The position numbers and the translations under genes were made by a program. The notes beneath the pieces were generated by a model. That model did not search any database, was not told the origin of the DNA, and saw nothing but the letters and a program-made list of their open reading frames with translations. Of a stretch of DNA of 64,000 nt, positions 1 through 64,000 are shown one piece after another (the first letter of the stretch is position 1; the number at the start of each line of letters is the position of its first letter). This stretch comes from Mobula hypostoma (Eukaryota), in assembly GCF_963921235.1 (NCBI RefSeq), contig NC_086097.1, positions 124,001 through 188,000 on the forward strand, in the 5' to 3' direction.

Positions 1-268
1 CTAGGGTTACCCACAGCCCCCTATTTTTCTAAGCTCCATGTACCTATCCAGAAGTCTCAAAAGACCCTATTGTATCCACCTCCACCACCATTGCTGGCAG
101 CCCATTCCACGCACTCACCACTCTCTGTGTAAAAAACATACCCCTGACATCTCCTCTGTACCTACTCCCAAGCACCGTAAACCTGTGTCCTCTTGTGGCA
201 GCTATTTCAGCCCTGGGAAAAAACCTCTGACTATCCACACGATCAATGCCTCTCATCAGCTTATACAC
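1..268 (-). mobile_element. CR1-clade LINE 3' fragment (subfamily D)
   Basis: ORF2 C-terminus YKLMRGIDRVD...TRGH...FFTQRVV..WN.LP; matches the 3' ends at 13600-14325 and about 41000-41325. Confidence 0.85.
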
Positions 269-1777
269 CGGAACACCTTCCGACCATATGTCACCTCTTT
301 TAATGATTTGATTTCATTTTTACCAACAGAGCAAAGCTGCCCCCTCTACCTTCCTGTTTTCTGGTAAACATAGAAAACATAGAAACGTAGAAAATAGGTG
401 CAGGAGTAGGCCATTCGGCCCTTCAAGCCTCAACCGCCATTCAGTATGATCATGGCTGATCATCCAACTCAAACCCTGTACCAGCCTTCCCTCCATACCC
501 CCTGATCCCTTTAGCCACAAGGGCCATATCTAACTCCCTCTTAAATGTAGCCAATGAACTGGCCTCAACTGTTTCCTGTGGCAGAGAATTCCACAGATTC
601 ACCACTCTCTGTGTGAAGAAGTTTTTCCTAATCTCAGTCCTAAAAGGCATCCCCTTTATCCTCAAAATGTGACGCCTCGTTCTGGACTTCCCCAACATCG
701 GGAACAATCTTGCTGCATCTAGCCTGTCCGATCCCTTTAGGATTTTATATGTTTCAATCAGATCCCCCCTCAATCTTCTAAATTCCAACGAGTATAAGCC
801 TAGTTCATCCAGTCTTTCATCATATGAAAGTCCTGCCGTCCCAGGAATCAATCTGGTGAACCTTCTTTGTACTCCCTCTGAGTCTTTCCTCAGATTAGGG
901 GACCAAAACTGCATACAATACTCCAGGTGTGGTCTCACCAAGGCCATGTACAACTGCAGTAGTACCTCCCTGCTCCTGTACTCGAATCCTCTTGCTATAA
1001 ATGCCAGCATACCATTCGCCTTTTTCACCGCCTGCTGTACCTGCATGCCCACTTTCAATGACTGGTGTATAATGACACCCAGGTCTCGTTGCACCTCCCC
1101 TTTTCCTAATCGGCCACCATTCAGATGATAATCTGTTTTCCTGTTTTTGCCACCAAAGTGGATAACTTCACATTTATCCACATTAAATTGCATCTGCCAT
1201 GAATTTGCCCACTCACCTAATCTATCCAAGTCACCCTGCATCCTCTCAGCATCCTCCTCACAGCTAACAGTGCCGCCCAGCTTCGTGTCATCCGCAAACT
1301 TGGAGATGCAGCATTTAATTCCCTCATCCAAGTCATTAATATATATTGTAAAGAACTAGGGTCCTAGCAATGAGCCTTGCAGTACCCCACTAGTCACTGC
1401 CTGCCATTCTGAAAAGGTCCCGTTTATTCTCACTCTTTGCTTCCTGTCTGCCAACCAATTCTCTATCCACATCAATACCTTACCCCCAATACCGTGTGCT
1501 TTAAATTTGCACACTAATCTCCTGTGTGGGACCTTGTCAAAAGCCTTTTGAAAATCCAAATATACCACATCCACTGGTTCTCCCCTATCGACTCTACTAG
1601 TTACATCCTCAAAAAATTCTGAGGTTCGTCAGACATGATTTTCCTTTCACAAATCCATGCTGACTTTGTCCGATGATTTCACCGCTTTCCAAATGAGCTG
1701 ATATCACATCTTTGATAACTGACTCTAGCAGTTTCCCCACCACCGATGTTAGGCTAACCGGTCTATAATTCCCTGGT

Positions 1778-1940
1778 AAGCATAATTCTATGCTTCCTTC
1801 AGTTTGTCCTGACGAAGGGTCTCGGCCTGAAACGTCGACTGCGCCTCTTCCTATAGATGCTGCTTGGCCTGCTGCGTTCACCAGCAACTTTGATGTATGT
1901 TGCTTGAATTTCCAGCATCTGCAGAATTCCTGTTGTTTGC
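1778..1940 (+). mobile_element. Short non-coding Penelope-like-element derivative carrying a hammerhead motif
   Basis: 15-bp TSD CTATAATTCCCTGGT (1763-1777 and 1941-1955); sequence matches the 3' region of the GIY-YIG element at 48878-49623. Confidence 0.88.
1806..1840 (+). ncRNA. Minimal type I hammerhead ribozyme motif with intact core
   Basis: GTC-CTGACGA-A-GGGT(CTCG)GCCT-GAAAC-GTC^GAC: both conserved core boxes, a short helix II, a GUC cleavage triplet, and a palindromic ACGT in place of helix III. Confidence 0.75.
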
Positions 1941-2622
1941 CTATAATTCCCTGGTTTCTCTCTCCCTCCTTTTTTAAAAAGCGGGGTTACATTAGCCACC
2001 CTCTAATCCTCAGGAACTAGTCCAGAATCTAAAGAGTTTTGAAAAATTATCACTAATGCATCCACTATTTCTTGGGCCACTTCCTTAAGCACTCTGGGAT
2101 GCAGACCATCTGGCCCTGGGGATTTATCTGCCTTTAATCCCTTCAATTTACCTAACACCACTTCCCTACTAACATGTATTTCCCTCAGTTCCTCCATCTC
2201 ACTGGACCCTCTGTCCCCTACTATTTCCGGAAGATTACTTATGTCCTCCTTAGTGAAGACAGAACCAAAGTAATTATTCAATTGGTCTGCCATGTCCTTG
2301 CTCCCCATAATTAATTCACGACCTGTTTCTGTCTGTAGGGGACCTACATTTGCCTTAACCAATCTTTTTCTTTTCACATATCTATAAAGTCAGTTTTTAT
2401 GTTCCCTGCCAGTTTTCTCTCATAATCTTTTTTCCCCTTCCTAATTAAGCCCTTTGTCCTCCTCTGCTGAACTCTGAATTTCTCCTAGTCCTCAGGTGAG
2501 CCACTTTTTCTGGCTAATTTGTATGCTTCTTCTTTGGAATTGATACTATCCCTAATTTCCCTTGTCAACCATGGGTGCACTACCTTCCTTGATTTATTCT
2601 TTTGCCAAACTGGGATGCACAA

Positions 2623-3250
2623 GGTGAAAGTGGGAGGCCAACAAAAATGAAATTTTGAGAGCAGAAGGCTTGTATGTGCTTGTCAGAATAAAAGGTAAAG
2701 ATAATAAGGGTAGGGTATCTTGGTTTTCAAGATATTGAGGCCCTAGTTAAAAGAAAAAAAGGAGGTGCATAGCAAGCATACACAATTCAGAACAAATAAG
2801 GTGCTTATGGAGTACAAGAAATACAAGAGAACACAAGAAAGATATTAGGAAGGCTAAAAAGGGTATGAAACCTCTGTAGCAGACAAGGTGAAGGATAATC
2901 CTCTGGAATTCTACAGATATTTTAAGAGGATTGCATGGGACAAAATTGGTCTCTGGAAGATCAGAATGGTAATCTATGGGTAGAGTCAAAATAGATGGGG
3001 GAGTTTTTAAATAAAATTTTTGCATCTGTATTTATTCAGGAGATGGACACAGTAGATAAAGAAGTGAGGCAAAGCAGCATGAAGTTCAGGGAGCCTGTAT
3101 AGATTACAGAGAAGGTGTTTGCTACCGAGGTAAATCAGGGTGGATAAATCCCCAGGGCCTGACAAGGTGTTCCGTCAAAGCCTTCCAGAAGCAATTGCAG
3201 AAATTGTTGGTGCCCTGGCAGAGATATTTAAATCATCCTTCACAACAGGA
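2623..3250 (+). mobile_element. Degenerate CR1 ORF2 internal fragment
   Basis: Decayed PWF..., FASVF and DKSPGPD motifs. Confidence 0.7.
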
Positions 3251-3254
3251 AAGG

Positions 3255-4288
3255 TTTTAGATTTTTGGATCACTTGGATCTCTTCTGGGGAAGGTGGGAC
3301 CTGTACAGATTGGATGGGTTGCACCTGAACTCAAGGGGGAGCAATATCCTTGCAGGGAGGTTTGCTAGCATGGTTCGGGAGGGTTTAAACTAATTTGCAA
3401 ACAGGATGGGACCCGGAGAGATAGAGCAGTGGAAGAAGTGCATGGAGTAAAGCCAGATCTAACATATAAAGAGGCTTTGAGGAAAGAGAAGCAGAATAAA
3501 GGGTGTAAAGGTAGCAAGGTAGAAGAGCTAAAATGCATGTACTTCAATGCAAGAAGCATCAGGAACAAAGGTAATCAACTGAGAGCTTGGATACATAAAT
3601 GGAATTATCATGTAGTGGCCATTACAGAGACCTGGCAGGCACCAGGGCAGGAATGGATTCTCAATATTCCTGGATTTCAGTGCTTTAAAAGGGATAGAGA
3701 ATGCAGAAAAAGGGGAGGAAAAAGGGGAGGAGGGGTGGCATTACTGGTCAAGGATACTATTACAGCTACAGAAAGGGTGGGTAATGTAGCAGGATCCTCT
3801 TTGGAGTCAGTATGGGTGGAAGTCAGGAACAGGAAGGGAGCAGTTACTCTATTGGGAGTATTCTATAGGCTCCCTAGTAGCAGCAGAGATACCGAGCAGA
3901 TTGGGAGGCAGATTTTGGAAAGGTGCAAAAATAGCAGGGTTGTTATCATGGGTGACTTTAACTTCCCTCATATTGATTGGCACCTGATTAGTTCCAATGC
4001 TTTAGACAGGGCAGAGTTTGTTAAGTGTGTCCAGGACGGATTCCTGTCACAGTATGTTGACAGGCCGACCAGGGAGAATGCCATACTAGATCTAGTATTA
4101 GGTAACGTACCGGGTCAGGTCACAGATCGCTCAGTGGGTGAGCATCTGGGGGACAGTGACCACCACCTCCTGGCCTTTAGCATTATCATGGAAAAAGACA
4201 GAATCAGAGAGTATAGGAAAATTTTTTAATTGGGGAAGGGCAAATTATGAGGCTATAAGGGTAGAACTTGCGGGTGTGAATTGGGATG
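3255..4288 (+). mobile_element. CR1 fragment (subfamily B): end of ORF1 and ORF2 APE endonuclease
   Basis: ORF 3429-4229 with NARSI, TETW, GDFN, LDLV and SDH motifs; near-identical to the reverse complement of 18840-19860. Confidence 0.92.
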
Positions 4289-4290
4289 CT

Positions 4291-4555
4291 AAGACCATAA
4301 GACAAAGGAGCAGAAGCTGGCCATTCGGCCCATCGAGTCTGCTCCGCCATTTTATCATGACCTGATCCATTCTCCCATTTAGTCCCACTCCCCCGCCTTC
4401 TCATTATAACCTTTGATGCCCTGGCTACTCAGATACCTATCAATCTCTGCTTTAAATACACCCAATGACTTGGCCTCCACTGCCGCCCGAGGCAACAGAT
4501 TCCATAGATTCACCACCCACTGGATAAATTCTGCTCCTATGTCTTGTGGTCTTAT
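4291..4555. mobile_element. CR1 3'-end fragments in opposite orientations
   Basis: VVNLWNLLP on the minus strand; tail motifs AAGACCATAAGAC and GTCTTGTGGTCTTATG. Confidence 0.7.
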
Positions 4556-4559
4556 GACC

Positions 4560-5172
4560 TCAATGGTGCACCAACACAGAGACTGTGTACAAGAAGGGTG
4601 AGAGTCACCTCTACATCCTGAGGAGATTGGAGTATATAGGCCTCTCATTCACAAGTTCTAGCAGTCTGTTGTTGCCAGTACAATCTTCTATGTGGTGGTG
4701 TGCTGGGGCAATGGCATCAACATAGGTGATGCCAAAAGGCTTTATAAACTGAATAGAAAGGATGGCTCTGTTATAGGAGTCAAACTAGACACACTGGAAG
4801 CTGTGATAGAACAAAGAACCCTATGGAAAACCCTGGCAATTCTGGACAATGTTTCTCACCCTCTGCAAGCCACCTTGGCTGAACAGAGGAGCACTTTTAG
4901 TAATAGACTAAGAAAATTGTGTTGCTCTATAAAGTGCTATATGAGGTCATTCTTACCCTCAGCCATTAGGCTCAACTATGAGTCAACCTATAGCAGGGGA
5001 AGTGATGACGCCTTCTGTTAAGATTGTGGTAACTTACTTTTTTATTCTCTCCTCTTCTAATATTTATATCTGTGGACTTGTACTGCTACTGTGACACTGT
5101 AATTTCCTTTGAGATCAATAAAGTACAAGACCATTAGACCATAAGACAAGGTCAAGGTACCTATCTATCTAT
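4560..5172 (+). mobile_element. Rex1/Babar-like LINE 3' fragment
   Basis: KK...LY.LRRL-like region, HPL and SFLPSAIRL motifs; 3' end GATCAATAAAGTA with CTAT repeats. Confidence 0.7.
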
Positions 5173-5174
5173 TT

Positions 5175-5703
5175 ACAGCTGTGCCATATTCTTTCTATTT
5201 CTTGATGATTGACTTAACTGTACCCTAGGGGATATTCAGTGACTTAGAAATTTTCTTATATCCATCTTCTGACTTGTGCTTTTCAATCACCTTTTCATGG
5301 AGTCGCTCGGAGTGATCTTTTGTCTTCATGGTGTAGTTTTTGCCAGGATACTGACCCACCAGCAGTTGGACGTTCCAGATACAAGTGTATTTTTACAACT
5401 TTGAAATACCTTGACTGTACACACATGGTCTTTATTTAACTAATTATGTAACTTCTAAAATCAATTAGCTACATCAGTGATGACTTGGTGTGTCATATTA
5501 AAGGGGGTGAATACTTATGCAATCAATTATTTTGTGTTTTATATTTGTAATTAATTTACAATACTTGGTAGAGATCTGTTTTCACTTTGACATGGAAGTC
5601 CTTTTCTGTTGATCAGTGTCAAAAAAGCCAAATTAAATCCACTGTGATTCAATGTTGTAAAACAATAAAACATGCAAATTTCCAATACTTTTTATAGGCA
5701 CTG
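5175..5703 (-). mobile_element. Tc1/mariner fragment (left arm with long TIR)
   Basis: Reverse complement of the 5' part of the element at 56117-61954; ends ...TATAGGCACTG followed by TA. Confidence 0.88.
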
Positions 5704-5750
5704 TAGGTCAATGCACCATATACAAGGTCCAGTGAGTGTTTGTCAATTAC

Positions 5751-5925
5751 CTCAATGCGCTGTAGATAAAGGCTGGTAAATGCTTCATCATTGGTATCCA
5801 GGGCAGAGTCCAGCAGATTCCTGGTGTTGTTCTTCCATTGCTTAAACTCTTTCAGCAGCTCCTGAAAGCCCTGGCGAAGATTCTCCACTAACTGACTGCA
5901 CCTCCTCATTATCTTTCCTTTCACT
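5751..5925 (-). CDS. SYNE3: Nesprin-3 internal exon (VKGKIMRRCSQLVENLRQGFQELLKEFKQWK...YLQRIE)
   Basis: tttcAG|A acceptor and GAG|GTaatt donor; 175 nt = 1 nt + 58 codons; completes the AG/A Arg codon from the previous exon. Confidence 0.87.
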
Positions 5926-6171
5926 CTGAAAGGCAAACGTTAAATGTATTTTGTGATAACAATAAACTGGAAGACCATAGCTCCAGCAATGCTGAACATT
6001 AGCCTCTTCTCTGACCTTGCACAACCCCACAAATCCTCATCATAACCTTCCCCCATCTGAACCAACATACCTCCTATAGGTTATGGTTTAAGATAGCGCT
6101 ACTGAGGACGACCAACAGCTTACTGGAGGCTCATAAAGCAAGAAATACAACTAAATACTTGACTAATAACA

Positions 6172-6712
6172 CTTCTGTGGAAAACTGTGGTTAGGCCACA
6201 CATGGAGTACTGTGTCTAGTTCGGGTCGCCTCACTATAGGAAGGATGTTGGAGCATTGGAAAGGGTATAGAGGAAATTCACCAGGATGTTGCCTGGTTTA
6301 GAGAGTATGCACTATGAATAGAGATTAAAGGAGCTAGGGCTTTACTCTTTGGAGAGAAGGAGGATGAGAGAAGACTTGATAGAGGTGTACAAGATATTAA
6401 GAGGAATAGACAGAGTGGATAGCCAGCACCTCTTCCCCAGGGCACCACTGCTCAATACAAGGGGACATGGCTTTAAGGTAAGGGGTGGGAAGTTCAAGGG
6501 GGATATTAGAGGAAGGTTTTTACTCAGAGAGTGGTTGTTGCGTGGAATGCACTGCCCGAGTCAGTGGTGGAGGCAGATACACTAGTGAAGTTTAAGAGAC
6601 TACTAGACAGGTATATGGAGGAATTTAAGGTGGGGGGTTATATGGGAGGCAGGGTTTGAGGGTCGGCACAACATAGTGGGCCGAAGAGCCTGTACTGTGC
6701 TGTACTATTCGA
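6172..6712 (+). mobile_element. CR1 3' fragment (subfamily B)
   Basis: RPHMEYC...TRGHGFKVRGGKF and a 3' UTR matching 16733-17280. Confidence 0.9.
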
Positions 6713-6925
6713 TAAGGGTCACTGGTGCTAGAACAGCATTACACTAACCATTCTATGGAGGTGCATGAACCTGGACTTGGATTTTGAGACTGCTTGGGCT
6801 GCAGCTCCAGTGGAAAAGAATTGGTAAAAAGTTTATTATTGTCACGTGTACCAAAATACAATGGGGGAAAAAAAAGTCTTAATGTGCCATCCAGACAGAT
6901 CATTCCATACAGAAGTACACTGAGG

Positions 6926-7010
6926 TGCTGGAGGAACTCAGCAGGTCAGGCAGAAAATTAATAAACAGTCAATGTTCTGAGCTGATGAAGGGTCTTAGCC
7001 CAAAACCCTT
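6926..7010. mobile_element. Decayed PLE 3' fragments in inverted arrangement, with a degenerate hammerhead core
   Basis: GCTGGAGGAACTCAGCAGGTCAGGCAG (PLE in minus orientation) followed by plus-strand CTGATGA-AGGGTCTTAGCCC-AAAAC. Confidence 0.6.
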
Positions 7011-7014
7011 AAAA

Positions 7015-7247
7015 TAAGACCATATGACCATTAAGACATAGGAGCAGAATTAGGCTCATCGAGTCTGCTCCGCCATTCCATCGTGGCTGATTTACTTTCC
7101 CTCTCAACCCCACTCTCCTACCTTCACCTTGTAACCTTTGACACCCTGACTAATCAAGACCCTATCAACCCCCACTTTAAATATACTCAATGACTTGACC
7201 TCCACAGCTGTCTGTGGCAATGAATTCCACAGATTCACCGCCCTCTG
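7015..7247 (-). mobile_element. CR1 3' end fragment
   Basis: QRAVNLWNSLP and a typical tail. Confidence 0.8.
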
Positions 7248-7259
7248 GCCAAGTGTGGA

Positions 7260-7868
7260 GCCTGAACAGAGACAACAGAGACTTATGGAGAAGAGGAGTT
7301 CGGTGGGTAATAAAATGGACAAGTTCACGGCGCCAGTCAGGCGTCAGAGAACATTTCAGGAGTGCAGTGTTATGTGTTTCACTGGAATGGGGCTGCACAA
7401 GAACATACCCGATCAAAGCTTTTCCATGGACGGCTTCCAGACCGTTCGGGCTGACAGGAAGTGCACTCAGAGTGGTAAGCATAAAGGAGTTGGGTGCTTA
7501 CTGTTCTGGTTAACAACAGATGGTGCAATCCGGGTCATATTATGATCAAGGAACGTGTTTGTAGACCGGATATTGAACTTTTTACTGTTGGACTTCGGCC
7601 GTATTCCACCGAGATACAATACTGGGTGGCACGGGAGGTTGTTCCTGCCTGTGGCCATCGAACTTGCAGCTCCTCCCGTGGAGGGTCACACACTCTGACC
7701 CTGTAGACTGGTCCTGGACTTATTTTCCATCTGGTATAGTTTGCACTTTGTTGTTTGATTGTTTGTGGTTTTTGTATTGCTATATTTATGCTCCATTCTT
7801 GGTTGGTGCAGCTGTAACGAAACCCAATTTCCCTAGGGATCAATAAAGTATATCTATCTATCTATCTA
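7260..7868 (+). mobile_element. Internally deleted Rex1/Babar-like LINE (endonuclease start joined to 3' tail)
   Basis: ECSVMCFT...DGFQTVRADR endonuclease-like peptide; tail GGGATCAATAAAGTATA(TCTA)n. Confidence 0.7.
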
Positions 7869-9436
7869 ACCAGGCTTCCTAACACCAGGGGTTAGGAATG
7901 TGAGTAGCTTTCTGGCCAGAGCTGGAGTCCAGAGTGTGGGTTAGAAGTAGGATCTGGAGTGCTTCAGCATTTCAGCTTGTGTGTTTGATAAACTGAAACT
8001 CAGCAGGTTTCTCTTATTTTTTTCAACTACTGGATAACATGTTTTAAAAAAACTAAAAGTGTGTTGGGGGGGGGGAAATGTGTAACATTGAATAGTTTTG
8101 GAAAATCTGCTTGACCCAATGCCACCAAGGTCCTGAGGGTGCTGAGTTATCAGTTTTATTTTAATAAGCTTTGTGAAATGGCAAGTCATTACCAAGATTA
8201 ACCATTATAAAAATAAATATTCTTGTTAAATCAAAGATTTATAATAATTTAATAACAATTATCTATTATAGTACAGCACAGTACAGGCCCTTTGGCCGAC
8301 ATTGTTGTGCCAACCCTCAAACCCTGCCTCCCATATAACCCCCCACCTTAAATTCCTCCATATACCTGTCCGGTGGTCTCTTAAATTTCGCTAGCATATC
8401 TGCCTCCACCACTGACTCAGGCAGTGCAATCCACACAACAACCACTCTCTGAGTAAAACACTTCCTCTAATATCCCCCTTGAAATTCCCACCCCATACTT
8501 TAAAGCCATGTCCTCTTGTATTGAACAGAGGTGCCCTGGGGAAAAGGCGCTGGCTATCCAATCTATCTATTCCTCTTAATATCTTGTATACCTCTATCAT
8601 GTCTCCTCTCATCCTCCTTCTCTCCAAAGAGTAAAGCCCTAGCTCCCTTAATCTCTGAACATAATGCATACTCTCTAAACCAGGCAGCATCCTGGTAAGT
8701 CTTCTCTGTACCCTTTCCAATGCTTCCGCATCCTTTCTATAGTGAGGCGACCAGAACTGGACACAGTACTCCAAGTGTGGCCTAACCAGGGTTTTATAGA
8801 GCTACATCATTACATCGCGACTCTTAAACTCTATCCCTCGACTTATGAAAGCTAACACCCCATAAACTTTAACTACCCTATCTACCTGTGAGGCAACTTT
8901 CAGGGATCTATGGACATGTACCCCCAGATCCTTCTGCTCCTTCACACTATCAAGTATCCTGCCATTTACTCTGTACTCTGCCTTGGAGTTTGTCCTTCCA
9001 AAGTGTACCACCTCACACTTCTCCGGGTTGAACTCCATCTGCCACTTCTCAGCCCACTTCTGCATCCTATCAATGGCTCTCTACAATCTTCGACAATCCT
9101 CTACACTATCCACACCACCAACTTTTGTGTCGTCTGCAAACTCGCCAACCCACCCTTCTACCCCCACATCCAGGTCGTTAATAAAAATCACGAAAAGTAG
9201 CGCTCCCAGAACAGATCCTTGTGGGACACTACTACTCACAATCCTCCAATCTGAATGTACTCCCTCCACCACGACCCTCTGCCTTCTGCAGGCAAGCCAA
9301 TTCTGAATCCACCTGGCCAAACTTCTCTGGATCCCATGCCTTCTGACTTTCTGAATTAGCCTACCGTGTGGAACCTTGTCAAATGCCTTACTAAAATCCA
9401 TATAGATCACATCCACTGCACTACCCTCATCTATAT

Positions 9437-10448
9437 TCACAGCACGCTGGAGGAACTCAGCAGGTCAGGCAGCATCAGTGCAAACGATGAGTCGATGTTT
9501 CAGGCCGGAACCCTTCATCAGGACTGAAGAAAGAAGGAGGAGGTGGAAGGATTTGAAGAATGCTTGTAGGTTCAGTTGAAAAACCAGTAATCTGAGAGAC
9601 AAAGGGTTGGGGGAGGGGAAGCAGGGACATCATAGGCAGGAAAACAATGGGTAGTAGAAGAAGGAGGTGGAACCATGAGGGAGATGATAGGCAGCTGGGG
9701 GAGGGGGCAAAGTGAAATACGGATAGAGGAAGGGAGGAGGAGGGAGTTACCGGAAGTTGGAGAATTCTATGTTCATACCAAGGGGCTGGAGACTACCTAG
9801 ATGGTATATGAGGTGTTGCTCCTCCAACCTGAGTTTAGCCTCATCATGGCAGTAGAGAAGGCCATGTATGGACATATCTGAATGGGAAGCAGAGTTGAAG
9901 TGGGTGGCTACCGGGAGATCCTGTCTGTTGTGGAGGTGCTCGGCGAAGCGGTCCCCCAATCTGCGTCGGGTTTCACCGATGTAGAGGAGGCCGCACCGGG
10001 AGCACCGGATGCAATACATGACCCCAACAGACTCACAAGTGAAGTGTTGCCTCACCTGGAAGGACTGTTTGGGGTCCTGAATGGTGGCAAGAGAGGAGGT
10101 GTAGGGACAGGTGTAGCACTTACACTTACAGGACGTGCGGATAAGGGAGTTCGCGGAGGGACTGATCCCTGCGGAAAGCAGAGAGGGGTGGAGAGGGAAA
10201 GATGTGCTTAGTGCTGGGTTCCTGTTCAAGGTGGCGGAAGTTGCGGAAGATAATGTGCTGGATCCAGAGGCTGGTGGGGTGGTAGCTGAGGACAAGGGGA
10301 ACTCTGTCCTTGTGGTTGCGGGAGGATGGGGTGAGGGCTGAAGTGCGGGAAATGGAGGAATTGCGGGTGAGGGCATCATTGATGACAGTAGAAGGGAAAC
10401 CACGATCCTTAAAGAAAGAGGACATTTGAGATGTCCTGGAATGGAACG
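9437..10448 (-). mobile_element. Penelope-like retroelement 3' part (GIY-YIG endonuclease, Neptune-like; PLE subfamily 1)
   Basis: FTC...YCIRCSRCGLLYIGETRRRLGDRFAEH...GMNIEF; 12-bp TSD CCTCATCTATAT (9425-9436 and 10449-10460); pyrimidine-rich 3' UTR on the element strand, with a hammerhead motif. Confidence 0.92.
9490..9525 (-). ncRNA. Hammerhead motif variant (GAAAC-AUC)
   Basis: AGTC-CTGATGA-AGGGTTCCGGCCT-GAAAC-ATC-GACT on the minus strand. Confidence 0.6.
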
Positions 10449-11425
10449 CCTCATCTATATGCCTGGTCAGCTCCTCAAAGAACTCTATCAGGCTTGTTAG
10501 ACACGATCTGCCCTTCATAAAGCCATGCTGACTGTCCCTGATCAGACCATGATTCTCTAAATGCCCAGAGATTCTATCTCTAAGAATCTTTTCCAACAGC
10601 TTTCCCACCACAGACGTAAGGTTCACTGGTCTATAATTACCCGGACTATCACTACTACCTTTTTTGAACAAGGGGACAACATTCGCCTCCCTCCAATCCT
10701 CCAGTACCATTCCCATGGAAAACGAGGACATAGAGATCCTAGCCAGGGGCTCAGCAATCTCTTCCCTCGCCTCGCGGAGCAGCCTGGGGGATATTCCGTC
10801 AGGCCCCGGGGACTTATCTGCCCTAATGTATTTTAACAACTCCAACACCTCCTCTCCCTTAATATCAACATGCTCCAGAACATCAACCTCACTCATATTG
10901 TCCTCACCATCATCAAGTTCCCTCTCATTGGTGAATACCGAAGAGAAGTATTCATTGAGGACCTCGCTCACTTCCACAGCCTCCAGGCACATCTTCCCAC
11001 CTTTATCTCTAATCGGTCCTACCTTCACTCCCGTCATCCTTTTGTTCTTCACATAATTGAAGAATGCCTTGGGGTTTTCCTTTATCCTACTTGCCAAGGC
11101 CTTCTCATGCCCCCTTCTTGCTCTTCTCAGTCCCTTCTTAAGCTCCTTTCTTGCTTCCCTATATTCCTTAGTAGACCCATCTGATCCTTGCTTACTGAAC
11201 CTCATGTATGCTGCCTTCTTCCATCTGACTAGATTTTCCACCTCACTTGTCACCCATGGTTCCTTCACCCTACCATTCTTCATCTTCCTCACCGGGACAA
11301 ATTTATCGCTAACATCCTGCAAGACATCACTAAACATTGACCAGATGTCCATAGTACATTTCCCTGCAAAAACATCATCCCAATTCACACCCGTAAGTTC
11401 TAGCCTTATAGCCTCATAACAAGGT

Positions 11426-11748
11426 AATAAGAGGAATAGATAAGAGTGGATAGCCAGCGCCTCTTCCCCAGGGCACCTCTGCTCAATAGAAGGGGACATG
11501 GCTTTAAGGTAAGGGGTGGGAAGTTCAAGGGGGATTACTAGAAGAAGGTTTTTTACTCAGAGAGTGGTTGGTGAGTGGTATGCACTGCCTGAGGCAGTGG
11601 TGGGGGCAGATACACTCGTGAAGTTTAAGAAACTACTAGACAGGTATATGGAGGAATTTAAGGTTGGGGGTTATATGGGAGGCAGTGTTTGAGGGTCGGC
11701 ACAACATTGTGGGCTGAAGGGCCTGTAATGTGCTGTACTATTCTATGT
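11426..11748 (+). mobile_element. CR1 3' end (subfamily B)
   Basis: Inverted copy of 8262-8585. Confidence 0.88.
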
Positions 11749-11759
11749 AATCTATCTAT

Positions 11760-13525
11760 GAGAGTGAGTATAGAACCGCTAGAAAATGAGACAGGAGAAA
11801 TAATAACAGGGGACAAGGAGATAGCTGAGGAACCAAATGAGTATTTTGAATCGGACTTCACTGTGGAAGACACTAGCAGTGTGCCTGATATTGTAGTGTG
11901 TGAAGGAAGAGAAGTGGGTGCAGTACCTATTACAAGAGAGAAGGTGCTTAAAAATCTGAAAGACCTAAAGGTACATAAGTAACCTGTACCAGATGAACTA
12001 CACCCTAAGGTTCTGAAAGCGGTAACATTAGAGATTGTGGTGGCACTAGAAATGATCTTTCAAAAATCATTGGACTCCCGCATGGTGCCAGAGGACTGGA
12101 AAACTGCAAATATCACTCCACTCTTTAAGAAAGAAGGAAGGCAGCAGAAAGGAAATTATAAACCAGTTAGCCTGACCTCAGTGGTTGGGAAGATGGTGGA
12201 GTCAAATGTTAAGGATGAGGTGACGGTGTACTTGATGACACAGGACAAGATTTTCTTCAGGGAAAATCCTGCCTGACAAACCTGTTTGAATTCTTTGAGG
12301 AGATTACAAGTCAGATAGATAAAGGGGATGTTGTATATTTGGACTTTCAGAAGACCTTTGACAAGGTGCTACACATGAGGCTGCTTAACAAGTTAACAGC
12401 CCATGCATTACAGAAAAGTTAATAATATGGTTAGAGCATTGCCAGATTGGTAGGAGGCAGCAAGTGGGAATAAAAGGATCCTTTTCTGGCTGGCTGTCAG
12501 TGATGAATGGTGTTCCGCAGGGGTCGGTGTTGGGGCCACTTGTTTTTATGCTGTATATCAATGCTTTAGATGATGGAATAGATGGCTTTGTTGCCAAGTT
12601 TGCAGATGATACGAAGATTGGTGGAGGGGCAGGTAGTGTTGGGGAAACAGGTAGGATGCAGTGGGACTTAGACAGATTAGGAAAATGGGCAAGAAAGAGG
12701 CAAGTGAAATACAATGTTGGAAAATGCTTGGTCATGCACTTTGGTAGTTGATATAAATGTGAGGGTTATTTTCTAAACCGGGAGAAAATCCAGGAATCTG
12801 AGATGCAAAGGGACATGGGAGAACTTGTGCAGAACACCCTGAAGGTTAACTTGCAGGTTGAGTTGGTGGTGAGGAAGGAAATACCATGTTAGCATTCATT
12901 TCAAGAGGTCCAGAATACAAGAGCAAGGATGTGATGCTGAGGCTTTATAAGGCACTGGTGAGGCCTCACCTTGAGTATTGTGAACAGTTTTGGTCCCCTC
13001 ATCTTAGAAAAGATGTGCTGGCTTTGGAGATGGTCCAGAGGGATTCACGAGATGATTCCAAGAATGAAAGGGTTATCAATCGAGGAATGTTTGATAGCTC
13101 TGGGTCTGTACTTGCTGAAATTTAGAAGGTTGAGGAGGGATCACATTGAAACCTTTTGAATGTTGAAAGACCTAGACAGTGTAGATGTGGAAAGGATTTT
13201 TCCCAATGGAGGGGAGTCTAACACAAGAGGGCACCACTTCTGGATGGAGGGACATCCATTTAAAAAAGAGATGCAGAGAAATTTCTTTAACCAGAAGGTA
13301 GAAAATTTGTGGAATTTATTACGACAGGCAGTCATGGAGGCCAGGTCATTGAGTTTATTTAAGGCAGAGATTGATAGGTCCTTGATTGGACATCACATCA
13401 AAAGTTATGGGAAGAAAGTTGTGGAGTGGGCTGAGGAGGAGAAAAAAAAACGATCAGCCATGATTGAATGGCGGAGCAGACTCGATGGGCCAGATGGTCT
13501 AATTCTGCTCCCGTGTCTTATGGTT
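11760..13525 (+). mobile_element. CR1 (subfamily C), decayed RT and 3' end
   Basis: WKTANITPLFKK, GVPQGSVLGP and KFADDTK motifs with stops and frameshifts. Confidence 0.9.
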
Positions 13526-13599
13526 TCAATGAGATCTTCCTCCATTCTTCTAAATTCCAGTGCGTACAGGCTCAAAGCTGCCAAATGTGCCTCATATCT

Positions 13600-14325
13600 T
13601 AGAAACATAGAAAAACTACTGCACAATACAGGCCCTTCAGCCCACAATGCTGTGCCGAACATGCACTTACTTTAGAAATTACCTAGGGTTACCCATAGCC
13701 TTCTATTTTTCTAAGCTCCATGTACCTATCCAGGAGTCTCTGAAAAGACCCTATCATATCCGCCTCCACCACCATCGCCAGCAGCCCATTCCACGCACTC
13801 CCCACTCTCTGAGTAAAACTTACTCCGGACATCTCTGTACCTACTTCCAAGCACCTTAATTAAAACTGTGCCCTCTCGTGTTAGCCATTTCAGACCTGGG
13901 AAAAAGCCTCTGACTATCCACACGATCAATGCCTCTTATCATCTTATATACCTCTATCAGGTCACCTCTTATCCTCTGTCGCTCCAAGGAGAAAAGGCTG
14001 AGTTCACTCAACCTATTCTCATAAGGTATGCTCCCCAATCCAGGCAACATCCTTGTAAATCTCCTCTGCATCTTTTCTGTAGTTTCCATATCCTTCCCGT
14101 AGTGAGGTGACCAGAACTGAGCACAGTACTCCAAGTGGGGTCTGACCAGGGTTCTATATAGCTGTAACATTACCTCTCGGCCCTTAAACTCAATCCCACA
14201 GTTGATGAAGGCCAATGCACCATTTGCCTTCTTAACCACACAGTCAACCTGCGTAGCAGCTTTGAGTGTCCTATGGACTCGGACCCTAAAATCCCACTGA
14301 TCCTCCACACTGCCAAGAGTCTTGG
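13600..14325 (-). mobile_element. CR1 3' fragment (subfamily D)
   Basis: LYRTLVRPHLEYCAQFWSP; tail AGAAACATAG. Confidence 0.9.
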
Positions 14326-14419
14326 GGTGTATTACAAATCTCTTAGTAGTCAATAGGTGATAGAGGAAAAGATGTGCAAATAGCAAACAGATGCAATATA
14401 AGGATGTTATAGGCATGGG

Positions 14420-14945
14420 TGGTAATAGGGACAAGCTCCCAATGGCACACGGCCCAAATAGCCTCTGACAATCAAGTCCAGCGTCTGGTCTTCACGTACT
14501 AAGCTTGGCAGAACCATTTCTACTGACATGAGAAAGGGCAAAGGCGGGTTACTGGTGCCTTAAAATCAGTCACTTCAGGCAGATGGGGCTCATCAGCCAT
14601 GGTTAGCAGTTCATCTAAGAGAAGGAAATTGATTTCAAGCCTCTGCTACCTTGTGGCTATAACCACTCATGGGGAAGGCTTTGGGAGTAAACCCCAAGGA
14701 AAAAATCAGGAGCTGGAGTCCCTAAGACAGTCCTACATTGAGCTCAATGCCAACTGGCAACTCCAGCAATGCTGCTGGTACCAAACTGTATCGGTCTCTG
14801 TCATTCCTTTGAGTTCATCAGATGCATGGAGAGGGAGAGCTTGCTACATGGGCAACAGCTTGCTCTCCATATCGTACTGCCCAGGCTTGCGTATCTAGAC
14901 AGCTGGGACGCAATATCCATGGTCAACTCTGACCAACGGAGGCCC
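14420..14945. repeat. Probable interspersed repeat, possibly an RTE-like 5' region; unclassified
   Basis: Composition and motifs recall RTE-type leaders; no second copy in the window to confirm. Confidence 0.3.
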
Positions 14946-15422
14946 TTGACTTTCACTACTTGACTAGCTCCATTTCCATAAGATGAAGTTCTGTAATTCT
15001 CCTTCCATTGTTGGTTACTCTATCAAAAGGCTCTCCTGGAAACATTTCAAAAATTCCACTCCCTGAACCTTTAAGGCCAAGGCACTTCCAGTTAATATTC
15101 AGTGAACTGAAAACTGCAGTACTACAACCCTAATGTTACTGCATCTCTTTGTTATTTGCACATCTTCGCCTCTGTCACCTATTGACTAAGAAATTTGTAA
15201 TACACCCATGACAGTCCTTTTTTCAGGGTTTTGCTGGCTTTCTTTGTTTTGTGACTTTTTGTAAGGTGAGAAAACTCAAAGTTGTATAAAATATACATAC
15301 TTTGATAAGAAATGTACTTTGATGTCTGAACATCCCTCAATCCTCTGAGCCACACAGGTGCAAAGAAAATTCATAACACAAGAGTTTTAGCACATCTAGC
15401 TTTTCTAAGCCTGCAACATTAC

Positions 15423-15556
15423 CTGTTAAATTCCTGAATGACATTCAGGACCTGAGCAGAGAGAGTGTCGTTCTGTGAGGACATGCCAAGATTTTTCAGT
15501 TTCATCTGAAGTTCTTCCACTCGCGATTCCACTGCTAAAATTGAAGACCTGGTGAT
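15423..15556 (-). CDS. SYNE3: Nesprin-3 internal exon (ITRSSILAVESRVEELQMKLKNL...VIQEFN-R), absent from the ORF track
   Basis: tttAG|ATC acceptor and AG|GTaatg donor; 134 nt, ends in phase 2, which matches the next exon; resembles nesprin-3 ATRAALASEEPRVDRLQAQLKEL...IQEYQS. Confidence 0.85.
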
Positions 15557-15913
15557 CTAAATCAGGAAGGAAAGACGGTGAGATAAAAATGTCTTAATAA
15601 GAACAGAGACAGTTTGGAGTGGTGCAACCTCAAAAAAAGACCTCATTGGACTTGATTTCCTGCTTAGTCATTAATTTGGACAAGGTCTGTCAATGCGACT
15701 GGAACAGAAGTGGGAGGTTTAGCAAGAATTAGAGTTCAAGAAGATGGTCTGGAATTTATTCCCACACCCATTACCTTGCTAATTATTTAATTTTCTTCCA
15801 ATAATTTGAGGACTTACAAAACTTGCAAATAAGTGGAGCATTCCTGCACAGTGTAGGGCCAGGTATGGGCAGACATGTGCCTAGAATATTTGTACCAATT
15901 AAGTGCTAGGTAA

Positions 15914-16080
15914 TGGCCATTTTCATCAGTCTGACACCCTCACGTTTAATCTCTATCATCGACAATGGCCATTTCCATCAGTCTGACACCTACCCTCACG
16001 TTCAATCTCTCTCTATCATCCATGATGGCCATTTCCATCAGTCTGACACCTACCCTCACGTTCAATCTCTCTATCATCCA
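15914..16080. repeat. Tandem repeat, about 52-60 bp unit, 3 copies
   Basis: ATGGCCATTTCCATCAGTCTGACACCTACCCTCACGTTCAATCTCTCTATCATC repeated. Confidence 0.92.
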
Positions 16081-16509
16081 CAAGGCATGGTGGCACAACA
16101 GGCCCAAATCATTGCCTGCTTCTCTTTCCATACACATTATCTGACCTGTGAAGCATTACCAGCAACTTCTGCTGTTATTTCACACCATCTCCACATCCAC
16201 TCTATCCAACTCAGAAATGATCTTCCAGAAAGATGATGGTGCACTTGAACTCAGCAGCTACTCCAGGTCTAATCAAAGGTGTCTTTGTCTTGTAAGTCAC
16301 TGATGGACATTAAGAACATCAAGTACAGCAGGACTATCTCATCAGCAAGGTGCCCAATAGTGATGGATCTGAACTTATTGTGTACCATTCTTGTGTTGTC
16401 ACCTTGACATGTTGTGCACCGTTGGATGGTGCATGGTGCAAGTGATTGTCTTGGACGTTTTCTTTATGATCGCAAGACCCTGTTGGATATTGGTAGCGTA
16501 GAATACTTC

Positions 16510-16730
16510 AGAGGACTGGAAAGTTGCAAATGTCACTCCACTGTTTAAGGAGGAAGGCAGCAGAAAAGAAATTACAGACCAGTTAGCCTGACCTCAGTGG
16601 CTGGGAAGATGTTGGGAGACAATTGTTAAGGGTAAGGTGATGGACTACTTGGTACACAGGACAAGATAGCACAAAGTCAGCATGGTTTCCTTCAGGGAAA
16701 ATCCTGCCTAACGAACCTGTTGAAATTCTA
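16510..16730 (+). mobile_element. CR1 RT fragment (subfamily C)
   Basis: Matches 12090-12295. Confidence 0.8.
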
Positions 16731-16732
16731 TG

Positions 16733-19700
16733 AACATACAAGATAGAATAGTACAGCACAGTACAGGCCCGTTGGCCCACAATGTTGTGCCGACCCTCAA
16801 ACCCTGCCTCCCATATAAGCCCCCACCTTAAATTCCTCCATATACCTGTCTGGTAGTCTCTTAAACTTCACTAGTGTATCTGCCTCCACCACTGACTCAG
16901 GCAGTGCATTCAACGCAACAACCACTCTCTGAGTAAAAATCCTTCCTCTAATATCCCCCTTGAACTTCCCACCCCTTACCTTAAAGCCATGTCCCCTTCT
17001 ATTGAGCAGAGGTGCCCTGGGGAAGAGGCGCTGGCTATCCACTCTATCTATTCCTCTTATTACCTTGTACACCTCTATCATGTCTCCTCTCATCCTCCTT
17101 CTCTCCAAAGAGTAAAGCCCCAGCTCCCTTAATCTCCGATCATAATGCATACTCTCTAAACCAGGCAGTATCCTGGTAAATCTCCTCTATACCCTTTCCA
17201 ATGCTTCAACATCCTTCCTATAGTGAGGCGACGAGAAATGGACATAGTACTCCAAGTGTGGCCTAACCAGAGTTTCATAGAGCTGCACCATTATATCGCG
17301 ACTCTTAAACTCTATCCCTTGACTTATGAAAGCTAACACCCTATAAGCTTTCTTAACTACCCTATCCACCTGTGAGGCAACTTTCAGGGATCTGTGGACA
17401 TGTACCCCCAGATCCCTCTGCTCCTCCACACTACCAAGTATCCTGCCATTTACTTTGTACTCTGCCTTGGAGTTTGTCCTACCAAAGTGCACCACCTCAC
17501 ACTTCTCCAGGTTGAGCTCCATCTGCCACTTCTCAGCCCACTTCTGCATCCTATCAATGGCTTTCTGCAATCTTTGACAATCCTCTACACTATCTACAAC
17601 ACCACCCACCTTTGTGTCGTCTGCAAACTTGCCAACCCACCCTTCTACCCCCACATCCAGGTCGTTAATAAAAATCACGAAAAGTAGAGGTCCCAGAACA
17701 GACCCTTGTGCGACTCCACTAGTCACAATCCTCCAATCTGAATGTACTCCCTCCACCACGACCCTCTGCCTTCTGCAGGCAAGCCAATTCTGAATCCACC
17801 TGGCCAAACATCCCTGGATCCCATGCCTTCTGACTTTCTGAATAAGCCTACTGTGTGGAACCTTGTCAAATGCTTTACTAAAATCCATATAGATCACATC
17901 CACTGCACTACCCTCATCTATATGCCTGGTCACCTCCTCAAAGAACTCTATCAGGCTTGTTAGACACGATCTGCCTTTCACAAAGCCATGCTGACTGTCC
18001 CTGATCAGACCATGATTCTCTAAATGCCCATAGATCCTATCTCTAAGAATCTTTTCCAACAGCTTTCCCACCACAGACGTAAGGCTCACTGGTCTATAAT
18101 TACCCGGACTATCCCTACTACCTTTTTTGAACAAGGGGACAACATTCGCCTCCCTCCAATCCTCCGGTACCATTCCCATGGACAACAAGGACATAAAGAT
18201 CCTAGCCAGAGGCTCAGCAATCTCTTCCCTTGCCTCGTGGAGCAGCCTGGGGAATATTCCATCAGGCCCAGGGGACTTAACCGTCCTAATGTATTTTAAC
18301 AACTCCAACACCTCCTCTCCCTTAATATCAACATGCTCCAGAACATCAACCTGACTCATATTATCCTCACCATCATCAAGTTCCCTCTCATTGGTGAATA
18401 CTGAAGAGAAGTATTCATTGAGGACCTCGCTCACTTCCACAGCCTCCAGGCACATCTTCCCATCTTTACCTCTAATCGGTCCTACCTTCACTCCTGTCAT
18501 CCTTTTGTTCTTCCCATAATTGAAGAATGCCTTGGGGTTTTCCTTTACCCTACTTGCCAAGGTCTTCTCATGCCCCCTTCTTGCTCTTCTCAGCCCCTTC
18601 TTAAGCTCCTTTCTTGCTTCCCTATATTCCTCAATAGACCCATCTGATCCCTGCTTCCTAAACCTCATGTATGCTGCCTTCTTCCACCTGACTAGATTTT
18701 CCACCTCACTTGTCACCCATGGTTCCTTCACCCTACCATTCTTTATCTTCCTCACCGGGACAAATTTATCCCTATCATCCTGCAAGAGATCTCTAAACAT
18801 CGACCACATGTCCATAGTACATTTCGCTGCAAAAACATCATCCCAATTCATACCCGCAAGTTCTAGCCTTATAGCGTCATCATTTGCCCTTCCCCAATTA
18901 AAAATTTTCCTGTCCTCTCTGATTCTATCCTTTTCCATGATAATGCCAAAGGCCAGGGAGCAGTGGTCACTGTCCCCCAGATGCTTACCCACTGAGAGAT
19001 CTGTGACCTGACCCGGTTCATTACCTAGTACTAGATCTAGTATAGCATTCCCTCTAGCCGGCCTGTCCACATACTGTGACAGGAATCCGTCCTGGACACA
19101 CTGAACAAATTCTGCCCAATCTAAACCCTTGGAACTAATCAGGTGCCAATCAATATTAGGGAACTTAAAGTCACCCATGATAACAACCCTGTTATTTTTG
19201 CACCTTTCCAAAATCTGCCTCCAAATCTGCTCCTCTGTATCTCTGCTGCTACCAGGGGGCCTATAGAATACCCCCAATAGAGTAACTGCTCCCTTCCTGT
19301 TCCTGACTTCCACCCATACTGACTCAAAAGAGGATCCTGCTACATTATCCACCCTTTCTGTAGCTGTAATAGTATCCCTGACCAGTAATGCCACCCCTTC
19401 CCCCCTTTTTCCGCCCTCCCTATCCCTTTTAAAACACTGAAATCCAGGAATATTGAGAATCCATTCCTGCCCTGGTGCCAGCCAAGTCTCTGTAATGGTC
19501 ACTACATCATAATTCCATGTATGTATCCAAGCTCTCAGTTCATCACCTTTGTTCCTGATGCTTCTTGCATTGAGGTACACATATTTCAGCCCTTCTACCT
19601 TACTGTCTTTACACCGTTTATTCTGCTTCTCTTTCCTCAAAGTCTCTCTATATGTTAGATCTGGCTTTATTCCATGCACTTCTTTCACTGCTCTATCGCT

Positions 19701-20032
19701 CTGGGTCCCATCCCCTTTGCAAATTAGTTTAAACCCTCCCGAACCATGCCAGCGAACCTACCTGCAAGGATATTGTTCCCCCTTGAGTTCAGGTGCAATC
19801 CATCCAATCTGTACAGGTCCCACCTTCCCCAGAAGAGATCCCAATGATCCAAAAATCTAAAACCCTGCTCCCTGCACCAACTCCTCAGCCACGTATTCAA
19901 CTGCCATCTCCTCTAATTCTTACCATCACTGTCACGCAGCACTTGCAGCAATCCTGAGAACGCCACCCTTGAGGTCCTGTTCTTCAGCCTTCTGCCTAGT
20001 TCCCGAAACTCACACTTCAGGACCTCATCCCT
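16733..20032 (-). mobile_element. CR1 (subfamily B): ORF1 3' end plus essentially complete ORF2 (16797-19688) with one premature stop
   Basis: 833-aa EN+RT ORF ending at TAG 17187-17189; the reading frame continues to 16797. Confidence 0.96.
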
Positions 20033-20446
20033 AGTATTCCCTGCTCCTAGCAAAACAATAAATCCACAATATTCCCTGTTCCTGGTAGAATAATAATTAC
20101 AGTCTTCCCTGTTCCCAGCAGAACAATATATCCACAGTATTCCCTGTTCCTATGAGATCAATAGATCCACAGACTTCCCTGATCCTGTTAGAACAATAAA
20201 TCCACATTCTTCCCCGATCCTGAGAGAACAATAAATCCACAGCCTTCCCTTTTCCTGTTAGAACAATAAAACCACAGTCTTCCCTGTTCCTGTTAGAACA
20301 ATAAATCCACAGTCTTCTCTGTTCCTGTTAGAACAATAAATCCACAGTCTTCCCTGTTCCTGTTAGAACAATAAATCCACAGTCTTCCCTGTTCCTGTTA
20401 GAACAATAAATCCACAGTCTTCCCTTTTCCTGGGAGAACAATAAAC
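20033..20446. repeat. 35-bp minisatellite, about 12 copies
   Basis: Unit ATAAATCCACAGTCTTCCCTGTTCCTGTTAGAACA. Confidence 0.95.
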
Positions 20447-20474
20447 ACTATTTATTTATTTATTAATTAAATGG

Positions 20475-22450
20475 AAGTTCACGCAAATGATTCCAGGATT
20501 GAATGGCTTGCAATATTAAGAGTATTTGATGCCTCTGGACTGTATTCACTGGAAGTCAGAAGAATGAGGAGTGATCTAATTGGAACCTAATGGATGGTAA
20601 AACGCCTTGATAGAGTGGATGTGGCAAAGTTGTTTCCCATGATGGGGGAGTCTAGTACGGGAGGGCATGACTTAAGGATTGAAGGGCGCCCATTCAGAAC
20701 AGAAATGCGAAGAAATTTTTTTAGCCAGAGGGTGGTGAATCTATGGAATTTGTTGCATGGGCAGCAGTGGAGGTCGAGTCATTCGGTGTATTTAAGGGAG
20801 AGATTGATAGGTATCTGAGTAGCCAAGGCATCAAAGGTTATGGTGAGAAGGTGGGGGAGTGGGACTAATTGGGAGAATGGATCAGCTCATGATAAAATGG
20901 TGGAGCAGACTCAATGGGCCGAATGGCCAACTTCTGCTCCTTTGTCTTATGGTCTTACGGATGTTTCCTATGATGAGAAAGTCTAAGACTGGAGGTCACA
21001 TCTACAGAACAGAGGGGTGTGCTTTTAGAATGGAGATGAGGAGGAATTCCTTTAGCCAAAGAGTGGTGAATCTGTGGAATTCTTTGCCACAAGCAGCTGT
21101 GGAGACCAAACCTTTATGGAGTACTTGGTGTTACAAGGCAAGATAGGACCAAGTCAACATGGTTTCCTTAAAGGAAAGCCTTGCCTGACAAACCTGTTGG
21201 AATTCTTCAAGGAGATTATATGTAGGATAGATAAAAGGGATGCAGTGGATGTTGTATACTTGGACTTTCAGAAAGCCTTCGACAAGATGCCACACATGAG
21301 GCTGCTTACCAAGTATTACAGGAAAGTTACTGGCACGGTTAGAGCATTGGCTGATTGGTAGGAGGCAGCGAGGGGGAATAAAAGGGATCGTTTTCTGGTT
21401 GGCTGCCAGTGACTAGTTGTGTTCTGCAGAGGTCGGTGTTGGGACTGCTTCGTTTTTGCTATATATAAATGATTTAGATGATGGAATAGATGGCTTTGTT
21501 GCCAAGTTTGTAGATGATACGAAGATTGGTGGAGGGGGAGGTAGTGTTGAGGAACAGGTAGGCTGCAGAAGGACTTAGGAGAATGGGAAAGAAAGTGGCA
21601 ATTGAAATTTATGTTGGAAAATGCATGATCATGCATTTTGGTAGTAGAACTAAATGTGCAAACTACTTTCTAAATGGGGAGAAAATCCAAAAATCTGAGA
21701 CACAAAGGTACTTGGGAGTCCTCGTGCAGAACACCCCAAAAGTTAACTTGCAGGTTGAGTCGGTGGTGAGGAAGGCAAATGCACTGTTAGCATTCATTTC
21801 AAGAAGTCTGGAATACAAGAGCAGGGATGTGATGCTGAGGCTTTACAAGCTACTACCTAGGCCTCATTTTGAGTATTGTGAACAGTTTTGGGCTCCTCAT
21901 CTAAGAAGGGATTGGCTGCTATTGAAGAGAGTTCAGAGGAGGTTCACAAGGATGATTCCAGGAATGAAAGGGTTATCATACGAGGAACGTTTGATAGCTC
22001 TGGGTCTGTATTCGTGGGAATTCAGAAGGATAAGTGGGGATCTCATTGAAACCTTTTGAATGCTGAAAGGCCTAGACAGAGTAGATGTGGAAAGGATGCT
22101 TCCTATGGTGGGGGAGTCTAGGACAAGAAGACACATCCTCAGGATAGAGGGGCATCAGATTAAAACCAATGCAGAGCATTTTTTTTTAGCCAAAGGGTGG
22201 TGAATTTGTGAAAGTTGTTGCTGCAGGCAGCTGTGGAGGCCAGATCATTGGGTGTATTTAAGGCAGATTCATGGGCCAAATGGCCTAATTCTGCTCCTAT
22301 GTCTTATGGTCTTTAAGTAAATCAATGACAGAGGTTGGTAGATTCTTGATTGTTCAGATCATGAAGGGATACGGGGAGAAGAAACAAGATTGGGGCTGAG
22401 AGGAAAAATAGTTCAGCCATGATGAAATGGTGCTCCTATCTTATGGTCTA
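20475..22450 (+). mobile_element. Stack of CR1 fragments inside the minisatellite
   Basis: 3' end at 20475-20957, short piece at 20958-21110, subfamily C RT/3' end at 21113-22310, tail at 22320-22450. Confidence 0.85.
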
Positions 22451-22660
22451 CTATTCCCTTTTCCTGGCAGAACAATAAATAAATAGTATTCCCTGTTCCT
22501 AGAAGAACAATAAATAAAGTCTTCCCTGTTCCTGGCAGAACAATAAATCCACAAATTTCCCTGTTCCTGACAAAACAGTAAATAAACAGTATTTCCTGCT
22601 GATGGAAGAAGAATAAATTCACATTTTTTCCTGTTCCTGATGAACAATCTCAGATCTTCA
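22451..22660. repeat. Continuation of the 35-bp minisatellite, about 6 diverged copies
   Basis: TTCCCTGTTCCTGGCAGAACAATAAATCCACA units. Confidence 0.88.
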
Positions 22661-23419
22661 CATCCCTGGTACCCAAATACTCTGAACCCTGCCTGACATG
22701 AGTTGTGTATGACAGATCTACCCCCACTGTCTGTGATTTCTGCTGCTCTCCTACCCTTTGATAACACTCTCACTCAGACCTGCTACTACAGCCGTAAGTC
22801 CTCATGGACCCTGCAATCTCTCATCCTTAACACCCTCTTCAAGGTCTTGAAATACCTTTCTAAAACTAAGTGCCTAAAATGGATTGTATTACTTATTTCT
22901 AAATTCAGCAATTGTTCTGTAAAATCTTAGCATGCGTTGCCTTGTTTTGGATGTCATTGGCCCAGTTAGACAACTCAAGTGCCAATATTCTTAAAAACAC
23001 CCTACAGCCATTTAGGATTTATTTTGTATCCACACACTCAACCCCCTCAAAAAGTAAAGCCATTTCCCCCAAGTACACAACAATGAAAGCAAGAACCAGC
23101 CAACATTTAGAAGCAGTACAGGTACACAGAAGTAAGACAGCAGGTGTAAGGATGATCAATATTATGCAACAGTTTAAAGTGGTGAGAGTGGAGAGAGCTG
23201 GCCAAGTGTTTGGTGTTGATTGGGAGGCAAACACGAGAGACTAGCCAGGAACATTAAAAGTGTTAAACATCAGAGTGCAAAATGATGGTAAACTTCAGAA
23301 ACGTAGCTCCAAGGTGAAGTAAAATATCGTGGTCCAGCACAAATCATCAACCAGGAAGGGGCACAACTGGGAAAAAGACCAAAAGCGCCCTGACCCACTC
23401 CCCCTAGGGTACAACTTAC

Positions 23420-23746
23420 CAGACAGTTACGCCACACAATTTCAGGTTCATTCTCATCTGGAGGCTCGAGTTCCAGAGTCTGTAATTGGTCCAATATCTC
23501 AGCCAGCTCTCTCTCCAGCAGCTGAGTCCTGGTTTGATGTTCTAGCACATTCTGCAGTGCTCGTTGTAGGGGGGCCTGATGCCGTTCACACTTCCGTTGC
23601 AGGTCCTCCCAGTCTGTCCTCAGTTGCTCCAAGTCTCTGTTGATATCCTCAGCACCCTTGGGAGATGTGTTCTTTATTACAGCTTCAGCCTGGCTCTTCA
23701 GATTCTCTAGCTCCCCTTCCTTACTACTGATGCTATCACTCAGCTC
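23420..23746 (-). CDS. SYNE3: Nesprin-3 internal exon (ELSDSISSKEGELENLKSQAEAVIKNTSPKGAEDI...VWRNCL)
   Basis: ttgcAG|GAG acceptor and CTG|GTaagt donor; 327 nt, phase 0-0; VIKNTSPKGAE resembles nesprin-3 VIRNTSPLGAE. Confidence 0.9.
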
Positions 23747-24121
23747 CTGCAAGTGTTTAAGGTGAAGTTTACGTGAATAAGGTAACTGAAGAACTCAGAC
23801 TGTGAAAGTAGAAGCTGCAGTTCATTATGCCCATTCACAATATTTCCACTGATACCATGGCTCTATAAGCATAGCCACAAATGCACTACTCCCTCTCCCC
23901 ACCCGTCCCTTCCTCAATCCTCTCCCGCCTCACCACCCCTCCCTCCAGCCAGGGTAAAAAGACAACTGGTGCTTGTCTGGGTAAGCCAGGACACGCTCCT
24001 CTACCCATGGACAATTCACATCCTGCATGGAGAAAGCAAAGAGAAAGGGAATAGGGCAAGAAATGAATATTTTTGGGATACATAAAAAGAAAATGAGTAT
24101 AGCAGTGAGGTCACAAAGGTG

Positions 24122-24514
24122 AACACAAAATAATCTGCAGATGCTGGGATCAAAGCAACACTCACAACACGCTGGAGGAACTCAACAGGGGGGGCAGCAT
24201 CCGTGGAAATGATGAGTCGACGTTTCGGGCCGGAACCCTTCGTCCGGACTGAACAGGGAAGGGGCAGAGGCCCTATAAAGAAGGTGGGGGGAGGGTGAGA
24301 AGGAAAAAGGCTGGTAGGTTCAGTTGAAAAACCAGTAATGTGAAAGACAAAGGGGTGGGGGAGGGGAAGCAGGGAGGTGATAGGCAGGAAAACAATGGGT
24401 AGTAGAAGGAGGCGGAACCATGAGGGAGGTGATAGGCAGCTGGGGGAGGGGGCAGAGTGAAATAGGGATAGAGGAAGGGAAGGGGAGGGAATTACCGGAA
24501 GTTGGAGAATTCTA
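24122..24514 (-). mobile_element. Penelope-like 3' end (PLE subfamily 1): last codons EFSNFR* and 3' UTR
   Basis: Colinear with 9437-9768; hammerhead variant at 24215-24250 (CGGACGA...GAAAC-GTC). Confidence 0.88.
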
Positions 24515-27500
24515 CGATAGGTGCATGATTGGCAGGGGGTGGGGGGGGGGCAACGGTCCAGGTGCAGGTTAGAGTTTAGGCAGTTTAAATGGTTTGTCAC
24601 AGCCGAAGAGCCTGTTTCTATGCTGTACTTTTATATGATTCTATCAGACGTACAGCAAGGAACAGGGACATCGAGGAGCAGACAGGAAGACAGATTCTGC
24701 AAAGGTATAATAATAACAGGGCTGTTGTGGTGGGAGATTTTAATTTCCCAAATATTGATTGGCATCTACCTGGAGCGAGGGGTTTAGATGGGGTGGAGTT
24801 TGTCGGGTGTGATCAGGAAGGTTTCCTGACACAATATTCAGATAAGCCTACAAGAGGAGAGGCTGTACTTGATCTGGTGTTGGGAAATGAATCTGGTCAG
24901 GTGTAAGATCTCTCTCAGTGGGAGAGCATTTTGGAGATAGTGATCACAATTCTATCTCCTCTTACAATGGAGAGGGATAGGAACAGACAAGGTAGGAAAA
25001 CGTTTAATTGGAGTAAGGGGAATTATGAAGCTATTAGGCAGGAACTTGGAAGCATAAATTGGGAGCAAATGTTCTCAGGGAAATGTCCAGCAGAAATTTG
25101 ACAAATGTTCAAGGGACCCATGGTACCCTGATAATAAGGTATCCCATGCAAAGCTAATTGAGAAAGTAAGGAGGTATGGGATCCAACGGGACATTGCTTT
25201 ATGGATTCAGAATTGGCTTGCCCACAGAAGGGAAAGAGTGGTTGTGGACGGGTCATATTCTGCATGGAGGTCGGTGACCAGTGGTGTGCCTCAGGGATCT
25301 GTTCTGGGACCCTTACTCTTTGTGAATTTATAAATGACCTGGATGAGGAAGTGGAGGGATGAGTTAGCAAATTTGCTGATGACACAAAGGTTGGAGGTGT
25401 TGTGGATAGTGTGGAGGGCTGTCAGAAGTTACAACGGGACATTGATAGGATGCAAAACTGGGCTGAGATGTGGCAGATGGAGTTCAAACCAGGTAAGTGT
25501 GAAGTGGTTCATTTTAGTAGGTCAAATATGATGGAAGAATATAGTATTAATGGTAAGACTCCTGGCAGTGTGAAGGATCAGAGGGATCTTGGGGTCCGAG
25601 ACCATAGGACGCTCAAAGCAGCTGCACAGGTTGACTCTGTGGTTAAGGCGGCACACAGTGTATTGGCCTTCATCAATTGTGGAACTGAATTGAGGAGCCG
25701 AGAGGTAATGTTGCAGCTATATAGGACCCTGATCAGACCCCACTTGGAGTACGGTGCTCAATTCTGGTTGCCTCACTACAGGAAGGATGTGGAAGCCATA
25801 GAAAGGGTGCAGAGGAGATTTACAAGGATGCTGTCTGGATTGGGGAGCATGCCTTATGAAAACAGGTTGAGTGAACTCGGCCTTTTCTCCTTGGAGGGAC
25901 AGAGGATGGGAGGTGACCTGATAGAGGTGTATAAGATGATGAGAGGCATTGATCGTGTGGATGGTCAGAGGCTTTTTCCCAGGACTGAAATGGCTACCAC
26001 AAGAGGGCACAGGTTTAAGCTGCTTGGGAGTAGGTACAGAGGAGATGTCAGGGGTAAGTTTTTTTAAGCAAAGTGGTGAGTGTGTGGAATGTGCTGCCAG
26101 CAATAGGTACATATAGGTACCAATGACATTGGTAGGAAAAGGGAAGAGGTCCTGAAAAGAGACTATAGGGAGTTAGGAAGGGAGTTGAGTAGAAGGACTG
26201 CAAAGGTAGTAATCTCGGGATACTGCCTCTGCCACGTGACAGTGAGAGTAGGAATGGAATGAGGTGGAGAATAAATACATGGCTGAGGGATTTGAGCAGG
26301 GAGCAGGGATTCAAGTTTTTGGATCATTGGGACCTCTTTTGGGACAGGTGTGACCTGTACAAAAAGGACAGGTTGCACTTGAATCCTAGGGGGACCAATA
26401 TCCTGGCGGGGAGATTTGCGAAGGCTACTGAGAAGACTTTAAACTAGAATGGTTGGGGTGTGGGAATCAAATTGAAGAGACGAGGAGAGAGGAGGTTAGT
26501 TCACAAATAGAGAAAGCTAGTAGACAGTCTGTCAGGGAGGATAGGCAGGGGACAGAAAACGGGAGCACTCAGACCGACGATGTAGGGGAGAAGGAAGAAA
26601 AAGATAACAAAGTTGTTTGTTCCATTAGGAATAAACAAAGAGTAAGAGGTGGAGAGTTTCTGAAATGCATCTATTTTAATGCGAAGAGCATTGTAAGAAA
26701 GGTGGATGAGCTTAGAGCATGGATTGATACCTGGAAATATGATGTTGCAGCTATTAGTGAAACATGGTTGCAGAAGGGGTGTGATTGGCAACTAAATATT
26801 CCTGGATTTCGTTGCTTCAGGTGTGATAGAATCGGAGGGGCAAGAAGGGGAGGTGTTGCATTGCTTGTCAGAGAAAATATAACAGCTGTACTTTGGCAGG
26901 ATAGATTAGAGGACTCATCTAGGGAGGCTATATAGATGGAATTGAGGAATGGGAAAGGTGTAGTGATGCTTATAGGGGTGTATTATAGACCACCTAATGG
27001 GGAGCGAGAATTGGAGGAGCAAATTTGTAAAGAGATAGCAGATATTTGTAGTAAGCACAAGGTTGTGATTGTGGGAGATTTTAATTTTCCACACATTGAC
27101 TGGGAAGCCCATTCTGTAAAAAGGGCTGGATGGTTTGGAGTTTGTAAAATGTGTGCAAGATAGTTTTTTGCAGCAATACATAGAGGTACCAACTAGAGAA
27201 GGGGCAGTGTTGGATCTCCGGTTAGGGAATAAGATAGGGCAGGTAACGGAGGTATGTATTGGGGAGCACTTCGGGTCCAGTGATCACAATGCCATTAGTG
27301 TCAATATAATCATGGAGAAGGATAGGTCTGGACCCAGGGTTGAGATTTTTGATTGGAGAATGGCTAACTTTGAGGACATGCAAAAGGATTTAGAAGGAGT
27401 GGATTGGGGTAATTTGTTTAATGGGAAGGATGTAATAAAGAAATGGAGGTCATTTAAAGGTGAAATTTTGAGGGTAAAGGATCTTTATGTTCTGGTTAGG

Positions 27501-28057
27501 TTGAAAGGAAAGGTTAAAAGTTTGAGAGAGCCATGGTTTTCAAGGGATATTGGAAAATTGGTTCAGAAAAAGAGACAGATCTACAATAAATACAGGCAGC
27601 TTGGAGTAAATGAGGTGCTTGAGGAATATAAAGAATGTAAAAAGAATCTTAAGAAAGAAATTAGAAAAGCTAAAAGAAGATATGAGGTTGCTTTGGCAAG
27701 TGAGGTGTAAATAAATCCAAAGGGTTTCTACAGTTATATTAATAGCAAAAGGATAGAGAGGGATAAAATTGGTCCCTTAGAGAATCAGAGTGGACGGCTA
27801 TGTGCGGAGCCAAAAGAGATGGGGGAGATTTTGAACAATTTATTTTCTTTGGTATTCACTAAAGAGAAGGATATTGAATTGAGTAAGATAAGGGAAACAA
27901 GTAGGGTAGTTATGGAAACTATGATGATTAAAGAAGAGGAAGTACTGGCACTTTTAAGGAATAAAAAAGTGGATAAGTCTCCAGGTCCAAACAGGATATT
28001 CCCGAGATCTTGAGGGGAGTTAGTGTGGAAATAGCAGGGACTCTGACAGAAATATTT

Positions 28058-29127
28058 ATATTTAGACTTTATACTTTATTATCGCCAAACAATTGATACT
28101 AGAACGTACAATCATCACAGCGATATTTGATTCTGCGCTTCCTGCTCCCTGGATTACAAATTGATAGTAAATATTAAAAAATTTAAATTATAAATCATAA
28201 ATAGAAAATAGAAAAATGGAAAGTAAGGTAGTGCAAAAAAACTGAGAGGCAGGTCCGGATAATTGGAGGGTACGGCACAGATCCAGGTCAGGATCCGTTC
28301 AGCAGTCTTATCACAGTTGGAGAGAAGCTGTTCCCAAATCTGGCCGTACGAGTCTTCAAGCTCCTGAGCCTTCTCCCAGAGGGCAGAGGGACGAAAAGTG
28401 TATTGGCTGGGTGGGTTGTGTCTTTGATTATCTTGGCAGCACTGTTCCGACAGCATGCGGTGTAAAGTGAGTCCAAGGACAGAAGATTGGTTTATGTGAT
28501 GTGCTGCACCGTGTTCACGATCTTCTGCAGCTTCTTCCGGTCTTGGACAGGACAACTTCCATACCAGGTTGTGATGCACCCTAGAAGAATGCTTTCTACG
28601 GTGCATCTATCAAAATTGGTGAGGGTTTTAGGGGACAGGCCAAATTTCTTTAGTTTTCTCAGGAAGTAAAGGCGCTGGTGGGCCTTCTTGGCAGTGGACT
28701 CTGCTTGGTTGGACCAAGTCAGGTCATTTGTGATATTGACCCTGAGGAACTTAAAGCTTTTGACCTGTTCCACTTGCGCACCACCGATGTAAATTGGGTC
28801 GTGCGGTCCACTACTTCTTCTGAAGTCAACAACCAATTCCTTCGTTTTGCTGACGTTGAGGGATAGGTTATTGTCTTCACATCATGCCACCAGGTTCTTA
28901 ATTTCCTCTCTGTACTCAAACTCATCATTACCCGAGATATGTCCTACAATTGTTGTGTCATCAGCAAACTCATATATTGAGTTCGATGGAAACTTGGCTT
29001 CACAACCATGGGTGTACAGTGAGTACAGCAGAGGGCTGAGTACACAGCCTTGTGGGGCACCGGTGCTCAGAGTGATTGTAGAGGAGAGCTTGTCCCCTAT
29101 TTTTACAGCCTGGGTCCTGTCTGTGTA
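28058..29127 (-). mobile_element. Rex1/Babar-like LINE 3' part nested in CR1
   Basis: FADDTTIVG, KKAHQRLYFLRKL and SFSPTVIRLLN; ATTT duplicated at 28054-28057 and 29128-29131; removing it restores host EIFQMS. Confidence 0.88.
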
Positions 29128-30480
29128 ATTTCAAATGTCATTAGAAACAAGGGATGGTGCCGGAAGATTGGCGTATTGCTCATGTTGTTTTATTGTTTAA
29201 AAAGGGATCTAAGAGTAAATTTAGCAATTATCGGCCTGTGAGTTTGACGTCAGTGGTGGGTAAATTGATGGAAAGTATTCTTAGAGGTGGCATATATAAT
29301 TATCTGGATAGACAGGGTCTGATTAGGAACAGTCAACATGGATTTGTGCGTGGAAGGTCATGTTTGACAAATCTTATTGAATTTTTTGATGAGGTTACTA
29401 GGAAGGTTGAGGAGGGTAAAGTGGTGAATGTTGTCTGTATGGACTTCAGTAAGGCCTTTGACAAGGTTCCACACGGAAAGTTAGTTAGGAAGGTTCAATC
29501 GTTAGGTATTAATATCGAAGTAGTGAAATAGATTCAGCCGTGGCTGGATGGGAGATGCCAGAGAGTAGTGGTGGATAACTGTGTGTCAGGTTGGAGGACG
29601 GTGTCTAGTGGTGTGCCTCAGGGATCTGTACTGGGTCCAATGTTGTTTGTCATATATATTAATGATCTGGATGATGGGGTGGTAAATTGGATTAGTAAGT
29701 ATGCAGATGATACTAAGATAGGTGGAGTTGTGGATAATGAAGTAGGTTGTCAAAGCTTGCAGAGAGATTTAGACCACTTAGAAGAGTGGGCTGAAAGATG
29801 GCAGATGGAGTTTAATGCTGATAAATGTGAGGTGATACATTTTGGTAGGACTAATCAAAATAGGACATACATGGTAAATGGTAGGGCACTGAAGAATGCA
29901 GTGGAACAGGGGGACCTAGGAATAATGGTGCATAGTTCCCTGAAGGTGGAATCTCATGTGGATAGGGTGGTGAAGAAAGCTTTTGGTATACTGGCCTTTA
30001 TTAATCAGAGCATTGAGTATAGGAGTTGGGATGTAATGTTGAAATTGTATAAGGTATTGGTAAGGTCAAATTTAGAGTCTTGTGTACAGTTCTGGTCACC
30101 AAATTATAGGAAAAATGTCAATAAAATTGAGAGAGTACAGAGGAGATTTACTAGAATGTTGCTTGGGTTTCATCTCCTAAATTACATAGAAAAGTTGAAT
30201 AAGTTGGGTCTTCATTCTTTGGAGTGTATAGGGTTGAGGGGGGGATTTGATAGAGGTATCTAAAATTATGAGGGGGATAGATAGAGTTGATGTGGATCGG
30301 CTTTTTCCATTGAGAGTGGGGGAGCTTCAAACAAGAGGACATGAGTTGAGAGTTAAAGGGCAAAAGTTTAGGGGTAATATGAGGGGAAACTTCTTTACTC
30401 AGAGAGTAGTAGCTGTGTGGAACGAGCTTCCAGCAGAAATGGTTGAGGCAGGTTCGATGTTGTCATTTAAGGTTAAATTG

Positions 30481-31117
30481 ACAATAGACAATAGACAGTA
30501 GGTGCAGGAGTAGGCCATTTGGCCCTTTGAGCCAGCACAGCCATTCACTGTGATCATGGCTGATCATCCACAATCAGTATCCAGTTCCTGCCTTATCCCC
30601 ATAACCTCTGATTCCGCTATCTTTAAGAGCTCTATTCATCTCTTTTTTGAAAGCATCCAGAGACTTGGCCTCCACAGCCTTCTGGGGCAGAGCATTCCAG
30701 ATATCCACCACTCTCTGGGTGAAAAAGTTTTTCCTCAACTCCATTCTAAATGGCCTACCCCTAATTCTTAAACTGTGGCCTCTGGTTCTGGACTCACCCA
30801 TCAGCGGGAACATGCTTCCTGCCTCCAGTGTGTCCAATCCCTTAAAAATCTTATATGTTTCAATAAGATCCCCTCTCAGCCTTCTAAATTCCAGAGTATA
30901 CAAGCCCAGTCACTCCAATCTTTCGATATATGACAGTCCCGCCATCCTGGGAATTAACCTTGTGAACCTACGCTGCACTCCCTCAATAGCAAGAATGCCC
31001 TTCCTCAAATTTGGAGACCAAAACTGCGCACAGTACTCCAGGTGTGGTCCCACCAGGGCCCTGTACAGCTGCAGAAGGACCTCTTTGCTCTTATTCTCAA
31101 TTCCCCTTGTTATGAAG
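30481..31117 (-). mobile_element. CR1 3' fragment (A-related) nested in the CR1 subfamily E 3' end
   Basis: (ACAATAG)n tail on the plus strand; LEFRRLRGDLIETYKI. Confidence 0.88.
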
Positions 31118-31437
31118 GGTAGATATATGGACAGGAAAGGAATGGAGGGTTATGGGCTGAGTGCAGATAGGTGGGACTAGGTGAGACTAAGAGTTCGGCA
31201 CGGACTAGAAGGGCCGAGATGGCCTATTTCCGTGCTGTAATTGTTATATGGTTATATGGCAATGGTGGTGGAGGCGGATACGATAGGGTCTTTTAAGACT
31301 CTTTTGGATAGGTACATGGAGCTTAGAAAAATAGAGAGCTATGGGTAAGCCTAGTAATTTCTATGGTAAGGACATGTTCGGCACAACTTTTTGGGCCAAA
31401 GGGCCTGTATTGTGCTGTAAGTTTTCAACGTTTCTAT

Positions 31438-33480
31438 GGATATTTGCGTGGTGTTCTGCACAGGTACGTTCCAATGAAATAGGGAAAGGATGGTAAGATA
31501 CAGGAACCGTGGTGTACAAAGGCTATTGAAAATCTAGTCAAGAAGAAAATATTACGAAAGGTTAAAAAAAAGCTAGGTAATGACAGAGATCTAGAAAATT
31601 ATAAGGCTAGCAAGAAGGAGCTTAAGAATGAAATTAGCAGAGCCAGAAGGGGCCTTGAGAAGGCCTTGGCAGACAGGATTAAGGAAAACCCCTAGTCATT
31701 CTGCAAGTATGTGAAGAGTAAGAGGATAAGGTGTGGAGAGAATAGAACCAATCAAGTGTGACAGTGGAAAAGTGTATATGGAACCGGAAGAGATAGCGTT
31801 GGTACTTAATGAATACTCTGCTTCAGTATTCACTACGGAAAAGGAGCCTGGCAATTGTAGGGATGACACAGCGGACTGAAAAGTTTGATCATAAAGACAT
31901 TAAGAAAGAGGATGTGCTAGAGCTTTTGGAAAGCATCAAGTTGGATAACTCACCGGGACTGGACAAGATATAGGCTATTGTGGGAGGCGAGGGAGGAGTT
32001 TGCTGAGCCTCTGGCAATGATCTTTGCATCATCAGTGGGAACGGGAGAGGGTCCAGAGGATTGGAGGGTTGCAGATGTTTTTCCCTTATTCAAGAAAGGG
32101 TGTAGATATAGCCCAGGAAATTATAGACCACTGAGTTTTGCTTCAGTGGTTGGTAAGCTGATGGAAAAGATCCTGAGAGGCAGGATTTATGAACATTTGG
32201 AGAGGCATAATATGATTAGGAATAGTCAGCATGGCTTTGTCAAAGGCAGGTCATGCCTTACAAACCAAGGTTGAATATTTTGAGGATGTGACTAAACAGA
32301 TTGATGGAGGTAGTGCAGTTGATGTAGTTTATATGGATTTCAGCAAGGCATTTGACAAGGTATCCCATGCAAAGCTTATTGAGAAAGTAAGGAGGCATGG
32401 GATCCAAGGGGACATTGCTTTGTGGATCCAGAATTGGCTTGCCCACAGAAAGCAGTGTGGTTGTAGACGGGTCATATTCTACATGGAGGTTGGTGACCAG
32501 TGGTGTGCCTTGAGGATCTGTTCTGGGACCCCAACTCTTTGTGATTTTTATAAATGACCTGGATAAGGAACTGGAGGGATAGGTTAGTAAATTTGGTGAT
32601 GACACAAAGGTTGGGGTGTTGTGGATAGTGTGAAGGGCTGTTAGAGGTTACAGCAGGACATTGATAGGATATAAAACTGGGCTGAGAAGTGGCAGATGGA
32701 GTTCAACCCAGATGAATGTTAGTTGGTTCATTTTGGTAGATCAAATATGATGGCAGAATGTAGTAGTAATGGTAAGACTCCTGGCAGTGTGGAGGATCAG
32801 TGGGATCTTGGGATCGAAGTCCATAAGACACTCAAAGCTGCTGCGCAGGTTGACTCTGTGGTTAAGAAGGCATATGGTCTACTGGCCTTCATCAACTGTG
32901 GGATTGAGTTTAAGAGCTGAGAGGTAATGTTACAGCTATATCGGACCCTGGTCAGACCCCACTTGGAGTACCATGCTTAGTTCTGGCCACCTCACTACAG
33001 GAAGGATGTGGAAACTATAGAAAGGGTGCAAAGGAGATTTACAAGGATGTTGCCTGGATTGGGGAACATGCCTTATGAGAACAGGCTGAGTGAACTCGGC
33101 CTTTTCTTCTTGGAGCAACGGAGGATGATGGGTGACCTGATAGGGGTGTATAAGATGATGAGAGGCATTGATCGTGTGGATAGTCAGAGGCTTTTTCCCA
33201 GGGCTGAAATGGATAACATTTTAAGGTGCTTAGAAGTACGTACAGAGGTGATGTCAGGGGTAAGTTTCTTTTTACTCAGAGGGTGCTGAGTGCGTGGAAT
33301 GGGCTGCCAGCGATGGCGGTGGAGGCGGATATGATGAGACTCTTGGATAGGTACATGGAGTTTAGAAAAATAGAGGGCAATGGGTAACTCTAGATAATTT
33401 CTAAAGTAAGGACATGTTCAGCACAGCATTATTGGCCGAAGAGCACGTATTGTGCTGTAGGTTTTCATTGTTTCTATGTC
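31438..33480 (+). mobile_element. CR1 (subfamily D), 5'-truncated and decayed
   Basis: Colinear with 39260-41325. Confidence 0.92.
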
Positions 33481-33619
33481 CCTACTGCTAGTCATTTACA
33501 TTAATGAATATCGATGGCATATTAAGTTTGCAGATTGGTGGTGTGGTTGACAGTGAACAAGGTTGTCTAAAATTACAAGTAGACCTCAATCAGCTGGGAA
33601 ATTCAGGACAGCAATGGCA

Positions 33620-34110
33620 AAAGGAACCTGATGTTTGATGCTTTCTTTGAATGGGTTCCAATGTGTTTCTTTGCTTCGTGGCTGTCAGCTGGAAGACAGA
33701 TCTCAGGGTTGTATACTGCACATATCATCATCATGTGCTGTGTTGTATGACATAGGCAATCACAACCCCATGACCATGAATGTTCTTGGCAAAATCTTCT
33801 ACAGAAGTGGTTTGTCATTGCCTTCTTCTGGGCAATGTCTTTAAAAGGCAGGTGACCCCAGCCATTATCACTACACTTCAGAAATTGTCAGCCTGATGTC
33901 AGTGGTCACATAACTAGGACTTGTGATATGCATCAGCTACTCATATGACCATCCACCATGGATTCACATGACCCTGAATGGTGGGGTGGGGGGGGGGGAA
34001 GAAGGGGTTGCTACAAAGATGCTCCACCTTGACCAAGGGTGACCTGCAGGCTGGCAGAGGGAAGGAGCACCTTACACGTCCTTTGGCAGCGATGCATCTC
34101 CATCCCATCA
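33620..34110 (-). mobile_element. Probable RTE-related short retroposon
   Basis: AGAAGTGGTTTGTCATTGCCTTC motif and CATCATCAT tract recall RTE-family sequences. Confidence 0.4.
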
Positions 34111-34169
34111 CCCTACACCGCATACATATTTTGACAATAAATATATTTGAATCTCTTTGAATTTAACTC

Positions 34170-34910
34170 AGACAAGTAGAGGGGATGCATTTTGGGAAGT
34201 TAAACCAGGGCAGGATTTGCACACTGAATGGCAGGGCTCTGGGAAGTGTTGTAGAACAGAGAGACTGAGGGGTACAGAAACATATTTCCCTGAAAGCATT
34301 AGAAAGCTGATAAAGAAGGCATATGACACGTTGGTATTCAATTGATTGGCACTAAGTACAAGAGTTAGGAAGTCAGGTTACTGCTGTACAACATGTAGGT
34401 GAGACCACACTTGGCATATTGTGTATTCTGGTTGCCATTCTATAGAATGGATATGATTAATCTGGAGATGGTGCAGAAAAGTTTCACAGGACCGGAGGGC
34501 TTGAGTTTTAAGGACTGGATGGTCTGGGACTGTTTATCCCTGGAGTGAAAGAGGCTGAGTGGTGACATATGGAGGTTTATAAAATCCTCAGGGGCAGGAA
34601 AAAGGTGGATGGTCACAGTCTTCTTCCCAAGGTAGGGGAGTCTCAAACTAGAGGTAAAAGAGGAAAGATTTAAAAGGGTACTAAGCAGCAAGATTTTCCA
34701 CACACAGTGGAGAGTATATAGAAAAAGATGCCGCAGGAAGATGTGGAGGCAGATACAATGACAGCATTTTTTTAAAAAAACACACTTGCAGATACATGGA
34801 TATTAAAAGGGTTAGGGGGTTATGGGCCAAATGCAGGCAAATAGGACAAACTCAGGAAGATATTTGATCAGGATGGATGAGTTGGGCTGAAGGGCCTGAT
34901 TCTATACAAT
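34170..34910 (+). mobile_element. Old, decayed CR1 3' fragment
   Basis: Decayed VRPHL.YC and GPNAG/tail motifs. Confidence 0.7.
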
Positions 34911-35368
34911 ACTGCCTCACCTCTGAAGGGAGAAAAAGCAAAGAATTATGGACTCAGAAGCCAAAAAATCAGTGGTAGGGAACTGCTCTAATCTATTGTG
35001 AAAGATGGAATAAAAGAAGGCTAAAACAGCAGGACAAGTTTCCCCAGCAGAGACCAGTAACAAAAGTATAAATTTAAATCAGTGGGTGGAAAGATTAAGG
35101 AGGGTTGAGGAACATTTCTACTATCCAAAGAGAAGCATGGCTTCAGAACATATACCGGAGATCAGAAATTCCTGCCCACTTGGCAGGTCCAACTGAGAAG
35201 CTGCCTAAAGTCACTGTCCTGCTTGACTCTCAGACAGGCATTATTGGACATCTTCATCAATCCCAGGAACAAGGTCAAAAACTGAAGCACCCTTACACAA
35301 TCTCTCCTGATCTTTACTCTTCATCTAGTTTACAGATAGAAATGATTATTAACTGTTGCATCATTTAC

Positions 35369-35533
35369 CATCAGTTCCTGAAGTGATCCATCCACGTGAT
35401 CCTTGCAGTTCTTGTGTGAGATGCAACTGCTATATTTTTCTGTCATTAACTGCAACCAGTTTTGGAACTTCTCCAGACTGTCCAGGTAAAGCTGGTGATC
35501 TTGCACTATTTCTTCCAAAACAGTCACCTTTTG
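35369..35533 (-). CDS. SYNE3: Nesprin-3 internal exon (QKVTVLEEIVQDHQLYLDSLEKFQNWLQLM...LQELM)
   Basis: tcttAG|CAA acceptor and ATG|GTaaat donor; 165 nt, phase 0-0; spectrin-repeat F..WL motif; in frame with the flanking exons. Confidence 0.88.
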
Positions 35534-36431
35534 CTAAGATATGAAAAATTGTTGTGAAATCTCACAGAATTAATTACTGTCAACATCAACCTGATTATTT
35601 TCATGAGAAGTCTCCCAACTTTGAGTCATGTGGATCACTCCCTATCATTCCTCACACAGTGTTGCAGCTCTCTCTCAAACACATTGTTGCTTTGAAACAC
35701 ACAGGCTAGATCCTTCTTCTTCACCTGTATTACTCACATCAAGTGTTCACTTGGAGTGCTTTCCAGTTTTAGACATTTTATTCTGCAAAATTAAACATGT
35801 TGTACATAGACCTGTCATTGTTCTGCATGATAATAATCAGCTTTTTTTAAATCATCCAATCATAGGGATTATAAATCTTTGAACAACATTTGTAGAATCT
35901 TCACTTTTTAGTTATCGAGCTTAGCACAGCCACAAAATACTTTGCACATATAGCTGTGTTACTGTTTCTGCTGCTACACCAGCCATTCTGTAAGTTTAAA
36001 TGACAGCTAACTTATCTTGAAGTGTTAAGCATCACTCAGCCATAACCATTACATGAGATGACTCAATAAACTTATGACTGAATTACTATCAACATGACTG
36101 TTAAATCCTACACATTCTAAATTAACAAATTTCACGACACATGCCGGTGATAATAATCCTGATTCTGATTCCATGACAGGCATCGTAAGAATACTTTAGT
36201 CTGTATAGGACCATAAGACATAGCACCAGAATTAGGACATTTGGCCCATCGATCCTGATCCAGCATTCCTGGCTGATTTGCTGTTTTTTTTATTCTCCCC
36301 TTTACAAATCAAGAACCTTCAATCACTGTTGTGAATATACCCAATGGCTTGTCTTCAACAGCCCTTCATTGCAATGAGTTCCACAGATTCACCACTCTCT
36401 GGCTGAAGAAATTCTTCCTCATCTTGGTTTG

Positions 36432-38610
36432 AATTATCATGGAAAAGGATAGAATCAGAGAGGACAGGAAAATTTTTAATTGGGGAAGAACAAATTATGA
36501 GGCGATAAGGCTAGAACTTGCGGGTGTGAATTGCAATGATGTTTTTGCAGGGAAATGTACTATGGACATGTGGTCGATGTTTAGGGATCTCTTGCAGGAT
36601 GTTAGGGTAAGTTTGTCCCGGTGAGGGAGATAAAGAATGGTAGGGTGAAGGAACCATGGGTGACAAGTGAGGTGGAAAATCTAGTCAGGTGGAAGAAGGC
36701 AGCATACATGAGGTTTAGGAAGCAAGGATCAGATGGGTCTATTGAGGAATATAGGGCAGCAAGAAAGGAGCTTAAGAAGGGGGCATGAGAAGGCCCTGGC
36801 GAGTAGGGTAAAGGAAAACACCAAGGCATTCTTCAATTATGTGAAGAACAAAAGGATGACAGGAGCGAAGGTAGGACCCAGAGATAGGAAGATGTGCCTG
36901 GAGGCTGTGGAAGTGAGTGAGGTCCTCAATGAATACTTCTCTTCAGTATTCATCAATGAGAGGGACCTTAATGACGTTCAGGACAATATGTGTGAGGCTG
37001 ATGTTCTGGAGCATGCTGATATCAAGGGAGAGGAGGTGTTGGAGTTGTTAAAATACATTAGGACGGATAAGTCCCCGGGGCCTGAAGGAATATTCCCTAG
37101 GTGGCTCCACGAGGCGAGGGAAGAGATTGCTGAGCCTCTGGCTAGGATCTTTATGTCCTCGTTGTCCACGGGAATAGTACCGGAAGATTGCAGGGAGGCG
37201 AATGTTGTCCCCTTGTTCAAAAAAGGTAGTAGGGATAGTCCAGGTAATTATAGACCAGTGAGCCTTACGTTTGTGGTGGGAAAGCTGTTGGAAAAGATTC
37301 TTAGAGATTGGATCAATGGGCATTTAAAGAATCATGGTCTGATCAGGGACAGTCAGCATGGCTTTGTGAAGGGCAAATCGTGTCTAACAAGCCTGATAGA
37401 GTTCTTTGAGGAGGTGACCAGGCATATAGATGAGGGTAGTGCAGTGGATATGATCTACATGGATTTTAGTAAGGCATTTGACAAGGTTCTACACGGTAGG
37501 CTTATTCAGAAAGTCAAAAGGCATGGGATCCAGGGAAGTTTGGCCAGGTGGATTCAGAATTGGCTTGCCTGCAGGAGGCAGAGGGTCGTGGTGGAGGGAG
37601 TACATTCAGATTGGAGGGTTGTGACTAATGGTGTCCCACAGGATCTGTTCTGGGACCTCCACTTTTCATGATTTTTATTAATGACCTGGATGTAGGGGTA
37701 GAAGGGTGGGTTGGCAAGTTTGCAGACAACACAAAGGTTGGTGGTGTTGTGGATGGTGTAGAGGATTGTCGAAGATTGCAGAGAGACATAGATAGGATGC
37801 AGAAGTGGGCTGAGAAGTGGCAGATGGAGTTCAACCCGGAGAAGTGTGAGGTGGTACACTTTGAAAGGACAAACTGTAAGGCAGAGTACAAAGTAAATGG
37901 CAGGACACTTGGTAGTGGAGGAGCAGCGGGATCTCGGGGTACATGTCCACAGATCCCTGAAAGTTGCCTCACAGGTAGATAGGGTAGTTAAGAAAGCTTT
38001 TTCTGGGGTGTTAGATTTTATAAGTCGAGGGATAGAGTTTAAGAGTCGTGAGGTAATGAAGCAGATCTATAAAACTTTGGTTAGGCCACACTCGGAGTAC
38101 TGTGTCCAGTTCTGGTCGCCTCACTATAGGAAGGATGTGGAAGCATTGGAAAGGGTACAGAGGAGATTTACCAGGATGCTGCCTGGTTTAGAGAGTATGG
38201 ATTATGATCAGAGATTAAGGAAGCTAGGGCTTTACTCTTTGGAGAGAAGGAGGATGAGAGGAGACATGATAGAGGTATTAATAGGAATAGATAGAGTGGA
38301 TAGCCAGCACCTCTTCCCCAGGGCACCACTGCTCAGTACAAAAGGACATGCCTTTAAGGTAAGGGGTGGGAAGTTCAAGGGGGATATTAGAGGAAGGTTT
38401 TTTACTCAGAGAGTGGTTGGTGCCTGGAATGCACTGCCTGAGTCAGTGGTTGTGGCAAATACACCAGTGAAATTTAAGAGACTACTAGACATGAATATGG
38501 AGGAATTTAAGGTGGGAGGGTTATATGGGAGGGGGAGGCAGGGTTTAAGGGTCAGCACAACATTGTGGGTTGAAGGGCCTGTACTGTGCTGCACTATTCC
38601 ATGTTCTATG
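36432..38610 (+). mobile_element. CR1 (subfamily B), 5'-truncated
   Basis: RT ORFs at 36733-38631 with frameshifts; inverted relative to 16733-18940. Confidence 0.94.
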
Positions 38611-39112
38611 AAAAGGTCATCCCTTTATTAAGAGGTCGTACCCTCAGATCCTCTCTTACAAAAGGAAATTTTCTTTCTACACCCACCTTGTTTCATAGTC
38701 TCGTGAACCAGACCGTGTCAAAAGCCTTCTGAAAACCCAATTAATTAACATCCATTGGCTTTAAGACAAGAAGAAGGAGTTTAAAGTGATGGATGTGGAA
38801 TCAGATACAATCGTGCGAGGTGATGTTAGCATTCATTTTGACAGGACTAGAATATAAAAGCAAGAATGTAGTTTGAGGGTTTACAGTCACTGATGAGGCC
38901 TCGCTTGGACTATTGTAAGCAGTTTTGGGCCCCTTATCTAAGGAAGGATGTGCTGACATTGGAGAAAGTTCAAGGGAGGCGCACGAAAATGATTCTGGGA
39001 TTGAAAGTCTTACCATATGAGGAGCATTTGATGGCTCTGGGCCTCTACCCACTGGAATTCAGAAGAATGAGTGGGGATCTCATTAAAACCTATTGAATGT
39101 TGAAAGGCACCA

Positions 39113-41325
39113 AAGGAGAGGGATAGGAACAGACAGGTTAGGAAAGCATTTAATTGGAGTAAGGGGAAATATGAGGCTATCAGGCAGAAACTTGGAAGCA
39201 TAAACTGGGAACAGATGTTCTCAGGGAAATGTACGAAAAAAATGTGGCAAATACTCAGGGGATATTTGCGTGGATTTCTGCATAAGTACGTTCCATTTGG
39301 ACAAGAAAAAGACGGTAGGATTTAGGAACCGTGGCGTACAAAGTCTGTTGTAAATCTAGTCAAGAAAAAAAGAAAAGCTTACGAAAGGTTAAAAAAAAAC
39401 TAAGTAATGATAGCGATCCAGAAGATTATAAGACTAGCAGGAAGGAGCTTAAGAATAAAATTAGGAGAGCCAGAAGGGGCCATGAGAAGGACTTGGTTGT
39501 CAGGATTAAGGAAAACCCCAAAGCATTCTACAATTATGTGAAGAGCAAGAGGATAAGAGGTGAGAGAACAGGACCAATCAAGTGTGACAGTGCAAAAGTG
39601 TGCATGGAACCAAAGGAGATAGCAGAGGTACTTAATGAATACTTTACTTCAGTATTCACTACGGAAAAGGATCTTGGCAATTGTAGGGATGACTTATAAT
39701 GGACTGAAAAGCTTGAGCATGTACATATTAAGAAAGAGGATGTGCTGGAGCTTTTGGAAAGCATCAAGTTGGATGAGTCACTAGAACCAGACGAGATGTA
39801 CCCCTGGCTACTGTGGGAGGCGAGGGACGAGATTGCCAAGCCTCTGGCGATGATGTTTGCAACATCAATGGAACGGGAGAGGTTCCAGAGGATTGGGGGG
39901 TTGTGAATATTGTTCCCTTATTCAAGAAAGGGAGTAGAGATAGCTCAGGAAATTATAGACCAATGAGTCTTACTTCAGTGGTTGATAACTTGATGGAGAA
40001 GATCCGGAGAGGCAGGATTTATGAACATCTGGAGAGGCATAATATGATTAGGAATAGTCAGCATGACTTTGTCAAAGGCAGGTCGTGCCTTATGAGACTG
40101 ATTCAATTTTTTGAGGATGTGACTAAACACATTGATGAAGGTACAGCAGTAGATGCAGTGTGTATGGATTTCAGCAAGGCATTTGACAAGGTACCCCATG
40201 CAAAGCTTATTGAGAAAGTAAGGAGGCATGGGATCCAAGGGGACATTCCTTTGTGGATGCAGAACTGGCTTGCCCACAGAAGGCAAATAGGTACAGAGGA
40301 GATGTAGATGGGTCTTATTCTGCATGGAGGTCGGTAACCAGTGGTGTGGCTCAGGGATCTGTTCTGGGACTCTTCCTCTTCGTGATTATTATAAATGACC
40401 TGGATGAGGAAGTGGAGGGATGGGTTAGTAAGTTTGCTGATGACACAAAGGTTGGGGGTGTTGTGGATAGTGTGGAGGGCTGTCAGAGGTTACAGCAGGA
40501 CATTGATAGGATGCAAAACTGGGCTGAGAAGTGGCAGATGGAGTTCAACCCAGATAAGTGTGAGGTGATTCATTTTGGTAGGTCAAATATGATGGCAGAA
40601 TATAGTATTAATGGTAAGACTCTTGGCAGTGTGGAGGATAAGAGGGATCTTGGGGTCCAAGTCCATAGGACACTCAACGCTGCTGCACAGGTTGACTCTG
40701 TGGTTAAGAAGGCAAACAGTGCATTGGCCTTCATCAATCGTGGGATTGAGTTTAGGAGCCGAGAGGTAATGTTGCAGCTATATAGGACCCTGGTCAGACC
40801 CCACTTGGAGTACTGTGCTCAGTTCTGGTCACCTCACTACAGAAGGATGTGGAAACCATAGAAAGGGTGCAGAGGAGATTTACAAGGATGTTGCCTGGAT
40901 TGGGGAGCATGCCTTATGAGAATAGGTTGAGTGAACTCGCCCTTTTTTTCCTTGGAGAAACAAATGAGAGGTGACCTCATACAAGATGATGAGAAGCATT
41001 GATCGTGTGGATAGTCAGAGGCTTCTACCCAGGGCTGAAATGGCTAGCACAAGAGGGCATAGTTTTAAGGTGCTCGGAAATAGGTACAGAGGAGATGTCA
41101 GGCTAAGTTTTTTTTTTACGCAGAGAGTGGTGAGTGCATGGAATGGGCTGCCATGGTAGAAGCGGATACAATAGGGTCTTTTAAAAGACTCCTGGATAGG
41201 TACATAAAGCTTAGAAAAATAGAGGACTATGGGTAACCCTAGGTAATTTCTAAGGTAAGGACATGTTCGGTACAGCTTTGTGGGCCAAAGGGCCTGCATC
41301 GTGCTGTAGGTTTTCTATGTTTCTA
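39113..41325 (+). mobile_element. CR1 (subfamily D), 5'-truncated
   Basis: RT motifs and a TTTCTATGTTTCTA tail. Confidence 0.93.
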
Positions 41326-42174
41326 ATGGTGTGGATATGGAGAGATGATTCCTATGGTGGGGGAGTCCAAGACCAGAAGACAACTGCTCAGGATAGTAAA
41401 ACACTCACTTAAAATGGAGACGAAGAAGAGGAATTTCTTTAACCAGGGAGAGGTGAATCTGTGGAATTTGATGCCACAGGCAGCTGAGGTAGCGAAGTCA
41501 TTGGGTATATTTAAGGCAGAAGTTGAAAGGTTCTTAGTTAGTCTGAGCATGAAGGGTTACAGGGAGAAGGCAGGAGATTAGAACTGAGAGAGAAATGGAT
41601 CAGTTACGATGAAATGGTGGAGAATACTCGATGAGCGAAATGGCCTAATTCTGCTCCTATACATCATAGACATAATATTTAATAATCATTATATAATAAT
41701 TATATTCAATCTTTATATTAAAGAGGCATTTGGTCAGACACAAATAGGCAAAGGATAGAAGAAGCAAAAAAACAAACTTCTAGTGGAACATATGGTTCAG
41801 GCTCAGCTACAGAGGCACATCTACTGCTCTCACCTCATCATCCTTCTTAGTTACTTCTTCAAAAAACCCAATCAAATTCGTGAGACACAATCTCCCATGC
41901 ACAAAGTTGTGCTGACTCTCCCTGGTCAACTTGGTTATGCATCTTATCCTTCATATCTCCTGAGGTAGGGATAACTAACACCTACCACAGATGTTAGATT
42001 TACTGTTCTATAGTTCCCAGGTTTTTCTGTGCAACCCTTCTTAAATAAGGCACAACATTAGCCACATTCACCACCCTCCAGTATTCCAACACTTCACCCA
42101 TCTCTAATGATGATGCAAATATCTCAGCCAAGGCTCCTGAAATTTCTTAAATTCCTACCATGTACTTAGATATA

Positions 42175-42564
42175 CAGTACTGTGCAAAAGTCTTGAGCAC
42201 CCTGGATTATTTATATGGTTTCAGATGGTATAGCCTCCACGGAGCCCTAATCTCAACATATGTTTTCTGGGATTACCTGGAGAGACAAAAGCAAGTGAGA
42301 CAGTCAAAGTCAGCAGAAAAACTGTGCAAGTTCTCCAAGTGTGCTTGGAACAATCTACCAGTTGATTCTCTTACAGTGATGTATGTAAGAGAATTGATGC
42401 AGTTTTAAAAGCAAAGGGTGGTCACACCAAATATTGATTTCATTTCTCTTTTTTTGTTTTCTGTTCTTTATTGTGGTTTTTATATTTCAAAAAATATAAT
42501 TTCATTATTTAGAAAGCTTTACAGAATTTTTTTTACGTATGCATAAGAATTTTGCACAGTACTG
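42175..42564 (+). mobile_element. Tc1-derived non-autonomous element (390 bp)
   Basis: TIRs CAGTACTGTGCAAAAGTCTT and AAGAATTTTGCACAGTACTG, flanked by TA on both sides; residual SP.LN and WDYLER transposase peptide. Confidence 0.88.
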
Positions 42565-43065
42565 TACCACATCAAGCCCTGGAGATTTATCAACCTTCAT
42601 ACATGTTAAGACATCCAACACCTCCTCTGTACTAATACAGACTACCCCCATTAACCATGAGGGGCCCTGTTCTCTCTCTAGCTACATTTTCCCTTAATGT
42701 ATATAAAATGCCTTTGGATCTTTGATGTTCTCTGCTGATCTGTGTTCAGTGATCACTGATCCTTCTTAATATGAACATTTCTATTCATCACTTTTTCACA
42801 GGTCACCTCTCCACATCTCTGGCACACCTCAGGAAATCTCTTCTACACTGCCAGAACTTGACATACTCACTGAAACACACTGACAGAACCAGGTGGAATA
42901 TTGCAGCAAGATCTAACACATGATTTTAAAAAGTTTCAGCAGTGAACTAAGTGATTCTTGATAGAAACAAGATCAAATAGTTGCTTGGAAATTTACAGCA
43001 CAGAAGCAGCCATCAGCTGACACACCTGTCCTTGCAAACACTCAGAAGCAAGGAGAGATTCCTAC

Positions 43066-43375
43066 CTTTGCTTTCTGCTCAAGATCCTCGTGACTTGCTT
43101 TTAATTCCTGCTGGCCTTTCTCATTGAGAGTCTCATCTGCAGTTGTGGCAAATAAGGAACCCGATTCTTGGAGGAGACGTTCCAATAGAGCGGCCTGGTT
43201 GAAGATGCTACTGAGCAGGGTCTGGTGATGACTTAGCTGAAATTTCTTCTCCTTTAAGGTCAGCTGTAATTCAAGATCAGACTCCAGCATTCGTTTCATA
43301 TTTACCAACCACGAGAAATAGTCTTCCCTTGCCTTCAAATACTCGAACCAGTGCAGTAAAACCCACTCAATCCGA
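43066..43375 (-). CDS. SYNE3: Nesprin-3 internal coding exon, first in window (RIEWVLLHWFEYLKAREDY...HEDLEQKAK)
   Basis: Acceptor ttgcAG|T and donor AAG|GTagg; 310 nt = 1 nt + 103 codons. The peptide closely resembles my recollection of vertebrate nesprin-3 (RIEWVWLHWSEYL...ELQLGLKEKQWQLSH). Confidence 0.92.
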
Positions 43376-46300
43376 CTGCAAGGGAATGAAGGATAGCATC
43401 AGTGGAAATCAAACTCGTCCTTCCTGACCTTGCCAGAGATGCTGTTCATTGGGGGGGAAGAGTCTGATTACACACTGTTGTTTTGTTGGAACAATGGAGA
43501 CCAGCGTGAAATTTAATAATGATGAAAATAATCAGCTGCTTCGACAGGATCTTTAAAAGGCCTAGACAGCAGATGTGGAGAGGATATTTCCAAAAGTGGG
43601 GAAAGTCTAGGATCAGATGATACATGCTCAGAATAAAGGGGCATCCATTTAGAACAGAGATGAAGAGGAATTTCTTTAGCCATGGTCATAAAGTCGTAGA
43701 ACACAGCACAAGAACAGTCCCTTCAGCCTACCTAATCAGTGCCAAACCATGAATCTACCTAGCCCCATCGACCTGCAGTTGGACCATAGCCCTCCATACT
43801 CCTTCCATCAATGTACCTATCCAAATTTCTCTTAAATGTTGAAATCCTGTATCTACACTTGCACTGGCAGCTTGTTTTACAGGAAACAGAGAGGAGGATA
43901 TCATTAAGCCGGAAAGAGTGCAAAAAAAAAATCAACAGAATGTCACTGGGACTGGAGGGCTTCAACGAAGTGGTCCATTTCTGCTGGTTTGGCAACCCAG
44001 TTACGGGGTACGTAACATAAGTGGGGATCTCGTCTGCGATCTTGAATGCCAAATTTGGGACTGGGTAAATTGATTGAGTTAAAATTCCCGAAAGAAAGAA
44101 AGGGCAAACAGCAGAAATGCAGATTGAGGAATTTCTAAAGGCGCCAACCTTGGAGGCATTAGAGGATGCCAGGAAATCAGAGTTGGCAACTGTTGCCAAA
44201 CGGTTGAATCTTTTTAAGGGGAAGTCGACAATGAGGAGAGACAAGATGCACAGAGCTATCATAGAGCATTATGTATCTAAAGGTGTGTTTCCCCAAGGGG
44301 AGCTGGAGGTGGTATCTATGGGCAAACCTGGTGGAGAAGCAGTACAGCTGCAGATTGAAAAATTGAGACTCGAGCACGAGTTCCGGGTAAAACAGCTGGA
44401 ACGAGAAGAGAGGGACAGGCAGTTAGAACGAGAAGAGAAGCAGTTAGAACAACAAGAGAGAGAGAAACAGAGGGAAAGGGAATTTGAGCTGGAGAAGTTA
44501 AGGATGACGCTAGCGCAGGGGCCCATGCCGAACCAAGGTGGAGGGTTCAGGGCAACCCAGGAGGTTAGGCTGGTTCCCCCATTTGAGGAGGCCGATGTTG
44601 ATCGGTACTTTCCCATTTTGAAAAAGTCGCTGCAAGCCAGGACTGGCCGAGGGATAAGTGGGCTGTTTTGCTTCAGAGCGTACTTAAAGGGAAAGCTCAA
44701 CAAGCTTACTCGGCATTGTCCGCAGAAGATGCCCAGAGGTATGATGTGGTGAAACAGGCAATACTCAGGATTTATGAGTTGGTCCCGGAGGCATACCGGC
44801 AGAGGTTCTGGAATGCGAGGGAGCAGTGGGGCCGCACGTACTAGAGTTTGCCCGTGAGATGCAGATGTATTGTGAGCGTTGGTGCGCCTCGAAAGGGGTC
44901 AATGGGGATTATGACAGACTGCTGCAGCTAATCCTGATTGAGCAGTTTAAAGGTTGTGTCCCTGAAGGTACGAGGCCTTACCTAGATGACAGAGAGGCAG
45001 AAACCTTAGCCGCAACTGCTAAGTTAGCGGATGAGTACACGTTGACACACAAAGTGAAGTTTACCCCGGGTAAAAGCTACCACAAGGGTAGTCGAGAGGG
45101 CGGAGAGAGTCCGCCGGGAAAGTCAGAAAGTAAGCCGGGAACTAGTGAGAAGGATAAGGAAGACAGGAAGCAGTTTGGTAGGAAGTCTCCTGGGGTCGTA
45201 TGCTATAATTGTGGGAAAGCCGGTCACTTTGCGTCCAGGTGCTTTGCCCCAAAGAAGGAGACGGAAAAGAAAAACGACGGTTCCGACTGGCTGTATTGAG
45301 CTGGCAAACAAACCGCTAGGGAAGAAGAGGTCTGATAAAGTTCAGGAAGGGCGCGAGAAGTTTATCTCGGCCGGATTGGTGTCGGTGAAGGAGGGGTTAA
45401 ACCCGGTTCCAGTACGGATCTGGAGAGACACTGGAGCTTGTCAGTCACTGATCTTAAGGAGTGTTTTAGACTTTAGTTCAGAGACCCAGACTGGGGAGGT
45501 CAGGATGATAAAAGGCATTGGGAAAGGGACTGAAGCAGTACCTTTGCACCAGATACACCTAAAAAGCGACTTGGTCTCCGGACCGGTCACGATAGGGGTG
45601 AGGCCCGAATTACCAACGGAAGACGTGGAGGTCTTGCTCGGTAATGACCTCGCCGGCAGAAATGTGTTATCAGCAGTAAAACTGACAAGCCAGCCTGCCA
45701 GCATTGAGGCCCCACCTATGGACTCACAGGTTTATCCCGTTTGCACAGTGACTCGGCGCATGTCCAGAACAGCTGCCGAAGCGAATATAGATTTAGCTGA
45801 GACGTTTTCACCAGCCTGTACCAGGAGGCGTTAGAAAGTGAGAAGCAGCGTAGTGAAACAGAAGTTGAGATAGACTTATCATTAGCAAGGAAGGAATTTA
45901 TACAGGCACAGGAGCGAGATGAGCAGCTGATGGTTTTGGCGGAGACAGCTCTCTCCAAAGCAGAATTAAAAAGGGAGCCAGTAGGCTATTATGTGAAGGA
46001 GGGAGTACTAATGAGGAAATGGAGACCACGTACCGTGCCCGCAGATGAGGAATGGGGGGTGGTACACCAGGTGGTAGTGCCGAAAATTTATGGGGATGAG
46101 ATTCTTAACCTGGCCCACAAGATACCCCTCGGTGGATATTTTGGGGTAAGGAGGACAGTCGATAGAATCATGAAAGAGTTTTACTGGCCGCACAGGAGGA
46201 AGGATGCTATTGACTATTGTAGACGTGAGCTAACACAGTTTCAGGCCATTGATATGCTAACAGATTGCCACGATAGGCGAACAGACCTAGTCGGTGTTAT

Positions 46301-46390
46301 CACGAAAATTAATGAGGCTAGGGTGTCACCTGATAAAGGGAAAACCCATTTTGAAAAGATAAGTATGGTGCCGACCAGATGGGAGAACTC

Positions 46391-46482
46391 AAACAACAGG
46401 AATTCTGCAGATGCTGGAAATTCAAGCAACACACATCAAAGTTGCTGGTGAACGCAGCAGGCCAGGCAGCATCTCTAGGAAG
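46391..46482 (-). mobile_element. 92-bp PLE-derived insert lacking the hammerhead
   Basis: 14-bp TSD AGATGGGAGAACTC (46377-46390 and 46483-46496). Confidence 0.88.
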
Positions 46483-47378
46483 AGATGGGAGAACTCTATT
46501 GTTTTGGCCAGCATTGCTGATAAGGTCTCTCCTTTAACCCCCGAACAGAGCGAGCCGCTGAGAAAGCTAATTAACCGGCACACACACGTATGTCCGGATG
46601 TCCTGGGGCGATGCAAGAGCCGGGACATGGTGTTGTTGTCACATCAGGTCAGCCTAGTAAGCAACGCCCCTATAGGATGATTAATTCAGTGACAAAAGGG
46701 CTAAGGAACACAGAAGCGTATATTGACGATTTAGTTGTCTGGAGTGACACGTGGGAGGAGCACATTGTGGCAGTAGAGGAACTGTTTAAAAAGCTGTTTG
46801 AAGCCAGCCTGACAGTGAACCTCGCAAAAAGTGAATTCGACCACGCGAAGGTCACTTATATGGGATTTGTGGTAGGACAGGGGCAGCTGGCTCCAATGCA
46901 GGCTAAGGTGCGGGCTATCTCTGAAGTCCCCACCCCGACAGACAAGAGAGCCCTGAGAAGGTTCTTGGGGATGATGGGGTACTATCGGAAGTTTTGCAAA
47001 AACTTTGCAGATATTACCCTCCCTCTTACTAAGCTCTTGCCAAAGAATGCTAAGTTTGTGTGGGACGACCTTTGTTATATTCGTCCGGGACGGAAACCAC
47101 TGAGAATTTACACTGATCACAACCAATTAGCGTTTTTGGCCACTATGAAGGATAAAAACAAAAGGATGCTCAGTTGGAGCCTGGTCTTAAAGGAACTTGA
47201 TATTCAAATAAAACATATAAAAGGAACTGAAAAGGTGATTGCTGACTGTCAAGGTGTTGACAACTTAAAGTTCTCTGTATTAGCTGAATAGCTGATGACC
47301 CTGTATATTAGTGTGTATCTAATAATGTATTCATGCCCATAATTTTTACCCCAGTAAAAATCCTTTGAAGGATAGGGG

Positions 47379-48203
47379 TGTGACAGAAAACCAAGTTATC
47401 AGAAGATTGATGCTAATGAGAGAGATAAGTGAGTCAATGGAGAAACATTCAAAATGCTAATAAGAGAGAAGAGAGAGATTAACGAGAAAGAAACATATTT
47501 CAGAATATTGACAGACCAGTTGCTTTGAATCTGAACTATTTGAAGTTTGATGGACAGGCGATACCCCAGCAGGGGGATAAAAAGAACATGTTCGCTAAGG
47601 CACGACACACACCACGAGATCACGAGACCCTGGAAGAGTGGTGTGCCCCCACAAGTTGGTAGGAGTTTGGAGGTCTGGTCACGGGAACCGACCATAGACG
47701 CACAGGGTGAAAAGGTACGATCAGCGGGAACCTGGTGCGTGTGCCCGCCCTTGCCTGGGTGTCGGGTTCACCGAGGAAGAATGGTTGTATCTGGAACGGA
47801 GCGGTCACAGTCGGTGACCACAGAAGACATAAAAAAAGGGTCCGCCCGAAAGCCAACTGCGAAGAACATCAAAGGTCTGCTGAATCAGATTTGCATATCT
47901 CTCTCTCTCTCCAACGGCACCACAGCGATTACTGTGAACTGTACTAAGCTGAACTGAACTCTGCCTCACTTGAGACTGATCATTTTACCTCTAGACTGCG
48001 ATAGAGCTTGATTGATTCCTATTACCCTAGTTCTGTGTACATGTGTGTTTTATCATTGCTAACCTGTTGCATTTATATCCTTACGATTAGAGTACTGTGT
48101 TACTTATTTCTTTAATAAAACTTTATTAGTTTCTGTTAAACCAGACTCCAACTAAGTGGTCCATTTCTGCTGGTTTGGCAACCCAGTTACGGGGTACGTA
48201 ACA
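47379..48203 (+). repeat. 3' LTR of the gypsy element (825 bp)
   Basis: TG...CA termini, preceded by a PPT, AATAAA near 48114; its last 50 bp are identical to 43968-44017. Confidence 0.88.
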
Positions 48204-48877
48204 GACTAGATAAAATAAATTCGTTCAATACGAAAAAATTGCGAAATTGAAACCATATTCGTATTGTATATTTAATTATTGGATTAATTATTTGTTTATT
48301 CAGTTTGGTTAATGCAAAGGGGAGCAAAGCTCCTAAAATAGAAGCTAATGAGAACCACTGCACGGACTCACCCTCCAGGTTCACCCATCGTGGACAATGA
48401 ATTTCATCCTAATCTTGCGTCCAAAACATTAAATATCGGATATTAATTGCCCAATAATAAAATATAAAATTCGGCAATGCTAAACCACTGTCCTTTTTTG
48501 ATTTCTGTAGATATTTCTTACTCAATCTAGGATTTTTATTCTGCCATATATAAGAAGAAATTTTAGAATCAGTAATACCAAAATAGGATTTAGAGATAAA
48601 AATTGGTACCATTTGAAATAAATACAGAAATTTAGGTAAAACAGCCATTTTAATAACATTAATTAGACCAATCAATGATAAGGACAGTGGGGACCATTTA
48701 GTAAACAATTGTTTAACATGATCAATTAAGGGTAGAAAGTTAACTTTAAATAGATCTTTATATTTTTTAGTAATTTTGACACCCAAATAAGTGAAATAAT
48801 CAGTAATTAATTCAAATGGTAATTGTCTATAAATTGGAACTTGTATATTTAATGGAAAAAGCTCACTCTTATTAAGA

Positions 48878-49623
48878 AACACACATCAAAGTTGCTGGTG
48901 AACGCAGTAGGCCAGGCAGCATCTGTAGGAAGAGGTGCAGTCGATGTTTCAGGCCGAGACCCTTCGTCAGGACTAACTGAAGGAAGAGTGAGTAAGGGAT
49001 TTGAAAGTTGGAGGGGGAGGGGGAGATCCAAAATGATAGGAGAAGACAGGAGGGGGAGGGATAGAGCCAAGAGCTGGACAGGTGATAGGCAAAAGGGGAT
49101 ACGAGAGGATCATGGGACAGGAGGTCCGGGAAGAAAGACAAGGCGGGGGGGGAACCCAGAGGATGGGCAAGAGGTATATTCAGAGGGACAGAGGGAGAAA
49201 AAGGAGAGTGAGAGAAAGAATGTGTGCATAAAAATAAGTAACAGATGGGGTACGAGGGGGAGGTGGGGCACTAGCGGAAGTTAGAGAAGTCGATGTTCAT
49301 GCCATCAGGTTGGAGGCTACCCAGACGGAATATAAGGTGTTGTTCCTCCAACCTGAGTGTGGCTTCATCTTTACAGTAGAGGAGGCCGTGGATAGACATG
49401 TCAGAATGGGAATGGGATGTGGAATTAAAATGTGTGGCCACTGGGAGATCCTGCCTTCTCTGGCGGACAGAGCGTAGATGTTCAGCAAAGCGGTCTCCCA
49501 GTCTGCGTCGGGTCTCGCCAATATATAAAAGGCCACATCGGGAGCACCGGACGCAGTATATCACCCCAGTCGACTCACAGGTGAAGTGTTGCCTCACCTG
49601 GAAGGACTGTTTGGGGCCCTGAA
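48878..49623 (-). mobile_element. Penelope-like 3' part (GIY-YIG; PLE subfamily 2) nested in L1 ORF2
   Basis: ORF 49271-49597 GIY-YIG; 9-bp TSD TTATTAAGA (48869-48877 and 49624-49632); removing it restores L1 GYKLNLNKSE; hammerhead variant at 48939-48974. Confidence 0.92.
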
Positions 49624-52600
49624 TTATTAAGATTTAGTTTATAACCAGAAAAACTACTGAAATGAGCTAGTAGTGATAAAACTGCCAGGATGGATTTCTC
49701 TGGGTTACAGCTATATAGTAACAAGTCATCTGCATACAATGCTACCTTATGCGTCTCCTTCCCACGAGTAAATCCAAATATATTGGGTGAATCACGAAAG
49801 GCAATTGCCAAGGGTTCCAAAGCTATATCAAATAACAAAGGATTTAACGGACAACCCTGTTCAGTACCTCTGAAAAGCCTAAAAAAGGGGGATCTCTGAT
49901 TATTGGTAACTACGGAAGCCAAAGGTGAATGATGTATCAATTCAATCCAAGAAATAAATTTTGGGCTAAAGTTGAATCTCTCAAGCACATGAAATAAATA
50001 TTTCCATTCAGCTCTGTCAAACGCCTTCTCGGCGTCGAGCGAAATAACACATTCCGGAACTTTAGATGAAGGAGTATATACAATATTCATTAATCTCCTA
50101 ACATTGAAATATGAAAAGCGATTTTTAATAAATCCTGTCTGATCATCAGAAATAATTTGTGGCAGTACCTTTTCCAATCTATTTGCTATTATTTTAGAAA
50201 AAACTTTGAAATCTACATTCAACAAAGACATAGGTCTATATGATGCACAATCAGTAAGATCTTTATCTTTTTTAGGAATTAAAGAAATGGATGCTTCACA
50301 ATAGGATTGTGGTAATTTACCTACAAGTAAGGCGGTAATTTACCTACAAGTAAGGCATCCTTAAAAAATTTACATAGCCATGGTGAAAGTAAATTTGAAA
50401 AAGATTTATAAAAGTCTACTGTAAATCCATCCAAACCTTAATATCATTTTCCGTAATGGATGCATCTAGTTCTAAGCGTTCATTAAGTGGTAATTTCAGA
50501 ATATTCAATTTCCTTAAAAATTCATGCATTATGGTAGACTCTTCAGGAAATTCCGATTGATATAGAGAGGTATAAAATTCTTGAAAAGATTTATTAATTT
50601 CGTCATGATCAACTGTCAAGGTACCATCCCGTTTAAAAACTTTACTAATCAAACGTTTAGCCGAAGCAGCTTTCAGTTGGTCTGCCAATAATTTTCTCGA
50701 TTTATCACCATGTATATAAAATTGACTCTTAGTTTTAAGTAATTGATTTTCAATCGGGGAAGTTAATAACAAATTATGTTGCATCTGAAGTTCAACCCTC
50801 TTTTTATAGAGTTCTAGATTAGGAGCAACAGAATATTTTTAATCTATTTCTTTAATCTTAACAACCAATGTACATATTTCATTATTAATTTGTTTTTTCA
50901 ATCCAGCAGAATATGAAATAACTTGCCCACGAATATATACTTTAAAAGTATCCCACAATATTCCACTGGAAATTTCATCCGTAGAGTTAGGTGAAAAGAA
51001 AAAATCAATCCGTTTTTTAATAAAATTGGCAAAATTTGAATCCTGAAGCAAAGTGGAATTGAACCTCCATTGTCTAGCACTAGAACTTACGTCAGTGAAT
51101 TAATTGATAGTTTCAGAGGTGCATGATCAGAAATAGTAATTGCATCATATTCACATGCAATAACAGATGAAGCTAATCAATAATCAATAAAAAAAAATCA
51201 ATTCTCGAATAACGATGATATACATGAGAGAAAAAAGAAAACTCTTTCTCATTAAGATATAAAAGCTTCCAAACATCTAAGATTCTGGAATCAACTAAAA
51301 AGGCGTTAATAAAAATAGTGGATTTGTTTAGAGATATTTGATTAGGGGCAGACCTATCCATCAAAGGGTTCAAGCAACAATTAAAGTCTCCACCCATTAC
51401 CAACTTATATTCATTTAAATTAGGAAAAGATGCAAATAAATGCTTAAAAAATTCAGGATAGTCAGTACTTGGTGCATAAATATTAACCAAAATGACTTTT
51501 TGATTATAAAATAAGCCAGTAATTAACAAAAATCTACCACTCGGGTCTGAAATTGTTTCATAATGAACAAATGAAATTGAGGAGTCTATAAAAATAGAGA
51601 TTCCTTTTACCTTAGATTGTGAATTAGAATGAAACTTTTGTTCCTCCCAAAACCTAAAAAACTGTTGATTATCCACCCTCCTCACACGAGTCTCCTGAGC
51701 AAAGATAATCTGAGCATTCAGTCTATGAAGGACTTTAAAAATCTTCTTCCGTTTAATCGGATGATTCAAACCATTTACATTCCATGAAACAAAATTAATA
51801 ACATTATCCATTTTACTACCGTAAGCCAAATGGTATGCAAAGGGTTAACCTTACTGCACGGGAAACCCATGACTCAGGAAGAGGGAAAAGTTTAAAGAGG
51901 AACCGGAATCTACGACAATTCAGACATACTTGTAGTTTCAGAACATCCCAATTGGAAAATACTAAGTTAAAAGAAATACCATCCCCTACCCACCAAGCCC
52001 GAAAAAAAAACTGGCCAAAGCCAGCCAGTATGCTAACTAATCTCAAATACATTACCTCCAACTCTCATGAAGACATAACTCCAAATGGAAGAAATGTAAT
52101 AAACCACCCACAGACAAAACATTATGAGAGAAATACCAAGAAAAGGACAAAACAAATATTGAAAAAAAAGAACCCAGTCATTGCGAGACATTTTGAAAGG
52201 CGAAATCTTGAAAAATGAAACAAAATACAATCTTATTAATTCAAAAAAAACTGTCGCTAAGTCAAAATGTTAAACGAAGTTAAAAATACTTACATAAAAT
52301 AATAAAAGAGAAAAGAAATCTTAACATAAAAGCATAATAAACATCTATACTCCAAAAAAAATACAGGTATAATCCAACCAAGAATGAGATTTCCCGAACT
52401 TTAAAGGCAAATCTACACATTAGTTTTAAACTAATAGACAACCACATTCAAACATGAAAAAGCAATAAATTTATTAAACACTTGAAAATTAGTCAAGCTC
52501 TTCAAGAAATTGACATGCCTCCGTCACTGATTTAAACCGTTTATGTGATTTATCTGGCAAAACAACCCTAAAACACGCAGGATATAACAACGCAAGGTAT

Positions 52601-53096
52601 AATTTCTTTTGGTATAATACCGACATCACCGACCTAAAAAGAGACCTCTCTTGTAACAACTCTGGACTAAAATTTTCCGCCAAACAAAATCTGAGATCCC
52701 CATACTCAATTATTCCTTTCCGACGTGCAACTCGAATTAACTGCTCCTTAGTATGCACATAGTGGAATCATAGAACAACAGCTCTGGGTTTTAAAGCTTT
52801 CAGAGGTTTAACCCTTAATGAGCGATGAGCGCGGTCGAGTATAGGGGGGTTAGAAAACACTTCAGTACTGAATACCTCAATTAAAAATTGAGCAAAAAAC
52901 TTAGTGGGATCGCCACTTTCAACATCCTCACGAAGTCCTAAAATCCGTAGATTCTGTCTGCGACTGCGATTTTCCAGGTCAATAATCTTGGCTTTATATT
53001 GTTCCAGCATTTGAGTGGTCGAGATTACTTTCATTTCCAACGAGCTCAATCTGCAGTCTCTTTGTCTGCCATTTTCATCAAGATCCGAAATTAGTC

Positions 53097-53255
53097 TTCC
53101 TTCAGTTAGTCCTGACCAAGGGTCTCGGCCTGAAACGTCGACTGCGCCTCTTCCTATAGATGCTGCTTGGCCTGCTGCGTCCACCAGCAACTTTGATGTA
53201 TGTAACTTTGATGTATGTTGCTTGAATTTCCAGCATCTGCAGAATTCCTGTTGTT
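53097..53255 (+). mobile_element. Short PLE-derived insert in L1 ORF1 with a hammerhead variant (CTGACCA) at 53108-53143
   Basis: 13-bp TSD TCCGAAATTAGTC (53084-53096 and 53256-53268); internal 15-bp tandem duplication. Confidence 0.9.
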
Positions 53256-54994
53256 TCCGAAATTAGTCGTTGCTTTTCATTCTCACGTTTAATTGCTCCA
53301 AGTTGATCTTCAATATTATTTAATTTTATCTCGAGATTAGAAAATCTTTTATCAAATTTATCAAGTTTGTCATCCAAAAGCTTGGATATAACTTCCAAAG
53401 TCAGTTGTGCCTGTTGAGGCTGTTTAAACTGTTTAGGGTCGCCTCCTTCTCCATTTCCATTGTCGGCTTCCGTGCTCTCGGTTAGTGCCTTTTTCCCTCT
53501 GGTTGTTATTTCCAAGAATTAAAAGTCAAAATTCAAGCATACAAAAATATTGTAAACATTTCACTGTGAATACTAAACAGGTGGGAAATAAATGAAAAAA
53601 AGAACGGAGCAAAGTCAAGTGCGATTTACTCCATCTGGTGCTTCAAGAGTGTCCAGATTTTTTTTAAAGTCGCTACAAGATCATTTGTCTTTGCTGGTTT
53701 TGTAACAAAGGATCAAACACACCTTAAACATCACACAGGTCGCTTATCTTGGCTTAGGCCCTCAGCGGTTTTGGTTTGTTTTCAAGTAACCACTACATTT
53801 TGTCAACAAAAAAAGTTACACCAAATAAACACCAGTGTACAGCAAAGGACTGCCTTGGACACATTGGCAAAATTAAAATCGCGACACCATGAACAACACG
53901 TCAGAAATAAGAGCTGCTTGCAGTAGGATCATCTGCCTCCTTTTGTTAATTCATGCTCTATGTTTGTATGGTCATTTTTGAATGGTCAGTGCGGTCCATC
54001 CATTAGGACTGTACCTCAATTGTGTGATGTTCGCTTCAGGGTTCATTGCTTTATTGTACTGAAGTGCTGAAATATTCCATTTGCCAACGCTTGAATTAAA
54101 AGCTGTTTGTTCAGTCTGGTTTAAGCGTTGTGAAAGTACCAACTGTTTGTTTGTTAACTACGTTAATTGAGTTACATTTTGCCGGAACTGCAAGTGAACA
54201 AACAGAAAGTAATACGACTGTATCAAAGCATGGAATAGGTGGCAACAACCCTGTAGTTGGGGCTTGCAAAAGAGAAATTAAAACCGAAGCTAAGGCTAAT
54301 CTAATTGAAAGTCTTCAAAAGTACGAAACAAATGTGAACAAAATTAAAGGTTTAATAACATCAATAAATGACCATAAGAAAATGCCTTACATGCAATCTC
54401 ATCTTGAGGGCTTGACTAATCTCTGTGAAGTGTTGCTAAGCAACATCACATGCTAATTCATTACTTTCCCAAGGCTGAACAAGGAAAACAACCAACATTT
54501 TTCAAATATTGATCACGAATGCATTGCATTCATAGAGGCTATGAACCAATCGTTGACCCTGACATGTTATATTGAAGGTCATATTGATGCAACAAGTGAA
54601 TGTGTGTCTCACCTTCCAACTCACGATGTTTCTCAAACTCCAAAGCATGTTTTGACTATCCATTTGGCAGATGACCCACAAGATGATGTGAAACTGAATG
54701 ACAGTGTATCAAATGTCAGCACTTGAAGCTCTGTTGCAGGAAGAAATCTTCTGCATCTACTACCTCCTCTACACACATTAAAACAGAGGCTGATTTAGCT
54801 TCATTAATGGCACGTCAATGATTATTGAGGACAAACATGCGCTGGAAGAGCAAAAGGTACAGCTACAGAAAAGGAAGAAACAGGTTAAGTTGAAGGACAA
54901 GCATGCAATGGAACAGCAAGAGGAACACCTATGAAAAAAGGAAGGATTAGCTTAAGTTGGAGGAAAATATTGCCACACAAATGGCTAAAGTTAA

Positions 54995-55082
54995 GCAACA
55001 CACATCAAGGTTGCCGGTGAATGCAGCAGGCCAGGCAGCATCTCTAGGAAGAGGTACAGTCGACATTTCGGGCCGAAACCCT
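54995..55082 (-). mobile_element. Short PLE-derived insert with a partial hammerhead
   Basis: TTAA duplicated (54991-54994 and 55083-55086); removing it restores gag MAKVNVL. Confidence 0.8.
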
Positions 55083-55849
55083 TTAATGTGCTTTGGGCTT
55101 CAAGTGTCATGACTGCTAAAAGTGCTCCAGCAGGACAGTCCTATGGTGTGAATTCTTATATTGAAAAATCACAAAGAAAAACCAATACACTTAATATCAA
55201 TGTTGATTCATTTGTTCCTCGTGTGTTTGAGATACATGAACAAAACCCCCATGAAGTAGTTCATGGTGCTTACTCTCAGCCTGCACTAGTAAGGCACTCT
55301 GACCCTATGTCATATCCCACAGCTCATGCCGATATTCACTTACAGCATGGAAACACACTTGTTTTAGATGATAGAGGTCAAAACAATACTACTGATATTA
55401 TGAGGAAGCAAAATTAACTAATAACCTTATTGGTACAACAGCAACGCATTTCATCATTGCCTAAAAGAGAAATTCAAATCTTCCATGGACATCCATTTCA
55501 GTATCATGCATTCATGAGGGGTTTTGAAAACAGTGGATAGCTAGAGTGACTGCCTCTATCTACTTGAACAGTACACTAAAGGTTGCCCTAGAGAACGTCA
55601 GAAGTTTCCAGGATGTCGACCCTAAGGGAGAATGTCTAAAAGCTAAACCTTCATGACAGGAACACTTTGGTAATGAACAGAAAATTACATCAACCTATAA
55701 GCAAAAGGCTCTTTCTTGGGTACCTATTAAAGCTGAAGACATGAAAATTCTTCAAGACTACAGTCTTTTTCTTAAAGGCTATAGCAATGCCATGATAGAA
55801 ATCCAGTACGTGTGTGTGTGCTGGACATGCCTGCTAATATGTCAATTGT

Positions 55850-56085
55850 CCATAAGACCACAAGATAAAGGAGCAGAATTAGGTCATTCGGTCCACTGAG
55901 TCTGCTCCATCATTTTGTCACGGCTGATCCATTTTCCCTCTCAGCTCCAATCTCGTGTCTTCTCCTTGCATCCCTTCATGCCCTGAATAATCAAGAATCT
56001 ATCAAACTCTACCTTAAATATAGCCAATGACTTGGTCTGTGGCAATGAATTCTATACATTCATCACTCTCTGGCAATTCCTCCTC
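55850..56085 (-). mobile_element. CR1 3' tail fragment
   Basis: CATAAGACCACAAGATAAAGGAGCAGAATTAGG tail. Confidence 0.75.
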
Positions 56086-56116
56086 AAGAAGAAATTGCCC
56101 TATATACTTCAAGATA

Positions 56117-59100
56117 TAGTGCCTATAAAAATTATTCATTGCCATGGAAGTTTGCATGTTTTATTGTTTTACAACATTGAATCATAGAAACATAGAAAAT
56201 AGGTGCAGGAGTAGGCCATTCGGCCCTTCGAGACTGCACCGTCATTCAGTATGATCGTGACTGATCATCCAACTCAGAACCCTGTACCTGCTTTCTCTCC
56301 ATACCCCCTGATCCCTTTAGCCACAAGGGCCATATCTAACTCCCTCTTAAATATAGCCAATGAACTGGCCTCAACTGTTTCCTGTGGCAGAGAATTCCAC
56401 AGATTCACCACTCTCGGTGTGAAGAAGTTTTTCCTACTCTCAGTCCTAAAAGGCTTCCCCTTTATCCTCGAACTGTGACCCCTCGTCCTGGACTTCCCCA
56501 ACATCGGGAACAATTTTCCTGCATTTAGCCTGTCCAATCCCTTTACAATTCTATACGTTTTAATAAGATCCCCCCTCAATCTTCTAAATTCCAGAGAGTA
56601 TAAGCCTAGTCGATCCAGTCTTTCATCATATGAAAGTCCTGCCATCCCAGGAATCAATCTGGTGAACCTTCTTTGTACTCCCTGTATGGCAAGAATATCT
56701 TTCTTCGGACTAGGGGACCAAAACTGCACACAATACTCTAGGTGTGGTCTCACCAAGGCCTTGTACAACTGCAGTAGTACCTCACTGCTCCTGTACTCGA
56801 ATCCACTTGCTATGAATGCCAGCATACCATTCGCCTTTTTCACTGCCTGCTGTACCTGCATGTCCACTTTCAATGACTGGTGCACAATGACACCCAGGTC
56901 TCGTTGCACCTCCCCTTTTCCTAATCGGCCACCATTCAGATAATAATCTGTTTTCCTGTTCTTGCCACCAAAGTGGATAACCTCACATTTATCCACATTA
57001 AATTGCATCTGCCATGAATTTGCCCACTCACCTAACCTACCCAAGTCACCTTGCATCCTCTTAGCATCCTCCTCACAGCTAACACTGCCACCCAGCTTCG
57101 TGTCATCCGCAAACTTGGAGATGCTGCATTTAATTCCCTTGTCTAAGTCATTAATATATATTGTAAACAACTGGGGTCCCAGCACTGAGCCTTGCGGTAC
57201 CCCACTAGTCACTGCCTGCTATTCTGAAAAGGTCCCGTTTATTCCTACTCTTTGCTTCCTGTCTGCCAACCAATTCTCTATCCACATCAATACCATACCC
57301 CCAATACAGTGTGCTTTAAGTTTGCACACTAATCTCCTGTGTGGGACCTTGTCAAAAGCCTTTTGAAAATCCAAATATACCACATCCACTGGTTCTCCCC
57401 TATCCACTCTACTAGTTACATCCTCAAAAAATTCTATGAGATTCGTCAGACATGATTTTCCTTTCACAAATCCATGCTGACATTGTCAGATGATTTCACC
57501 ACTTTCCAAATGTGCTGTTATCACATCCTTGATAACTGATCTAGCATTTTCCCCACCACCGATGTTAGGCTTACCGGTCTGTATTTCCCCCTTTCTCTCT
57601 CCCTCGTTTTTTTTAAAAAGCGGGGTTACATTAGCCACCCTCCAATCCTCAGGAACCAATCCAGAATCTAAAGAGTTTTGAAAAATTATCACTAATGCAT
57701 CCCCTATTTCTTGGGCTACTACGTTAAGCACTCTGGGGATTTATCTGCCTTTATCCCTTCAATTTACCTAACACCACTTCCCTACTAACATGTATTTCCC
57801 TCAGTTCCTCTATCTCACTAGACCCTCGGTCCCCTACTATTTCTGGAAGATTATTTATGTCCTCCTTAGTGAAGACAGAACCAAAGTAGTTATTCAATTG
57901 GTCTGCCATGTCCTTGTTCCCCATGATCAATTCACCTGTTTCTGACTGTAAGGGACCTACATTTGTCTTAACCAATCTTTTTCTTTTCACATATCTATAA
58001 AAGCTTTTACCGTCAGTTTCTATGTTCCCTCCCAGCTTTCTCTCATAATCTTTTTTCCCTTTCCTAATTAGGCCCTTTGTCCTCCTCTGTTGGACTCTGA
58101 ATTTCTCCCAGTCCTCAGGTGTGCCACTTTTTCTGGCTAATTTGTATGTTTCTTCTTTGTAATTGATACTATCCCTAATTTCCCTTGTCAGCCATGGGTA
58201 CACTACCTTCCCTGGTGTATTATTTTGCCAAACTGGAATGAACAATTGTTGTAGTTCATCCATGCGATCTTTAAATGCTTGCCATTGCATATCCACTGTC
58301 AACCCTTTAAGTATCATTTGCCAGTCTATCTTAGCTAATTCACGTCTCATACCTTCAAAGTTACCCTTCTTTAAGTTCAGAACCCTTGTTTCTGAATTAA
58401 CTATGTCACTCTCCATCTTAATGAACAATTCCACCATATTATGGTCACTCTTACCCAAGGGGCCTCTCACAACAAGATTGCTAACTAACCCTTCCTCATT
58501 GCTCAATACCCAGTCTAGAATGGCCTGCTCTCCAGTTGGTTCCTCGACATGTTGGTTCAGAAAACCATCCCGCGTACATTCCAAGAAATTCTCTTCCTCA
58601 GCATCCTTACCAATTTGGTTCACCCAAACTATATGTAGATTGAAGTCACCCATTATAACTGCTGTTCCTTTATTGCACGAATTTCTAATTTCCTGTTTAA
58701 TGCCATTCCCAACCTCACTACTACTGTTAGGTGGACTGTACACAACTCCCACCAGTGTTTTCTGCCCCTTAGTGTTATGCAGCTCTACCCATATCGATTC
58801 CACAACCTCCTGGCTAATGTCCTTCCTTTCTATTGCGTTAATCTCCTCTCTAACCAGCAATGCTACCCCACCTCCTTTTCTTTCATGACTATCCCTCCTG
58901 AATATTGAATATCCCTGAATGTTGAGCTCCCATCCTTGGTCACCCTGGAGCCATGTCTCTGTGATCCTAACTATATCATATTTATTAATAACTATCTGCA
59001 CATTCAATTCATCTACTTTGTTACGAATGCTCCTTGCATTGACACAGAAAGCCTTCAGGCTTGCTTTTACAACACTCTTAGCCCTAATACAGTTATGTTG

Positions 59101-61954
59101 AAAAGTGGCCCTTTTTGATATTTGCCCTGGATTTGCGGGCCTGCCACTTTTACTTTACACCTTACTGCTTTTTGCTTCTACCCTCATTTTACACCTCTCT
59201 GTCTCTCTGCACTTGTTCCCATCCCCCTGCCACATTAGTTTAAATTCTCCTGAACAACAGTAGTAAGCGCTCCCCCTAGGACATTGGTTCCAGTCCAGCC
59301 CAGGTGCAGACCGTTCTATTTGTACTGGTCCCACCTCCTCCAGGACTGGTTCCAATGCCCCAGAAATTTGAATCCCTCCCCCTTGCACCATTTTTCAAGC
59401 CACGTATTCATCTGACATGTCCTTCTATTTCTACTCTGACCAGCACATGGCACTGGTAGTAATCCAGAGATTATTACCTTTGTGGTCCTACTTTTTAGTT
59501 TATCTCCTAACTCCCTAAATTCACCTTGTAGGACCACATCCCGTTTTTTTACCGAAATCGTTGGTACCTATGTGCACCACGACCACTGGCTGTTCACCCT
59601 CCCACTCCAGAATGTCCTGCAGCCGCTCACAGACATCCTTGACCCTTGCACCAGGGAGGCAACATACCCTCCCGGAGTCTCGTTTGCGGCCGCAGAAATG
59701 CCTATCTGTTCCCCTTACAATCGAATCCCCTATCACTATAGCTCTCCCGCTCCTTTTCCTTCCCTCCTGTGCCGCAGAGCCACCCATGGTGCCATGAACT
59801 CAGCTGCTGCTGCCTTCCCCTGAAGAGACATCTCCCCCAACAGTATACAAAACAGTATATCTGTTTAGGAGGGAGATGACATCAGGGGACTCCTGCACTA
59901 CCTGCCTACTGCTACGCTGTTTAGTGGCCACCCATTCCCTTTCTGCCTATGTAGCCTTTACCTGCGGTGTGGCCAACTCACTGAACGTGCTATTCACAAC
60001 TTTCTCAGCATCGCGGATGCTCCAGTATGAATCCAATCGCAGCTCCAGCTGCTCAATGCGGTCTGCCAGAAGCTGCAGCTGGACGAATTTCCTGCAAACA
60101 TAGTCATCAGGGACACTGGAAGTATCCCTGATTTCCCATATACTGCAGGAGGAACAAACCACCGGGCCGATCTCAGCTGTCATGACCTATCCAATACGTT
60201 ACAGCCTCGCCGCCTTCCTTGCTTCAAATAAAATACCACTGCAGACAGTTCTCCTTTTAAAGGAACTTACCCGGCCTTACCTCACTTGGAGTGAAGCTCG
60301 TCCTCAGCCTCTGCTCGCCGAAGCCTCTCAAGAGAAAGCCTTCCTACTCTGTCTCCCTCTACTCCGTCGCCCGCTCCATCAAACTGTTCTCTTTTAAATA
60401 CTCCCGCTGCCTCACGGGCCGACTTACACACGCTTGCGCAGTCCTGCCCCGATCAACCGCCAAGAATCATAGTGGATTTAATTTGTCTTTTTTTTAAAAA
60501 CACTGATCAATAGAAAGACTTTTTCATGTCAAAGTGAAAACAGATCTCTACAAAGTGATCTAAATTACTTACAAATATAAACACAAAATAATTGATTGCA
60601 TAAATATTCACCCTCTTTAATACCAAATCATCACTGGTGCAGCCAAATGGTTTTAGAAGTCACATAATTAGTTAAGGTGTCCTAGCTTTTTATAAACCTG
60701 TGTGCAGTCAAGGTGTTTCAATTGACTGTTGTAAAAATACACCTGTATCTGGAAAGTCTAACTGCTGGTGAGTCAGTATCCTGGCAAAAACTACACCATG
60801 AAGACAAAAGAACACTCCAAGCAACTCTGTAAAAAAGTTATTGAAAAGCACAAGTCAGGAGATGGATACAAGAAAATTTCCAAGTCAATGAATATCCCCT
60901 AGGTACAGTTAAGTCAATCATCAAGAAATGGAAAGAATATGGCACAGCTGTAAATCAGCCAAGAGCAGATCATCCTCAAAAACTGAGTGACTGCAAGAAG
61001 GGGGACTAGTGAGGGAAGCCACCAAGAGACCTATGGTAACTCTCAAGGAGTTACAAGGTTCAGTGGCTGAGATGCGAGACTGTGTATACAACAAATGTTG
61101 CCCAGGTGCTTCACCAATCACAGCTTTGTGGGAGAATGGCAAAAAGAAAGCCACTGTTGAAAAAAACTCATATGAAATCGCAGCTGGAGTTTGCCAGAAG
61201 GCATGTGGGAGACTCCAAAGTCAGCTGGAAGGAAGTTTTATGAGCTGATGAAATCAAAATTGAGCTTACTGGTCATTAGAGTAAATGCTATGTTTGGTGT
61301 AAGCCAATCACTGCACATCAAAAATACACCGTCCCTGCAGTGAAGCATGATGATGGCTGCATGGTGCTGTGGGATGCTTTGCTGCAGCAAGCCCTAAAAG
61401 GCTTGTGAAGGTGGTAGGTAAATGCAGAAGAATACAGGGAAGTCCTGGAGGAAAATTTGATGCAGTATGCAAGAGAACGGCAACTTAGGAGATTTGTTTT
61501 CCAGCAAGCCCCAAAACAACAACAAAGTTAATATCGAGGAGTGGCCACCAGACTCCAGACCTCAATCCACTGGAGAATTTGTGGCTAGACTTGAAAAGGG
61601 CTGTTCACTCATGATCCCATGCGCTCTGACAGAGTTTGAGCAGTTTTGTAAAGAAGAATGAGGGAAGTGTCCAGATGTGCAAAGCTGAGAGACCTATCTG
61701 CACAGACTCAAGGCTGGAACTGATGCCAAAAGTAAATCTACTGAATACTCAAATGAAGGGGGTGAGTAATTATGCAATCAATTATTTTGTGTTTAATAAT
61801 TGTAATAAATTTAGACCAATTTGTAGAAATTTGCTTTCACTTTGACTGTTGATCAGTGTTAGCAAAAGACAAATTAAATCCAATGTAATTCAATATTTTA
61901 AAACAATAAAACATGAAAACTTCGAAGAGGGATGAATACTTTTTATAGGCACTG
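56117..61954 (+). mobile_element. Complete but decayed Tc1-like DNA transposon (about 1.55 kb net), left TIR interrupted by CR1
   Basis: TA|TAGTGCCTATAAAAA ... TTTTTATAGGCACTG|TA; TIRs of about 200 bp; transposase remnant from ATG 60798 (MKTKEHSKQL, GYKKISK, .DE.KIEL, PDLNP). Confidence 0.92.
56188..60463 (-). mobile_element. Full-length CR1 LINE (subfamily A, about 4.28 kb), inactivated
   Basis: 9-bp TSD GAATCATAG (56179-56187 and 60464-60472); GC-rich 5' UTR; ORF1 from ATG 60183 (CxxC finger, heptad leucines, GDSIVRG/GTND esterase); ORF2 EN+RT with frameshifts. Confidence 0.95.
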
Positions 61955-62100
61955 TAAATGGAGTACTGTAGTCTGTGAACAACAAAAAAGGCAAGTCGTA
62001 AAACTTATTTCACTGACGTTGTTGATTATATAGAAAGGCAATTAAAGATTGCTACACACCTGGTGTTTGGGAATATTCAGGAAGTTCCATCACCAGCAAT

Positions 62101-62768
62101 AGATTAGGTTACGGGGACACTCAGTTCTTGTTTATTGTCATTTAGAAATGCATGCATTAAAAAATGATGCAATGTTCCTCCAGTATGATATCACAGAAAC
62201 ACAAGACAGACCAAGACTAAAACTGACAAAGACCACATAATTATAACATATAGTTACAACAGTGCAAAGCAATACCGTAATTTGATAAGAGCAGACCATT
62301 AGCACGGTAAAAAAAAGTCTCAAAGTCCCGATAGCCCCAACATCTCACACAGACGGTAGAAGGGAGAAATTCTCCCTGCCATGAGCTTCCAGCGCCACAA
62401 ACTTGCCAATGAAGCATCCTGGAAGTACCCGACCACAGTCCGACTCTGAGACCATCCGAAAACTTCGAACCTCCGACCAGCCCTCTGACACCAAGCACCA
62501 ACTCTGCCGAGCGCTTCGACCCTGCCCCGGCCGCCGAGCAACAAGCAAAGCCAAGGATTTGGGACCTTCCCCTCCGGAGATTTCAGATCACACAGTAGCG
62601 GTGGCAGCGAAACAGGCATTTCAGAAGTTTCACCAAATGTTCCTCTGTGCTCTTACGTCTGCCTCCATCAAATCAGAATTGTGCACGGCATCCTACTTGA
62701 CAGATAACAGATATTCATCACCGGAGAGGCTGCACGCGCTATGTCGCGCCGCCATCTTCTCTTCCTCC
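62101..62768 (-). mobile_element. Probable non-autonomous LINE-derived retroposon
   Basis: GC-rich 5' end GAAGATGGCGGCG and 3' AATAAA tail on the minus strand; no coding homology seen. Confidence 0.5.
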
Positions 62769-62924
62769 GATAAGCAAATGTGTAAACAAATCTAAGCCAC
62801 AATTTCGTTCTAAGTGTAGGGTTCTCAGTAATATTAGCTAGACTGTTAATTGTTAATCACTTATTACCAAAATGGCTTCTCATATGTTAACTACTGAGAA
62901 AATTCTCTCTCCAGCAGCTTGTTT

Positions 62925-64000
62925 AGAAACATAGACAATAGGTGCAGGAGTAGGCCATTCGGCCCTTTGAGCCTGCACCGCCATTCAGTATGATCATGGC
63001 TGTTCATCCAACTCAGATCCCTGTACCAGCCTTCCCTCCATACCCCCTGATACCTTTAGCCACAAGGGCCATATCTAACTCCCTCTTAAATATAGCCAAT
63101 GAACTGGCCTCAACTGTTTCCTGTGGCAGAGAATTCCACAGATTCACCACTCTCTGTGTGAAGAGGTTTTTCCTAATCTCGGTCCTAAAAGGCTTCCCCT
63201 TTATCCTCGAACTGTGACCCCTCGTTCTGGACTTCCCCAACATCGGGAACAATCTTCCTGCATCTAGCCTGTCCAATCCCTTTAGGATTTTATACGTTTC
63301 AGTAAGATCCCCCCTCAATCTTCTAAATTCCACCGACTATAAGCCTAGTCGATCCAGTCTTTCATCATATAATAGTCCTGCTATCCCAGGAATCAAGTGT
63401 GATCTCACCAAGGCCTTGTACAACTGCAGTAGTACCTCCCTGCTCCTGTACTCGAATCCTCTTGCTATGAATGCCAGCATACCATTCGCCTTTTTTACCG
63501 CCTGCTGTACCCGCATGCCCACTTTCAAAGACTGGTGTATAATGACACCCAGGTCTCGTTGCACCTCCCCTTTTCCTAATCGGCCACCATTCAGATTATA
63601 ATCTGTTTTTGCCACCAAAGTGGATAACCTCACATTAAACTGCATCTGCCATGAATTTGCCCACTCACCTAATCTATCCAAGTCACCCTGCATCCTCTTA
63701 GCATCCTCCTCACAGCTAATACTGCCGCCCAGTTTCGTGTCATCCACAAACTTGGAGATGCTGCATTTAATTCCCTGATCTAAGTCATTAATATATATTG
63801 TAAACAACTAATATTAATATATATGTAAGCACTGAGCCTTGTGGTACCCCACTCGTCACTGCCTGCTATTCTGAAAAGGTCCCGTTTATTCCCACTCTTT
63901 CCTTCCTGACATGATTTTCCTTTCACAAATCCATGCTGAATTTGTCCGATGATTTCACCACTTTCCAAATGTGCTGTTATCACATTTTTGATAACTGACT
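62925..64000 (-). mobile_element. CR1 3' part (subfamily A) with several internal deletions; runs off the window
   Basis: Colinear with 56188-57540 apart from deletions. Confidence 0.92.

What the first reader, a model, noticed from the sequence alone, without database searches (positions are those of the whole stretch)
1806..1840. Minimal hammerhead ribozyme motif in Penelope-like element 3' regions (seven copies or remnants in 64 kb)
Seen in sequence: AGTC-CTGA(C/T)GA-A-GGGT(N4)GCC(C/T)-GAAAC-GTC^GACT recurs at 1806-1840(+), 9490-9525(-), 24215-24250(-), 48939-48974(-) and 53108-53143(+), with remnants at 55058-55083(-) and 6982-7006(+). Core boxes, helix I and helix II are kept across two PLE subfamilies whose flanks and helix II loop differ. 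Established knowledge: Penelope-like elements carry minimal type I hammerheads whose palindromic helix III (here ACGT) needs dimerisation. Inference: these are self-cleaving RNAs of the PLEs. Only the 1806 copy has an unmutated core.
Basis: partly seen in the sequence, partly recalled or inferred. Interest (0 to 1): 0.75.

Follow-up and report, generated by a model that had tools for sequence, protein, structure and literature searches.

The report
Penelope retroelement minimal hammerhead motifs
The repeated 35-base motif is the small "minimal hammerhead" self-cutting RNA motif carried near the tail end of Penelope-like jumping genes, a kind described in 2014, present here in tens of thousands of mostly dead copies.

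Summary
Five copies of AGTC-CTGAYGA-A-GGGT-N4-GCCY-GAAACGTC-GACT lie at the stated coordinates (5 matches at up to 1 mismatch; 0 expected from 100 shuffles). Both "remnants" are real.

The motif meets every element of the published RNAmotif descriptor for minimal hammerheads of metazoan Penelope-like elements (PLEs; Cervera & de la Peña 2014). It sits 220-300 nt after a GIY-YIG endonuclease ORF and about 105 nt before the element's 3' end. PLE hallmarks are present: RT plus GIY-YIG, head-to-head inverted pairs, and a ~38-bp tail on one arm only.

The 3.48-Gb genome holds 58,308 exact cores, against 0 for the reversed pattern. Genomic copies decay neutrally by CpG transitions: only 3 of 27 sampled copies that span the motif still pass the descriptor.

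Cleavage is not shown:
- Rfam finds no hammerhead.
- There is no significant covariation.
- The predicted dimer fold is not the favoured one.
- Insertion 5' ends are barely enriched at the cut site (1,128 vs 984).

Verdict: a correct catch and a new member of a known kind. This scan has noted the same kind before in other genomes, sharks among them.

The parts
1806..1840 (+). Minimal hammerhead copy with all core letters intact. C17 is at 1836, so the predicted cut lies between 1836 and 1837. Helix I is weakened by T at 1805.
1778..1940 (+). 163-bp 5'-truncated PLE 3' fragment (hammerhead, conserved tail block and ~38-bp tail). It is inserted into a LINE RT gene that reads on the minus strand.
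   Evidence: Read. The RVT_1 hit on 1609-1986(-) is.
1763..1777 (.). Target-site duplication CTATAATTCCCTGGT, left copy. The right copy is at 1941-1955.
   Evidence: read
9490..9525 (-). Hammerhead copy of subfamily B (loop UUCC). G16.2 is A, which breaks the ACGU palindrome.
9747..11556 (-). PLE coding remnant. RVT_1 lies in 10126-11556 and GIY-YIG in 9747-10454, with one frameshift between them. A CKCKCYTC motif precedes the GIY-YIG domain. The stop codon is about 222 nt upstream of the hammerhead.
24215..24250 (-). Hammerhead copy of subfamily B with U4 changed to G. It sits in a 5'-truncated fragment that spans at least 24162-24514.
48939..48974 (-). Hammerhead copy of subfamily A (loop CUCG) with G16.2 changed to A.
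48874..49624 (-). 5'-truncated PLE fragment of about 750 bp: the GIY-YIG coding end (49271-49633), the 3' UTR and the hammerhead. It is 78% identical over 350 nt to the endonuclease region of the 9.7-kb element.
53108..53143 (+). Hammerhead copy of subfamily A with G8 changed to C.
53097..53256 (+). 160-bp 5'-truncated insertion flanked by the 12-bp duplication CCGAAATTAGTC (53085-53096 and 53257-53268). It carries an internal 15-nt duplication.
   Evidence: read
54987..55083 (-). Copy truncated inside the hammerhead. It begins after the CUGAYGA box.
6982..7006 (+). 25-nt decayed hammerhead 5' part. It is the short arm of a head-to-head inverted pair whose other arm lies at about 6900-6976(-).
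46388..46485 (-). Tail-only fragment of subfamily A with no hammerhead.

Best explanation
**What it is.** The motif is the minimal type I hammerhead (min-HHR) of Penelope-like retroelements. In this family it sits in the 3' untranslated region, 220-300 nt after the stop codon of the RT/GIY-YIG ORF and about 105 nt before the element's 3' end.

**Anatomy, read from the sequence**
- Helix I: (U)AGUC pairs with GACU(G).
- First core box: CUGAYGA.
- One unpaired A.
- Helix II: GGGU pairs with GCCY, closed by a 4-nt loop.
- Second core box: GAAA.
- In place of helix III there is only the palindrome A15.1-C-G-U16.1, followed by C17 and the cut site.

**How it would work (inferred from published work on this class).** A single copy cannot close helix III. 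Two copies, either on a tandem or read-through transcript or on two RNAs, pair their ACGU palindromes and swap helix I strands. That builds a double hammerhead that cuts after GUC. The reaction is probably slow and helped by the element's protein. Its most likely role is trimming PLE transcripts.

**Why there are so many copies (shown).** PLE insertions are mostly 5'-truncated, so the 3' end is the part copied most often. The copies in this window are dead fragments that decay by CpG transitions.
For: **Motif**
- The sequence is at the stated places: 5 sites at up to 1 mismatch against 0.00 expected.
- The genome holds 29,150 + 29,158 exact cores against 0 + 0 for the reversed pattern.
- 47,875 of these also keep AGTC.

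**Fit to the descriptor.** The published descriptor reads: stem I 3-7 bp, 'cuganga' plus an optional extra nucleotide, stem II 3-7 bp with G-U allowed, loop 3-10, 'gaaannuh'. The published consensus reads CUGANGAH...GAAAN-palindrome-NU-H. All of these are met. My own version of the descriptor finds 3 hits in 264 kb and 0 in each of 20 shuffles.

**PLE context**
- RVT_1 and GIY-YIG lie upstream of the 9490 copy.
- GIY-YIG (24.9 bits, cut-off 22.6) lies upstream of the 48939 copy.
- In the first 100 listed sites there are 11 divergent head-to-head pairs within 1.3 kb and no convergent ones.
- In 3 of 3 inverted pairs examined (L002, L016, L019), the ~38-bp tail is on one arm only. Both features are described for PLEs (PMC8557442, passages).

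**Retention across subfamilies.** At least three subfamilies have different upstream sequences and different spacers, yet share the same inferred block. In assembled contigs of four public runs, sequence diverges from the locus just outside helix I. The break lies at L009:1533 in all four runs (65, 38, 10 and 7 records) and at 1497/1498 in two runs (12 and 7 records).

**Literature**
- PMC4209133 (text parts 1-2 and supplement file 2 part 2 read) reports min-HHRs in PLE terminal repeats of fishes, coelacanth and frog, with weak activity as dimers.
- PMC11167929 (passages) reports protein-assisted cleavage in an Anolis PLE, lost in the C3G and G8C mutants.
Against: - No cleavage assay exists for this sequence.
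- Rfam gives no hammerhead hit, even at E up to 10, on the whole window or on a 91-nt slice.
- Single copies fold no better than shuffles (z +0.10 to +0.88).
- The nearest-neighbour energy of the double-hammerhead pairing is -12.9 kcal/mol. Two monomer hairpins give -24.4, and the best predicted duplex gives -32.7.
- There is no significant covariation. 91.6% of cells are paired against 90.6 ± 0.6 in shuffles, and 51 of 500 shuffles reach the observed value.
- 46,601 of the 58,308 exact copies have U at 11.1, giving a G·U wobble instead of the usual G10.1-C11.1 pair.
- Insertion 5' ends are hardly enriched at the cut site: 1,128 against 984 at the neighbouring position.
- In the Anolis element, ribozyme mutants inserted normally in vitro, and no RNA-seq reads ended at the cut site (PMC11167929).
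- PLE clades without hammerheads proliferate well (PMC8557442).
Confidence: 0.85

Rival explanations
1. The conserved 36-nt block works mainly as a structured RNA element rather than as a ribozyme, for example a hairpin recognised by the element's RT or by a host protein. On this reading the hammerhead-like core is vestigial or a passenger, and cutting is negligible in vivo.
For: - The predicted best fold of the single copy is an extended hairpin in which GACG (G5-G8) pairs with CGUC (15.2-17). It is the MFE for 2 of the 5 window copies and for the L009 copy (-12.2 kcal/mol).
- The dominant lineage carries G·U at 10.1-11.1.
- There is little 5'-end footprint at the cut site.
- Published work found the ribozyme dispensable for insertion in vitro (PMC11167929, passages).
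- Craig et al. suggest that hammerheads may simply parasitise PLEs (PMC8557442, passages).
Against: - All invariant hammerhead core letters are retained in every subfamily's inferred founder, including unpaired ones (C3, U4, A9, G12-A14) that a plain hairpin does not need.
- The test for coupling of the hairpin pair N7/16.2 was negative. The odds ratio of T7 with A16.2 is 2.36; the control ratio of T7 with A1.1 is 2.13. Copy-age differences explain both.
- The count on 25 copies was not significant either.
- Related PLE hammerheads do cleave in vitro (PMC4209133, PMC11167929).
Confidence: 0.1
2. The very abundant short copies (about 100-250 bp) are not truncated PLEs. They would instead form a separate non-autonomous, retrozyme-like or SINE-like family derived from the PLE terminal region and mobilised in trans.
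For: - Two window copies with clean target-site duplications are only 160-163 bp long and start within one base of each other, at (C)TTCCTTCAG about 14 nt upstream of the CUGA box.
- A 2026 preprint argues that animal non-LTR retrozymes derive from PLE terminal repeats (10.64898/2026.07.22.740005; abstract and Results part 1 read).
Against: - 5' ends in the sample are spread over many positions, and longer copies run on without a break into the GIY-YIG coding sequence.
- Head-to-tail arrays are rare. Only 1 of the first 100 listed sites has a same-strand neighbour within 1 kb.
- No circular RNA evidence could be sought.
Confidence: 0.05

Closest known systems
Minimal hammerheads (min-HHR) in the terminal repeats of metazoan Penelope-like elements (Cervera & de la Peña 2014, PMC4209133)
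   Same: - The same architecture: a short helix I, the CUGANGA box, one unpaired nucleotide (A) before helix II, GAAA, the C-G palindrome at 15.2/16.2 with no loop 3, and U-H.
- The same location next to RT/GIY-YIG ORFs.
- Mostly solo copies on truncated elements, sometimes as opposite-strand pairs.
- G·U at 10.1-11.1 also occurs in published rows, for example cichlid, Xenopus(1) and Latimeria(1).
   Different: - Helix II has only 4 bp, two of them wobbles in the main lineage. Many published families have 5-8 bp.
- No cartilaginous fish or look-alike sequence is in the published alignment I read.
- The copy number is far higher: 58,308 exact cores here, against about 4,000 in coelacanth and about 9,000 in Xenopus in that paper.
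Hammerhead of the Anolis carolinensis Poseidon element PAc (PMC11167929)
   Same: A PLE hammerhead in the pseudo-LTR. It has a tail signature at insertion ends, and its cleavage needs help.
   Different: In PAc the ORF starts inside the ribozyme. Here the motif lies 220-300 nt after the stop codon, and its relation to the next ORF start in a tandem was not examined. The linker motif CKCKCYTC ahead of GIY-YIG suggests a Neptune-like clade rather than Poseidon; this is my inference only.
Non-LTR retrozymes of animals (PMC7229834, listing only; preprint 10.64898/2026.07.22.740005)
   Same: Type I hammerheads with a weak, palindromic helix III, linked to PLE terminal regions.
   Different: Retrozymes are head-to-tail tandem repeats that give circular RNAs. 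Here copies are dispersed, solo or head-to-head, and are continuous with PLE coding sequence.
Rfam hammerhead families (type I, II, III, HH9, HH10)
   Same: The same catalytic core boxes and cut-site rule.
   Different: No match at any threshold tried. My inference is that helix III is missing and helix I is too short for those models.

Membership tests
min-HHR of metazoan PLEs (published RNAmotif descriptor) | Stem I of 3-7 bp flanking the motif | tested here: met
   AGUC pairs with GACU (4 bp, plus U·G) in the family. The 1806 copy keeps 3 bp. 47,875 genomic copies keep AGTC.
min-HHR of metazoan PLEs (published RNAmotif descriptor) | Box CUGANGA plus an optional extra nucleotide before stem II | tested here: met
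   CUGACGA followed by A. The published consensus is CUGANGAH.
min-HHR of metazoan PLEs (published RNAmotif descriptor) | Stem II of 3-7 bp (G-U allowed) with a loop of 3-10 nt | tested here: met
   GGGU pairs with GCCY around a 4-nt loop (CUCG or UUCC).
min-HHR of metazoan PLEs (published RNAmotif descriptor) | Box GAAANNUH with a palindromic 15.2/16.2 pair and no loop 3 | tested here: met
   GAAACGUC; A-C-G-U is a palindrome.
min-HHR of metazoan PLEs | G10.1-C11.1 closing pair (called highly conserved in the paper, but not part of the descriptor) | tested here: inconclusive
   C at 11.1 in 11,707 of 58,308 exact copies and U (a wobble) in 46,601. The 1806 copy has U. Published rows also include G·U.
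min-HHR of metazoan PLEs | Self-cleavage after H17, as a dimer | not testable with these tools
   Only fold predictions are available, and they do not favour the active pairing.
Penelope-like elements (EN+) | Single ORF with RT followed by a C-terminal GIY-YIG endonuclease | tested here: met
   RVT_1 in 10126-11556(-) and GIY-YIG in 9747-10454(-). GIY-YIG in 49271-49633(-). Both ORFs are broken or truncated.
Penelope-like elements (EN+) | Inverted 5'-truncated copy adjacent at the 5' end (head-to-head structures) | tested here: met
   11 divergent pairs within 1.3 kb and 0 convergent among the first 100 listed sites. Junctions were seen in L001, L002/L003, L016, L019 and L028.
Penelope-like elements (EN+) | [quoted passage not shown] | tested here: met
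   A ~38-bp extension is present on one arm and absent on the other in 3 of 3 inverted pairs examined: L002, L016:7749/7747 and L019:3132/3131.
Penelope-like elements (EN+) | Pseudo-LTRs from partial tandem copies, so that the ORF is flanked by two hammerheads | not tested
   No tandem full-length pair lies in the window. nhmmer found no second copy upstream of the 9.7-11.6 kb element.
Rfam hammerhead families | Covariance-model score at or above the gathering threshold | tested here: not met
   No hammerhead match at gathering score, nor at E up to 10.
Animal non-LTR retrozymes | Head-to-tail tandem repeats, each unit with a hammerhead | tested here: not met
   Window copies are more than 1.9 kb apart. 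Only 1 of the first 100 genomic sites has a same-strand neighbour within 1 kb.

The most novel reading that the evidence does not exclude
This may be among the most prolific hammerhead-bearing retroelement lineages in a vertebrate genome, and a recently active one. It has at least 58,308 exact cores and 111,827 copies when CpG decay is allowed for. Each CpG strand-site has decayed in only about 7-10% of otherwise intact copies.

The burst happened in a sublineage whose ribozyme carries a weakened G10.1·U11.1 pair next to the active site. If the weakening is causal, an attenuated ribozyme would favour PLE proliferation, because cutting would otherwise separate the ORF from the conserved 3' block that the RT presumably needs. 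That would turn the long-open question of what PLE hammerheads are for into a testable trade-off. The 10^5 neutrally decaying copies would serve as a natural mutation series.
Probability: 0.12. Interest if true: 0.55.

Novelty: new member of a known kind. Interest (0 to 1): 0.27.

Why it matters
The finding confirms that a sequence-only reader can pick out a ribozyme class that the Rfam models miss. It also adds a very large, young family to the known min-HHR/PLE association.

The family's size, and the clean separation into a hammerhead block and a second conserved tail block, make it a good system for asking whether PLE hammerheads are needed for retrotransposition or merely ride along. By itself the finding is an ordinary example of a class described in 2014.

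Tried and rejected
- **Rfam.** Searched at gathering score, at E up to 10 on the whole window, and on a 91-nt slice. No hammerhead hit.
- **First pattern.** It had one N too many and found nothing. Corrected.
- **Loose generic hammerhead pattern.** Not above chance: 12 matches against 10.1 expected.
- **Covariation.** Tested on 25 of the 27 sampled copies that span the block. I dropped two with large internal deletions (L011:8433-8455, L017:1327-1357). Not significant for the hammerhead helices or for the alternative hairpin stem.
- **Hairpin coupling test (N7 with 16.2).** Odds ratio 2.36 against 2.13 for the control. No specific coupling.
- **Footprint of cleavage in insertion 5' ends.** 1,128 against 984, a small excess only.
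- **RNA evidence.** No RNA holder is listed. All 22 runs are kept as contigs and their kind is a guess. Laying four of them gave no places where molecules begin or end. This says nothing about expression or cleavage.
- **More genome sampling.** Five were obtained instead. Loci for a 5'-end histogram could not be cut out, so that histogram was not made.
- **Lünse et al. 2017.** This paper on PLE hammerheads acting as dimers is not held. I know it only through the text and reference list of PMC6765202.
- **Supplements.** File 1 of PMC4209133 was not searchable.
- **Earlier scan notes.** Nothing on this genome or on this sequence.

Full report
**1. The observation**

Positions 1806-1840(+) read GTCCTGACGAAGGGTCTCGGCCTGAAACGTCGACT. 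The 31-nt pattern CTGAYGAAGGGTNNNGGCCYGAAACGTCGAC, searched at up to one mismatch, finds five sites in the window. They are 1809(+), 9491(-), 24216(-), 48940(-) and 53112(+). A hundred dinucleotide-preserving shuffles gave none.

Only the 1806 copy is free of changes in conserved positions. The others carry:
- U4 changed to G (24216),
- G8 changed to C (53112),
- G16.2 changed to A (9491 and 48940).

The 1806 copy has T at 1805 where the family has A, so its helix I is cut from 4-5 pairs to 3.

Both remnants are real but need a different reading:
- The remnant at 55058-55083(-) is the 5' edge of a copy truncated inside the motif.
- The remnant at 6982-7006(+) matches the CpG-decayed form exactly. 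By my reading, it is the short arm of a head-to-head pair whose other arm is a tail fragment at about 6900-6976(-).

A further tail-only fragment lies at 46388-46485(-).

**2. What the copies belong to**

Aligning the copies shows that they share about 105 nt downstream of the motif. Longer copies also share several hundred nucleotides upstream.

Two copies lie directly downstream of PLE coding sequence:
- Upstream of the 9490 copy are an RVT_1 match (10126-11556, minus strand) and a GIY-YIG match (9747-10454).
- Upstream of the 48939 copy, the ORF 49271-49633(-) matches GIY-YIG at 24.9 bits against a cut-off of 22.6. This stretch is 78% identical over 350 nt to the endonuclease region of the first element.

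Both ORFs end in N-I-(E/D)-F-S-N-F-R-stop. The hammerhead therefore starts 222 and 297 nt after the stop codon. RT followed by GIY-YIG is the coding signature of endonuclease-bearing Penelope-like elements (PMC4209133; PMC8557442 passages). A CKCKCYTC motif ahead of GIY-YIG resembles the CX2-5CxxC linker that PMC8557442 attributes to the Neptune and Nematis clades. That clade assignment is my inference only.

Two window copies are short, clean insertions:
- 1778-1940 is flanked by the 15-bp duplication CTATAATTCCCTGGT and sits inside a LINE RT gene on the other strand.
- 53097-53256 is flanked by the 12-bp duplication CCGAAATTAGTC.

**3. The genome at large**

The window is part of a 3.48-Gb assembly.

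| Pattern | Copies |
|---|---|
| Exact core (reversed-pattern control: 0) | 58,308 |
| Exact core that also keeps AGTC | 47,875 |
| Core with CpG transitions allowed | 111,827 |
| Main sublineage 35-mer (loop CUCG, U11.1, its own spacer) | 45,884 |

I also drew a sample: twenty 10-kb stretches at round coordinates of two chromosomes, plus the window, 264 kb in all. A profile of the 3' region finds 52 fragments in it. Forty-five of them lie in 13 of the 20 random stretches, which points to a total of the order of 10^5 to 10^6 fragments.

Other PLE hallmarks are present:
- Among the first 100 listed sites there are 11 divergent (minus then plus) pairs within 1.3 kb and no convergent ones.
- In 3 of 3 inverted pairs examined, a ~38-bp terminal extension is present on one arm only.

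Both features are described for PLEs (PMC8557442 passages).

**4. Is it a hammerhead?**

Rfam says nothing, at gathering scores or at E up to 10. The published minimal-hammerhead descriptor for PLEs, which I read in the paper's supplement, asks for:
- a stem I of 3-7 bp,
- 'cuganga' plus an optional nucleotide,
- a stem II of 3-7 bp with G-U allowed,
- a loop of 3-10 nt,
- 'gaaannuh'.

Its consensus is CUGANGAH...GAAAN-palindrome-NU-H. The motif here meets each item:
- AGUC pairs with GACU.
- CUGACGA is followed by A.
- GGGU pairs with GCCY around a 4-nt loop.
- GAAACGUC holds the ACGU palindrome.

My own version of the descriptor finds 3 hits in the 264 kb and none in 20 shuffles. Membership in the min-HHR class therefore rests on a full match to the descriptor and on context, not on covariation. 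The stems hardly vary, and the pair counts do not differ from shuffles.

**5. Selection**

Individual insertions decay neutrally. Of the 27 sampled copies that span the block, only 3 still pass the descriptor, and most changes are CG to TG or CA.

| Site, among otherwise intact genomic copies | Effect of the change | Share changed |
|---|---|---|
| N7 (C to T) | harmless | 9.6% |
| 16.2 (G to A) | breaks the palindrome | 8.1% |
| 1.1 (G to A) | weakens helix I | 7.0% |

What does speak for constraint on source elements is the comparison between subfamilies:
- At least three subfamilies have unrelated upstream sequence and different spacers after GACUG, yet share the same inferred block.
- Contigs of four public runs diverge from the locus just outside helix I. 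The break lies at L009:1533 in all four runs and at 1497/1498 in two.

A second block in the tail (roughly GATGCTGCC...CCAGCA) is as well kept as the hammerhead. I take it to be the part the reverse transcriptase needs; that is inference.

**6. Does it cut?**

This is not shown, and several results counsel caution.
- Single copies fold no better than shuffles.
- Their best predicted fold is an extended hairpin in which core letters G5-G8 pair with 15.2-17.
- The double-hammerhead pairing scores -12.9 kcal/mol, against -24.4 for two hairpins and -32.7 for the best duplex.
- Four fifths of the exact copies have a G·U wobble at 10.1-11.1. Published PLE hammerheads include such cases.

If cleaved 3' fragments were common templates, insertions should often start at G1.1. 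To test this I counted copies with a purine before GACUG (1,128) and copies with a pyrimidine before ACUG (984). By strand symmetry of the CpG, these two counts share the same substitution background. The small excess amounts to well under 1% of copies.

This agrees with the Anolis study. There, ribozyme mutants inserted normally in vitro, cleavage needed the element's protein, and no RNA-seq reads ended at the cut site (PMC11167929 passages). I also tested whether the alternative hairpin is under selection, through coupling of N7 with 16.2. The odds ratio of 2.36 is matched by a control ratio of 2.13, so copy age explains it.

**7. Mechanism I commit to**

Shown:
- The motif and its class.
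- Its place in PLE 3' regions.
- Its abundance through 5'-truncated and head-to-head insertions.
- Its neutral decay after insertion.

Inferred from the literature on this class (PMC4209133; PMC6765202 passages; PMC11167929 passages):
- Two copies pair through ACGU and swap helix I strands.
- They cut after GUC slowly, with protein help.
- The reaction serves to process PLE transcripts.

I put about 0.85 on identity and class, and roughly even odds on meaningful cleavage in vivo for this family.

**8. Known or new**

The kind has been known since 2014. The alignment I read lists lamprey, teleosts, coelacanth, frog, turtle and snake among chordates, but no cartilaginous fish and no look-alike of this sequence.

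A search for Penelope, Chondrichthyes and hammerhead ribozyme together returned three papers. None of them describes this family, as far as their listings and the preprint's Results show. Earlier notes of this scan report the same kind in other genomes, including sharks. I did not check those notes.

I file this as a new member of a known kind. It is notable only for its copy number, its youth, and the success of the wobble-bearing sublineage.

Noticed in passing
L009:1545-1630; window 1853-1940 and equivalents: A second block downstream of the hammerhead (about GATGCTGCC...CCAGCA) is as conserved across PLE subfamilies as the hammerhead itself (0.9-1.0 per column). The 15-nt spacer between the two blocks varies. 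It is possibly the RT recognition or initiation region.
   Followed up: partly
genome-wide: The largest burst carries U at position 11.1, a CpG transition of C11.1-G12. That applies to 46,601 of 58,308 exact cores. So the most successful lineage has a G·U wobble next to the catalytic core.
   Followed up: partly
window 1809-1836 and all copies: Core letters G5-A6-C7-G8 are complementary to C15.2-G16.2-U16.1-C17. A single copy can therefore fold into one long hairpin that hides the active site. A test for selection on this pairing was negative.
   Followed up: yes
L002, L016:7641-7842, L019:3008-3234; window 6900-7006: Head-to-head inverted pairs are joined at varying points inside or near the hammerhead. 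The ~38-bp terminal tail is present on one arm only.
   Followed up: partly
window 17187-19757 (-): An open 856-aa frame with endonuclease/exonuclease/phosphatase and RVT_1 domains: an apparently intact LINE ORF2. Several further broken LINE copies lie at 450-1355(-), 3369-4229(+), 36712-37671(+), 49575-50339(-), 51173-51844(-) and 56274-59154(-).
   Followed up: no
window 46575-47291 (+): RVT_1 plus RT_RNaseH domains: a fragment of an LTR-type retroelement.
   Followed up: no
window 53190-53219: A 15-nt internal tandem duplication (AACTTTGATGTATGT twice) in the tail of the 53108 copy.
   Followed up: no
window 9081-9464 (-): The 9490 PLE copy lacks the last ~40 nt of the tail and abuts a LINE RT fragment (RVT_1; alignment). 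The order of the two insertions was not worked out.
   Followed up: no
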